Shown here piece after piece: positions 1 through 64,000 of a DNA stretch of 64,000 nt. Location: positions 62,001 to 126,000 of the forward strand of contig NIVC01002125.1 of assembly GCA_002269645.1 (NCBI GenBank), written 5' to 3'. This DNA is from Macrostomum lignano (taxonomy: Eukaryota). Below the pieces are notes generated by a model. That model made no database searches. It was given only the letters and a program-made list of their open reading frames with translations, and had not been told where the DNA came from. Within the stretch, counting starts at the first letter, position 1. Each line of letters opens with the position of its first letter. A program made the translations under genes and the position numbers.

Positions 1-1549
1 AATAGACAGGAAGTCAGGAATCTCACCCCAATAGATGTTAGAAAACAAAGTGTAAATCTAATGATCTTAATAAATATAAGTTTTACTTATTACTGTTACT
101 TATTAGTAATCCATGTACTGTACATGCGTGTCAACCCTGTTTAATTTGTTTGTTGCTATTTTTTGTTTATTTCTCCAACTATCTGCTGTAATTTTCTGTC
201 TCTATCGAATTTTTCATCTTGCTGCTCAGCCGTTTTTTTTTTCTTTTTAGCTTACAAAAATGTTTCTCAGCGCCTGGAGCGAGTTCAGCTCCTTGGTGTA
301 GCTCGCTTTATCAGCTAATGTGTATTTGATATGCCGGCCCCACTGTGCGTGTTTTTTATTAAGTAAACTGAAAGAACTTTAAAATACATTTAAAAATTGC
401 ATATTTACTTGATAGTGTGCGATAATATATATTAGACGTAAGATAGACATAATTATTCACCTGTGTACTGGCTTGTTTCTGTAATCTTGTCTGCATCGAC
501 TGCTCTTTTCGTAACTTATGTCATATTTATGTATGAGTATGCATATTTCTATTATTAATAAGTCTAAATTAATATATTTTTTATATATGAGTTAAGCAAC
601 CAAAGTTTTAATTATAAGCATCTATAACTGGAAAAGACTTGTAGTACTTAAAGAAATTGTCTTAATAATTAGACATCAACAAAAAGGTAAATAGATTTCT
701 CATTGGAATTCTCTAATGTTTTCTGTTCGGCTTCTATCCGGTTCGTCAGTGTTGTCTCCTTGGTGTTATTCTGGTGTATAGGTGAATCTAGCATCTGCAC
801 TCAATGGAATGGGGGAAGAGTTGGCACTAATTAAGCGATTATGTTTTGTTTAGAATTTTGTATAAAATCTATTCGATTTGCGGTGCTTAATTTTATTTAA
901 TCACATTTTTATTTTCAAGCACTTGTCATCGAGTGCTCTTCCTTTGTCACTCTGTCCTTACTCAACTCCGAAGAATCAGTGACCACTGAGCCTGTAACAG
1001 CTACTATTATTATTGAAATAAACTGTCCATAAACCGTAGCTTAACCCCTTCGCCACCAGCTATTTCTTCTATTAATTATTATTACAGTAAAAATACTTTT
1101 TGCAATACTGTTTTTGCCTGTAATTATTTGCTTTACGAAATCAAACAGTTTAAATATTAATAATATAACAACCTTGTGACAGCATTCAGTTTGTAGAATT
1201 TAACTTGCAAACACCATTTTTCTATTAGAAATTTGTTTGTGTGCTGTGCGTTTGATTATTGCTAATGCAAAGCAGAACATAATTGTTGCGGCTTGAAAAG
1301 CACCGGCAAGCAAATTATACTTACACTTTGTGTGCCTGTCTGTTAAGGCTTTTATTGCACGCAAACGTTACGCAAATTTTTGTGTTTTGTACTTTTATTT
1401 AATTCTGACTGGCTAGAACCCTAGGGGAATAAATAGAGAAAATAGAGGAATAAGAATAATGTTTGATGATAAAAAATAAATGTGTGATGATCTTGAAATC
1501 AAAAGTCAAATAAAAACAAAGTGACTGATACACTAGAATGGGAATGATC

Positions 1550-2085
1550 TTGACTGATTGGCTAAAGCGGGAATGACATTGAACACTTGAAATTAGCTGA
1601 TTGGCTGAAGCGGGAATGACTTTGAAATTAAAATTAGCTGATTGGCTTAAGCGGGAATGACCTCGAAATTTAAATTAGCTGATTGGCTAAAGCGGGAATG
1701 ACCTCGAAATTGAAATTAGCTGATTGGCTAAAGCGGAAATGACCTCGAAATTGAAATTAGCTGATTGGCTAAAGCAGGAATGACCTTGAAATTGAAATTA
1801 GCTGATTGGCTAAAGCGGAAATGACCTCGAAATTGAAATTAGCTGATTGGCTAAAGCGGAAATGACCTCGAAATTGAAATTAGCTGATTGGCTAAAGCGG
1901 GAATGACATTGAACACTTAAAATTAGCTGATTGGCTGAAGCGGGAATGACCTCGAAATTGAAATTAGCTGATTGGCTTAAGCGGGAATGACCTCGAAATT
2001 GAAATTAGCTGATTGGCTAAAGCAGGAATGACCTTGAAATTGAAATTAGCTGATTGGCTAAATCGGGAATGACCTTGAAATGAAA
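1550..2085. repeat. 41-bp tandem repeat (~13 copies), unit GCTGATTGGCTAAAGCGGGAATGACCTCGAAATTGAAATTA
   Basis: Read directly: CTGATTGG recurs every ~41 bp from ~1553 to ~2050. Confidence 0.95.
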
Positions 2086-2224
2086 GGTCTCGCTAATGGC
2101 TAGAAATAGATGTTGCTAATTAGAGAATCAACAGTGAAACCATGCGCTCTTTTTATGTCGCCACCCCGAACAACAGGACAAGCCCATCTGACAAATTCGC
2201 AAGCCACAAACTGTAGTGAGGAAT
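1550..2224 (+). promoter_or_regulatory. Candidate ASZ1 promoter with tandem CCAAT (NF-Y) boxes and E2F/CHR-like motifs
   Basis: Each unit carries CTGATTGGCT (reverse complement AGCCAATCAG, the NF-Y consensus) and usually GCGGGAA. The array ends ~140 bp before the ATG at 2225. Function is inferred. Confidence 0.4.
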
Positions 2225-5200
2225 ATGCAATCCCGAGGCAACTTCTTAATCGACGGCGAATGTTACGACGACGACGATGACGACTATGACGATGAAGATG
2301 ACTACGACGACGACGATGATGACGCAATCATTGACCCGTCTGCTGGCGTCGAGGCTGGACAGCGGCGTCGGCTGCAGCAACGATTCCGGGCTTCGCTGCC
2401 GCATCCTGGCGAGGCGACGGCGGCAGCAGCAATGACGGTCGGCAGTAGCGGCTGGGGCCAGCGGCAGCCGCAGCAGCGAAGTTCCCTGGCTCAGCTGCAG
2501 CTCCAAGAGGCCATCAGTAGCCGTCAGCTTGGCCAGAAGCTGGACGAACTGCTTGACCGTCTGGCTTCGACGGCTGACTTTGACATCAATGCGCCGTTGA
2601 AGAACGGCTGGACGCCTCTAATGCTGGCTGCCGAACGGTGCAACATCGAGATGGTCGCCGCCTTGATTGACAAGGGTGCACGCGCTGACCGTGTCTCCGC
2701 CGACGGCACCACCAGCCTGATGGCCGCCTGCGGCAGCGGCAGTCGGCACAGCGACGAATCTGCGGTTCTAGAAATGATTCAATTGCTGATGGACTGTGGA
2801 GCTAAGGAGACTATTAATACCGTGTCGGCTAGGTGAGTTCTCATTAGAGATTAGTGCCTTTACCTTTCTCCACTAGTTCAATAAATGTCGCTAATTTTTC
2901 ACCAAGTTTAATAAGTGGATAATTCGTCATCAATCAGACAGGGCACGGCTCTGCACCTGGCTGCTCGATTCAATTATCCTCGGGTTGTCGCTCGCCTCCT
3001 GGCCGATGGCGCCGGGGTCGATACGCTGTCGGCCGGATCGGACGGGCGCACACCGCTAATGGAAGCCGCTGCCAGAGGCAATCTCCGCTCCGTTGAGGCC
3101 CTGCTGTCCGGAGGCGCCAAGCCCGACCGTCGGGATCGTCGGGGCCACACGGCGGCTGAGTTAGCAGCCAACGCCGGCTATCCACGGGTGGCCCGCCTCA
3201 TTGACAGTCCCGTAGGCGAGCTGACCGTCTCTCTGGCGGGCGACGGCGACGGCGAGGGATGTATCGGTGAAGTTGCCCCCAGCGTGGGCTCGACCAGCGC
3301 CGACGATGAATCCGCCAAACTGGACGACCTGTCCAGCTTTTTCTACGGCATCGGTGAGCAATCCTTTTATGGTCATTCCATCCTAACCTGAAATCGGCCT
3401 CTCCTGACATCTCATGGCTTGACATTATCCTGTATTCACCGCCACCCTCTCCTGACACATTCCTGTCCTGTCGTGACGTCACCCTCTCCTAATGTCACTG
3501 TCGTGACGTCACCCTATCCTAATGTCACTTTCATGACGTCACCCTCTCCTAATGTCACTGTCGTGACGTCACCCTCTCCTAATGTCACTGTCATGACGTC
3601 ACCCTCTCCTAATGTCACTGTCATGACGTCACCCTCTCCTAATGTCACTGTCATGACGTCACCCTGTCATTTGCATTTGTGTATTTTAATCATGTTGCTT
3701 ATTGGCGATAGATAGATGGAATAAATATTAAATAAAAAAGGTATAAAAAGCGAAGATAGACTGAATCGACAAACTCGGATACTTATTAATACAGTAAAAT
3801 ACTAACACGACTTAACGTCAGATAAAACGGCAAGACATAACTTACGAACAAACGATTTACTGATCTATTATACCTTGACGCTTTTAAAAACCTCATAAAA
3901 CAGGGTTCGAAACCCTGCACGGACTCCAAACAACCTTATGAGCTTAGACTACTACATGTAGCATTGAGGTTTATACTAGTTCAATAGTAAACTTCAAATA
4001 TCACTTTGTGAGTCTTCTTTGCCATGGTTTCTGGCCTTGCTGCAATCTTAACCATACCCAGTACGAAGAGTGAGTGAAGTCTTTTCACGTCTTTTTTAAG
4101 ATTTATGGACAATATTTTGGTCATTTACCTACTTCTCGGTCATTTTGGAAGTAAAGTACCCTTCAAAAGTGCTCAACATAAAGTATCAAAGTAGAGGTGT
4201 GACGGTCAAGAATGAAGTGCTCATTATTAGTCCTACCTTGATAATAACACATAAAATACGCTGTCAGTCAGTTCTTAAAGAAAACAGCGTCTCAGAGTGC
4301 GCCTCGGGGTCAGGACCGAACCAAATATGAGACGCCAGCGTCAGCCAGCAGGCAGTCAACGAAGCACCAAGTCCGCACCTGTACGACTTGGCACGGATGA
4401 TGAGCTGGGCCAGCTGAAGTTACTGCAACGGTTCGTTTGGACAAACCAGGCCGACGCAGCGATACAGTGCCGCGTTTGTGACTTGCTCGTCGCCTATCTA
4501 GAAGGCAGCCGGCAGTGAGGTAGGTCCTCGGGCTGCAGGACCGGCCTCACAGAGCGAAAGGAAGCGCAGGCAGGCCCGCGGCGACGCCGCGAATCCTCGC
4601 GCACGTCGGGAACCAGACCGCCAATGTAGTCAAACAGCTGACATCGCGGAAGCTCCGTCGCCTTCGAACTCGGTGCAAAACCGCAGTCTTGGCCATCCGA
4701 GTGTTTATCACGTTCCAGCCTCTACCGCAATTAACCAGTCCGATTCTAACTAAAATCCATGTACTCGTACATTTAGTACAATGCTACAATATTGTCTTCA
4801 AGCGGGACTTTTTAGAGCGATATTTCTGCCACGAGAATACTGTTTTATACAGTACTCCAAATGCAACTCCAATTACTAAGCTTGACTACCAGTGGTACAA
4901 GGAATTGTTTAGAACAGTTGACAGTACCAAAGTTAATGAATTAAGCCGAATTGAAAATCCATACAAGTGTATAATTTAAAGCAAACTATTAGTCCTTGTT
5001 CGTGCTTTTGTCGCTTTTCGTATTTTTTCACGCCAGCAACTAGCAAATAATATTGCAACCAGACCGTGTGGTGTGAGTCTCATCCGCTGCCAGGATTGTC
5101 AATACAAAGTATACTGAAAAGTTAGCAGATCAAAGTAACAAATAATGTTAGCGCAAATGCAAACCAACATTCGCTTCCAGATGGTTAATCGTCACCTGGA

Positions 5201-7796
5201 AACTATAAAAATATATCAGCTGGTCTCAAGTAGGAACCCCACCTGACGCATAGCACAAATTTCACTTGATAAACTTTTCAATAAACTTTTCCTCTCGAAA
5301 TATTCAAGGGACCAAACATCGGCTTTAGAACAAGTGATTTCTTTCTCGAGCACGCAAGCCTCACGACCTCCCACCGTCACGCCGAGTCCCCCGCTGCTCG
5401 AGCATCCGCCGGAGTGACTCAAGCCTGGCTTGAGCAGCAGCACCGGAGCACAGTCTCCAGTCACCGGCCGCAACGTCTGCCTCCACCGGCACCACGTAGT
5501 ACTTGCTTGAGCCCTTCTCCACCGCGAACTCGCGAGACAGATCCTCCGGCTGCAGCTGGCAGCCGAGCTTTTGCAGCCGGAGCACCTTCTCAACGCTGAG
5601 CCCTTCGAAGGCTACAGTCGAGTCGACGTCCAGAAAAGCCAGACCATCGCCGCAGTCCTTCTCCAGCAGCAGCAGGTCCTCGCCGCAGACACGGAAGAAG
5701 TGCACGCACAGGTGCAGGCGCCGAACAGATTTTGCGCAGATCAGCTCAGCCTGTCTGGAGGCGTAGCGACGACGAACTGGATCGAACCACAGGAACCGAA
5801 TGACATTAGACTGCTGTTGGGCTTCTTGACTGCGAACCTCTGGGCCTGGGTCCTTCCTATTAAATGATCCAATGGAAGGTTTGGTGTAGCTTTTTATATT
5901 ACCATTTTCAAAGCAGGTTTTTTTGAACTGTGCTTTGAAAACTGCTTGGGTTTGATTCCAGTCAATACACGGTGTATCATGAGTAGAACCGCATGTCCTG
6001 ATGAGAAAGAAACCACCAGTGATATACAAGGCGGAGGATAATTCAACCCACGAGTCAAGACTGATAAATAGTCGTACCTTAAAAAAGATTTCTGTACTCT
6101 ATAAAAACTGAAGATTGCAGCTAATGAGCTTTAAACATAAATACAGTTCGATTTATCAACTAGATTTCAATAGGGAGCCCTGTTAATTGCATGTGACCGA
6201 TGCGGTTAGCCATTCTGAAAAGTTGATGTATTCTGCAACTGAGCTAGTTTCAAATAAACCATGAACAATTGTATGAACTGTCACTGTCATGGCACAGCAC
6301 GCGGCTACAGCTAGAAGGAGAATTAATTACAAGATGGCTGTTGGGCTATTTTGAAACTTCTTTGAACTGCATGCGCTACAAACTCTTCTTAAAAAAGATG
6401 AACTCTAAATTTTCCATGTATAATTTTAAAAATACCTAGCTAAAGCCGTCTTCTTCTTCTGCTGCTGTTGTTGCTGCTGCTCCTGCTGCTGCTGCTGCTT
6501 CTGTGTGGCGTTCCGACTAGCCAGCTGAGCATTAGCCTGCCTCATTGGCAGCGACTTCACCGTCTCCGAAGTTGTCGCCGCGTCGTCCATCTGGCAGGCA
6601 TCCGCGGCGGCGGATTCTCCGTGGCATCGACAGACACAGCAGGGCGGAGTACCGGTTTCCACCGGCTTCGTTGGAGGCGGCTGCTGCGTAAGCGAGTCCC
6701 CGCGGTTGCTGCTGTTGCAGGGGACTTGACGACGTCGTCTGCCTCCGGTGTTGGTCGCGGTGTCGGCGGCAGGTCCGGTCGCCACTTCGCTGCCGGACAG
6801 CAGAGTTGCCAAGCCGGCCAGCTGCTGGATTGTGCTGTCCAACCGGTCCTTGAACTCCTTCAGGCTCTCCTCATTCTGTTCAGTGGTCAACTGAGTCCTG
6901 GTGGGCTCCCTCGAGCTGCTCATTGAGGTGTTCGTGGAGCTGGATTGCTGGCCATAGCTCATGGCCGACTTCACTTGCCGGTCTTTTTTCGTAGTGCCAG
7001 CTGTCTTGTGCATCCTTGGTTTCCTACAAAAAACCGCCAAAATAAAGTTCAGATAGCCGCGCCTTTAAGTTTTATAGAGTTATTTCGTTAGTGTGTGACA
7101 CTTCTAAAGATCTGGCTATGCAGTTTGGTGCATAGATATAAGGCAGTGACTACAATGAATGCCGCGCAAAAAATTTCTGGGTAATTTCAAAGTTTAAATG
7201 GCATCAAAAACTGACATAAAAACTATTATAAGACATTTAGATTTAGACAGATTGATTGAAACTCCCGATTTAGGGCGTATTCTAAGCGGCACTCTTTAGG
7301 AAGTGGCTGAGTAGTTAGCTTATATGGTACTTGCTTATGCGCACTTAAAAGAGGATTGAAAGTAGTTGCCTAGTAGAATCACGGGATTTCAGAGAATATG
7401 GATCAAGAACTTTCAATCATTAACAGAGACAATCTCATGAGATTCCTCTCTTTGTTTGATGCCACACCTTTGATATTGAAATCAGGCTAGTAGTTAACCC
7501 TAAAACCTCGCTCTGTTTTCTTTAGGCTATCCAGAAGTGGCAAACCAATTTCGCGCTCACTGTTTGACTTTTGTTGACCTGCTGACGACGACAGACTCGG
7601 CGCTTGAAAAAATCGGCGTCCGACAAGTCGGCGTTCGTCGGCGCATTTTGGAGGCCGTGCGGCAGCTGCACAGGCGGCCCTGGCGGGATTCCAGCATGCC
7701 GCAGCTGGCTACTGGGAGACCGCCTGCCGCTGCTGACTATCTGGCGATACTGGCCAATCTGCACAGGTCTGTGTCTGTCTGCTTGTCTGTCTGCCC

Positions 7797-7828
<32 letters not shown>

Positions 7829-8462
7829 GCCCGTCTGTCTGCCTGTCTGTCTGTCTGTCAGAGTGTATGTCTGTCTGCCCGTCTGTCTGTCTGCCTGTCT
7901 GTCTGTCTGTCAGAGTGTATGTCTGTCTGCCCGTCTGTCTGTCTGCCTGTCTGTTTGCCCGCCTGTCTGCCCGTCTGTCTGTCTGTCTTTCTGTCTGTCT
8001 GCCCATCTGTCTGTCTGTCTGTCTGTCACAGCCCACCAACCAACCCAATCGCTGCCCGCCACCCCATTTAGGCACCTGGAGTTCATGAATGCCACGCTAA
8101 AATACCTGACCGACCACGCTGAAGCCGCGGCTGCTGACGCTGCCGCTGATGCCGCCGCGGCCAAAGCCTCTGTAGCTTCGGCTGGACAACCATCGGCAGC
8201 AGCCGCCGCCACCGCGGCTGTTGAGGCTGCGAGCTCCGGCGGCCCAGCCGACGGCCTTCGCAATCAGCGCGTGCTGGCCCGGGCCCGAAACTCCTGCCGG
8301 CTGGCCGCTGGCGAGTGCCGCCGACTGCTTGGCCGCCTGGAGACCGGCTTAGCAGCGCTGCAGCGCCTGCAGCCTGTTGAACGGCCAGACCGTCTGCCAG
8401 CGATCGGCGAGGCGGGCAGTAATAAATCTGCCAAGTGGAATTTTGCGGCTATCGGTGTCTGA
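2225..8462 (+). CDS. ASZ1: Ankyrin repeat, SAM and coiled-coil/bZIP-like protein (ASZ1/GASZ-like); exons 2225-2832, 2938-3353, 7526-7766, 8072-8462
   Basis: Acidic N-terminus, ankyrin repeats (GWTPLMLAAERCNIEMVAALIDKGA, GTALHLAARFNYPRVVARLL, GRTPLMEAAARGNLRSVEALL) and a SAM domain formed across intron 2 (LDDLSSFFYGIGYPEVANQF...LEKIGVRQVGVRRRILEAVRQLH), followed by a helical region. All junctions are GT-AG and phase-consistent (2,1,2). A hydrophobic tail continues in frame past TGA 8460-8462. Confidence 0.8.
3470..3665. repeat. 30-bp minisatellite (CGTCACCCTCTCCTAATGTCACTGTCATGA) in ASZ1 intron 2
   Basis: About 6 near-identical units; explains ORF 3419..3715. Confidence 0.9.
4300..4721 (-). 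other. GC-rich coding-like segment; possible degenerate copy or extra exon of the nested gene
   Basis: The minus strand gives RLERDKHSDG...VLQPEDL...(TAG)ATSK and, in another frame, QLAQLIIRAKSYR. These echo LEKDCGDG, LQPEDL, KGSSK and QAELICAKSVRR of the nested gene. Interrupted by stops. Confidence 0.3.
5361..6962 (-). CDS. Nested two-exon gene (exons 6962-6436, 5856-5361; ~340 aa): low-complexity/polyQ N-half plus possible ubiquitin-like domain
   Basis: Donor AG|gtattt at 6436/6435 and acceptor tttaatag|G at 5857/5856 are both phase 2 and join ORFs 6426..7040 and 5361..6029. SVRRLHLC...EDLLLLE...FLDVDSTVAFEGLSVEKVLRL resembles a beta-grasp pattern (inference). An alternative ATG lies at 7013. 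Confidence 0.6.
7768..8030. repeat. (CTGT)n-type microsatellite filling ASZ1 intron 3
   Basis: Degenerate CTGT/CCGT/CTGC tetramers directly after the donor at 7767. Confidence 0.95.
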
Positions 8463-8933
8463 GCCGCTGTGTGCGCCGCTGCGACTGTTGCTGGCTTCTT
8501 AGTGGCTGCGAAGCGGCGCTGATCGTTGGAGTTTTGGTTGGACTGATCGAAGAATTTGTGTACGAAATTGAAGCTACTTTTAAGCTTAGCGATAGTATAA
8601 AGTTAGTTTAGTAATGCATGTTTGTTTGCTACTATGGTTACTCGTGTAATAACTGACTTAACTGGGCTCTTATTCATATTAGTCCTCATTAAACTAATAA
8701 AGTCTAGTATAATAACCCTTTCAATGCATGCATTTGTGCTTGTACTCAAAAGCGCAGTTCCGGTGTTTTTTATTTATTAAAAGCCATTTGTTTTTTCTGT
8801 GTGCGCTATTTGTTTTTTTCTAATTTCTTGAGTTTGAATGAAAATATAAAAATACTGCTGCAAAGTGCTTCAAGTTTGTAATGTACTCGTGACGTCTCTA
8901 ATTTAACTCAATATGACTTCAGTTTAAGGCAAG

Positions 8934-10908
8934 ATTTAGTTCCTGTTTCAGACAGGATTTAGGTACTGTTTCAGACAGGATTTAGGTACTGTTTCAGACA
9001 GGATTTAGGTACTGTTTCAGACAGGATTTAGGTACTGTTTCAGACAGGATTTAGTTCCTGTTTCAGACAGGATTTAGGTACTGTTTCAGACAGGATTTAG
9101 TTCCTGTTTCAGACAGGATTTAGGTACTGTTTCAGACAGGATTTAGGTACTGTTTCAGACAGGATTTAGGTACTGTTTCAGACAGGATTTAGGTACTGTT
9201 TCAGACAGGATTTAGTTCCTGTTTCAGACAGGATTTAGGTACTGTTTCAGACAGGATTTAGTTCCTGTTTCAGACAGGATTTAGGTACTGTTTCAGACAG
9301 GATTTAGGTACTGTTTCAGACAGGATTTAGGTACTGTTTCAGACAGGATTTAGGTACTGTTTCAGACAGGATTTAGGTACTGTTTCAGACAGGATTTAGG
9401 TACTGTTTCAGACAGGATTTAGGTCCTGTTTCAGACAGGATTTAGGTACTGTTTCAGACAGGATTTAGGTACTGTTTCAGACAGGATTTAGGTACTGTTT
9501 CAGACAGGATTTAGGTACTGTTTCAGACAGGATTTAGGTACTGTTTCAGACAGGATTTAGGTACTGTTTCAGACAGGATTTAGGTACTGTTTCAGACAGG
9601 ATTTAGGTACTGTTTCAGACAGGATTTAGGTACTGTTTCAGACAGGATTTAGGTACTGTTTCAGACAGGATTTAGGTACTGTTTCAGACAGGATTTAGGT
9701 ACTGTTTCAGACAGGATTTAGGTACTGTTTCAGACAGGATTTAGGTACTGTTTCAGACAGGATTTAGGTCCTGTTTCAGATAGGATTTAGGTACTGTTTC
9801 AGACAGGATTTAGGTCCTGTTTCAGACAGGATTTAGGTACTGTTTCAGACAGGATTTAGGTACTGTTTCAGACAGGATTTAGGTACTGTTTCAGACAGGA
9901 TTTAGGTACTGTTTCAGACAGGATTTAGGTACTGTTTCAGACAGGATTTAGGTACTGTTTCAGACAGGATTTAGGTACTGTTTCAGACAGGATTTAGGTA
10001 CTGTTTCAGACAGGATTTAGGTACTGTTTCAGACAGGATTTAGGTACTGTTTCAGACAGGATTTAGTTCCTGTTTCAGACAGGATTTAGGTACTGTTTCA
10101 GACAGGATTTAGTTCCTGTTTCAGACAGGATTTAGGTACTGTTTCAGACAGGATTTAGGTACTGTTTCAGACAGGATTTAGGTACTGTTTCAGACAGGAT
10201 TTAGGTACTGTTTCAGACAGGATTTAGGTACTGTTTCAGACAGGATTTAGGTACTGTTTCAGACAGGATTTAGGTCCTGTTTCAGACAGGATTTAGGTAC
10301 TGTTTCAGACAGGATTTAGGTACTGTTTCAGACAGGATTTAGGTACTGTTTCAGACAGGATTTAGGTACTGTTTCAGACAGGATTTAGGTACTGTTTCAG
10401 ACAGGATTTAGGTACTGTTTCAGACAGGATTTAGGTACTGTTTCAGACAGGATTTAGGTACTGTTTCAGACAGGATTTAGGTACTGTTTCAGACAGGATT
10501 TAGGTACTGTTTCAGACAGGATTTAGGTACTGTTTCAGACAGGATTTAGGTACTGTTTCAGACAGGATTTAGGTCCTGTTTCAGATAGGATTTAGGTACT
10601 GTTTCAGACAGGATTTAGGTACTGTTTCAGACAGGATTTAGGTACTGTTTCAGACAGGATTTAGGTACTGTTTCAGACAGGATTTAGGTACTGTTTCAGA
10701 CAGGATTTAGGTACTGTTTCAGACAGGATTTAGGTACTGTTTCAGACAGGATTTAGGTACTGTTTCAGACAGGATTTAGGTACTGTTTCAGACAGGATTT
10801 AGGTACTGTTTCAGACAGGATTTAGGTCCTGTTTCAGATAGGATTTAGGTCCTGTTTCAGACAGGATTTAGGTACTATTTTAGACAGGATTTAGGTACTG
10901 TTTCAGGT
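8934..10908. repeat. 23-bp minisatellite (AGGTACTGTTTCAGACAGGATTT), ~85 copies
   Basis: Highly homogeneous tandem array read directly. Confidence 0.98.
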
Positions 10909-11208
10909 TGATATTCCGGCCGGTTTTATTGATATTTCAACTAACCTTTTTCAACTAACCTAAACTTTACCTAACCTAACCTAAACTATAGTAAAGTTTT
11001 TCATGCAGTTAATTGTTAAGTTCACCTGTACAAAACGACTAATTTTGATTGCTTGCTAATTAATTTTTGAATCGCTAGCATTATATAACTTTGAATTCTT
11101 TATAATTCTTGCTTTCAGGTCGCCACGAACGGCGATTGTCAGCCTAGACTGAAATACCAGCAACAGCCAGCAAGATTTACAGGCAATTCCTTGCTCACTC
11201 CCTCTAAT

Positions 11209-11760
11209 ATGCGCCTAGCCAAGCTTCGATCCCTAGATGAATTTCTCGGCCGCTCGTCGCGTTTCCAGCTGCCGGACCTGCAGCATCAGGAGCGCTGGAG
11301 CAACCGGGTGCAGCAAAACCTGCTGTACTATCAGACTAACTACATGGCCGTGTTCTGCCTCAGCTTCATCATCTTCCTACTGGTTGATCCGGCTAGCGTA
11401 CTATGCGGATGCGGCATTGTCGGGGCCTGTCTGGCGGCCGGACTCTGGCTAGCAAATGGCGGCGCTGAACGGCGCCTACAATTTCGCGACGCCGTCTCGC
11501 GTCGGCCGGCGCTGACCGTCGCGCTTAGCCTGGCCTGCGCTCTGGTGCTGCTCTACTGCCTGCGCCCCGCTGCCATCTTCCTGCTGGCCGCCCTGCTGCC
11601 TCTGTTCGCCTGTCTGGTGCACGCCTCGCTCCGACTGCGCAGCGTGTCCAGCAAGCTGTCGCATAAGCTGCGCGGCCTTCGCTCTCCCGAAGATGTCACC
11701 CCGATGGAATTCGTGCTCGGCTGGCTGACGGCTGTAGAGGCCGAGGGGCTCGATCTGTGA
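11209..11760 (+). CDS. PRA1 family protein (PRAF3/ARL6IP5- or PRAF2-like), single coding exon, 183 aa
   Basis: LRSLDEFL...RFQLPD...RWSNRVQQNLLYYQTNY is the PRA1-family signature, followed by two long hydrophobic hairpins. ATG at 11209; acceptor-like ttgctttcag at 11109-11118. Confidence 0.9.
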   Translation: MRLAKLRSLDEFLGRSSRFQLPDLQHQERWSNRVQQNLLYYQTNYMAVFCLSFIIFLLVDPASVLCGCGIVGACLAAGLWLANGGAERRLQFRDAVSRRPALTVALSLACALVLLYCLRPAAIFLLAALLPLFACLVHASLRLRSVSSKLSHKLRGLRSPEDVTPMEFVLGWLTAVEAEGLDL

Positions 11761-13357
11761 TTTAGTAACCAAGCACTAATTAGATATCGAGGTATTATCA
11801 TAATCAAAACAACATTCAAATTTACTCTCCGCCCCCCCCCTTTTTTGTTTGACGGTTTCGCGTAGTTTCTATAAGGTGGCTCGTAAGGTGGCTAATGCAG
11901 TAATGCAGCAAGACGCAATTTAAACCCGAGATTGGGCTTCAGATCCTGGTGTCCCGTTGAAAACGATACTGAGAAAAGAATCCCTCAGAGCCTCAGAATC
12001 GTTTCAGAGTCGCAGACAACAAAAGGCCTCGAATTGACTCTTAGGCGACTCTTTGACGAATTTTTGGCGACTTGTACCGTGGCATCTCGTCGTTTTAAAG
12101 TCGTCTAGAGTCTCTTCTTTCCTTTTTTACCTGTGTTACCTTCTTGGCCGGGGTGCCGTTGTCATAGGAGTGTCTCGTGGTTAAAACCAATCCAATTAAA
12201 CCAGTTTTAGTGGTTGTATTAGAGACTTCATAGACCCTTACCTAGTTTTTTGTAACCTAACCTTTTCCCATTCGTCAATATGCTGAGTACTTTTTTTCTT
12301 TGTTTAATACTATAAGTATGCAGTCTACACATTAGCACATGTATTTTAGCAGTACATTACACATATATCAAGTGAAAAAATTCTATTGTATGCGGACATT
12401 CTGTACAAAGTTATTATTATTGATTAGTATTTTTGATATTACATTGATAGTTAGCTATTTCTGCACTGTTCGCGGTAAATATGTCAAAATGGTTGTTGTG
12501 TGCGCTAACTTAATTAAGTAATTTCAAAAGAGTTTGAATTGTTTTTAGTAGCCATTGTACGTTGCGCTGAAAGGTATTAGTTAGAAGATTATAATAATGT
12601 TGGCAGTTAGTAACTAGGCGTTGAGAGTATGCCGATGTTCGATAAGTACTTTCTTATATGTAAAGTGAGTGCACTGTGTACTTAAATGCACCTATTAAAG
12701 TATCAGACATTTTCTAGACCGCAAAACTTAAAAGTATCATATTTACTGCTGCTAGCTGAAGTTTTCTATTACTCTGTTTCTAATCAGATTAATTTGCTTG
12801 AAGAGAGCACGATTTTTTCTAATCCAGCTATGATGCTTCATTTGTCTTTGTTTTGTATTGTGCATTCTCTTATTTTATTACATTTGTCTGGATTTATAGT
12901 CATATACAGTTAATTGGCTGGCTTGTTTATCAACTTTTTCATTTATAATTAACATATAATTATATTTGTAAACTCAGCTTTAAGCTCTACAAGACTTAAT
13001 TTCTTTTCATCGGATAATTCACAGTAATTTTTAACTCTTGAAAGAAAGGCGTTTTCGATTCGTTCATTTCGTTAATTTTCTCTCGAACCGTGTGGAAGCT
13101 ATGCACTTTAAAAATGCAGAGAAAAAGGCCTGATTATGAATTGTCTATGGCAGAGGGCAGAGAGCTCGCAGATGCCAGAACGATTTGCCTGCACACCGCT
13201 CAAGCCTTTCCTTTATTCTCTTAGTAACAGCTTGTGGAAATAAGACGCCTGAGTTTCATTGTCAAACAACTTCAATTGCCATCTCTTTAGTAAGCCTTGC
13301 AGCAGCTTTTTTGATCGATTTTGCATCACAACTTGTTGCACAAGTCCAAGCTCGAGC

Positions 13358-15460
13358 ATGACCATGGATAGCGAGCACGGTCGCGAGCTGCAGAAGCAGC
13401 TAGCCGTTCACAAGAAGGTGGTCGTGGATGAGACCGTGGAGCGAATGGAAACAATTAGGCCGCCTATATACTATGACATGCCTCGACCAGACCAATTTCT
13501 GTCCGCTGACGTCAGCCAATCGTTGCGTGATTTGATCAGCTGCCCGGAGGGCTTCTTTGGCGTCGACCATCCAAATACGGCCTGGCTGATTAACCTGCTC
13601 AAGGACACGTCTGAGTGGCGGCTGCAGAAATGCCTAGTATCGCTGCGGACCCGGCCTCTGTTTGACAACACCAAATACTATCAACTGATTGATCGGCCCA
13701 CCTATTATTGGGGCAACTCCGCTAGCATGGAGAAGCCGTTGTTTAAATCCAACTCGATGCTTTATTTAAACGCATTCGGCGTTGCGCTCTATTTGAAAGT
13801 TGAAGTCGGCTGTCACAAGCTGGCGGCGGCCAAGTCGGGCAAGAACTATCTGGTCAGCGCCATTGTACCTCAGTATGCGTCCTTCGTGCACGACTGCGAC
13901 TACGACTTGGTGCGCTTCAATTACGACTTCCTGTGCATGAAGCGGGAGTATTTCGACGGTTTGCACTTTCTGGCCATGACCGGCTGGAATCCGTCCAGCA
14001 CCACGTTGTTCACATACAGACGCAAGTACTACCAGTTCAGTGTGCCGTTCACGGATTGGGTGGACGTTCTGCGCTACCTACTGGAACGGAAACCTTCGTT
14101 GAACGTTGCTAGACTAGTGGACAAGATGTATCGCCTGCAGTACGTCGTGAATCCGGCGTACAACTTTAACATGATGTTTATGAAAGAGATCGGCAAAGTA
14201 ATGATGGAGGCCTTCGAGCTAAAGGAGCTGACGCGTTACAACTTCAACAATCCGACCAAACTTGGTAACTATGCGGGCCGCAAGGTGCTTAAGAACAAGG
14301 AAGTGCCAGTGCCGGACGAGTATGCCACTGTGTTTTCCGACAAAGAAGGTAAACCAAAGAACCCACTGAGGCCCGTTGTGCCCAACATCATGTCTTACGT
14401 GCGTCGGTTGCTATCCTTTCAGTACTACTTTGATGGCAAGCACTTGTTTGCTCTGCCGCAGATCATCCGGGCTATTCTATGCTTCAAGTATCACGATTTT
14501 TTTGTCGTCTCGCAGACGGTAAAAAATTCGTGCGAAACGGACTCGACCGGTGTGCACCGGGTGTACATTGACCCGCTGATCTTTCAGATCAACTACTTTC
14601 TTAATTTGAAGTCGGACGGAATGTACCTGCGCCACAAGCAGTGGTCCAGCCACTCGGCATCCGCTGACACGGATGGCATCACTGAGGAGGAGCGGACCTG
14701 GTTCTATCGATTCGACACTTTCAACTGCCTTAGTCTGCTTGCCGGCTTGCTGCAAAACTGTCTCATCAAGAACGTGTCAGATGTTATTGTTGAGAACGTC
14801 TGTGATCTTATTGTTCACGTGCTGGTAGATTCTGAACTCATCGAGCCCTTCTTTCGCTATTCGTATTACGATACGTACTTTGGTCTGACTAGTGTTATTA
14901 ATTGTGTGCCAAACCTCATGTCCAAAACTGTGCTGCGTCTGTTAAAAAAGGCACCAATCACGCTGGTGAGCAACTTTGAGGTTACTCAGCTAGCCCGCAT
15001 GTTTACCATGAGCTTCTGGAAAATCAGCGCCCAGATTGACTGCGTGACGGTGCCTAAGACCATCGACGAGATGGCCACCTTCCTGCTGTGCAAGCGGCGT
15101 CGAGTCAGCATGAAAGTTGAAGGCCCAGCCACGGGCGAGGCGATGTCGGGCGCCAGCTCCATTGGTGCCGCCGGTGGAATCACCATGTTTGTGCGCAACT
15201 ACGACGACATGACGGAAATCAGCGCCGGTGACGAGAACGCCGAGCAGCCAGCCTCAGAGACCACCAAGAAACAGGACGAGGAGAGGAAGCACGTTTACGA
15301 GTACAAGCACATGGAGATAGACGCCCGCTACAGTTCCGTATTCCCTGTGTACTTCGAGGGTCTTAACAAAGTTCAGGTGAACTTGGACGAAAACAAGATG
15401 TTCGATGATTGCATATTCGAGTCTTACTCGCAGCACATGTTGGCCCATTTGAGGAAATGA
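13358..15460 (+). CDS. Intronless ~700-aa protein of unrecognised family
   Basis: A 2.2-kb uninterrupted ORF (13259..15460) with non-repetitive sequence and GC well above the flanks. First ATGs are 13358 and 13364 (accATGG). AATAAA lies near 15851. No motif recognised. Confidence 0.75.
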   Translation: MTMDSEHGRELQKQLAVHKKVVVDETVERMETIRPPIYYDMPRPDQFLSADVSQSLRDLISCPEGFFGVDHPNTAWLINLLKDTSEWRLQKCLVSLRTRPLFDNTKYYQLIDRPTYYWGNSASMEKPLFKSNSMLYLNAFGVALYLKVEVGCHKLAAAKSGKNYLVSAIVPQYASFVHDCDYDLVRFNYDFLCMKREYFDGLHFLAMTGWNPSSTTLFTYRRKYYQFSVPFTDWVDVLRYLLERKPSLNVARLVDKMYRLQYVVNPAYNFNMMFMKEIGKVMMEAFELKELTRYNFNNPTKLGNYAGRKVLKNKEVPVPDEYATVFSDKEGKPKNPLRPVVPNIMSYVRRLLSFQYYFDGKHLFALPQIIRAILCFKYHDFFVVSQTVKNSCETDSTGVHRVYIDPLIFQINYFLNLKSDGMYLRHKQWSSHSASADTDGITEEERTWFYRFDTFNCLSLLAGLLQNCLIKNVSDVIVENVCDLIVHVLVDSELIEPFFRYSYYDTYFGLTSVINCVPNLMSKTVLRLLKKAPITLVSNFEVTQLARMFTMSFWKISAQIDCVTVPKTIDEMATFLLCKRRRVSMKVEGPATGEAMSGASSIGAAGGITMFVRNYDDMTEISAGDENAEQPASETTKKQDEERKHVYEYKHMEIDARYSSVFPVYFEGLNKVQVNLDENKMFDDCIFESYSQHMLAHLRK

Positions 15461-18400
15461 GGAAGTCATAGCCAGTGAGTATAATCTATCATCTGAAGTA
15501 CGAATTCAGAAGTACAAGGACGACATGTAAGACTATAAATATTGGATGCTTAATGCTGAAAAGTGTTGCAAATGTTTTTTTGTTGTAATATGAGCTTTTT
15601 AGTTTTTTCATCGGCTTTCAGCTCAGCTTCTTAGTGTGATTTTTCATGCATTACGGTAGTTTTGCATTCAAATTTTGCAGTAAATAGTATTTAATCTGAA
15701 AATGCTATCATTTACTGCCTCACATATTTCTTTTACCTAATTTAATTTTGCCAATGCAGAACGTTTTTTGTATTTATAAAGCTTTCTTATACTCGTACGT
15801 AACTTTACAAATGTATTTCTGCATGCATATGGTTATCTGTACTTTTGGTAAATAAAAAGAAATACTAACGGCTATCACTATCAGTATGGGTGGATACAGT
15901 GCTTCCACTTCCACTTTCGCCCAAGCTAGCTACTGAAATTTCAATAGCTCTTTCTTAGTATTTTAATCGAATCGAATCACATACACTGTACGTCTGTAAA
16001 ACCTGCGTGGTAGGAATAAGAAGGTTTATCGATCCAGATTTGATGTGGGTAGATGAGGAGTTTTCGAATTCGCACGTCAGGTACGTACATATCCATTTCT
16101 GTATACTTCAAGTGTCTTGTACTCATACTTATTCTGTACTATCATTAGAAAAAGAGCTGCCGAAAATACTAATAACACTAAAATCTATATTTACATAGCT
16201 AACTTTTTATTTTGAACTTTTTTCTTAGAATTTATAGCTTATTGTTTTACTAAGAAAGCCGAAAACTTTTTTGAGTGCCCAAATTTAAAACAGTATTTGG
16301 GTAGTTCTCAAATTAAGGTCATGATGTTTTGGTACAGAAAAAAAAAGTTTTTGAATAAAGTAATTATTTTGCAAAAACGATTCTTTCGTCAATTTAATTA
16401 AAAAACTGCCGTTAAAACCACAAGAAACCAAATATTTAAGACGAAATCTAGCAATTTGTTATTTTTCGCAACGGAAAATAAAACGACCAAAAATTGTGAA
16501 ATAATGCAAGTTTTCTTTTATTTTTTTATGAATTATATACATCTTTTATTCTATGTTTACTATTTAATAAGTATTATTTCAATAGAAAATGTTATTTTTA
16601 AATCAACATTTTGTTTTTTTCGTATAAATTGCTTGTATTTAAAATTATCGCGTAACAAGAAACACCCGAAATAATTGATATTGTACCACTCAAGAACTTA
16701 ATTATTGTACTTAAACACCGAAATATGAAGCTTAAAATATACAAAACTGGTTTAGCTAAAAATTAGGCTTGCAAAATATGTCTTTTAAAGCATTAAAAGT
16801 TTTTTTGAATTAGAATATATATAGTAAACGAGCTAGGAAGCCATTTCTTTTAAAACCTAAAATGCATGTATCTTTTTTCGAACAGACTTGCGTTTTTTTA
16901 AAAAATAATTCAGCAAGCATTTATATTCTGCAACATAGCTTTAATACTATTTTACTATTTTACTATACTATTTTCTTATGTAATTAGGCTGCATAACTAC
17001 TAAAAGAACAGCTTATAAATTTAAATTAAATACTTTGGTCTTGGTAAGTTAATTAGCCTATTACAGACGTCTGACTCGGCAGCCACATGGATCACTGCAA
17101 TTGCTCTGGCGAACCTCTGTAATCGATTCTGGCCCTGCACTAGCTGTCATGCTCGGTATACAATTCGTCTCATTTGATAAATTACGTCGATGCCTGCAGA
17201 ACTAACCACATCCAAAGGACCACTGCACATCTTAGATTGTGGCACATACAATGATGCTGGTGTTCTGGCAGAGAAACAGGTAAAAGTGCAGCAAATAGCA
17301 TTACATATCCGTCCGAGAGGTGTGCAGTTTACAGTGCTTTAGCCAATTGGGTCAGTAGAATTAAATCGATCACATTAGAATAAAAGTAGATGTTCGCTGT
17401 ACATGTAACAAACCAATAGCAAGACACTATTGGATGTCTTTCCCTTCTACTGATGCTCGTACATCAGCTGGCTGTCTCCACAGGCCACAGCTCATCGCAT
17501 TCTCTGTTAACCGCCGCTTCAGTGCTGTCAGCCGCACTTAACTGTGTCTGGCCTCGGTATATAGAGTTAGTCCCAATGGAAAATCATCATCTAAAACATA
17601 TCTAAAGCGTAATTGTCAATCGAAGAGTAATATAAAATATAGTATGTCTGTTATGGTACTGCCATGACTTATCTGTTAAACACTTCAAAAATTCGTGTGG
17701 CAGCACTCTGTAGAGATTCCATCTTTCTGTACCATATTTAATATTACATTGCCAGCATCAATGGCAATTAAGTTTTTTCTTTTGTCTTTTTTCTTGTTAG
17801 TAGCTATATGCATCCAAAGGTGAAAAGTATCAACTGAATGTTTAAGTTGCTACATGTATATCTTTAATGAATTGCAGAACATATGAGAATGAATTTAATG
17901 TTTCAAAGAAATTAATTTTTGTGCTTCAGACAGCTAATTTCATTGATTATAAATCAGATGCAAAATTGTTTTAATACTATTTCTTGACTAATCAAATCAT
18001 TCAACTTTTTTTATTATTCGTTACTCTTATTTTCTTTTCAGTTTCTACTACCTCTTGTTTTGACTCATTATGTTTACTTGTAACTTACAATACAAATTTT
18101 AAATCAGTTAAAAAAATTGTGTGAAAACAACAAAAAACGACTGTTTTTAAGAGAAAAATAGTCAATTTTATCTACATAAATCAAATTCTGTTTGTTCTGA
18201 CTAACATATTGGGTGATCAATAGCAAAAATTCATCTAAATACGAGCGTACATAAAAAAACATCCAAAAAACCTAACAATGTGCTGAGAAAAATTTTTTTC
18301 ATAACTAGAGACAAAAAAGTGGTACTTTTTCTCATCCCACAGATGAGGACTTTAAATTAAAATAACTTTGGTGCTACTTGCTTTGTTGTTGTCAGCGAAA

Positions 18401-19619
18401 TCTCTCTTTGTTAGGTTAATTTTGTGCTATTGAAAAAAACTTAAAATTGAATTTATTTAACTTTTCTTTTTAATATAGAATGAAACTGCCTTAATTGATA
18501 CTTTAGTGTTAGATATGACTTTCTTTCTTAAAAAAACAGCAGAAAACGTAGCTATTAGCTTATTCTATTAACAGAACAAATTAATTAAAAGTGGATTTTT
18601 TAATCATTCATAATGTTACGTTTCTAGCAAAAATCGAAATAGCAACATCTGCTTTGCAATCGAAAGAGTTAAATGGGTTCTAGGTTGTGCTAACCAAAGT
18701 TATAAATAACATTTATCAATTTTCTTTTTTAATAAGACCACGTGAACAGAATGTAGCTTCTCTAAAGTGGGTATTATAGCTCGTGCGATAATAAAAATAT
18801 ACATCGAAAAATGAAATAGCGCACTCTGATGAGATTAACATCAAAAGTTCAATGTTAAAATAGATTAAGACCCATGAGAGGCATATATTTTTTAAGTCCT
18901 TTTAGAGCTAAAATAAGAAAAGATTCAATATTTCAGGCTGATTTTCAAAAATATTTGTTTCACTGCTTACGACTAAACTTTGAGAACGACCCATTTTTCA
19001 GAAAAAGGTATATACCAAAGTAACAACAAAGTATATAAACAAAGTATATAAACAAAGTATATAACAAAAGGCAACAAAGTATATACTGGCTACTAGCTGT
19101 GTCGTTCGTTATCACTGTCCATTCAATCGGTTTGTGATCAGTTTATCCAACAATCGATTGTCTTTTAAACAACTCAGAAAGATATTCTTAATTTCTGTTG
19201 TATTTTCTGTTATTTATTTATCTATTTCCACTTGTATTCGAGCGGAAATGTTGCGCGCAAGTTTTGGTCTTTTAAATCTTCAGAAGGGACTCTTTCTGGT
19301 AAGCGAAACGTAAGGTGACAGATATAAAAAGATAACCAAGTGACTAGAATTAAATAGTTTTTGTTTTCCAGTTCAGCAATTCTTATGCTTGGTAATTCTT
19401 GACTAGTTAATGAAGACAAAGTCTTTTCGCCCCAGTGAGCTTTGGGGTTGGAATTTTATAATACCTAGTGTTGTATCGATTATTTAAAGACTTTCAAGGC
19501 ATTATTAACGCTGATGCTCCTAATATTTTGCGTCGTGTCATACATAAAGTTAGCCTAATAGATAAAGTAGGGCGAGAGTTGTAAAATGTCTCTAACGTCA
19601 AATGATTTATAGGAAGGGA

Positions 19620-20400
19620 ATTAGGGATGTCGATTCCCCAGGGAATTATCTTATCGGGGACCCCGGTGAAAAGAAAAAATAAGTTAAAACGGCGGATCAC
19701 TTAGATTGTAAGTGGAATTTTTTAAACTTTGATTTAAGCTTTGTACTACATGTTCAAGGCGCAGGGGTAAAAATTTTAAACAATGTTTTTTTAAACTGTA
19801 TTTGACAATGTGGCATCACGAAATCGTGCGCGCACCTTTATCGGAAAAGTGCATTTGTTGGAATGCATGCTAAACAGCTACGCTCGTGAGAGGATAATTA
19901 ATGAATGAGACTGTTTTTATAATCGGAATTTTATTTCTTGCATATATATGTAAATCACCATTTTGTCCTTGTCTAATAGGGAGTATATGTATGACACCCC
20001 CCTATGCGTCAGTGCCTGACGCATGACGCAGCGCTGCGCCTGCGTCAAGCCGTCAACGCAGACCAACACAGCAGTCACTAGTCAGTAAGGCTTCTTTTTC
20101 CTGACGGGTTTCTTTTCTACGTGCAATTTGCTTGATTGAATGACTTATTAGTGAAAAAACAATCAAACGTGTGTTGTGTTTCAAATACATGTAATGCATT
20201 GAAATAAGCAATTATGCGGTAAAAGAGCATAGACAGAGTTTCAATCAGCTTTCTGTGAATCAGTTTCTTATTTTAATGGCAAAAATTAAGTTACAAATGC
20301 ATTTTTTCATATTTTTTCTCCCCAGGGTCCCCGGTTAAATTCCCCGGAGAGTATTCCCCGACAAGCTCCCCGGGGAGCACTCCCGGGGTCAACATCCCTA
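19620..20400. mobile_element. Possible degenerate fold-back/MITE with central hairpin
   Basis: TAGGGATG..GGGGACCCC..GAAAAAA (19622-19679) is mirrored by TTTTTTC..GGGTCCCC..CATCCCTA (20312-20400). Hairpin ATGCGTCAG-tgc-CTGACGCAT sits at 20004-20024. Confidence 0.3.
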
Positions 20401-22554
20401 GAAGGGAAACTACGAGCATAAGTTCTGCAACACATATACAAGTAGCTAAGCATTAATAGACGCACTGCACCGATAAAATGTAATGGAATTGCTCGAATCA
20501 CCGACACCAAGACCCATAAAACTGGAGAAACTGGCAGGATATAGTAGATACATGTAGGTCAGAATCAGAAGTGATCATGGGTGGGTGGGTCAAGTGATCA
20601 TGGGTTCGACCTCGATTGTATTATTCCTTCTTAATCTTATGCAATTAATTGTAAATTAGGTATGAAGTAACAGTAATTATCCTTGACCATGCTAGAGTAA
20701 AGACAAGTCAAAGTCAAGTTAATAAAAATAGACACACAGTGTAACAATAACAATGGTTTTTAGAGCCATTTTTCTTGTCTGTGTTCGTCTTTGTACATAC
20801 ATGTACATTTGGGAAGACTTATCTGGACCCAATCCCTTCTTATTCTACATGTACGCTGTTTTGGGTATGGGGGTTAGAGTTGGGCCGTCTGACACCCCCC
20901 TCCCCCCCCTACCATAGTGGACTGGAGAGAAAGAAGCACATGCTATCGCTATTGGCTAGCCTGTCGTTCTCTTTCTCTTTACCTTCTGTCTTGTGTAGCG
21001 TACACTATCCAATGCACAAGGCCCAACTTTCCACTAAAGGAAGGTTCATATAGTCCGCCCATGGGCTTCCTCTTGCTTTCGCGTACACTCAAGGCCACTC
21101 ACTCTCAACACCAGCCACTAGAGGCTTGTTTTAAATAATCGATCGATAATATTAAATGTACACTTGAAAGCTTGCTTTGGATCCTAGCAGAAGGGGGAGA
21201 AAGTGGCCAAGGCCACCACACCCCACAAGGCAGGCAGGCCGGCCCGAGTGCGATAACGAATGACAAAAAAATAGAAAAGTACAATTTACACATCAACTTT
21301 CAATACAATAAATACAATAATAGGTACGGTATTAATGACAGTGTATTTTCGCACAAAGTAGCTACATTCAAACCACCAGCACGTAAACAGCTAAAATTTC
21401 ACTGTTTATGAAATTTTATAAAATTTAACACATCATTTTAGATATTGAAAACTTTTAAAGGAGGGTATTACTGTTGCATGTGACTATAAAATCGTGGTAG
21501 GTATAGCTGATGATGAAACTGGTGATTGGTATCTAGCTTTTTTGATAACTTAGCCGGTTAGACCCCGAAATAGCTATTGTAATTTGTAACGCTGGAGCCA
21601 AATACAAATACAATGGAGCAATTAGTTTCTCTCAAATCTGTCTCTGCCAGTGCCAGTTTAGTCCATAGTAAGTAACCAAAGTAAAATACCCATTAGTGGT
21701 CCCGTTTCTAATGTTTATAAATATTAAGCTTCAGTTTACTTTTGGCACAGTATGCAATTTTGAAAATTCACCCTAATAACGGTTTGCACCAGCAGGAAAG
21801 CAACTATTTTGTTGTTGGAAATCAGATTAAGCAGTCAAAAGAGTGTATTTCTATGAAAAAAGGTACTTTTTTTCCATTTTTTCAAATATTTAAACAGGTT
21901 TCGCTCTTTCAATAAAAAAATCATCGCAGTACCTTAAAGTACAGTTAGTTTGGAATTAGATGACGGCGTTGAATTGTTTCTTCCATATTCCAAAAATTAT
22001 AATGAGCACTTTTCCTCAAATCAGTTTGAGATCATGATTTTTAGTCTTTCGTCGATAACTTTCTGATTTCAAATGTTTAAGAATTGAAAACTTCCACACT
22101 TGTGTATCTTTGAATTGCGCATCAATTGGTGCATAGTATGTATGCTTAACTATTAGCAGTATAGAAAAAAATGCAAAAAACTGTAAAAGTACATTTTCAA
22201 TTTTTGCATTTTTTGCAACCAAAGTGCCAACTTTTTGATACAATTGAAAAAAACAACCCAATAATGTTATGCATCTTAGTAAGGCGCACCTATAACCCTC
22301 GAACATTTTTAGCTCGAGTTTTAATGTGCATGAGGAAATGCACTTTTGTAAAGACATAATCTTAAGACAAACATTTCAACTGAAGCCTGTTCCTTTTCTC
22401 CGCAGTGAATCCATACAAAACTATACTCGTTAAATAGATCAGATTCTTCTCTTTAAAATGACACCTCACTTGTGAAATTCGCACTTGTAGTTTTGAAGTT
22501 ACAGCAGTTTTTGTGAGATTTTTCTTGTCATTTTTTCGATGCACACGTCTCATA

Positions 22555-22735
22555 TTATTATATTCGTCACAAGCCAGACCACCCAATGCGCTTCGCGCAT
22601 TGGCTGGCTGTTTGTTCCTCATGCTCGGCACTTTGTGCCTCGCGCGTTCGCTCCGCTCACCCCACAGACCCAAGGACACGCGCTTCGCGCGTGTCCTTGG
22701 GTTTGTGGGTTTCGCGGAGCTCACTGGGAACTAGG
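22555..22735. mobile_element. Short GC-rich interspersed-repeat-like segment with GCGCTTCGCGC hairpin motifs
   Basis: CCAATGCGcttCGCGCATTGG-type hairpin and repeated CGCTTCGCG motifs within AT-rich DNA; resembles non-autonomous element ends (inference). Confidence 0.3.
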
Positions 22736-24184
22736 CCTATTTGTTCTCATTCCAGTTACGACTAGATAACTTAATATTTATATTATAATGCCATGGGAAA
22801 CAATACAGAAATAGTAAATTTCTAACAACCCTAAAATATATAAAACAATGCATTTTAACTTAAGCAACAAAAGTTGACAATGTTTTGTTATGCTTTGTTT
22901 TGCTATTTGCATTTTAATTTATTTGCAGTTTTGCACTTGTAAACCAAAAATATAGGCTTAACAAAAAAACAACACCTAACTAGGAGCTAAAAAGTATAAA
23001 GATTTGTATTCTTATATAATAGACAATAATATAGTAATAAGCTATCTAGGACAAGAAAAAGGCTAGGCCCATAAGAAAAGTTTTGACAAAGTATTATAAC
23101 ATTTAGAAAATTCAAAAATGCATTCTAAATTTATAAATATATTGCATAGAATATATTATAGTAATAAAAAATAGTTTTAGGAGTTTTATTTTTAGCTTAA
23201 ATATATATTTTAAATATACTTTATATAATATATGACAAATCAAAAAAATATTAATATAATTATAACAATTGCTTTAGAATAAGAAAGATAAAAGCATTAA
23301 GTAACAAATAACAGCAAGTGTTATTTTGTATAAATTGAATGATATAAAATCTCAATTTAATTTGACATTTCTAAAAAACAAAAAATCTTTTATACTTATA
23401 TAACTTACTCCTATTTTTTTAAATATGATTTTTTGCATTGTAATACTAATACTAATTATATTTTTACCAAAATCTTTTTCCTGAGATACTAATTTAGCTT
23501 GCTAGCCAATTATGCTTTCTGGCAGAAGCCAATGCAAGCCCAAAAATTTACCAAAATTTTGCTTTTCTTTACTAAAAAACTTTAAGAAAACTAACCACCT
23601 TTTGAACTATGATGTGCAATACTTGATCTATTTATATAATAGATCAAATAATCCTAACTTTGCATAACCTCCAATTTAAGCCATCATATAAAATCATAGG
23701 AAATCTGCATCTCTAACTCTGAACTTGCACTTAAAAATATTTAATAAACAATATAGATTTTTATATTGCTTTGGCTAAATAGGCTTTTTTGCCTAAGCCA
23801 CTTAATACTACTACTACTACTACTACTACCACTACTAGTCTAAAGTCTTCAAGTTTACAAGTACAAGTTGTGTACCTTTGAAAACCAGTGATCCTACAAG
23901 TCACCCCAGAAAATTTCTACTAAGCCCTGCAAAATAAAGCCTTACCCTAAAAAGGGGAGCTCTCCAAAAACACTGTTATATGCATGGAATCTTGCTTCTA
24001 CATAATTATCCTATTAACCAACTATAGTAAACAAGTCAGAGTAAATAGATGATTGATCCAAAATATTTCCTAATTGATGGGGATAAACTGGGAGTTCTGC
24101 AAATATGAAATCTGCACCCGAACAAGTGCATAGTCTATGTATACTAAATAACTAATGTTCATTCCCATCTGATAACCCAAACAG

Positions 24185-25669
24185 TCTGGAAGGAGTCGCC
24201 TAGCCAGCAGTCTGGTGATAGTTGAGCATGACAATGCCAAACTGAACCCAGCTACTCTGCATGCGGTTACTGCCGCGGCCAAGCTCTCTGGCAGTGGAGG
24301 CGACGTCACCTGTCTTGTTGCCGGGCACGGATGCTCACCCGTGGCTAAGGCTGCTGCTCAGGTAAGTTAATTCTACAATTCTATCATTCTACACTAATTA
24401 TTATAATATACCCTGGTACCTTTCTGAAGTTCAAAAGTATTTTTTGCGTGGAGCCAGCCTGAGGAAAATAAAATATCTTTCTAAGAAACGTACTTTCCCC
24501 TCCTCCTCCCAGATTTTCTTATATCCCTGAAAATTTCTCACAGTTGTGGAAAATGCCTCCTCCTCCCCCACGGCAGGTCGCCGGAGTCAAACACGTCCTG
24601 CTGGCCGACTCCGATGCATTCAAAGGTTTCCTGCCCGAAGCCCTCGCCCCCCTCATCGTGGCCTGCCAGTCCAAGCTGCAGTTCAGCCACATTGTCAGCT
24701 CGGCCACCGCGCTCGGCAAGTCGCTGCTGCCGCGCGTCGCCGCTAAATTGGACGTCGCCGCCGTCTCCGACGTTATCGACGTCAAATCTGAGGACACCTT
24801 TGTCCGGCCTGTGTACGCTGGCAACGCTCTGCAGACCGTCAAGTCGCTCGACAAGGTCAAGTGCATCACCGTTCGGGGCACCGCCTTTGAAGCTGCCGCA
24901 GAAACTGGCGGCTCGGCCGGCGAGGAGGCCGCGCCCGGTGCCGACGGGGTGACCAACTCCGTCAGCAAGTTTATTGGACAGGTGAGTTACAGCTGACTGA
25001 CTGACTGATTGACTGACTGACTGACTGACTGACTGACTGACTGACTGACTGACTGACTGACTGACTGACTGACCCAACTCACAGCACACAGCGTTATTAA
25101 AGCACTAGAAATTCATTTTACTTTGAAGCCATAGTTTTTCTCTGTGCTTTTTTATATGCTTCATCTTAAAAAACGCACTTTTAAGGCTGCATTCAATTGT
25201 TGGACAACCGGATTAAGGCTGTAAGTATTTTACACCTGACAACCCATCACCCGAGAGCTCTCTCCCTCCCCACCCTCAGGAGCTGAGCAAGAGCGACCGA
25301 CCCGAGCTGTCCAGCGCCAAGGTGGTTGTGTCCGGCGGCCGTGGCCTGAAGTCCGGCGACAACTTCCAGCTGCTGTACGAGCTCGCCGGCAAGATGAACG
25401 CCGCCGTTGGCGCTAGCCGGGCCGCTGTGGACGCCGGCTTCGTGCCGAACGACATGCAGATTGGCCAGACCGGCAAGATCGTCGCCCCGGACCTGTACAT
25501 CGCAGTTGGCATCTCGGGCGCGATCCAGCACCTGGCCGGCATGAAGGACAGCAAAGTGATTGTCGCTATTAACAAAGACCCCGAGGCGCCAATATTTCAG
25601 GTGGCCGACTACGGCTTGGTTGCCGACCTGTTCAAAGCCGTGCCCGAGATGACCAAACTGCTCAACTGA
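24185..25669 (+). CDS. ETFA: Electron transfer flavoprotein alpha subunit; exons 24185-24361, 24577-24981, 25280-25669 (5' exon with start codon not located)
   Basis: [13 protein letters not shown]...[18 protein letters not shown]...[11 protein letters not shown] and the conserved FAD-binding region [11 protein letters not shown]...[49 protein letters not shown]. All junctions are phase 0 GT-AG. Confidence 0.97.
24993..25072. repeat. (CTGA)n microsatellite in an ETFA intron
   Basis: About 20 units read directly. Confidence 0.97.
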
Positions 25670-26049
25670 CCGGCTGCTGACTACTAACCAGTGTGCGACT
25701 CGATTCAAATCTATTATTATCGACGTCATTTCTTAATCTGCGTATTTTTTTAAGTTCAAACATTTTCATTATCTTAATTCCATCATAAAATTATATTGAA
25801 ATTCGGGTTGGATTAATTTCATGCTATTGATTACTGTAGCTCTGGCCCAGTGTGCGTCTGTTTGATTTGTCTTTAGTAAATTGTTAATTATTGTTATGAA
25901 TTAAAGTTATTTCTTATCGAAACAGCAATACCTTGCTATAGTGTCTGTCTATTGTTTTGTATTTACAAATTAGTGCCTATATTAGACCCAGAATGTGCAA
26001 GCACTAGGCAAGAAAATAGAAATGCTTAGTCTATCCTAACTCGTAGCAT

Positions 26050-27405
26050 ACAGTATCATACCTAAAATCACCCCCAGTATCATACCTAGAATCACTCCCA
26101 GTATCATACCTAAAATCACTCCCAGTATCATACCTATAATCACTCCCAGTATCATACCTAGAATCACTCCCAGTATCATACCTAGAATCACTCCCAGTAT
26201 CATACCTAAAATCACTCCCAGTATCATACCTAAAATCACTCCCAGTATCATACCTAAAATCACCCCCAGTATCATACCTTAAATCACTCCCAGTATCATA
26301 CCTAAAATCACTCCCAGTATCATACCTAAAATCACCCCCAGTATCATACCTTAAATCACTCCCAGTATCATACCTAGAATCACTCCCAGTATCATACCTA
26401 GAATCACTCCCAGTATCATACCTAGAATCACTCCCAGTAAAATTACCTAAAATCACCCTGTATGATACCTAAAATCACCCCCAGTATCATACCTAGAATC
26501 ACTCCCAGTATCATACCTAAAATCACTCCCAGTATCATACCTATAATCACTCCCAGTATCATACCTAGAATCACTCCCAGTATCATACCTAAAATCACCC
26601 CCAGTATCATACCTAGAATCACTCCCAGTATCATACCTAAAATCACTCCCAGTATCATACCTAGAATCACTCCCAGTATCATACCTAAAATCACTCCCAG
26701 TATCATACCTAGAATCACTTCCAGTATCATACCTAAAATCACTCCCAGTATCATACCTAAAATCACCCCCAGTATCATACCTTAAATCACTCCCAGTATC
26801 ATACCTAAAATCACCCCCAGTATCATACCTTAAATCACTCCCAGTATCATACCTAGAATCACTCCCAGTATCATACCTAGAATCACTCCCAGTAAAATTA
26901 CCTAAAATCACCCTGTATGATACCTAAAATCACCCCCAGTATCATACCTAGAATCACTCCCAGTATCATACCTAAAATCACTCCCAGTATCATACCTATA
27001 ATCACTCCCAGTATCATACCTAGAATCACTCCCAGTATCATACCTAAAATCACCCCCAGTATCATACCTAGAATCACTCCCAGTATCATACCTAAAATCA
27101 CCCCCAGTATCATACCTAGAATCACTCCCAGTATCATACCTAAAATCACCCCCAGTATCATACCTAGAATCACTCCCAGTATCATACCTAGAATCACTCC
27201 CAGTATCATACCTAGAATCACTCCCAGTATCATACCTAGAATCACTCCCAGTATCATACCTAGAATCACTCCCAGTATCATACCTAGAATCACTCCCAGT
27301 GTCATACCTAGAATCACCCCCAGTATCATACCTAAAATCACCCCCAGTATCATACCTAGAATCACTCCCAGTATCATACCTAGAATCACCCCCAGTATCA
27401 TATAT
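26050..27405. repeat. 24-bp minisatellite (CCCAGTATCATACCTAGAATCACT) with higher-order duplication
   Basis: Tandem array; the rare variant GTAAAATTACC..CCCTGTATG recurs 455 bp apart (26437 and 26892). Confidence 0.97.
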
Positions 27406-27939
27406 TTCAGCTAGCATGCTTACAGCACTATGATACAAATGTTTAACTTTAGTGAATCATGCCGCTATCACTATTTCTGCCAATCAAGAAACAATGAGCC
27501 TGGACTATGGTAGAAAGCGCAGACTGAATCGGTTGAACAGTCAAGAGGGGTGAGAGTTTGCGCATTGCTATAGTGAGCTGACTTAGTAGTCCATAATACT
27601 TGATGTTGTTAATGTAGCCGTGCTTAGTACACATAATTTATTTAGTTTATACCTGAGCACCATAACCCGTGTGACCTCTGCCAGCTTATATGTATGCTTT
27701 GATGGTTTTGGCACCGTAACTACTTTGCATTCTCGTTAATTAAATGACCGATACTTTCAGTTGCACTGCGCCCGCATGTCTTGCTACATGTAGATGCTAT
27801 TGTCGTCGCCACCCGTTTGTTGTTGTGTATTGCTTTGTAAGTATAGCTTTTGTGTGCGTTTTTTATTGCTTTTTTTCTAACAGACTGACCTGTTCACTTT
27901 TTATTAAAACAATTCTAATGCTTAAGAAGCCTAAATAAT

Positions 27940-29545
27940 CTCAGTGTCAGGGGAGCTGTGCCCCCCCCCCCATCTCAGTGTCAGGTGAGCTGTGCCCCCC
28001 CCATCTCAGTGTCAGGTGAGCTGTGCCCCCCTATCTCAGTGTGTCAGGGGAGCTGTGCCCCCCAATCTCAGTGTCAGGGGAGCTGTGCCCCCCATCTCAG
28101 TGTCAGGGGAGCTGTGCCCCCCATCTCAGTGTGTCAGGGGAGCTGTGCCCCCCATCTCAGTGTCAGGGAAACTGTGCCCCCCATCTCAGTGTCAGGGGAG
28201 CTGTGCCCCCCCCCATCTCAGTGTCAGTGAAGCTGTGCCCCCCATCTCAGTGTCAGGTGAGCTGTGCCCCCCCCATCTCAGTGTCAGGTGAGCTGTGCCC
28301 CCCTATCTCAGTGTGTCAGGGGAGCTGTGCCCCCATCTCAGTGTCAGGGAAACTGTGCCCCCCCCATCTCAGTGTCAGGTGAGCTGTGCCCCCCTATCTC
28401 AGTGTGTCAGGGGAGCTGTGCCCCCCCCATCTCAGTGTCAGGTGAGCTGTGCCCCCCATCTCAGTGTCAGGGGAGCTGTGCCCCCCATCTCAGTGTGTCA
28501 GTGAAGCTGTGCCCCCCATCTCAGTGTCAGGAGAGCTGTGCCCCCCCCCCCATCTCTGTGTCAGGGGAGCTGTGCCCCCCATCTCAGTGTGTCAGGGGAG
28601 CTGTGCCCCCCATCTCAGTGTCAGGGGAGCTGTGCCCCCCAATCTCAGTGTCAGGGGAGCTGTGCCCCCCATCTCAGTGTCAGGGGAGCTGTGCCCCCCA
28701 TCTCAGTGTGTCAGGGGAGCTGTGCCCCCCATCTCAGTGTCAGGGAAACTGTGCCCCCCATCTCAGTGTCAGGGGAGCTGTGCCCCCCCCATCTCAGTGT
28801 CAGTGAAGCTGTGCCCCCCATCTCAGTGTCAGGGAAACTGTGCCCCCCATCTCAGTGTCAGTGAAGCTGTGCCCCCCATCTCAGTGTCAGTGAAGCTGTG
28901 CCCCCCATCTCAGTGTCGGTGAAGCTGTGCCCCCCCATCTCAGTGTCAGGGGAGCTGTGCCCCTTATCTCAGTGTCAGGGGAGCTGTGCCCCCCATCTCA
29001 GTGTCAGGGGAGCTGTGCCCCCCATCTCAGTGTGTCAGGGGAGCTGTGCCCCCCATCTCAGTGTCAGGGAAACTGTGCCCCCCATCTCAGTGTCAGGGGA
29101 GCTGTGCCCCCCCCCCCCATCTCAGTGTCAGTGAAGCTGTGCCCCCCATCTCAGTGTCAGGGAAACTGTGCCCCCCATCTCAGTGTCAGTGAAGCTGTGC
29201 CCCCCATCTCAGTGTCAGTGAAGCTGTGCCCCCCATCTCAGTGTCGGTGAAGCTGTGCCCCCCATCTCAGTGTCAGGGGAGCTGTGCCCCTTATCTCAGT
29301 GTCAGGGGAGCTGTGCCCCCCATCTCAGTGTGTCAGGGGAGCTGTGCCCCTCATCTCAGTGTCAGGGGAGCTGTGCCCCTCATCTCAGTGTCAGGTGAGC
29401 TGTGCCCCCCCCATCTCAGTGTGTCAGGGGAGCTGTGCCCCCCATCTCAGTGTCAGGGGAGCTGTGCCCCCCATCTCAGTGTCAGGGGAGCTGTGCCCCC
29501 CATCTCAGTGTCAGGGGAGCTGTGCCCCCCATCTCAGTGGCAATG
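27940..29545. repeat. ~29-bp minisatellite (CTCAGTGTCAGGGGAGCTGTGCCCCCCAT) with variable C-run
   Basis: Read directly; explains the many spurious ORFs at 27958-29591. Confidence 0.97.
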
Positions 29546-29745
29546 GAGCTGTGCCCTAATTGACAAAGCCCCTTGGTTGTTTCACTGTTAATCTCCGGGT
29601 TGATATTTGTTTATCAGCTTGATAATATGGGCAGTCTATACATGTATTGCTCAAGTATGCAATAGCAGACGTTGCAGAGCAGCTGTGTAAGATCATCTAT
29701 CATATTGGATATGAAAATTGTATTTGCAGAAGGAATTACGAGTTC

Positions 29746-31213
29746 ATGCATGTCAGCGACTCGCGAAAGAAGATTCCAGCTTTACCAGAAAAGGTAAGTA
29801 AACCTTGGATAAGCTTATATGGAATTTTTGAGTACTCGTATGTTAACGTACGACTCGTATTTTCAGGAGAGAAACAATAACTTGTAAATATTTTCTGCTA
29901 AATTTAGCATTGAATAAGCATCTATTCGGCATCTAGCTAATATCTGTCAGAAATCTAGCCAATATCTATCAGACATCTAGCCAATATCTATCAGAAATCT
30001 AGCCAATATCTATCAGACATCTAGCCAATATCTGTCAGAAATCTAGCCAATATCTATCAGACATCTAGCCAATATCTGTCAGAAATCTAGCCAATATCTA
30101 TCAGACATCTTGCCAATATCTGTCAGAAATCTAGCCAATATCTATCAGACATCTAGCCAATATCTATCAGACATCTAGCCAATATCTATCAGACATCTAG
30201 CCAATATCTATCAGAAATCTAGCCAATATCTATCAGACATCTTGCCAATATCTGTCAGAAATCTAGCCAATATCTATCAGACATCTAGCCAATATCTATC
30301 AGACATCTAGCCAATATCTATCAGACATCTAGCCAATATCTATCAGAAATCTAGCCAATATCTATCAGACATCTTGCCAATATCTGTCAGAAATCTAGCC
30401 AATATCTATCAGACATCTAGCCAATATCTGTCAGAAATCTAGCCAATATCTATCAGACATCTAGCCAATATCTGTCAGAAATCTAGCCAATATCTATCAG
30501 ACATCTAGCCAATATCTGTCAGAAATCTAGCCAATATCTATCAGACATCTAGCCAATATCTGTCAGAAATCTAGCCAATATCTATCAGACATCTAGCCAA
30601 TATCTATCAGAAATCTAGCCAATATCTGTCAGAAATCTAGCCAATATCTATCAGACATCTAGCCAATATCTGTCAGAAATCTAGCCAATATCTATCAGAC
30701 ATCTAGCCAATATCTATCAGAAATCTAGCCAATATCTATCAGACATCTAGCCAATATCTATCAGAAATCTAGCCAATATCTATCAGACATCTAGCCAATA
30801 TCTATCAGACATCTAGCCAATATCTATCAGACATCTAGCCAATATCTATCAGACATCTTGCCAATATCTATCAGAAATCTAGCCAATATCTATCAGACAT
30901 CTAGCCAATATCTATCAGACATCTTGCCAATATCTATCAGAAATCTAGCCAATATCTATTCGGCATCTAGCCAGTATCTATGCAGCATCTAGCCAATATC
31001 TATTCAGCATCTATCAGACATCTATACCATTAATCTCCATCGCAGGCCCGCGCCCTGATAGCCAGCCTGACCCTGTCCGAATCGGACTATCACGCCATCG
31101 AGCTGCAGCTGGAGGCGGCCTTCCGAGCCGGCCTGAGCGCTACTGGGCCGCCGCAATGCGTTCCAATGCTCTGCTCTCATGTGACCCGGCTGCCCGGCAG
31201 GGCCGCGCCCAGC

Positions 31214-31248
<35 letters not shown>

Positions 31249-34200
31249 AGGCCACGGCCAGTCCCCGGGCCCAGGCGACTACCTGGCACTGGACCTGGGC
31301 GGCACCAACTACCGGGTGCTGCTAGTTCGAATGCGCCCGCCAGGCCAGCCGCCTGAGATCGTTGAGAACGTCTACTCGGTGCCCGGCGAGCTCATGCGCG
31401 GCCGCGGCATCGACCTGTTCGACTTCTTGGCCGCCACCATTGCCGACTTTATGGCCGAGCACGGCGCCGCCCATCTGGCCGAAAATCCGGCCGCTCCGCT
31501 TCGCCTCGGCTTCACATTCTCGTTCCCGTGCGAGCAGCGCGGCCTGGCCAGCGCCCGATTGCTCGGCTGGACCAAGGGCTACTCGGCTGAGGGCGTCGTT
31601 GGCAACGACGTGTGTCAGCTGTTGCAGGTGCGTGGCGGGAGTAAAGAAATTTCCTTCAGTCTCTGAGGAATGCCATTCAGGCTGCAATTATTATCCTTCA
31701 GGCTATGGTTAATATCCTTCAGGCTATGGTTAATATCCTTCAGGCTATGGTTAATATCCTTCAGGCTATGGTTAATATCCTTCAGGCTATGGTTAACATC
31801 CTTCAGGCTGCAATTAATATTCTTCAGGCAGCGATTACTTGTAATATCCTTCATAAAACGATTATTGTTAGTCAGGCAGTGATAAGTATTCTTCAGGCTA
31901 CGAAGAATATCATATGCGTTCTATTGGATATTCCAATCCTGCGTTAGGGATATCATCCTTCTAAAATAGATTGCGCATGAATCCACTCCCAAGCGCCAAA
32001 TGTAGCTGCACTGTACAAGACTGTAACCGGGCTTGCGCATCCGCAGGAAGCCATAGACAGGCGCGGTCTGGCCGCCCGCTGCGTAGCCCTGGTCAACGAC
32101 ACCGTGGGCACCCTGGCAGCCTGCGCTCTGGAGGACCCTGCCTGCATGATCGGCCTCATCGTTGGCACAGGCACCAATGCCGCCTACGTGGAGCGGGTAG
32201 CCGCTGTTGATAAGTACTCAACGGAGCTGCCAGCCGGGGAGAGTCGGGTTGTCATCAACACGGAGTGGGGCAACTTCGGAGCCGACGGCTGTCTGGAACG
32301 GTTCAGAACTGATCTGGATAGGCAGCTGGACGCGGCCAGCATTAATCCGGGGCGACAGGTGAAGCCTGACAGGCTAATTCAGGGCGATTCTTGGGGAGCA
32401 AGCGGTTCAGGGGCGATTTTTGGGAGCAAGCGGTTCAGGGGCGATTCTTGGGGAGCAAGCGGTTCAGGGGCGATTCTTGGGGAGCAAGCGGTTCAGGGGC
32501 GATTCTTGGGGAGCAAGCGGTTCAGGGGCGATTCTTGGGGAGCAAGCGGTTCAGGGGCGATTCTTGGGGAGCAAGCGGTTCAGGGGCGATTCTTGGGGAG
32601 CAAGCGGTTCAGGGGCGATTCTCAGGAAGCAAGCGGTTCAGGGGCGATTCTCAGGAAGCAAGCGGTTTAGGGGCGATTCTTGGGGATCAAGCGGTTCAGG
32701 GGAGATTTTTTAGCAGCAAAGATTCTTTGGAATCAACCCGCAGACATTCGAGAAGCTGGTGTCCGGCATGTATCTGGGCGAGCTGGTTCGCTTGGCCATC
32801 CAGCAGCTGGTATCTGACGGTGTGCTATTCGACGGCCGCATGCCCGAGGCGCTGCGCCAGCCCATGAGCTTCCACACCAAATACCTGAGCGAGGTGGAGC
32901 GGGATCCGCCCAGGCACTACTATAGCACAGATAGCCTGCTCACTGTGGACCTCGGCCTGCAGCTGGTCCGCCCGCTGGACATGATGACTGTGCGCTGCCT
33001 GTGCGAGGCCGTGTCCACCCGGTCTGCCTACCTGGTTGCCACCGGCATCTCCTGCCTGTTGAAGCGAATCGGCTCCCCCGATGACGTCACCGTCGGCATT
33101 GACGGCTCGCTGTTTAAATTTCATCCGCACTTTCCACAGCGGATGATCGATAAGATTAACGAGCTGCACCCGGATGCTAAGGTGAGGGGCTGGCGCTGGA
33201 GTGCAGCTTTGATTGGCAGGTGGGATTGGAGATTTGATTGGCAAGTGGGGATCGGAGATTTGATTGGCAGGTGGGATTGGATATTTGATTGGCAGGTGGG
33301 ATTGGAGATTTGATTGGCAGGTGGGATTGGAGATTTGATTGGCAGGTGGGATTGGAGATTTGATTGGCAGGTGGGATTGGAGATTTGACTGGCAGGTGGA
33401 TTGGAGATTTGATTGGCAGGTGGGATTGGAGATTTGATTGGCAGGTGGGATTGGAGATTTGATTGGCAGGTGGGATTGGAGATTTGATTGGCAGGTGGGA
33501 TTGGAGATTTGACTGGCAGGTGGGATTGGAGATTTGACTGGCAGGTGGGGATTGGAGATTTGATTGGCAGGTGGGATTGGAGATTTGATTGGCAGGTGGG
33601 ATTGGAGATTTGATTGGCAGGTGGGATTGGAGATTTGATTGGCAGGTGGGATTGGAGATTTGATTGGCAGGTGGGATTGGAGATTTGATTGGCAGGTGGG
33701 ATTGGAGATTTGATTGGCAGGTGGGGATTGGAGATTTGATTGGCAGGTGGGATTGGAGATTTGATTGGCAGGTGGGATTGGAGATTTGATTGGCAGGTGG
33801 GATTGGAGATTTGATTGGCAGGTGGGATTGGAGATTTGATTGGCAGGTGGGATTGGAGATTTGACTGGCAGGTGGGATTGGAGATTTGACTGGCAGGTGG
33901 ATTGGAGATTTGATTGGCAGGTGGGATTGGAGATTTGATTGGCAGGTGGGATTGGAGATTTGATTGGCAGGTGGGATTGGAGATTTGATTGGCAGGTGGG
34001 ATTGGAGATTTGACTGGCAGGTGGGATTGGAGATTTGACTGGCAGGTGGATTGGAGATTTGATTGGCAGGTGGGATTGGAGATTTGATTGGCAGGTGGGA
34101 TTGGAGATTTGATTGGCAGGTGGGATTGGAGATTTGATTGGCAGGTGGGATTGGAGATTTGATTGGCAGGTGGGATTGGAGATTTGATTGGCAGGTGGGA

Positions 34201-34635
34201 TTGGAGATTTGATTGGCAGGTGGGGATTGGAGATTTGATTGGCAGGTGGGATTGGAGATTTGATTGGCAGGTGGGATTGGAGATTTGATTGGCAGGTGGG
34301 ATTGGAGATTTGATTGGCAGGTGGGATTGGAGATTTGATTGGCAGGTGGGGATTGGAGATTTGATTGGCAGGTGGGGATTGGAGATTTGATTGGCAGGTG
34401 GGGATTGGAGATTTGATTGGCAGGTGGGATTGGAGCTTTGATTAGATCTGAACCAGTCAGTTAGAATAAGGTAGTGATATATCAATAAATCAATGCAGGA
34501 TTTCGGTTTGGTTCGGCAGCTTTTTAGCAGCCTACTATGAGTAGTATATAACTTATTTTTTCTTTGCAGTTCCTGCTGCGCCTATCGGAGGACGGCAGCG
34601 GCAAAGGTGCGGCGGCCATTGCCGCCATGGCCTGA
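29746..34635 (+). CDS. HK: Hexokinase, single-domain ~50 kDa type, ~481 aa; exons 29746-29793, 31046-31627, 32047-32358, 32744-33181, 34570-34635
   Basis: Motifs DYLALDLGGTNYRV, LGFTFSFPC, WTKG, VNDTVG, IVGTGTNAAY, NTEWGNFG, EKLVSGMYLGE, GIDGSL, SEDGSGKGAA. All junctions are phase 0 GT-AG. The first exon is the least certain. Confidence 0.95.
29930..31025. repeat. 22-bp minisatellite (ATCTAGCCAATATCTATCAGAM) in hexokinase intron 1
   Basis: About 49 units read directly. Confidence 0.97.
31670..31900. repeat. 21-bp minisatellite (ATCCTTCAGGCTATGGTTAAT) in hexokinase intron 2
   Basis: Read directly; decays toward the 3' end. Confidence 0.9.
32385..32705. repeat. 29-bp minisatellite (GGGGCGATTCTTGGGGAGCAAGCGGTTCA) in hexokinase intron 3
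   Basis: About 11 units read directly. Confidence 0.95.
33205..34445. repeat. 25-bp minisatellite (GATTGGAGATTTGATTGGCAGGTGG) in hexokinase intron 4
   Basis: About 49 units read directly; explains ORF 33121..34485. Confidence 0.97.
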
Positions 34636-35324
34636 GCTGTTCTGATGGCACCTTGCCTGCTGTGTTTCTATGGCAACGGGTCAACACCTTCCCGCAACTG
34701 TTGGCTGACAATGCAAACCTCCCCGCCACTTGACGCACCTTCGCATCTCGCAGCTCCAGCAAATTCTTCGCTCTCATAAAATTCTCAGAAGTTTTTCTAG
34801 CTAGGATTTAATCACTAATTTATTAATCGCCTTTTACTACTGAATTAGCCTCATCTGCAGGTCCCGTGGTGTTACTCAGCTCACGTTTATTTGTTGTGAT
34901 CAAAAAAAAGTTATCTTGTAGCCATAGAAACGGTTATAATTCGTTTTTGTTTTTATTCAATTCTTGCACTTTCTCATGACTGAAAATGAGAGGGCAGAAC
35001 TTTGTGTTCAGAACGAGTTTGTGTAGCATTTTTCGTAGTGTAGCATTGCTGAATTATGTTAATTAGCATGGGGTCGTTGTGTTAATTGCTCAGCTCCTTG
35101 ATATTTGGTAGAACTTGTTTTGTGTCCTTTTTTACCTCAACCAAGCCTCAGTGTCTTCTGTTGCGGCTATCTGGGATATTCAATTTGCGTCTCGTGCACT
35201 TTTTTACTCTTAGTAGTGTGTTGCATGTAGTAGAGAGCTTTGCGAGATGCGTAAACTCAACGCTCGTATTATGATTGCTATTCATTAATGTTATTGGTGT
35301 ATGACAGAGGGTCATCAGGCTCTC

Positions 35325-35750
35325 TGATTGGATAGCAGCTTAATATGCACTCTGTGGCTAGCTAGGATTTTCCAGAAGCTTTCTGATTGGCTAGCAGCTT
35401 AATATACACTCTGTGGCTAGCTATGGTTTTCCAGAAGCTTTCTGATTGGCTAGCAGCTTAATATACACTCTGTGGCTAGCTATGGTTTTCCAGAAGCTTT
35501 CTGATTGGCTAGTAGCTTAATATACACTCTGTGGCTAGCTATGGTTTTCCAGAAGCTTTCTGATTGGCTAGTAGCTTAATATACACTCTGTGGCTAGCTA
35601 TGGTTTTCCAGAAGCTTTCTGATTGGCTAGCAGCTTAATATACACTCTGTGGCTAGCTATGGTTTTCCAGAAGCTTTCTGATTGGCTAGCAGCTTAATAT
35701 ACACTCTGTGGCTAGCTATGGTTTTCCAGAAGCTTTCTGATTGGTTGGCG
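35325..35750. repeat. 59-bp minisatellite (~7 copies) between the HK and PDE1 3' ends
   Basis: Unit CTGATTGGCTAGCAGCTTAATATACACTCTGTGGCTAGCTATGGTTTTCCAGAAGCTTT. Confidence 0.95.
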
Positions 35751-37223
35751 GCTATATGTAAACTGTAGCTAGAATGCAATTGTCCAGCAGCTCTCTAATT
35801 GGCTAGCGGCAAAACTTACTATTTATACTTCAATCCAGTTCAAAATGCAGTCAAAGCGAACTGTTTTTGTTTTCTCACGCATTGTTAATTTTTGTCTTCT
35901 GAGTATCACTGTTACAAAATCTCTGCTTTGACATAAAAGTTTTCATTCTTGCCTACAATTTTAGCCGTTTATTTTTAGCAGCTGCTAATATTTTACTAAT
36001 GAGTATCGGCTTAAAATGCACCGCATAGATTTTTTTATGTAACTACAAAGGGCGTCACAAAATTTCCAAGGTATCTTCGCCCTATCTTCTTCGGTTTCTA
36101 CGAGTAGCCAATGAAAGAAGCCCAGATCGAATACAAAAACTCAGAACAGACGCTACCCTATCAGTAGTATCAAGAACTAAGTTCATTCTTTAGTGTTATA
36201 ATTGTCTCCTAAGAACCTTTTTGACTTTCTAGTTCATTTTGGGCAAAATTTAAACTACTGTAAGTAGACGCATTCCGTTTTTACCAAGAATTTAGCACCA
36301 ATTTAAATTAGAAAAATTCTAGGAAATCTTTAGCTTTAGAGTCTGAAAATAGACTGGGCGCCTTTCGTAGTTAGAAATAATTCTTTTTGTTTGTTGTTGC
36401 ACAGTATTGAGTAGTTTGTTATTAGATTGAATCTTTTTTGTTTTTTTTTTGTTTTCCAAACCACTCGGATCATAAAAATACAAAAACGTGGAGAGTCCAC
36501 AAATTAGATTCAAATCTGGTAGAATTTGCCCAGCTTAGAAATGAAGAATACTTAAAACGAGTTTCTCAAATTCTTTTCTAAATAATTGTTTAAGATTTAT
36601 TGCACAGGTTAGGTGCATGATTTTCTTTATTGTTTCGTATTGAAAAGAAAATCTTTGTTGCTACGGAGAAAAATATAGTCGCATTATTAATCAGTTCAGT
36701 AGGGGGGTATGACTCGTGGTGTGTACTTTTATGCAAAAGTACAATCGCATGCGCTCGGGGAGACGGGCAAACCACTATTTCAATACCTATCATTTCTCAG
36801 TTGCAAGCTTAATTACTTAACTTTTGCGACTCACACTAATTAACTCATTAACATGAATTAAAGAAGGAAACTAACACTTGAATCTTATTTTAGACCGTTC
36901 CTATTTTAAAATATTTACAGCAAAATATTCTGGTATCTTCGGGCCTTCTTACTGTTGCTATGCTGGTTAAGGAGATTATATGATGACTATATTAGAATTC
37001 GACAAGACAAGGAAAGACGCGCAAAGATTTCTTTTTATTAAAAATATGTCGACTCGATTGAATTGATTGATAAACTCAAAAAGAAAAAACTGGGAATCTT
37101 TGAAGGAGTTTCTGCTTGGGAAACTGGATAGGGAACTAATGGCGTGCCGCTGCTACATGGTCATTAATCCTGCTAATTAAGTAATTAAATGTGGATCGAC
37201 CGAAATCGAATGATTTCTAGAAA

Positions 37224-51461
<14,238 letters not shown>

Positions 51462-51789
51462 CTGCGGTTTCGTTTTGTGTTGACTGGGCTTAGACTAAGA
51501 TGTCCGATTCTGACTACTTACGCTCTGGCTTGTTAGTAGCAGTTATAACGTTAGGAAAAGTACGTATCAGTTTTCATCGTGTAAGGTTTTTTTATTTTAT
51601 TTTTTAAAGTTCAGCCGATACACAATAGTAACATCAGTAACGTCAAGGTTGCGTGTGTCTAATATGAGGAAATTTATGCACTCAACGGTAAATGGTTTTA
51701 AAACTTTTTCACTACGGGTGTTTTGGCAAGATAGCAAATCTTAAATCAATACCCATTCTAGACTGCATCTCACTCCCACCGAAAAATCT

Positions 51790-52625
51790 CCAAACTCAAC
51801 CTCCAACACACCCAACCCAACCGTCAACACACCCACCCAGCCTTCAACACACCCACCCCAACCTTCAACACACCCACCCCAACCTCCAACGCACACACCC
51901 AGCCTCCAACACACCCATCCCAACTTCCAACACACCTACCTCAACCTCCAACACACACCCACTCCAACCTTCAACACACACACACACACACACACCTCAA
52001 CCTCCAACGAGGGGTCGCCATCATAAGCTCGAAAAATCACATCGTCGAAAAGTTTAGCAACCTCCATCACAAGCTCGAAAAATCACATCGTCGAAAAGTT
52101 TAGTAAACATCATCACAAGCTCGAAAAGGCACAAGCTCTAACCCTAGCCCCAAGGCACTAACCCTAACCCTAAGGCACCAGTACCCTAGCCTAACCCTGA
52201 ACCATAACCCTAACCCCAACCCTAGCCTAACCTTAAACCCTAACTTAAAGGCACTAGTTCTAACCCCAACCCTAAACTTAACCCTAAGCCCTAACCCTAA
52301 GGCACAAGCTGTAACCCTAACCCTATTCAAGCTTGTGATGGTGGTTGCTATATTTTCAACGATATGATTTTTCGAGCTTATGACTTTTCGAGCTTGTGAT
52401 GGTGGTTGCTAAATTTTTCGACGATATGATTTTTCGAGCTTATGACTTTTCGAGCTTGTGATGGTGGATGCTTTTCGACGATGTGATTTTTCGAGCTTGT
52501 GATGGGCCCCCCCTCCAACACACTCATCCCAATCTCCAACATACACACACCTCAACCTCCAACACACACACCCAACCTCCAACACACCCACCCCAACCTC
52601 CAATACACACACCCAACCTCCATCT
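51790..52625. repeat. CA-rich (CCAACACACACCC-type) degenerate repeat interrupted by a fold-back element
   Basis: Same-orientation CA-rich tracts at 51790-52010 and 52510-52625. Confidence 0.85.
52010..52510. mobile_element. Fold-back element: long repetitive inverted arms around a degenerate (CCCTAA)n core
   Basis: The left arm (CCATCACAAGCTCGAAAAATCACATCGTCGAAAAG units, 52010-52135) is mirrored by the right arm (CTTTTCGACGATGTGATTTTTCGAGCTTGTGATGG, 52328-52505). The core at 52140-52325 is rich in CCCTAA. Confidence 0.7.
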
Positions 52626-53106
52626 CAGGCCCATCCCTAGTGTGCACTTCGCATCAAAAGCCTCCATGCACTCAGAATTCAACTCTCAGCCGCGCTGGAG
52701 GTCAAACTTGGCCAGATTGAACTGGCAAGCATTTGTCTCCGCTATTCTCTGAGCTCTCGCAGTGTTTTAAATTCTGAGTGGCCAGAACTGCGATTCCAAC
52801 TGAGAAGCTGAGGGAGAAAAAGAAATGTCAATGTCGAGGAGCTCGAGAAATGGACAGTCGGCAAACAGTCAGTTGAGAAGTTTGCGACGTGGGGAACTGG
52901 GCTGAGAGCTCTTTCTCTCTCTCTCTCCCTCCGTTCTCAGGTTCCACTTCTAGTGGGAGTTTTCTATAAGGCGGTTCAAAAAGCGAGGCACAGCTCAAAC
53001 TGTATTGCCGTTTTTGTAAGCACTTGGGGGCTAATCTGGGTTAATGGCTACTGTCGTCGGGGAGCAATGAGGAAGTTGGGTTCGTCTACGCTTCAGTTTG
53101 TTTTAC

Positions 53107-53253
53107 TCGGAAGCCCCAGCCGGGGTTCGGGGCGTCCGCCCGCCGCTGAGGCCCCCGGAGGCTGGCAGCGGCTGCTGCTCCGCCAAGTCCGTCGCGGCTG
53201 AAAGCGCCGCGGTGCCGACACCGCTGCCGACTCCGCCGCCCCGATCTTCGAGT
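53107..53253 (-). CDS. PDE1: Tentative symmetric (phase 2-2) N-terminal PDE1 exon
   Basis: ttattag|A...GA|gtaaaa; 147 nt, open (LEDRGGGVGSGVGTAALSAATDLAEQQPLP...), phase-compatible with both neighbours. No homology recognised. Confidence 0.4.
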
Positions 53254-53569
53254 CTAATAAGTTTTTTTTGCAAAAAAATTGCTTGCTTTTGCGCAAACCA
53301 GATGACAACAGTTACTCGTAAAAAGTGGCTGAGCGATTCTGAAAACTTCCGGAATGCATTGTGATATTTTTTCGGCAAAGTTAATGCTGGAAGATGCGGC
53401 GCAATCAACTTACCTGGTCTCGTCGACATAAACAGATTCCAGGACCTTTACAGCATAGTTGAGGTTTTTGATCAGCATTTCCTTAGAGATTTCATCGCTT
53501 TCTACCAGCTTCGCGATCTTCTTCAGCCTGTGGGATAAACGACAGAGTGGGAGCCTCATTTAGCCCGAG

Positions 53570-54255
53570 CCAACTGATAGCAGTGTACATTAACATAGAG
53601 GGAGAGCCTCTATGAAACCCCAAACAACTGATAGCAGTGTACATTAACATAGAGGGAGAGCCTCTATGAAACCCCAAACAACTGATAGCAGTGTACATTA
53701 ACATAGAGGGAGAGCCTCAATGAAACCCCAAACAACTGATAGCAGTGTACATTAACATAGAGGGAGAGCCTCTATGAAACCCCAAACAACTGATAGCAGT
53801 GTACATTAACATAGAGGGAGAGCCTCAATGAAACCCCAAACAACTGATAGCAGTGTACATTAACATAGAGGGAGAGCCTCAATGAAACCCCAAACAACTG
53901 ATAGCAGTGTACATTAACATAGAGGGAGAGCCTCAATGAAACCCCAAACAACTGATAGCAGTGTACATTAACATAGAGGGAGAGCCTCAATGAAACCCCA
54001 AACAACTGATAGCAGTGTACATTAACATGGAGGGAGAGCCTCAATGAAACCCCAAACAACTGATAGCAGTGTACATTAACATGGAGGGAGAGCCTCAATG
54101 AAACCCCAAACAACTGATAGCAGTGTACATTAACATAGAGGGAGAGCCTCAATGAAACCCCAAACAACTGATAGCAGTGTACATTAACATAGAGGGAGAG
54201 CCTCAATGAAACCCCAAACAACTGATAGCAGTGTACATTAACATAGAGGGAGAGC
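53570..54255. repeat. 54-bp minisatellite (~12 copies)
   Basis: Unit CAACTGATAGCAGTGTACATTAACATAGAGGGAGAGCCTCAATGAAACCCCAAA. Confidence 0.97.
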
Positions 54256-56094
54256 CTTAACTGGAAGTCTGCCCGGACTTTTACTCATAAAACCAAAATG
54301 TGCAGCTGATAAGAACATAATGCAATTAGAAAGCCCTTGGAGAGTTTCAAGTCTGTGTAATTTAAAAAAATGTGAGCAATGCAGCGCCTTTTCTGGAGAA
54401 AGTGCTCCAAAATCGATAGTAATTTACTCCAGTCTTTTGTTATTATAGGCCAAGATTGGGATGAAGCGGAGACTGAGAGGCAGCGATGAAGGGCGAGAAT
54501 TTAAGGGGAGTGGCGAGTTCTCCGCGGAAAAGGATCAAGAGGTCCCTAAAGTGGTTGCAGTCCCTAGCTTCATCCTCCTCAGTCTCCCCTCGTTCTTCTT
54601 TCCCATTTCCTTTTGGCTACTTCAAGACCATTGCGGCAATTCTAATCCATCGACTTCAATCAGGGCCCAGTGGGTGTGCCAATTCACCCCCCTCCCCTGG
54701 GGATCAAGGGGATTGAGGAGGGAGAATTCGGCTCAGGTGAACGGAAAAAGGGCCCGGAAATCAATCTTTCGCTTTATCTATTTAGGATTAGATTGACTTG
54801 TCCTCTGTGTGCAAAGAATTTACTTATCTATAAGCTGCTGAAGTTTCCATTTTTGTCAGTTAATGAAAATTGTTGCAAGAACAAAAATTAATAAAGAGAA
54901 AATACTTTAGTCTACTAGAACTCAGACATCTTCCTTTGAACCCCTCCCCATTCTCACTCGAAGTATTCTATTTTAAATGCAATTTCCTAGAAAGCGAAGT
55001 GTCCTTTCTTGAAGCAGAGCAGCTTAGCGGTTCACGCGGTCCGCCAAAATACCCTGGGTTCGATTCCGCGCGCGGCTACATTATTTTGGGACTCGTGCAC
55101 AGGATATTGGCTGCTAGGGGCTTGTCGAGCGAGTCACGCCCATGAGATGGCCAGCCCCAAGGCACAGAGAGTCTGCATGCCTGACTATGAGAAAATCGGG
55201 GCCGCGGTACACCCTGCGTGCGTGTGGTAGTCCAGTACAGTGGTGCTTGGCTTCTATGCCAAAGAATGAATCAACTACCAAGTTCTCGTGAAGGTTATCA
55301 AGGCTTCTTTGGTTCTCTACTCTTTTAACAGCGTAAAGCTGGGTTCAGCTTGCGGGCGGCACCACTACGAATACAGTAATGGAATGCGATGCTTTTTGGA
55401 CCAACCCTACCGCCGCGTATACTCCTTAGCACTTCAAGTATGGCTGTAGCTAGCATGCCTATAGCTCAGCCGTCTTCTCCCGCTACAGTCTTCTTCCCCT
55501 TAATCCGCGTCAGTCCCAGCCTTTGCCTCGACACCTGCAGCCGGAGCTTTCAGCCTGACTTCCCGTTGTCGCAACGGCGGTGGGCGCGTCCGTTCCCAGC
55601 GCCTATCCAGAATAGTGCCAAAACCCAGCCAGTCGAGCCAGTCTGCCTGAATCGATCGACGGCTTCTGCTACTCCGTTTCGATCTCTTCCGGAAAAAGCG
55701 GTCGCTTCCTTAGCCTCGGGTCTCCTCCCTCCTCTATCTCGCCCACTCCCTGGCCCGTGCCGGGACAGGATCTGCGGCCAGTTTCCGTTAGAAACTGCAG
55801 CAGCAGCAGCTTTCTCTATTTCACATAGACTTGTTCTGCTTTGCAAGCTGCTCTTTACCCGAGCATAGCTGCTTTGTGGACTCTTCTATGAGCTCAACTC
55901 GTTACGAGAAATTGTCAATCACTCCACCACAACTCACACTGATACTGCCTGCGTGGCTTTCAGAACCGAATGGTGTACGGCTTTTCGGAAACTGCTCTAA
56001 AGTGCAACTTGATCGGTGGAGAAACATTGAATGACTTAAATGTTAGAAATTAAGAAGCAATATTGTTGTATTGGTATTAGAATTACGAGTACTA

Positions 56095-56585
56095 GGAGTC
56101 AGGAACGGAGCGGGGGAGAGTCAGGAACGGAGCAGGGGAGAGTCAGGAACGGAGCAGGGGAGAGTCAAGAACGGAGCGGGGGAGAGTCAGGAACGGAGCA
56201 GGGGAGAGTCAGGAACGGAGCAGGGGAGAGTCAGGAACGGAGCAGGGGAGAGTCAGGAACGGAGCAGGGGAGAGTCAAGAACGGAGCGGGGGAGAGTCAG
56301 GAACCGAGCAGGGGAGAGTCAGGAACCGAGCAGGGGAGAGTCAGGAACGGAGCGGGGGAGAGTCAGGAACCCAGCAGGGGAGAGTCAGGAACCCAGCAGG
56401 GGAGAGTCAGGAACCGAGCAGGGGAGAGTCAGGAACGGAGCGGGGAGACTCAGGAACGGAGAGTGGGAGAGTCAGGAACGGAGCGGGGGAGAGTCAGGAA
56501 CCCAGCAGGGGAGAGTCAGGAACCGAGCAGGGGAGAGTCAGGAACGGAGCGGGGAGACTCAGGAACGGAGAGTGAGAGAGTCAGG
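56095..56585. repeat. 22-bp minisatellite (GAGTCAGGAACGGAGCAGGGGA)
   Basis: Read directly. Confidence 0.95.
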
Positions 56586-57021
56586 AAGGAATATTGAGCA
56601 AGCGAAATGGTGTGCGGCAGCAAAGAGCATCCATCATTCAACTAAACAGATGTTGATTTCAGATTGAAAATTAAATCTCTTCTGCCAAACGCAGATCTCA
56701 TTCGCAATCGGCGGAGGCATCCAATTATACTTGGCCCTCTCCCTGTCTTCACTGCGCTAGGCTGGGAGCAGCCGGCATCGGACTCAACAACCGGGATCAG
56801 CTCAGCGCGAGGCAGGAGATAAAAAACTGACTGGCACGGATTACGCTGAACAAATTTGCTTCCCAGGCAACTCCTCACGGCTACAGGGGAAGCCGCAAGC
56901 AGCAACCCCGGCAGTCAAGACTCCCCACAAGCTCCATCCTTCATTCCAGATTTAGTCTTTTACACACCCCATGTAGCGATAAGCATGAGAGTGTCTGCCG
57001 GCTCCTGCAGTATTCGGCTGA

Positions 57022-57024
<3 letters not shown>

Positions 57025-57061
<37 letters not shown>

Positions 57062-57137
57062 GCCAGTTTCCGCGCCTCGGGGCGGGGCACGGATCAACCA
57101 GAAAAAATAGGAGCCAAGAAAATAAGGAGCAGAAAAC

Positions 57138-57213
<76 letters not shown>

Positions 57214-57230
57214 GGGGGGAGAGAGAGAGA
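57025..57230. repeat. Opposed (CT)n and (AG)n dinucleotide tracts
   Basis: (CT)n at ~57025-57058 and (AG)n at ~57139-57229. Confidence 0.9.
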
Positions 57231-57439
57231 TCGCTAAAGGATGAAGAATGAGTCACTTCTGCAGCTGCGATACCGCGTTCCAGGATCAACATTTTAATGG
57301 GAATTCTGGACTACGGTAGTGATTTATGCTCAGATCCCGATTGCACTGGGTGTAACACCCCTCATAAAGTTTTATGCGCCACATATCGGCACTATAGAAA
57401 ACCATGCTACTCTTCCCTTTTGATCTGCGAGAACCCTTA

Positions 57440-60400
57440 CTTCTCACTCTATCCCCCACCTCTCTCATCTCACTCTATCCCAATCTCTCTCATCTCACTC
57501 TATCCCCCACCTCTCTCATCTCACTCTATCCCAATCTCTCTCATCTCACTCTATCCCCCACCTCTCTCATATCACTCTATCCCGATCTCTCTCATCTCAC
57601 TCTATCCCCCACCTCTCTCATATCACTCTATCCCGATCTCTCTCATCTCACTCTATCCCAATCTCTCTCATCTCACTCTATCCCCCACCTCTCTCATATC
57701 ACTCTATCCGAATCTCTCTCATCTCACTCTATCCCAATCTCTCTCATCTCATCCTATCCCGATCTCTCTCATCTCACTCTATCCCAATCTCTCTCATCTC
57801 ATCCTATCCCGATCTCTCTCATCTCACTCTATCCCGATCTCTCTCATCTCACTCTATCCCGATCTCTCTCATCTCACTCTATCCCCCACCTCTCTCATAT
57901 CACTCTATCCCAATCTCTCTCATCTCATCCTATCCCAATCTCTCTCATCTCACTCTATCCCCCACCTCTCTCATATCACTCTATCCCGATCTCTCTCATC
58001 TCACTCTATCCCAATCTCTCTCATCTCACTCTATCCCCCACCTCTCTCATATCACTCTATCCGAATCTCTCTCATCTCACTCTATCCCCATCTCTCTCAT
58101 CTCATCCTATCCCGATCTCTCTCATCTCACTCTATCCCAATCTCTCTCATCTCATCCTATCCCGATCTCTCTCATCTCACTCTATCCCAATCTCTCTCAT
58201 CTCATCCTATCCCGATCTCTCTCATCTCACTCTATCCCAATCTCTCTTATCTCATCCTATCCCGATCTCTCTCATCTCACTCTATCCCAATCTCTCTCAT
58301 CTCATCCTATCCCGATCTCTCTCATCTCACTCTATCCCAATCTCTCTCATCTCATCCTATCCCGAACTCTCTCATCTCACTCTATCCCCCACCTCTCTCA
58401 TATCACTCTATCCCGATCTCTCTCATCTCACTCTATCCCAATCTCTCTCATCTCACTCTATCCCCCACCTCTCTCATATCACTCTATCCGAATCTCTCTC
58501 ATCTCACTCTATCCCAATCTCACTCATCTCACTCTATCCCAATCTCTCTCATCTCATCCTATCCCGATCTCTCTCATCTCACTCTATCCCAATCTCTCTC
58601 ATCTCATCCTATCCCAATCTCTCTCATCTAAATCTATCCCAATCTCTCTCATCTCATCCTATCCCGATCTCTCTCATCTCACTCTATCCCAATCTCTCTC
58701 ATCTCACTCTATCCCAATCTCTCTCATCTAACTCTATCCCAATCTCTCTCATCTCATCCTATCCCGATCTCTCTCATCTCACTCTATCCCAATCTCTCTC
58801 ATCTCATCCTATCCCGATCTCTCTCATCTCACTCTATCCCGATCTCTCTCATCTCACTCTATCCCCCACCTCTCTCATATCACTCTATTCCAATCTCTCT
58901 CATCTCACTCTATCCCCCACCTCTCTCATCTCACTCTATCCGAATCTCTCTCATCTCACTCTATCCCAATCTCTCTCATCTCATCCTATCCCGATCTCTC
59001 TCATCTCACTCTATCCCGATCTCTCTCATCTCACTCTATCCCGATCTCTCTCATCTCACTCTATCCCCCACCTCTCTCATATCACTCTATCCCGATCTCT
59101 CTCATCTCACTCTATCCCAATCTCTCTCATCTCACTCTATCCCAATCTCTCTCATCTCATCCTATCCCAATCTCTCTCATCTAACTCTATCCCAATCTCT
59201 CTCATCTCATCCTATCCCGATCTCTCTCATCTCACTCTATCCCAATCTCTCTCATCTCATCCTATCCCGATCTCTCTCATCTCACTCTATCCCGATCTCT
59301 CTCATCTCACTCTATCCCCCACCTCTCTCATATCACTCTATTCCAATCTCTCTCATCTCACTCTATCCCCCACCTCTCTCATCTCACTCTATCCGAATCT
59401 CTCTCATCTCACTCTATCCCCATCTCTCTCATCTCATCCTATCCCGATCTCTCTCATCTCACTCTATCTCAATCTCTCTCATCTCACTCTATCCCGATCT
59501 CTCTCATCTCACTCTATCCCAATCTCTCTCATCTCATCCTATCCCGATCTCTCTCATCTCACTCTATCCCGATCTCTCTCATCTCACTCTATCCCCCACC
59601 TCTCTCATATCACTCTATTCCAATCTCTCTCATCTCACTCTATCCCCCACCTCTCTCATCTCACTCTATCCGAATCTCTCTCATCTCACTCTATCCCCAT
59701 CTCTCTCATCTCATCCTATCCCGATCTCTCTCATCTCACTCTATCTCAATCTCTCTCATATCACTCTATCCCAATCTCTCTCATCTCACTCTATCCCAAT
59801 CTCTCTCATCTCATCCTATCCCAATCTCTATTATCTTATCCTATCCCAATCTCTCTCATCTCACTCTATCCCCCACCTCTCTCATCTCACTCTATCCGAA
59901 TCTCTCTCATCTCACTCTATCCCCATCTCTCTCATCTCATCCTATCCCGATCTCTCTCATCTCACTCTATCTCAATCTCTCTCATCTCACTCTATCCCGA
60001 TCTCTCTCATCTCACTCTATCTCAATCTCTCTCATCTCATCCTATCCCGATCTCTCTCATCTCACTCTATCCCAATCTCTCTCATCTAACTCTATCCCTA
60101 TCTCTCTCATCTCATCCTATCCCGATCTCTCTCATATCACTCTATCTCAATCTCTCTCATCTCACTCTATCCCAATCTCTCTCATCTCATCCTATCCCAA
60201 TCTCTATTATCTTATCCTATCCCAATCTCTCTCATCTCACTCTATCCCCCACCTCTCTCATCTCACTCTATCCGAATCTCTCTCATCTCACTCTATCCCC
60301 ATCTCTCTCATCTCATCCTATCCCGATCTCTCTCATCTCACTCTATCTCAATCTCTCTCATCTCACTCTATCCCGATCTCTCTCATCTCACTCTATCTCA

Positions 60401-60970
60401 ATCTCTCTCATCTCATCCTATCCCGATCTCTCTCATCTCACTCTATCCCAATCTCTCTCATCTCACTCTATCCCCCACCTCTCTCATATCACTCTATCCC
60501 GATCTCTCTCATCTCACTCTATCCCCCACCTCTCTCATATCACTCTATCCCGATCTCTCTCATCTCACTCTATCCCAATCTCTCTCATCTCACTCTATCC
60601 CAATCTCTCTCATCTCACTCTATCCCAATCTCTCTCATCTCATTTTATCTACACCTCTCTCCTATCACTCTATCCCACACCTCTCTCATATCACTCTATC
60701 CCAATCTCTCTCATCTCACTCTATCCCAATCTCTCTCATCTCACTCTATCCCAATCTCTCTCATCTCACTCTATCCCAATCTCTCTCATATCACTCTATC
60801 CCGATCTCTCTCATCTCACTCTATCCCAATCTCTCTCATCTCACTCTATCCCAATCTCTCTCATCTCACTCTATCCCAATCTCTCTCATCTCACTCTATC
60901 CCAATCTCTCTCATCTCACTCTATCCCAATCTCTCTCATCTCACTCTATCTCAATCTCTCTCATCTCAAT
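57440..60970. repeat. ~25-27-bp pyrimidine-rich minisatellite (ATCTCTCTCATCTCACTCTATCCCA), 3.5 kb
   Basis: Read directly; explains the 1189-aa and 444-aa ORFs. Confidence 0.98.
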
Positions 60971-61100
60971 TAATGGCTCCAGAAGCATCTCGTATTCCTT
61001 ATTGAAATATTTATGAAGCACTGACTGGGCAGCGACATCTCTCTCTGTCTGACAAGCTTTCGGAGGCACGCAGCACCCAGTGCAGTTCATCGGTACTCAC

Positions 61101-61242
61101 CTCACGGAGCAGGTGTAGCTGGCCTCGGGCGTGCCGGCCGCTGGCATTTTCTCCACTTCGACTTCCGAATCGGCGTAGCGAGCGCTGTCAGCTTTGGCGA
61201 GGCTGTTGTAGAGCAAACCGCTCAGCGGCTCCGCTTCCAGGT
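61101..61242 (-). CDS. PDE1: Tentative upstream PDE1 exon (gene probably continues beyond the window)
   Basis: cacag|AC...GTGAG|gtgagt; open (LEAEPLSGLLYNSLAKADSARYADSEVEVEKMPAAGTPEASYTCSVR). The phase-2 donor fits the acceptors at 53253 and 51461. No homology recognised. Confidence 0.55.
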
Positions 61243-61324
61243 CTGTGTTAGGGGTGAGTGTCAGGAAGGTGAGAGTCATAGAAAGGTGAAAACTGGGAAA
61301 AATGAGAGCCAGATAATGCTGATA

Positions 61325-62715
61325 GTCAATGAAGGGTGAGAGTCAGGAACAGATGAGAATCGGGAAAGGTGAGAATCAGGAACAGATGAGAATAGGGAAA
61401 GGTGTGAGTCAGGAACAGATGAGAATCGGGAAAGGTGAGAATCAGGAACAGATGAGAATAGGGAAAGGTGAGAGTCAGGAACAGATGAGAATAGGGAAAG
61501 GTGAGAATCAGGAACAGATGAGAATAGGGAAAGGTGTGAGTCAGGAACAGATGAGAATAGGGAAAGGTGAGAGTCAGGAACAGATGAGAATAGGGAAAGG
61601 TGAGAGTCAGGAACAGATGAGAATAGGGAAAGGTGAGAATCAGGAACAGATGAGAATAGGGAAAGGTGTGAGTCAGGAACAGATGAGAATAGGGAAAGGT
61701 GTGAGACAGGAACAGATGAGAATAGGGAAAGGTGAGAGTCAGGAACAGATGAGAATAGGGAAAGGTGAGAGTCAGGAACAGATGAGAATCGGGAAAGGTG
61801 AGAGTCAGGAACAGATGAGAATAGGGAAAGGTGAGAATCAGGAACAGATGAGAATAGGGAAAGGTGTGAGACAGGAACAGATGAGAATAGGGAAAGGTGA
61901 GAGTCAGGAACAGATGAGAATCGGGAAAGGTGAGAATCAGGAACAGATGAGAATAGGGAAAGGTGTGAGTCAGGAACAGATGAGAATAGGGAAAGGTGAG
62001 AATCAGGAACAGATGAGAATAGGGAAAGGTGAGAATCAGGAACAGATGAGAATAGGGAAAGGTGTGAGACAGGAACAGATGAGAATAGGGAAAGGTGAGA
62101 GTCAGGAACAGATGAGAATCGGGAAAGGTGAGAATCAGGAACAGATGAGAATAGGGAAAGGTGTGAGTCAGGAACAGATGAGAATCGGGAAAGGTGAGAG
62201 TCAGGAACAGATGAGAATCGGGAAAGGTGAGAATCAGGAACAGATGAGAATAGGGAAAGGTGTGAGTCAGGAACAGATGAGAATAGGGAAAGGTGAGAGT
62301 CAGGAACAGATGAGAATCGGGAAAGGTGAGAGTCAGGAACAGATGAGAATAGGGAAAGGTGAGAGTCAGGAACAGATGAGAATAGGGAAAGGTGAGAGTC
62401 AGGAACAGATGAGAATCGGGAAAGGTGAGAGTCAGGAACAGATGAGAATAGGGAAAGGTGAGAGTCAGAACAGATGAGAATAGTTGAAGGTGAGAGTCAG
62501 GAACAGATGAGAATAGGGAAAGGTGTGAGTCAGGAACAGATGAGAATAGGGAAAGGTGAGAGTCAGGAACAGATGAGAATAGTTGAAGGTGAGAGTCAGG
62601 AACAGATAAGAATCGGGAAAGGTGAGAATCAGGAACAGATGAGAATCGGGAAAGGTGAGAGTCAGGAACAGATGAGAATCGGGAAAGGTGAGAGTCAGGA
62701 ACAGATGAGAATCGG
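61325..62715. repeat. 33-bp minisatellite (GAAAGGTGAGAGTCAGGAACAGATGAGAATAGG)
   Basis: About 42 units; explains the 478-aa and 382-aa ORFs. Confidence 0.98.
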
Positions 62716-63349
62716 GAGTGGGGGAATTGAGAAAACCTGTTGATTGACTGCTCAGTCACCACCCCTATAGAGCCAGACCCGCAATGGAGCTCATTGATCT
62801 CCCAGCAAACTTACTTAACCCATAGGCTTGGAAGTATATCGCCCTTTGTTTAAAAAGTTGCCCTCAATACTAGAATATTCCTTGGTTGGGATTTGGGAGA
62901 AAGGGACAGACGAGAGTCAGCAAGTGAGGAGAGGCTCGAGAGCTGCGTGACCCAGAATGCAAATTTAAATCCCACTGGGATCTTGCGACTCCCTCCCCAC
63001 TCGGTCCCTACCAAACATTCTTATCTCGTGTATTGCCTCTTTTCCCACCCACTTTCTCCCCCCCATCCCACCAAGTCGGCTCTCTGTGCGGTCTCTGACC
63101 CTTCAGGCTCTTTGCCCTCGAGCTGTTGAGGCGGGCGACAGGCGGGCGGGCGCAGCAGAGACATTGCAGTCAAAGGGCAATGGACAAACTTGCTTGTCTT
63201 GTTGAAAGGACAAAGCCAATGCTGTATTTGCTTCAGTAAACTAGGTTTGGCTATGCTGTATGAATATTTGCTGAGAGCTTATGCACTGCTGCTGGGCTGA
63301 GCGTGTTGGCCGCTGGCAGCTTTTTTATCTTCAGCCTTATCCATTCTGC

Positions 63350-63875
63350 CTCCCCATCTCTCTTCTCCCCTCTCTCCTCTCCACTCTCTCCTCTCCCCTC
63401 TCTCCTCTCTCCTCGCTCCTCTCTCCTCTCTCCTCTCTCCTCTCTCCTCTCTCCTCTCCCCTCTCTCTCTCCCCTCTCTCCTCTCTCCTCTCTCCTCTCC
63501 TCTCTCCCCTCTCTCATCTCTCCTCTCCCTCTCCTCTCCCCTCTCTCCACTCCCCTCTCTCCTCTCTCCTCTCTCCTCTCCCCTCTCTCCACTCCCCTCT
63601 CTCCTCTCTCCTCTCTCCTCTCCTCTCTCCCCTCTCTCATCTCTCCTCTCCCTCTCCTCTCCCCTCTCTCCACTCCCCTCTCTCCTCTCTCCTCTCTCCT
63701 CTCTCAACTCCCTCTCTCCACTCCCCTCTCTCCTCTCCCCTCTCTCCACTACCCTCTCTCCTCTCCCCTCTCTCCTCTCCCCTCTCCCCTCTTTCCTCTC
63801 TCCTCTCTCCTCTCCCCTCTCCCCTCTCCCCTCTCCCCTCTCCCCTCTCCCCTCTCTCCTCTCTCCTCTCCTCTG
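63350..63875. repeat. C/T-only low-complexity tract (CTCTC/CCTCT)
   Basis: Read directly. Confidence 0.95.
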
Positions 63876-64000
63876 CCAGAAGAACAATAGTATCTTAATA
63901 TATATATGTGTATATATGCCATTGCAAGCCTAACGGATATTGTCATTATCATTATTAATAACTTTTTCTACTTTTTCTGATCCAACTCTTCAGCGGAGAA

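What the first reader, a model, noticed from the sequence alone, without database searches (positions are those of the whole stretch)
8420..8522. In-frame TGA splits the C-terminal tail anchor of GASZ/ASZ1
Seen: ...KWNFAAIGV-TGA(8460-8462)-AAVCAAATVAGFLVAAKRR-TGA(8520-8522). The 19 codons after the first stop stay in frame and complete a ~23-residue hydrophobic segment ending in KRR. Established: GASZ is anchored to the mitochondrial outer membrane by a C-terminal hydrophobic segment, which matters for nuage/piRNA processing, and a hydrophobic helix plus basic tail is the typical tail-anchor signature. Inference: this is stop-codon readthrough giving soluble and anchored isoforms, a nonsense allele or decaying duplicate, or a base-call error. 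The TGA-G context is not the classic leaky TGA-CTAG.
Basis: partly seen in the sequence, partly recalled or inferred. Interest (0 to 1): 0.7.

Follow-up and report, generated by a model that had tools for sequence, protein, structure and literature searches.

The report
Premature stop in one GASZ-like copy
One of at least three near-identical copies of a GASZ-like germline gene in the polyploid flatworm Macrostomum lignano has a single G-to-T change that turns a glycine codon into a stop and cuts off the membrane anchor, which is an ordinary nonsense variant (or, less likely, an assembly error) and not programmed readthrough.

Summary
TGA at 8460-8462 is followed by 19 open codons (AAVCAAATVAGFLVAAKRR) and a second TGA at 8520-8522.

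The window is Macrostomum lignano assembly Mlig_3_7, contig NIVC01002125.1 from base 62001. The gene is BOX15_Mlig003500g4, already deposited as a protein ending ...AAIGV.

Two other copies in the same assembly (g1, g5) and three gene models from the older ML2 assembly all have GGA (Gly) at this codon. They encode a 571-aa protein with about four ankyrin repeats, a SAM domain and one C-terminal hydrophobic segment ending in KRR. The only difference at the site is G to T.

The copies differ by 2.2-3.2% outside exons and 0.3-0.5% inside them. This matches the published S/L1/L2 subgenomes of this neopolyploid. The window copy has no missense change against g1.

I found no SECIS element, no leaky stop context and no unusual downstream RNA structure. 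Conservation drops immediately after the second TGA, which is therefore the ancestral stop.

Verdict: a recent copy-specific nonsense substitution that removes the tail anchor from one redundant homeolog. A residual assembly error is the main rival, and reads could not be checked. Programmed readthrough is not supported. Interest is low.

The parts
2225..2832 (+). Exon 1 of the GASZ-like gene (BOX15_Mlig003500g4): ATG, acidic N-terminus, first ankyrin repeats
   Evidence: GT-AG splice model. The translation is identical to the deposited proteins P0036 and P0037.
2938..3353 (+). Exon 2: remaining ankyrin repeats and the start of the linker
   Evidence: Pfam Ank families cover residues 127-281.
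7526..7766 (+). Exon 3: SAM domain
   Evidence: Pfam SAM_1 and SAM_2 match residues 328-389.
8072..8459 (+). Exon 4 coding part up to the premature stop: Ala-rich linker, Leu-rich helical segment, and the first 6-8 residues of the hydrophobic anchor
8460..8462 (+). Premature TGA at codon 552. The homeologous copies g1 and g5 have GGA (Gly), so the change is a single G-to-T at 8460.
8463..8519 (+). Nineteen formerly coding codons (AAVCAAATVAGFLVAAKRR): the rest of the tail anchor plus the basic KRR end. They are 100% identical to the intact copies.
   Evidence: hydropathy
8520..8522 (+). Ancestral stop codon shared by all copies. Indels and substitutions between copies begin 5 bases after it.
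8523..8701 (+). Probable 3' UTR, with AATAAA at 8696-8701
   Evidence: Read directly from the sequence; inferred, not tested

Best explanation
The TGA is a single-base nonsense substitution (GGA Gly552 to TGA) found only in this copy. It is one of at least three homeologous copies of a GASZ-like gene in the neopolyploid Macrostomum lignano DV1 genome.

Shown:
- The ancestral reading frame ran to the second TGA.
- It encoded a 571-aa protein with about four ankyrin repeats, a SAM domain, a helical region and a C-terminal tail anchor.

Inferred:
- Translation of this copy stops at codon 552 and gives a 551-aa protein with only 6-8 of about 23 hydrophobic residues, so it has no membrane anchor.
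- The stop lies in the last exon, so the mRNA should escape exon-junction-dependent decay and a soluble product would be made.
- The intact copies supply anchored protein, so the loss is tolerated.
- Mouse GASZ lacking its anchor can still be pulled to mitochondria by full-length GASZ. The truncated product here may therefore be nearly neutral or mildly interfering.
- The event looks recent, because this copy carries no missense change and its downstream 57 bases are unchanged.
For: The window is 100% identical over 18,462 bases to NIVC01002125.1 of GCA_002269645.1. Its gene is deposited as PAA60663.1 and ends at AAIGV.

Copies g1 (NIVC01001901.1) and g5 (NIVC01000575.1) lie in the same gene neighbourhood and have GGA at codon 552. 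Three ML2-derived models (P0038, P0039, P0002) also have Gly.

Window versus g1 shows 7 synonymous differences, 0 missense, and the nonsense change. Window versus g5 shows 4 synonymous, 2 missense, and the nonsense change.

SNP divergence is 2.2-3.2% outside exons and 0.3-0.5% inside them. This fits the published three subgenomes S, L1 and L2 at 1.9-2.4% (PMC10733133) and the assembly's known redundancy (PMC5730564).

The boundary between conserved and variable sequence falls just after the second TGA. The only hydrophobic 19-residue window of the protein spans the stop.

The behaviour of GASZ without its anchor comes from PMC10781510 and PMC12507516.
Against: No sequencing reads could be inspected, so the T rests on the assembly alone. 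Copies g2 and g3, implied by the locus naming, were not retrieved. Expression of this particular copy is unverified. Sequence-level orthology to named ASZ1/GASZ was not demonstrated, only the shared architecture.
Confidence: 0.8

Rival explanations
1. It is an assembly or polishing error. The true base at 8460 in this copy is G, and the T is a consensus or Pilon artefact in a region where near-identical copies make short reads map to several places.
For: The assembly comes from PacBio reads (Canu) polished with multi-mapping Illumina and RNA-seq reads. REAPR called only about 64% of its bases error-free, and 36% of scaffold length is chimeric between subgenomes. The T is seen in a single gene model. 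None of the three ML2-derived models has the stop.
Against: Long-read consensus errors are mostly indels rather than substitutions (my own knowledge). A polisher only writes a base that reads support, and no other retrieved copy carries a T to borrow. The rest of this copy's coding sequence is clean, with no frameshifts. ML2 gene models cannot be assigned to copies at the protein level, so their Gly does not speak directly to this copy.
Confidence: 0.12
2. It is programmed stop-codon readthrough. The TGA is decoded at a useful rate, so this copy makes both a soluble 551-aa form and an anchored 571-aa form.
For: The extension is in frame, intact, and would restore a complete tail anchor. Functional readthrough that adds a targeting signal is known for other proteins (my own knowledge).
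Against: The stop is not conserved, since every other copy has GGA. The intact extension is explained by recent shared ancestry: at 2-3% neutral divergence only 1-2 changes are expected in 57 bases. The context is TGA-G, not the leaky TGA-C or TGA-CTAG. The downstream RNA folds no better than shuffled sequence (z = -0.57). The intact copies already supply the anchored form.
Confidence: 0.03
3. It is a retained, functional soluble paralog. The truncation is real and has been kept because an anchor-less GASZ-like protein modulates the anchored oligomers (sub- or neofunctionalisation after genome duplication).
For: This copy shows no missense changes and is otherwise intact. Anchor-less mouse GASZ still binds full-length GASZ.
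Against: The lack of missense change is equally expected if the stop is very recent. The 57 bases after the stop are still identical to the coding copies, so nothing shows a long history as a truncated gene. No data exist from other lines or species.
Confidence: 0.05
4. The TGA at codon 552 is decoded as selenocysteine.
For: Only that the codon is an in-frame TGA.
Against: No SECIS or any relevant Rfam match was found in 8000-12000, even at E up to 1. Homologous copies have Gly, not Cys or Sec. The position lies inside a membrane helix.
Confidence: 0.003

Closest known systems
GASZ/ASZ1 (mouse, zebrafish) and Drosophila Gasz: a mitochondrial outer-membrane scaffold for piRNA biogenesis
   Same: The order of parts is the same: ankyrin repeats, a SAM domain, a helical or leucine-rich region, and a single C-terminal hydrophobic segment with a basic end. 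The literature describes four ANK repeats, SAM, bZIP and a C-terminal MLS/TMM.
   Different: The flatworm protein is longer (571 aa against 476 aa in mouse). It has an acidic N-terminal run and an Ala-rich insert. No source names it GASZ; it is listed as 'hypothetical protein' or 'SAM domain-containing protein'. Sequence-level orthology, germline expression and mitochondrial localisation are all untested.
Engineered mouse GASZ lacking its mitochondrial localisation signal (GASZ-deltaMLS)
   Same: The window's product to the first stop is in effect a natural anchor-deleted form. It is truncated just inside the hydrophobic segment with all upstream domains intact.
   Different: The mouse allele is the only source of the protein, and it abolishes intermitochondrial cement and fertility. 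Here at least two intact copies remain in the same genome, so a strong phenotype is not expected.
Copy-specific nonsense mutations (early pseudogenisation or fractionation) in recent polyploids
   Same: There are three syntenic copies with about 2-3% non-coding divergence in a documented neopolyploid. One copy has a single disabling substitution and the others remain under purifying selection.
   Different: There is only one lesion and no other sign of decay. Whether it is fixed, polymorphic or an assembly error is unknown.
Functional translational readthrough that adds a targeting signal (for example peroxisomal extensions of mammalian LDHB and MDH1; my own knowledge)
   Same: A stop codon is followed in frame by a short sequence that would change where the protein goes.
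   Different: In those cases the stop and its leaky UGA-CUAG context are conserved across species. Here the stop is private to one copy, the context is UGA-G, and the extension is simply the ancestral C-terminus.

Membership tests
GASZ/ASZ1 | About four ankyrin repeats in the N-terminal half | tested here: met
   Pfam Ank, Ank_2, Ank_3, Ank_4 and Ank_5 all score above their cut-offs and cover residues 127-281.
GASZ/ASZ1 | A single SAM domain after the ankyrin repeats | tested here: met
   SAM_1 scores 27.5 bits (cut-off 23) and SAM_2 scores 26.7 bits (cut-off 20.5), at residues 328-389.
GASZ/ASZ1 | A helical or leucine-zipper-like self-interaction region between SAM and the anchor | tested here: inconclusive
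   A Leu-rich segment (about residues 485-525, RLLGRLETGLAALQRLQ) is visible in the sequence. I ran no coiled-coil or structure prediction.
GASZ/ASZ1 | A C-terminal transmembrane mitochondrial localisation signal | tested here: met
   This is met in the intact copies g1 and g5. Their only hydrophobic 19-residue window lies at residues 546-568 (KD mean up to 2.16) and is followed by KRR at the C-terminus. It is not met by the window copy's own product, which stops at residue 551.
GASZ/ASZ1 | Sequence-level orthology to named ASZ1/GASZ proteins | tested here: inconclusive
   No named ASZ1 was retrieved. One search returned only generic ankyrin proteins outside M. lignano. One search was swamped by giant ankyrin proteins. 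Searches returned nothing. No ASZ1 chain appeared among the PDB matches shown (best 60 of 351; all 20).
GASZ/ASZ1 | Germline expression, mitochondrial surface localisation, and a role in piRNA biogenesis | not testable with these tools
   No expression data were available. Supplements of the M. lignano germline papers held no entry for Mlig003500 or ASZ1.
Programmed stop-codon readthrough | The stop codon is conserved at the same position in homologs | tested here: not met
   There is GGA (Gly) in g1 and g5 at the DNA level, and Gly in P0038, P0039 and P0002.
Programmed stop-codon readthrough | A leaky stop context (UGA followed by C or CUAG) or a stimulatory downstream RNA structure | tested here: not met
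   The context is TGA-GCC. The 101-nt downstream fold is -33 kcal/mol against a shuffle mean of -31.3, giving z = -0.57.
Programmed stop-codon readthrough | The extension is kept under purifying selection beyond what recent ancestry explains | tested here: inconclusive
   There are 0 differences in 57 bases. Only about 1-2 are expected at the local 2.2-3.2% neutral divergence, so the test has no power.
Selenoprotein (UGA = Sec) | A SECIS element in the 3' UTR, and Cys or Sec at the homologous position | tested here: not met
   There is no SECIS match in 8000-12000 at E up to 1. Homologs have Gly.
Homeolog-specific nonsense allele in a neopolyploid | Several syntenic copies at subgenome-level divergence, the lesion private to one copy, and a single-base change from a sense codon | tested here: met
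   Three contigs carry the same neighbouring genes. Non-exonic SNP divergence is 2.2-3.2% against the published 1.9-2.4%. The change GGA to TGA is found only in the window.
Homeolog-specific nonsense allele in a neopolyploid | The variant base is supported by independent reads phased to this copy | not testable with these tools
   No read access. Exact-sequence look-ups of plausible ORF products in the protein collection, which includes run assemblies, found nothing for either allele.

The most novel reading that the evidence does not exclude
The truncated copy could be a real, expressed and retained anchor-less GASZ-like homeolog. In that reading its soluble product joins or titrates the anchored oligomers made by the intact copies, and perhaps a little readthrough adds some anchored form. 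That would make it a natural dosage modulator of the mitochondrial piRNA scaffold that arose after genome duplication.
Probability: 0.05. Interest if true: 0.45.

Novelty: new member of a known kind. Interest (0 to 1): 0.12.

Why it matters
It matters little beyond annotation. The result shows that the deposited 'partial' protein PAA60663.1 is a truncated product of one homeolog. It also shows that the Mlig003500 family, listed as 'hypothetical' or 'SAM domain-containing', has the GASZ architecture, which helps anyone studying the piRNA pathway in this flatworm model. It is one concrete example of a disabling change in one subgenome copy of a neopolyploid. If the variant is real, a natural anchor-less allele sits beside intact copies, and that could serve as a built-in control for localisation studies.

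Tried and rejected
1. Independent read-level evidence. I looked for fragments or ORF products of either allele in the large protein collection, which includes run assemblies. Two C-terminal searches returned nothing, not even the self hit. The likely cause is that Ala-rich words and the X run defeated the word index. Exact look-ups of the 551-aa product and of seven plausible last-exon ORF products also found nothing.

2. Sequence-level orthology to ASZ1. The exhaustive HMMER search listed only M. lignano's own models and giant ankyrin-repeat proteins. PDB searches gave only generic ankyrin and SAM hits, and no ASZ1 chain appeared in the matches shown. Paper supplements held no Gasz sequences or Mlig003500 entries.

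3. Selenocysteine. There is no SECIS.

4. A tiny intron removing the stop. A GT at 8455 or 8457 with the AG at 8501-8502 would make an intron of 46-48 nt. It would delete the hydrophobic core or shift the frame. The other copies have the same bases apart from G8460, so I rejected it.

5. An alternative +1-frame C-terminus (ORF 8435-8611, with a hydrophobic stretch). Rejected because the copies differ by a 1-base and a 21-base indel just after 8522.

6. A parallel 'premature stop' in the neighbouring PRA1 gene of copy L001 (TAA at codon 13). It lies upstream of the first Met, so it is probably in the 5' UTR and is not a comparable case.

7. Assigning the window copy to subgenome S or L. Exonic and non-exonic divergences give conflicting nearest pairs, so I made no assignment.

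Full report
**Observation.** In the frame of the last exon it gives ...SNKSAKWNFAAIGV, TGA at 8460-8462, then 19 open codons (AAVCAAATVAGFLVAAKRR) and a second TGA at 8520-8522. The open stretch is not significant on its own. With this exon's composition, 19 codons stay free of stops about 65% of the time. The comparison with other copies, below, gives it meaning.

**Gene and source.**
- I built a four-exon model with canonical GT-AG junctions: 2225-2832, 2938-3353, 7526-7766 and 8072-8522.
- Its translation matches a 571-aa Macrostomum lignano protein at 99% identity over its full length (P0001, BOX15_Mlig003500g5).
- The 90%-identity cluster also holds g1 (P0036, 571 aa), g4 (P0037, 563 aa, 'partial', ending at AAIGV) and two UniProt models from the older ML2 assembly (P0038, P0039).
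- The contig carrying g4, NIVC01002125.1 of GCA_002269645.1, is 100% identical to window bases 1-18462. The window therefore starts at base 62001 of that contig, and the gene is g4.
- The truncated product is thus already in GenBank. The annotators accepted the first TGA as the stop.

**What the protein is.**
- Pfam finds ankyrin repeats over residues 127-281 and a SAM domain at 328-389, all above the curated cut-offs.
- A Leu-rich helical-looking segment follows.
- The only strongly hydrophobic 19-residue window of the whole protein lies at residues 546-568 (Kyte-Doolittle mean up to 2.16). It is followed by KRR at the very end.
- This is the architecture described for GASZ/ASZ1: four ANK repeats, SAM, bZIP, and a C-terminal transmembrane mitochondrial localisation signal (PMC10781510, PMC12507516, PMC6601507).
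- To my knowledge no other animal ankyrin-SAM family carries a C-terminal anchor, so 'GASZ-like' is a reasonable name.
- I could not confirm orthology at the sequence level. Searches were either swamped by generic ankyrin proteins or returned nothing. No source names the protein GASZ.

**The stop codon compared with other copies.**
- Copies g5 and g1 lie on other contigs (L001 and L003). They share the neighbourhood: an upstream 283/284-aa gene, an antisense model inside intron 2, a PRA1-family gene and an ETF-alpha gene (g1, g5), plus a 700-aa gene called on the window and g5 contigs; on g1's contig it was not called, but the same ORF is intact there.
- At codon 552 both have GGA where the window has TGA. 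The DNA alignment of 8380-8720 shows this as a single G/T column.
- The three ML2-derived models also have Gly there.
- Across the 1716-base coding sequence, the window differs from g1 by 7 synonymous changes, no missense change, and the nonsense change. It differs from g5 by 4 synonymous changes, 2 missense changes, and the nonsense change.
- Outside exons the copies differ by 2.2-3.2% in SNPs plus many indels. Inside exons they differ by 0.3-0.5%.
- Just 5 bases after the second TGA the copies start to differ, with a 1-base indel, substitutions and a 21-base deletion. The boundary between coding and non-coding sequence therefore lies at 8522, and the ancestral frame ended there.

**Genomic background.**
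- The DV1 line of M. lignano is a hidden polyploid with three homeologous subgenomes, S, L1 and L2. Its make-up is SSL1L2 or SSL1L1L2L2.
- SNP divergence between the subgenomes is 1.9-2.4%. The Mlig_3_7 assembly typically holds three copies of each locus, and 36% of its scaffold length is chimeric between subgenomes (PMC10733133).
- The assembly was made with Canu from PacBio reads and polished with Pilon using Illumina and RNA-seq reads. It contains 180-312 Mb of duplicated sequence (PMC5730564).
- The three loci here fit that picture.
- A neighbouring 733-aa ORF shows only synonymous differences among the three copies. These copies are therefore generally under purifying selection.

**Interpretation.**
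- The simplest reading is a G-to-T nonsense substitution private to this homeolog.
- The product would end at residue 551 with only 6-8 hydrophobic residues left, which is too few to span a membrane.
- The stop is in the last exon, so the mRNA should not be a target of exon-junction-dependent decay (inference). A soluble, anchor-less protein would be made.
- In mouse, deleting the anchor moves GASZ to the cytoplasm and abolishes intermitochondrial cement and fertility. Anchor-less GASZ can still be recruited to mitochondria by full-length GASZ through self-interaction.
- With at least two intact copies present, the flatworm allele is probably tolerated.
- It looks recent. This copy has no missense change, and the 57 bases after the stop are unchanged. 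The second point is weak, since only 1-2 changes would be expected there anyway.

**Rivals.**
- *Assembly error.* This cannot be excluded, because I had no access to reads and look-ups for independent assemblies of either allele found nothing. I rate it about 0.12. A substitution unsupported by any other retrieved copy is an unlikely consensus or polishing artefact, and this copy's coding sequence is otherwise clean.
- *Programmed readthrough.* It fails each test I could run. The stop is not conserved, the context is TGA-G, and the downstream RNA folds no better than shuffled sequence (z = -0.57).
- *Selenocysteine.* There is no SECIS, and the homologs have Gly.
- *Other routes past the stop.* A micro-intron that skips the stop and a +1-frame alternative end were both considered and rejected on sequence grounds and on lack of conservation.

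**Verdict.** This is an ordinary feature of a redundant polyploid genome and is already reflected in the public annotation. The decisive check is simple: short reads spanning 8431-8541 can phase T8460 with this copy's markers C8431 and G8541.

Noticed in passing
window 1554-2085: A 41-bp tandem repeat (12.9 copies, 92% matches) lies directly upstream of the GASZ-like start codon. Each unit holds GATTGGCT, a CCAAT-box-like motif on the reverse strand. The number of near-exact units differs between the homeologous copies: 10 in the window, 5 in L001 and 7 in L003.
   Followed up: partly
window 8922-10906: A 23-bp tandem array (86 copies, 97% matches, unit GTTTCAGACAGGATTTAGGTACT) starts about 400 bp after the gene and has strong positive GC skew. 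There are 85 units in the window, 83 in L001 and 23 in L003. Its weak Rfam 'miRNA' hits are far below the gathering scores and are probably chance.
   Followed up: partly
window 7772-8027 (intron 3) and 3464-3665 (intron 2): Intron 3 holds a (TGTC)n microsatellite of about 64 units, and intron 2 holds a 30-bp repeat of 6.8 copies. Intron 3 is 305 nt in the window but 737 nt in L001 and 697 nt in L003.
   Followed up: partly
window about 5361-7697, minus strand (inside intron 2, reaching exon 3 antisense): GenBank carries an antisense gene model nested in the 4.2-kb intron 2. Its length differs in the three copies: 406 aa in the window, 373 aa in L001 and 358 aa in L003. Its two large ORFs (5361-6029 and 6426-7040) have no Pfam match. 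Whether it is a real gene or an annotation artefact is unclear.
   Followed up: partly
window 13259-15460, plus strand: An intronless 733-aa ORF (annotated as 700 aa) has no Pfam match. It differs among the three homeologous copies only by six synonymous changes, so it is a strongly constrained gene of unknown function.
   Followed up: partly
window 11119-11760; L001 19303-19944: This is a PRA1-family gene. Copy L001 has TAA at codon 13 of the annotated frame, but that lies upstream of the first Met and is probably in the 5' UTR. L001 also has two private missense changes.
   Followed up: yes
window 39856-40992 (-), 43737-44519 (-), 57404-60973 (+): An ORF with DUF3504 and a below-cut-off QRICH1 match lies at 39856-40992 and may derive from a mobile element. 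There is an exon-sized fragment matching cyclic-nucleotide phosphodiesterase at 43737-44519. A 1189-aa ORF with no Pfam match lies at 57404-60973.
   Followed up: no
proteins P0039 and P0001 (codons 354 and 542): The ML2-derived model P0039 combines Cys354 with Val542. None of the three Mlig_3_7 copies I retrieved has that combination (g1 is Cys/Ala, g5 is Ser/Val, g4 is Cys/Ala). This hints at a further haplotype (g2 or g3), at gene conversion between homeologs, or at base errors in one assembly.
   Followed up: no

What the first reader, a model, noticed from the sequence alone, without database searches (positions are those of the whole stretch)
13358..15460. Intronless 700-aa orphan ORF with virus-like composition among intron-rich host genes
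Seen: 2.1 kb with no intron. The protein is rich in Y/F/V/K/N and lacks the poly-Ala/Gly/Gln tracts of the neighbouring host genes; it looks globular throughout except for a short acidic linker near the C-terminus. It sits in long AT-rich flanks with no recognisable partner genes. I cannot assign a family. Inference: an endogenous viral element (large DNA virus, Polinton-like or reverse-transcribed RNA-virus gene), a horizontal transfer, a retrogene, or a lineage-specific family that is still intact and possibly domesticated.
Basis: partly seen in the sequence, partly recalled or inferred. Interest (0 to 1): 0.7.

Follow-up and report, generated by a model that had tools for sequence, protein, structure and literature searches.

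The report
Flatworm-specific gene, not a virus relic
The 700-codon intronless reading frame is a real, strongly conserved gene of the flatworm Macrostomum lignano. It belongs to a gene family found so far only in Macrostomum-like samples, and nothing points to a viral or foreign origin.

Summary
The ORF is real: window 13358-15460 (+), ATG to stop, 700 aa, no intron. The window is Macrostomum lignano assembly GCA_002269645.1. The gene lies between ordinary host genes (PRA1 upstream, ETF-alpha downstream), in the same order on a second ~97% identical contig.

No test supports a viral, Polinton-like or horizontally transferred origin. Pfam, PHROGs, PDB sequences, Foldseek against PDB and viral models, an IMG/VR scan and an exhaustive HMMER scan of 1.84 billion proteins gave no viral or foreign relative. 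There are no terminal repeats or target-site duplications, and third-codon GC (0.69) matches neighbouring host genes.

The 20 relatives fall into about 18 groups. Twelve are M. lignano proteins and the rest come from unnamed sequencing runs. Some paralogs have 1-6 introns.

Selection is strongly purifying. All 16 differences among near-identical genomic copies are synonymous. dN/dS is about 0.07 against the 78% paralog and 0.04 against an ortholog in another run.

AlphaFold (pTM 0.64) gives a structured N-terminal module, a helical C-terminal region and a conserved acidic tail, with no significant fold match. Most likely it is a non-enzymatic intracellular scaffold, which is inference only.

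Verdict: an ordinary lineage-restricted host gene of low to moderate interest.

The parts
13358..15460 (+). Single-exon CDS, 700 aa plus stop; the gene itself
   Evidence: ORF list. An identical 700-aa product is called on two contigs of GCA_002269645.1. The start position agrees with the paralog and the ortholog.
13520..14152 (+). N-terminal family-signature module (aa 55-265): alternating short strands and helix pairs. It is the part shared by all family members.
   Evidence: Most phmmer hits align to aa ~40-260. AlphaFold pLDDT is mostly 80-93 here. The positions invariant across the 13 N-terminal sequences of A4 are T74, W76, D112, P114, Y145 and D233.
14153..14386 (+). Basic, low-confidence (probably flexible) linker, aa 266-343
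   Evidence: pLDDT below 50. Net charge is +6 over aa 301-350. It is nevertheless well conserved with the paralog, 88% aa over aa 301-400.
14387..15094 (+). C-terminal all-helical region, aa 344-579
   Evidence: Helices are predicted with pLDDT 70-92 over aa 345-395 and 443-580. It holds D453, the only residue invariant in all 21 sequences of A3. Weak, non-significant Foldseek hits are mostly alpha-solenoids.
15095..15457 (+). Conserved tail, aa 580-700: a basic cluster K579-K586 containing R-R-x-S, a Gly/Ala/Ser stretch, an acidic stretch and a long predicted helix (633-661)
   Evidence: It is the most conserved segment against the paralog (aa 601-700: 90% aa, dN 0.064) and is shared by the four closest clades. 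pLDDT is low apart from the helices. Net charge is -5 and -3.
15851..15856 (+). First canonical AATAAA after the stop; putative poly(A) signal (inferred)
   Evidence: Read directly from the sequence. On the sister contig the next gene starts 0.85 kb after the stop, so the 3' UTR must be short.
7772..16298 (.). Block colinear at ~97% with the second genomic copy (NIVC01000575.1). It contains PRA1, the gene and its flanks.
   Evidence: blastn of the window against L004.
11119..11760 (+). Upstream neighbour: PRA1-family gene, single exon (context)
   Evidence: Gene call on L005 shifted to window coordinates. Pfam PRA1 E=1.4e-29.
19248..25460 (+). Downstream neighbour: electron-transfer flavoprotein alpha gene, with introns (context; it runs past the fetched locus)
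   Evidence: Gene call with ETF and ETF_alpha Pfam domains. Exon matches to L004.

Best explanation
This is an intact, expressed, single-exon host gene of Macrostomum lignano. It is one member (clade A1) of a multigene family known so far only from M. lignano and a few unnamed sequencing runs.

Shown:
- It is a vertically inherited nuclear gene sitting between PRA1 and ETF-alpha on both duplicated genome copies.
- It has an old paralog (78% aa, synonymous sites saturated).
- It has an ortholog in another sample.
- It evolves under strong purifying selection.

Inferred mechanism (low confidence, about 0.3): the protein is a non-enzymatic intracellular scaffold or adaptor. It has no signal peptide or membrane segment that I could see. 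It combines the family's structured N-terminal strand/helix-pair module with an all-helical C-terminal region. A conserved basic R-R-x-S site and an acidic tail with a long helix would serve as a partner-binding or regulated segment.

The confidence given (0.8) is for the identity as a functional, lineage-restricted host gene, not for the scaffold mechanism.
For: Identity and context:
- The window is 100% identical to NIVC01002125.1. A second copy at ~97% has the same neighbours.

Family:
- An exhaustive phmmer scan of 1.84 billion representatives gave 20 hits, falling into 18 groups at 60% identity or more.
- Twelve groups carry M. lignano accessions. The rest come from runs SRR30276804/815, SRR33002330 and ERR9463028.

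Host-type gene structure in the family:
- P0014 has 6 introns, P0022 has 3 and P0010 has 1. P0026 and P0002 have none.

Selection:
- Window copy against sister copy: 5 differences, all synonymous. The flanks show 1-2% substitutions plus indels.
- The three copies of the paralog differ at 5-11 sites, all synonymous.
- That makes 16 of 16 changes synonymous, P about 2e-10 if a quarter of random changes are silent (my arithmetic).
- dN 0.137 and dS ~2 against the paralog. dN 0.067 and dS 1.69 against ortholog P0045.

Composition:
- GC3 is 0.69 against 0.61-0.74 in neighbouring host exons.

Expression (indirect):
- The GenBank annotation of this assembly was built from RNA-seq-guided transcript assemblies. 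Transcripts overlapping repeat annotations were removed (PMC5730564), and the gene is in that annotation.

Architecture:
- AlphaFold with a 21-sequence alignment gave pTM 0.64, confident over aa 60-265, 345-395 and 443-580.
Against: - The function is not shown by anything here. No known domain, fold or motif was matched significantly.
- Three acidic residues are invariant or nearly invariant in the 21-sequence alignment (D453 invariant; D112 and D233 in at least 90%). They could mark an active or metal-binding site, which would argue against a purely scaffolding role.
- I saw no RNA reads myself. Expression rests on how the public annotation was made.
- The organisms behind the non-lignano runs are unknown, so 'Macrostomum-restricted' is provisional.
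- Two word-indexed searches failed to recover even known family members. Those negatives carry no weight.
Confidence: 0.8

Rival explanations
1. The gene is an ancient retrogene. An mRNA of an intron-bearing family member was reverse-transcribed and inserted between PRA1 and ETF-alpha before the A1/A2 duplication. This concerns only the origin of the intronless state and is compatible with the best explanation.
For: - The CDS has no intron, while paralogs have 1-6.
- Introns of P0014 and P0022 map within a few residues of each other, near query aa 431 and 434. This hints at an intron-bearing ancestor.
- The average M. lignano gene has about 4.9 introns (PMC5730564).
Against: - There is no poly(A) remnant and no flanking direct repeats.
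- No intron-bearing parent is closer than 37% identity.
- The paralog P0002, the more distant P0026 and the neighbouring PRA1 gene are also single-exon. Stepwise intron loss, or an ancestrally intron-poor state, fits as well.
- The alignment near aa 431-434 is uncertain.
Confidence: 0.2
2. The N-terminal module is a highly diverged ankyrin-repeat domain, making the protein an ankyrin-type binding scaffold.
For: - The predicted secondary structure shows recurring short strand plus 7-residue and 9-residue helix pairs (for example 134-157 and 184-207).
- By eye, several segments resemble the ankyrin helix-turn-helix pattern.
- TRP-channel and viral 'ankyrin' models appear among the weak Foldseek hits.
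Against: - No Ank-family Pfam hit at E<=10 in any of the 21 members.
- hhalign of the N-terminal profile against the true ankyrin exons of the upstream gene gave probability below 4%.
- The N-terminal profile finds no ankyrin chain in the PDB.
- Self-comparison finds no internal repeat.
- The Foldseek hits have E of 0.4 or more and TM about 0.1.
Confidence: 0.15
3. The gene is an endogenous viral element or a domesticated viral gene from a large DNA virus, a Polinton-like element or an RNA virus.
For: Only circumstantial: a long intronless ORF, AT-rich flanks and no known domain.
Against: - No viral hit in Pfam or PHROGs, in the 1.84-billion-protein scan, in IMG/VR or in BFVD structures (best E 0.31, TM 0.1).
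- No terminal inverted or direct repeats.
- The neighbours are housekeeping genes, in the same order on both genome copies.
- The family has spliceosomal introns in several members.
- GC3 is host-like.
- Paralogs share homology only within the CDS, so there is no shared 'element'.
Confidence: 0.03
4. The gene is a domesticated transposase or integrase-like enzyme. Three acidic residues that are invariant or nearly so (D112, D233, D453) would form a DDD catalytic triad.
For: - D453 is invariant in all 21 sequences. D112 and D233 are present in at least 90% of them and are invariant in the 13-sequence N-terminal alignment.
- D112 and D233 each follow a predicted strand, and D453 lies in a helix.
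- One database gives a family member the name 'Integrase catalytic domain-containing protein'.
Against: - That name could not be reproduced. There was no rve or DDE Pfam hit at E<=10 in that protein or in any other member.
- Source names across the family are mutually inconsistent: Bromo, MPN, Sm, TPR and Mab-21.
- Foldseek found no RNase-H-like or transposase structure.
- Helices interleave the strands, unlike the RNase-H core.
- There are no element ends.
Confidence: 0.04
5. The gene was acquired by horizontal transfer from a bacterium, fungus or other non-flatworm donor.
For: None beyond the lack of metazoan homologs.
Against: - No non-flatworm-labelled hit among 1.84 billion representatives.
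- Host codon usage.
- A many-membered, intron-bearing family.
Confidence: 0.02

Closest known systems
Taxonomically restricted (flatworm-specific) genes of M. lignano, such as the flatworm-specific reproduction gene reported in PMC5816591
   Same: A protein-coding gene with no recognisable domain, found only in flatworm data, present in several near-identical genomic copies because of the duplicated karyotype of the sequenced line (PMC5730564).
   Different: No sequence relation to that gene was found or claimed. No expression pattern or phenotype is known for this family, and its identifiers did not occur in the supplements searched.
Ankyrin-repeat / alpha-solenoid scaffold proteins
   Same: Predicted helix-pair periodicity in the N-terminal module and an all-helical C-terminal region. 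The weak fold hits are mostly solenoids such as importins, Integrator subunits, TPR proteins and TRP ankyrin domains.
   Different: No statistically supported sequence, profile or fold match, and no detectable internal repeat.
Endogenous viral elements / Polinton-like elements
   Same: A long intronless ORF flanked by AT-rich non-coding DNA.
   Different: No viral homolog, no partner viral genes and no terminal repeats. The gene has host synteny, host codon usage and intron-bearing paralogs.
Processed retrogenes
   Same: Intronless while some relatives have introns.
   Different: No poly(A) tract or target-site duplication and no close intron-bearing parent. Synonymous sites are saturated against the nearest paralog.

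Membership tests
Endogenous viral element | Detectable similarity to a viral protein, by sequence or fold | tested here: not met
   Pfam and PHROGs gave 0 hits. The 1.84-billion-protein phmmer scan returned only M. lignano proteins and unnamed runs. IMG/VR gave none. BFVD best E was 0.31 with TM 0.10.
Endogenous viral element | Insertion-like context: element boundaries, viral partner genes, absence from the homologous locus | tested here: not met
   No TIR, LTR or TSD. The neighbours are PRA1 and ETF-alpha. The gene is present at the same locus on both genome copies.
Polinton/Maverick-like element | Terminal inverted repeats plus polymerase B, integrase, capsid, ATPase and protease genes nearby | tested here: not met
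   No inverted repeats bracket the ORF. No such genes are called within +/-10 kb.
Processed retrogene | Intronless copy of an identifiable intron-bearing parent, with a poly(A) remnant and target-site duplication | tested here: inconclusive
   The gene is intronless and intron-bearing paralogs exist. There is no poly(A) tract or TSD, and the nearest intron-bearing relative is only 37% identical. At dS ~2 these hallmarks would have been erased.
Horizontally transferred gene | Closest relatives in a non-animal donor lineage | tested here: not met
   No such hits.
Lineage-restricted host multigene family | Homologs only within the lineage, in several diverged paralog groups | tested here: met
   20 representatives fall into 18 groups, 12 of them labelled M. 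lignano. The organisms of three other runs are unknown.
Lineage-restricted host multigene family | Host gene features: spliceosomal introns in members, host codon usage, syntenic chromosomal location | tested here: met
   Introns in P0014, P0022 and P0010. GC3 0.69 against host 0.61-0.74. Same neighbours on both copies.
Lineage-restricted host multigene family | Maintained by purifying selection, i.e. a functional gene and not a decaying copy | tested here: met
   16 of 16 differences among near-identical copies are synonymous. dN/dS is about 0.07 against the paralog and about 0.04 against the ortholog.
Ankyrin-repeat proteins | Match to ankyrin repeat profiles, or detectable ~33-residue internal repeats | tested here: not met
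   No Ank Pfam hit at E<=10 in 21 members. hhalign against real ankyrin exons gave probability below 4%. The PDB profile search found none. Self-hhalign found no repeat.
Mab-21 / cGAS-like nucleotidyltransferases (a source name of paralog P0004) | Mab-21 profile match and a conserved G[GS]...[DE]x[DE] catalytic motif | tested here: not met
   No Mab-21 hit at E<=10. The D-x-D-like stretch at aa 179-183 of the window protein is not conserved in the other clades.
DDE/DDD transposase-integrase superfamily (a source name of paralog P0037) | RNase-H-like fold or rve/DDE profile match | tested here: not met
   No profile hit and no RNase-H-like Foldseek hit. Active-site geometry could not be examined.

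The most novel reading that the evidence does not exclude
The family may define a protein module with no relative in the present structure or family databases. It could be a new fold, or a domain diverged beyond recognition, that arose and expanded within macrostomid flatworms. A less likely version is that it descends from an unsampled virus or mobile element and was domesticated long before the A1/A2 duplication.
Probability: 0.1. Interest if true: 0.55.

Novelty: new member of a known kind. Interest (0 to 1): 0.22.

Why it matters
It removes a false lead. A long intronless ORF in AT-rich flanks of a repeat-rich flatworm genome is not, on those grounds alone, evidence of a viral insertion.

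On the positive side, it marks an uncharacterised but strongly conserved family. There are at least 12 paralog groups in M. lignano, with dN/dS of 0.04-0.07 for this member. The family has no Pfam model and no structural relative. It could be registered as a new family and examined in a model flatworm that already has good expression resources.

Tried and rejected
1. Nucleotidyltransferase (cGAS/Mab-21) idea. It was prompted by a G...D-x-D-like stretch at aa 160-183 and a source name. I rejected it because the motif is not conserved among clades and there is no Mab-21 profile hit.
2. Ankyrin-repeat idea. Four tests were negative. I keep it only as a weak rival.
3. DDD-transposase idea. There are no profile or fold hits.
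4. Source names of paralogs (Bromo, MPN, Sm, TPR, Integrase, ORF12, Mab-21). They could not be reproduced and are mutually inconsistent. Only Exo70 was reproduced, in a model that is evidently a fusion.
5. AlphaFold with a 2-sequence alignment failed, with pLDDT 30.
6. Two word-indexed homology searches with alignments returned nothing beyond the query and its paralog, or nothing at all. They missed known members, so they are uninformative.
7. Weak PDB sequence hits (eIF2-alpha E 0.03, UBE2O E 0.26, IS608 TnpA E 0.2, uS15m E 0.44) were judged chance matches in charged or low-complexity stretches.
8. Literature and supplement searches found nothing for family gene identifiers or for the run accessions.
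9. A search for shared 5' leaders on the transcript-sized Logan contigs found none.
10. Rfam and tRNA scans of the window found nothing.
Full report
**Observation**

The frame is present as described. It runs from the ATG at 13358 to the stop ending at 15460, 700 aa, with only a mechanical TTG extension upstream. By my arithmetic (61/64)^700 is about 2.5e-15, so a 700-codon open frame is not a chance event. The ORF has GC 0.51 and sits in flanks of GC 0.37 and 0.31. Its longest homopolymer run is 3, it is rich in L, V, S, K, F and Y, and it turns acidic near aa 601-700. It has no Pfam, PHROG or PDB sequence match.

**Where the window comes from**

The protein is identical to a product called on two contigs of the Macrostomum lignano assembly GCA_002269645.1. 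Window 3358-25460 is 100% identical to NIVC01002125.1. NIVC01000575.1 carries a second copy that is colinear at ~97% over window 7772-16298.

Both copies have the same gene order: an ankyrin/SAM gene, a single-exon PRA1 gene 1.6 kb upstream, the ORF, then ETF-alpha. Duplicate contigs are expected, because the sequenced line has extra large chromosomes and 180 Mb of blocks at 95% identity or more (PMC5730564).

**Relatives**

An exhaustive phmmer scan of 1.84 billion cluster representatives returned 20 proteins. With their cluster members they form 18 groups at 60% identity or more.
- Twelve groups carry M. lignano accessions.
- The rest come from Logan assemblies of runs SRR30276804/815, SRR33002330 and ERR9463028, whose organisms I could not identify.

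The closest paralog, P0002, is 78% identical in protein and 76% in DNA. It lies on three contigs at an unrelated locus, and its homology to the window ends at the stop codon and begins about 100 nt inside the CDS. No larger 'element' is therefore shared.

Three further clades are 30-37% identical over their aligned length. Two of them span the whole protein, and the third is known only from truncated models. The more distant groups share mainly the N-terminal ~210 residues, although they can be aligned further by eye.

**Tests of a viral, mobile or foreign origin**

All were negative.
- No viral family or fold match. BFVD best E was 0.31 with TM 0.10, and PDB best E was 0.42.
- No relative in IMG/VR.
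- No non-flatworm hit.
- No inverted or direct repeats bracketing the ORF.
- Third-position GC is 0.69 against 0.61-0.74 in neighbouring host exons.
- Several paralogs have spliceosomal introns: six in P0014, three in P0022 and one in P0010. P0026 and P0002 have none.
- Two intron positions map close together, near query aa 431 and 434. This allows, but does not prove, an intron-bearing ancestor.

**Selection**

- The window copy and its sister copy differ at 5 of 2103 CDS positions, all synonymous. The flanks show 1-2% substitutions plus many indels.
- The three copies of the paralog differ at 5-11 positions, all synonymous.
- In total 16 of 16 changes are silent. That gives P about 2e-10 if one quarter of random changes are silent (my arithmetic).
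- Against the paralog, dN is 0.137 with dS ~2 (saturated), so dN/dS is about 0.07. The tail (aa 601-700) and aa 301-400 are the most constrained segments.
- A 702-aa protein from run SRR30276804 is 88.5% identical to the window protein (621 of 702 aligned positions), closer than P0002 is to it (556 of 703). It has dN 0.067 and dS 1.69.
- That protein is therefore an ortholog in another species, and the A1/A2 duplication is older than that split.

**Expression**

The evidence is indirect. The GenBank annotation of this assembly derives from RNA-seq-guided transcript assemblies, with repeat-overlapping transcripts removed (PMC5730564). The gene is in that annotation as a single-exon CDS. The Logan contigs that carry relatives are transcript-sized, 2.0-2.9 kb. 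I did not see reads.

**Structure and likely mode of action**

AlphaFold failed with two sequences, giving pLDDT 30. With a 21-sequence alignment it gave pTM 0.64. The model has four parts:
- A confident N-terminal module, aa 60-265, of short strands alternating with helix pairs.
- A low-confidence basic linker, aa 266-343.
- A helical region, aa 344-579.
- A low-confidence but highly conserved tail. It carries a basic R-R-x-S cluster at 579-586, a small-residue stretch, an acidic stretch and a long helix at 633-661.

No fold match is significant, and the weak hits are mostly alpha-solenoids. The best-supported reading is a non-enzymatic intracellular scaffold whose tail binds partners or is regulated. 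This is inference, and I put it at about 0.3.

Three rival readings were tested.
- Ankyrin-like. No Ank profile hit, hhalign probability below 4% against true ankyrin exons, no PDB ankyrin hit and no internal repeat.
- Nucleotidyltransferase. The motif is not conserved and there is no Mab-21 hit.
- DDD transposase. D453 is invariant and D112 and D233 are nearly so, but there is no profile or fold support.

The database names of paralogs are mutually inconsistent and could not be reproduced.

**Comparison with known kinds and verdict**

The gene behaves like the many taxonomically restricted genes of flatworms. It fails every testable criterion for an endogenous viral element, a Polinton-like element or a horizontal transfer. 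An ancient retroposition remains possible as the origin of its intronless state, but no hallmark survives.

It is already in GenBank as a hypothetical protein. The family as such has no Pfam model, and I found no paper that mentions it. I rate it a new member of a known kind, lineage-restricted host gene families, with interest about 0.2.

The residual novel possibility is that the family represents an unrecognised fold, or a very old domestication from an unsampled source. I give that about 10%.

Noticed in passing
window 1554-63870, e.g. 8922-10906, 26051-27402, 27938-29556, 33208-34443, 57442-60968, 61331-62717: The window is packed with minisatellite arrays: 34 TRF rows, units of 19-62 bp and up to 140 copies. 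They create extreme GC skew and long spurious ORFs, for example 57404-60973 at 1189 aa.
   Followed up: partly
window 39856-40992 (-): A 378-aa ORF with QRICH1 (E 7e-7) and DUF3504 (E 4e-25) domains. From my own knowledge, not tested here, DUF3504 is associated with Crypton-type tyrosine-recombinase elements and genes derived from them. If anything in this window is mobile-element-related, this is the candidate, not the reported ORF.
   Followed up: no
window 16299-19083 and 19407-22729: Two AT-rich stretches have no counterpart on the ~97% identical sister contig. ETF-alpha therefore starts 0.85 kb after the stop on the sister contig but about 3.8 kb after it here. They have no ORF of 150 aa or more and no clear terminal repeats in the first stretch. 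They are insertion/deletion differences between the duplicated genome copies.
   Followed up: partly
window 11119-11760 (+): The PRA1-family neighbour is also a single-exon CDS (213 aa in a 642-nt gene). Intronless genes are therefore not exceptional in this neighbourhood.
   Followed up: yes
window ~5361-7697 (-): A 406-aa gene with no Pfam domain is annotated on the opposite strand inside the ankyrin/SAM gene. Its two largest ORF pieces (5361-6029 and 6426-7040) had no Pfam hit.
   Followed up: no
L013 (NIVC01002156.1) 3001-5842: Family member P0010 lies on the opposite strand within the span of a large BAR-PH-ArfGAP-ankyrin-SH3 gene, so it appears to be a nested gene.
   Followed up: no
L001-L003, CDS 10001-12106 and flanks: The three copies of paralog P0002 differ by only 0.2-0.5% in the CDS (all silent), but by about 5-7% substitutions in the 2-kb flanks. 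The synonymous rate is lower than the flank divergence. Possible causes are gene conversion or constraint on silent sites.
   Followed up: no
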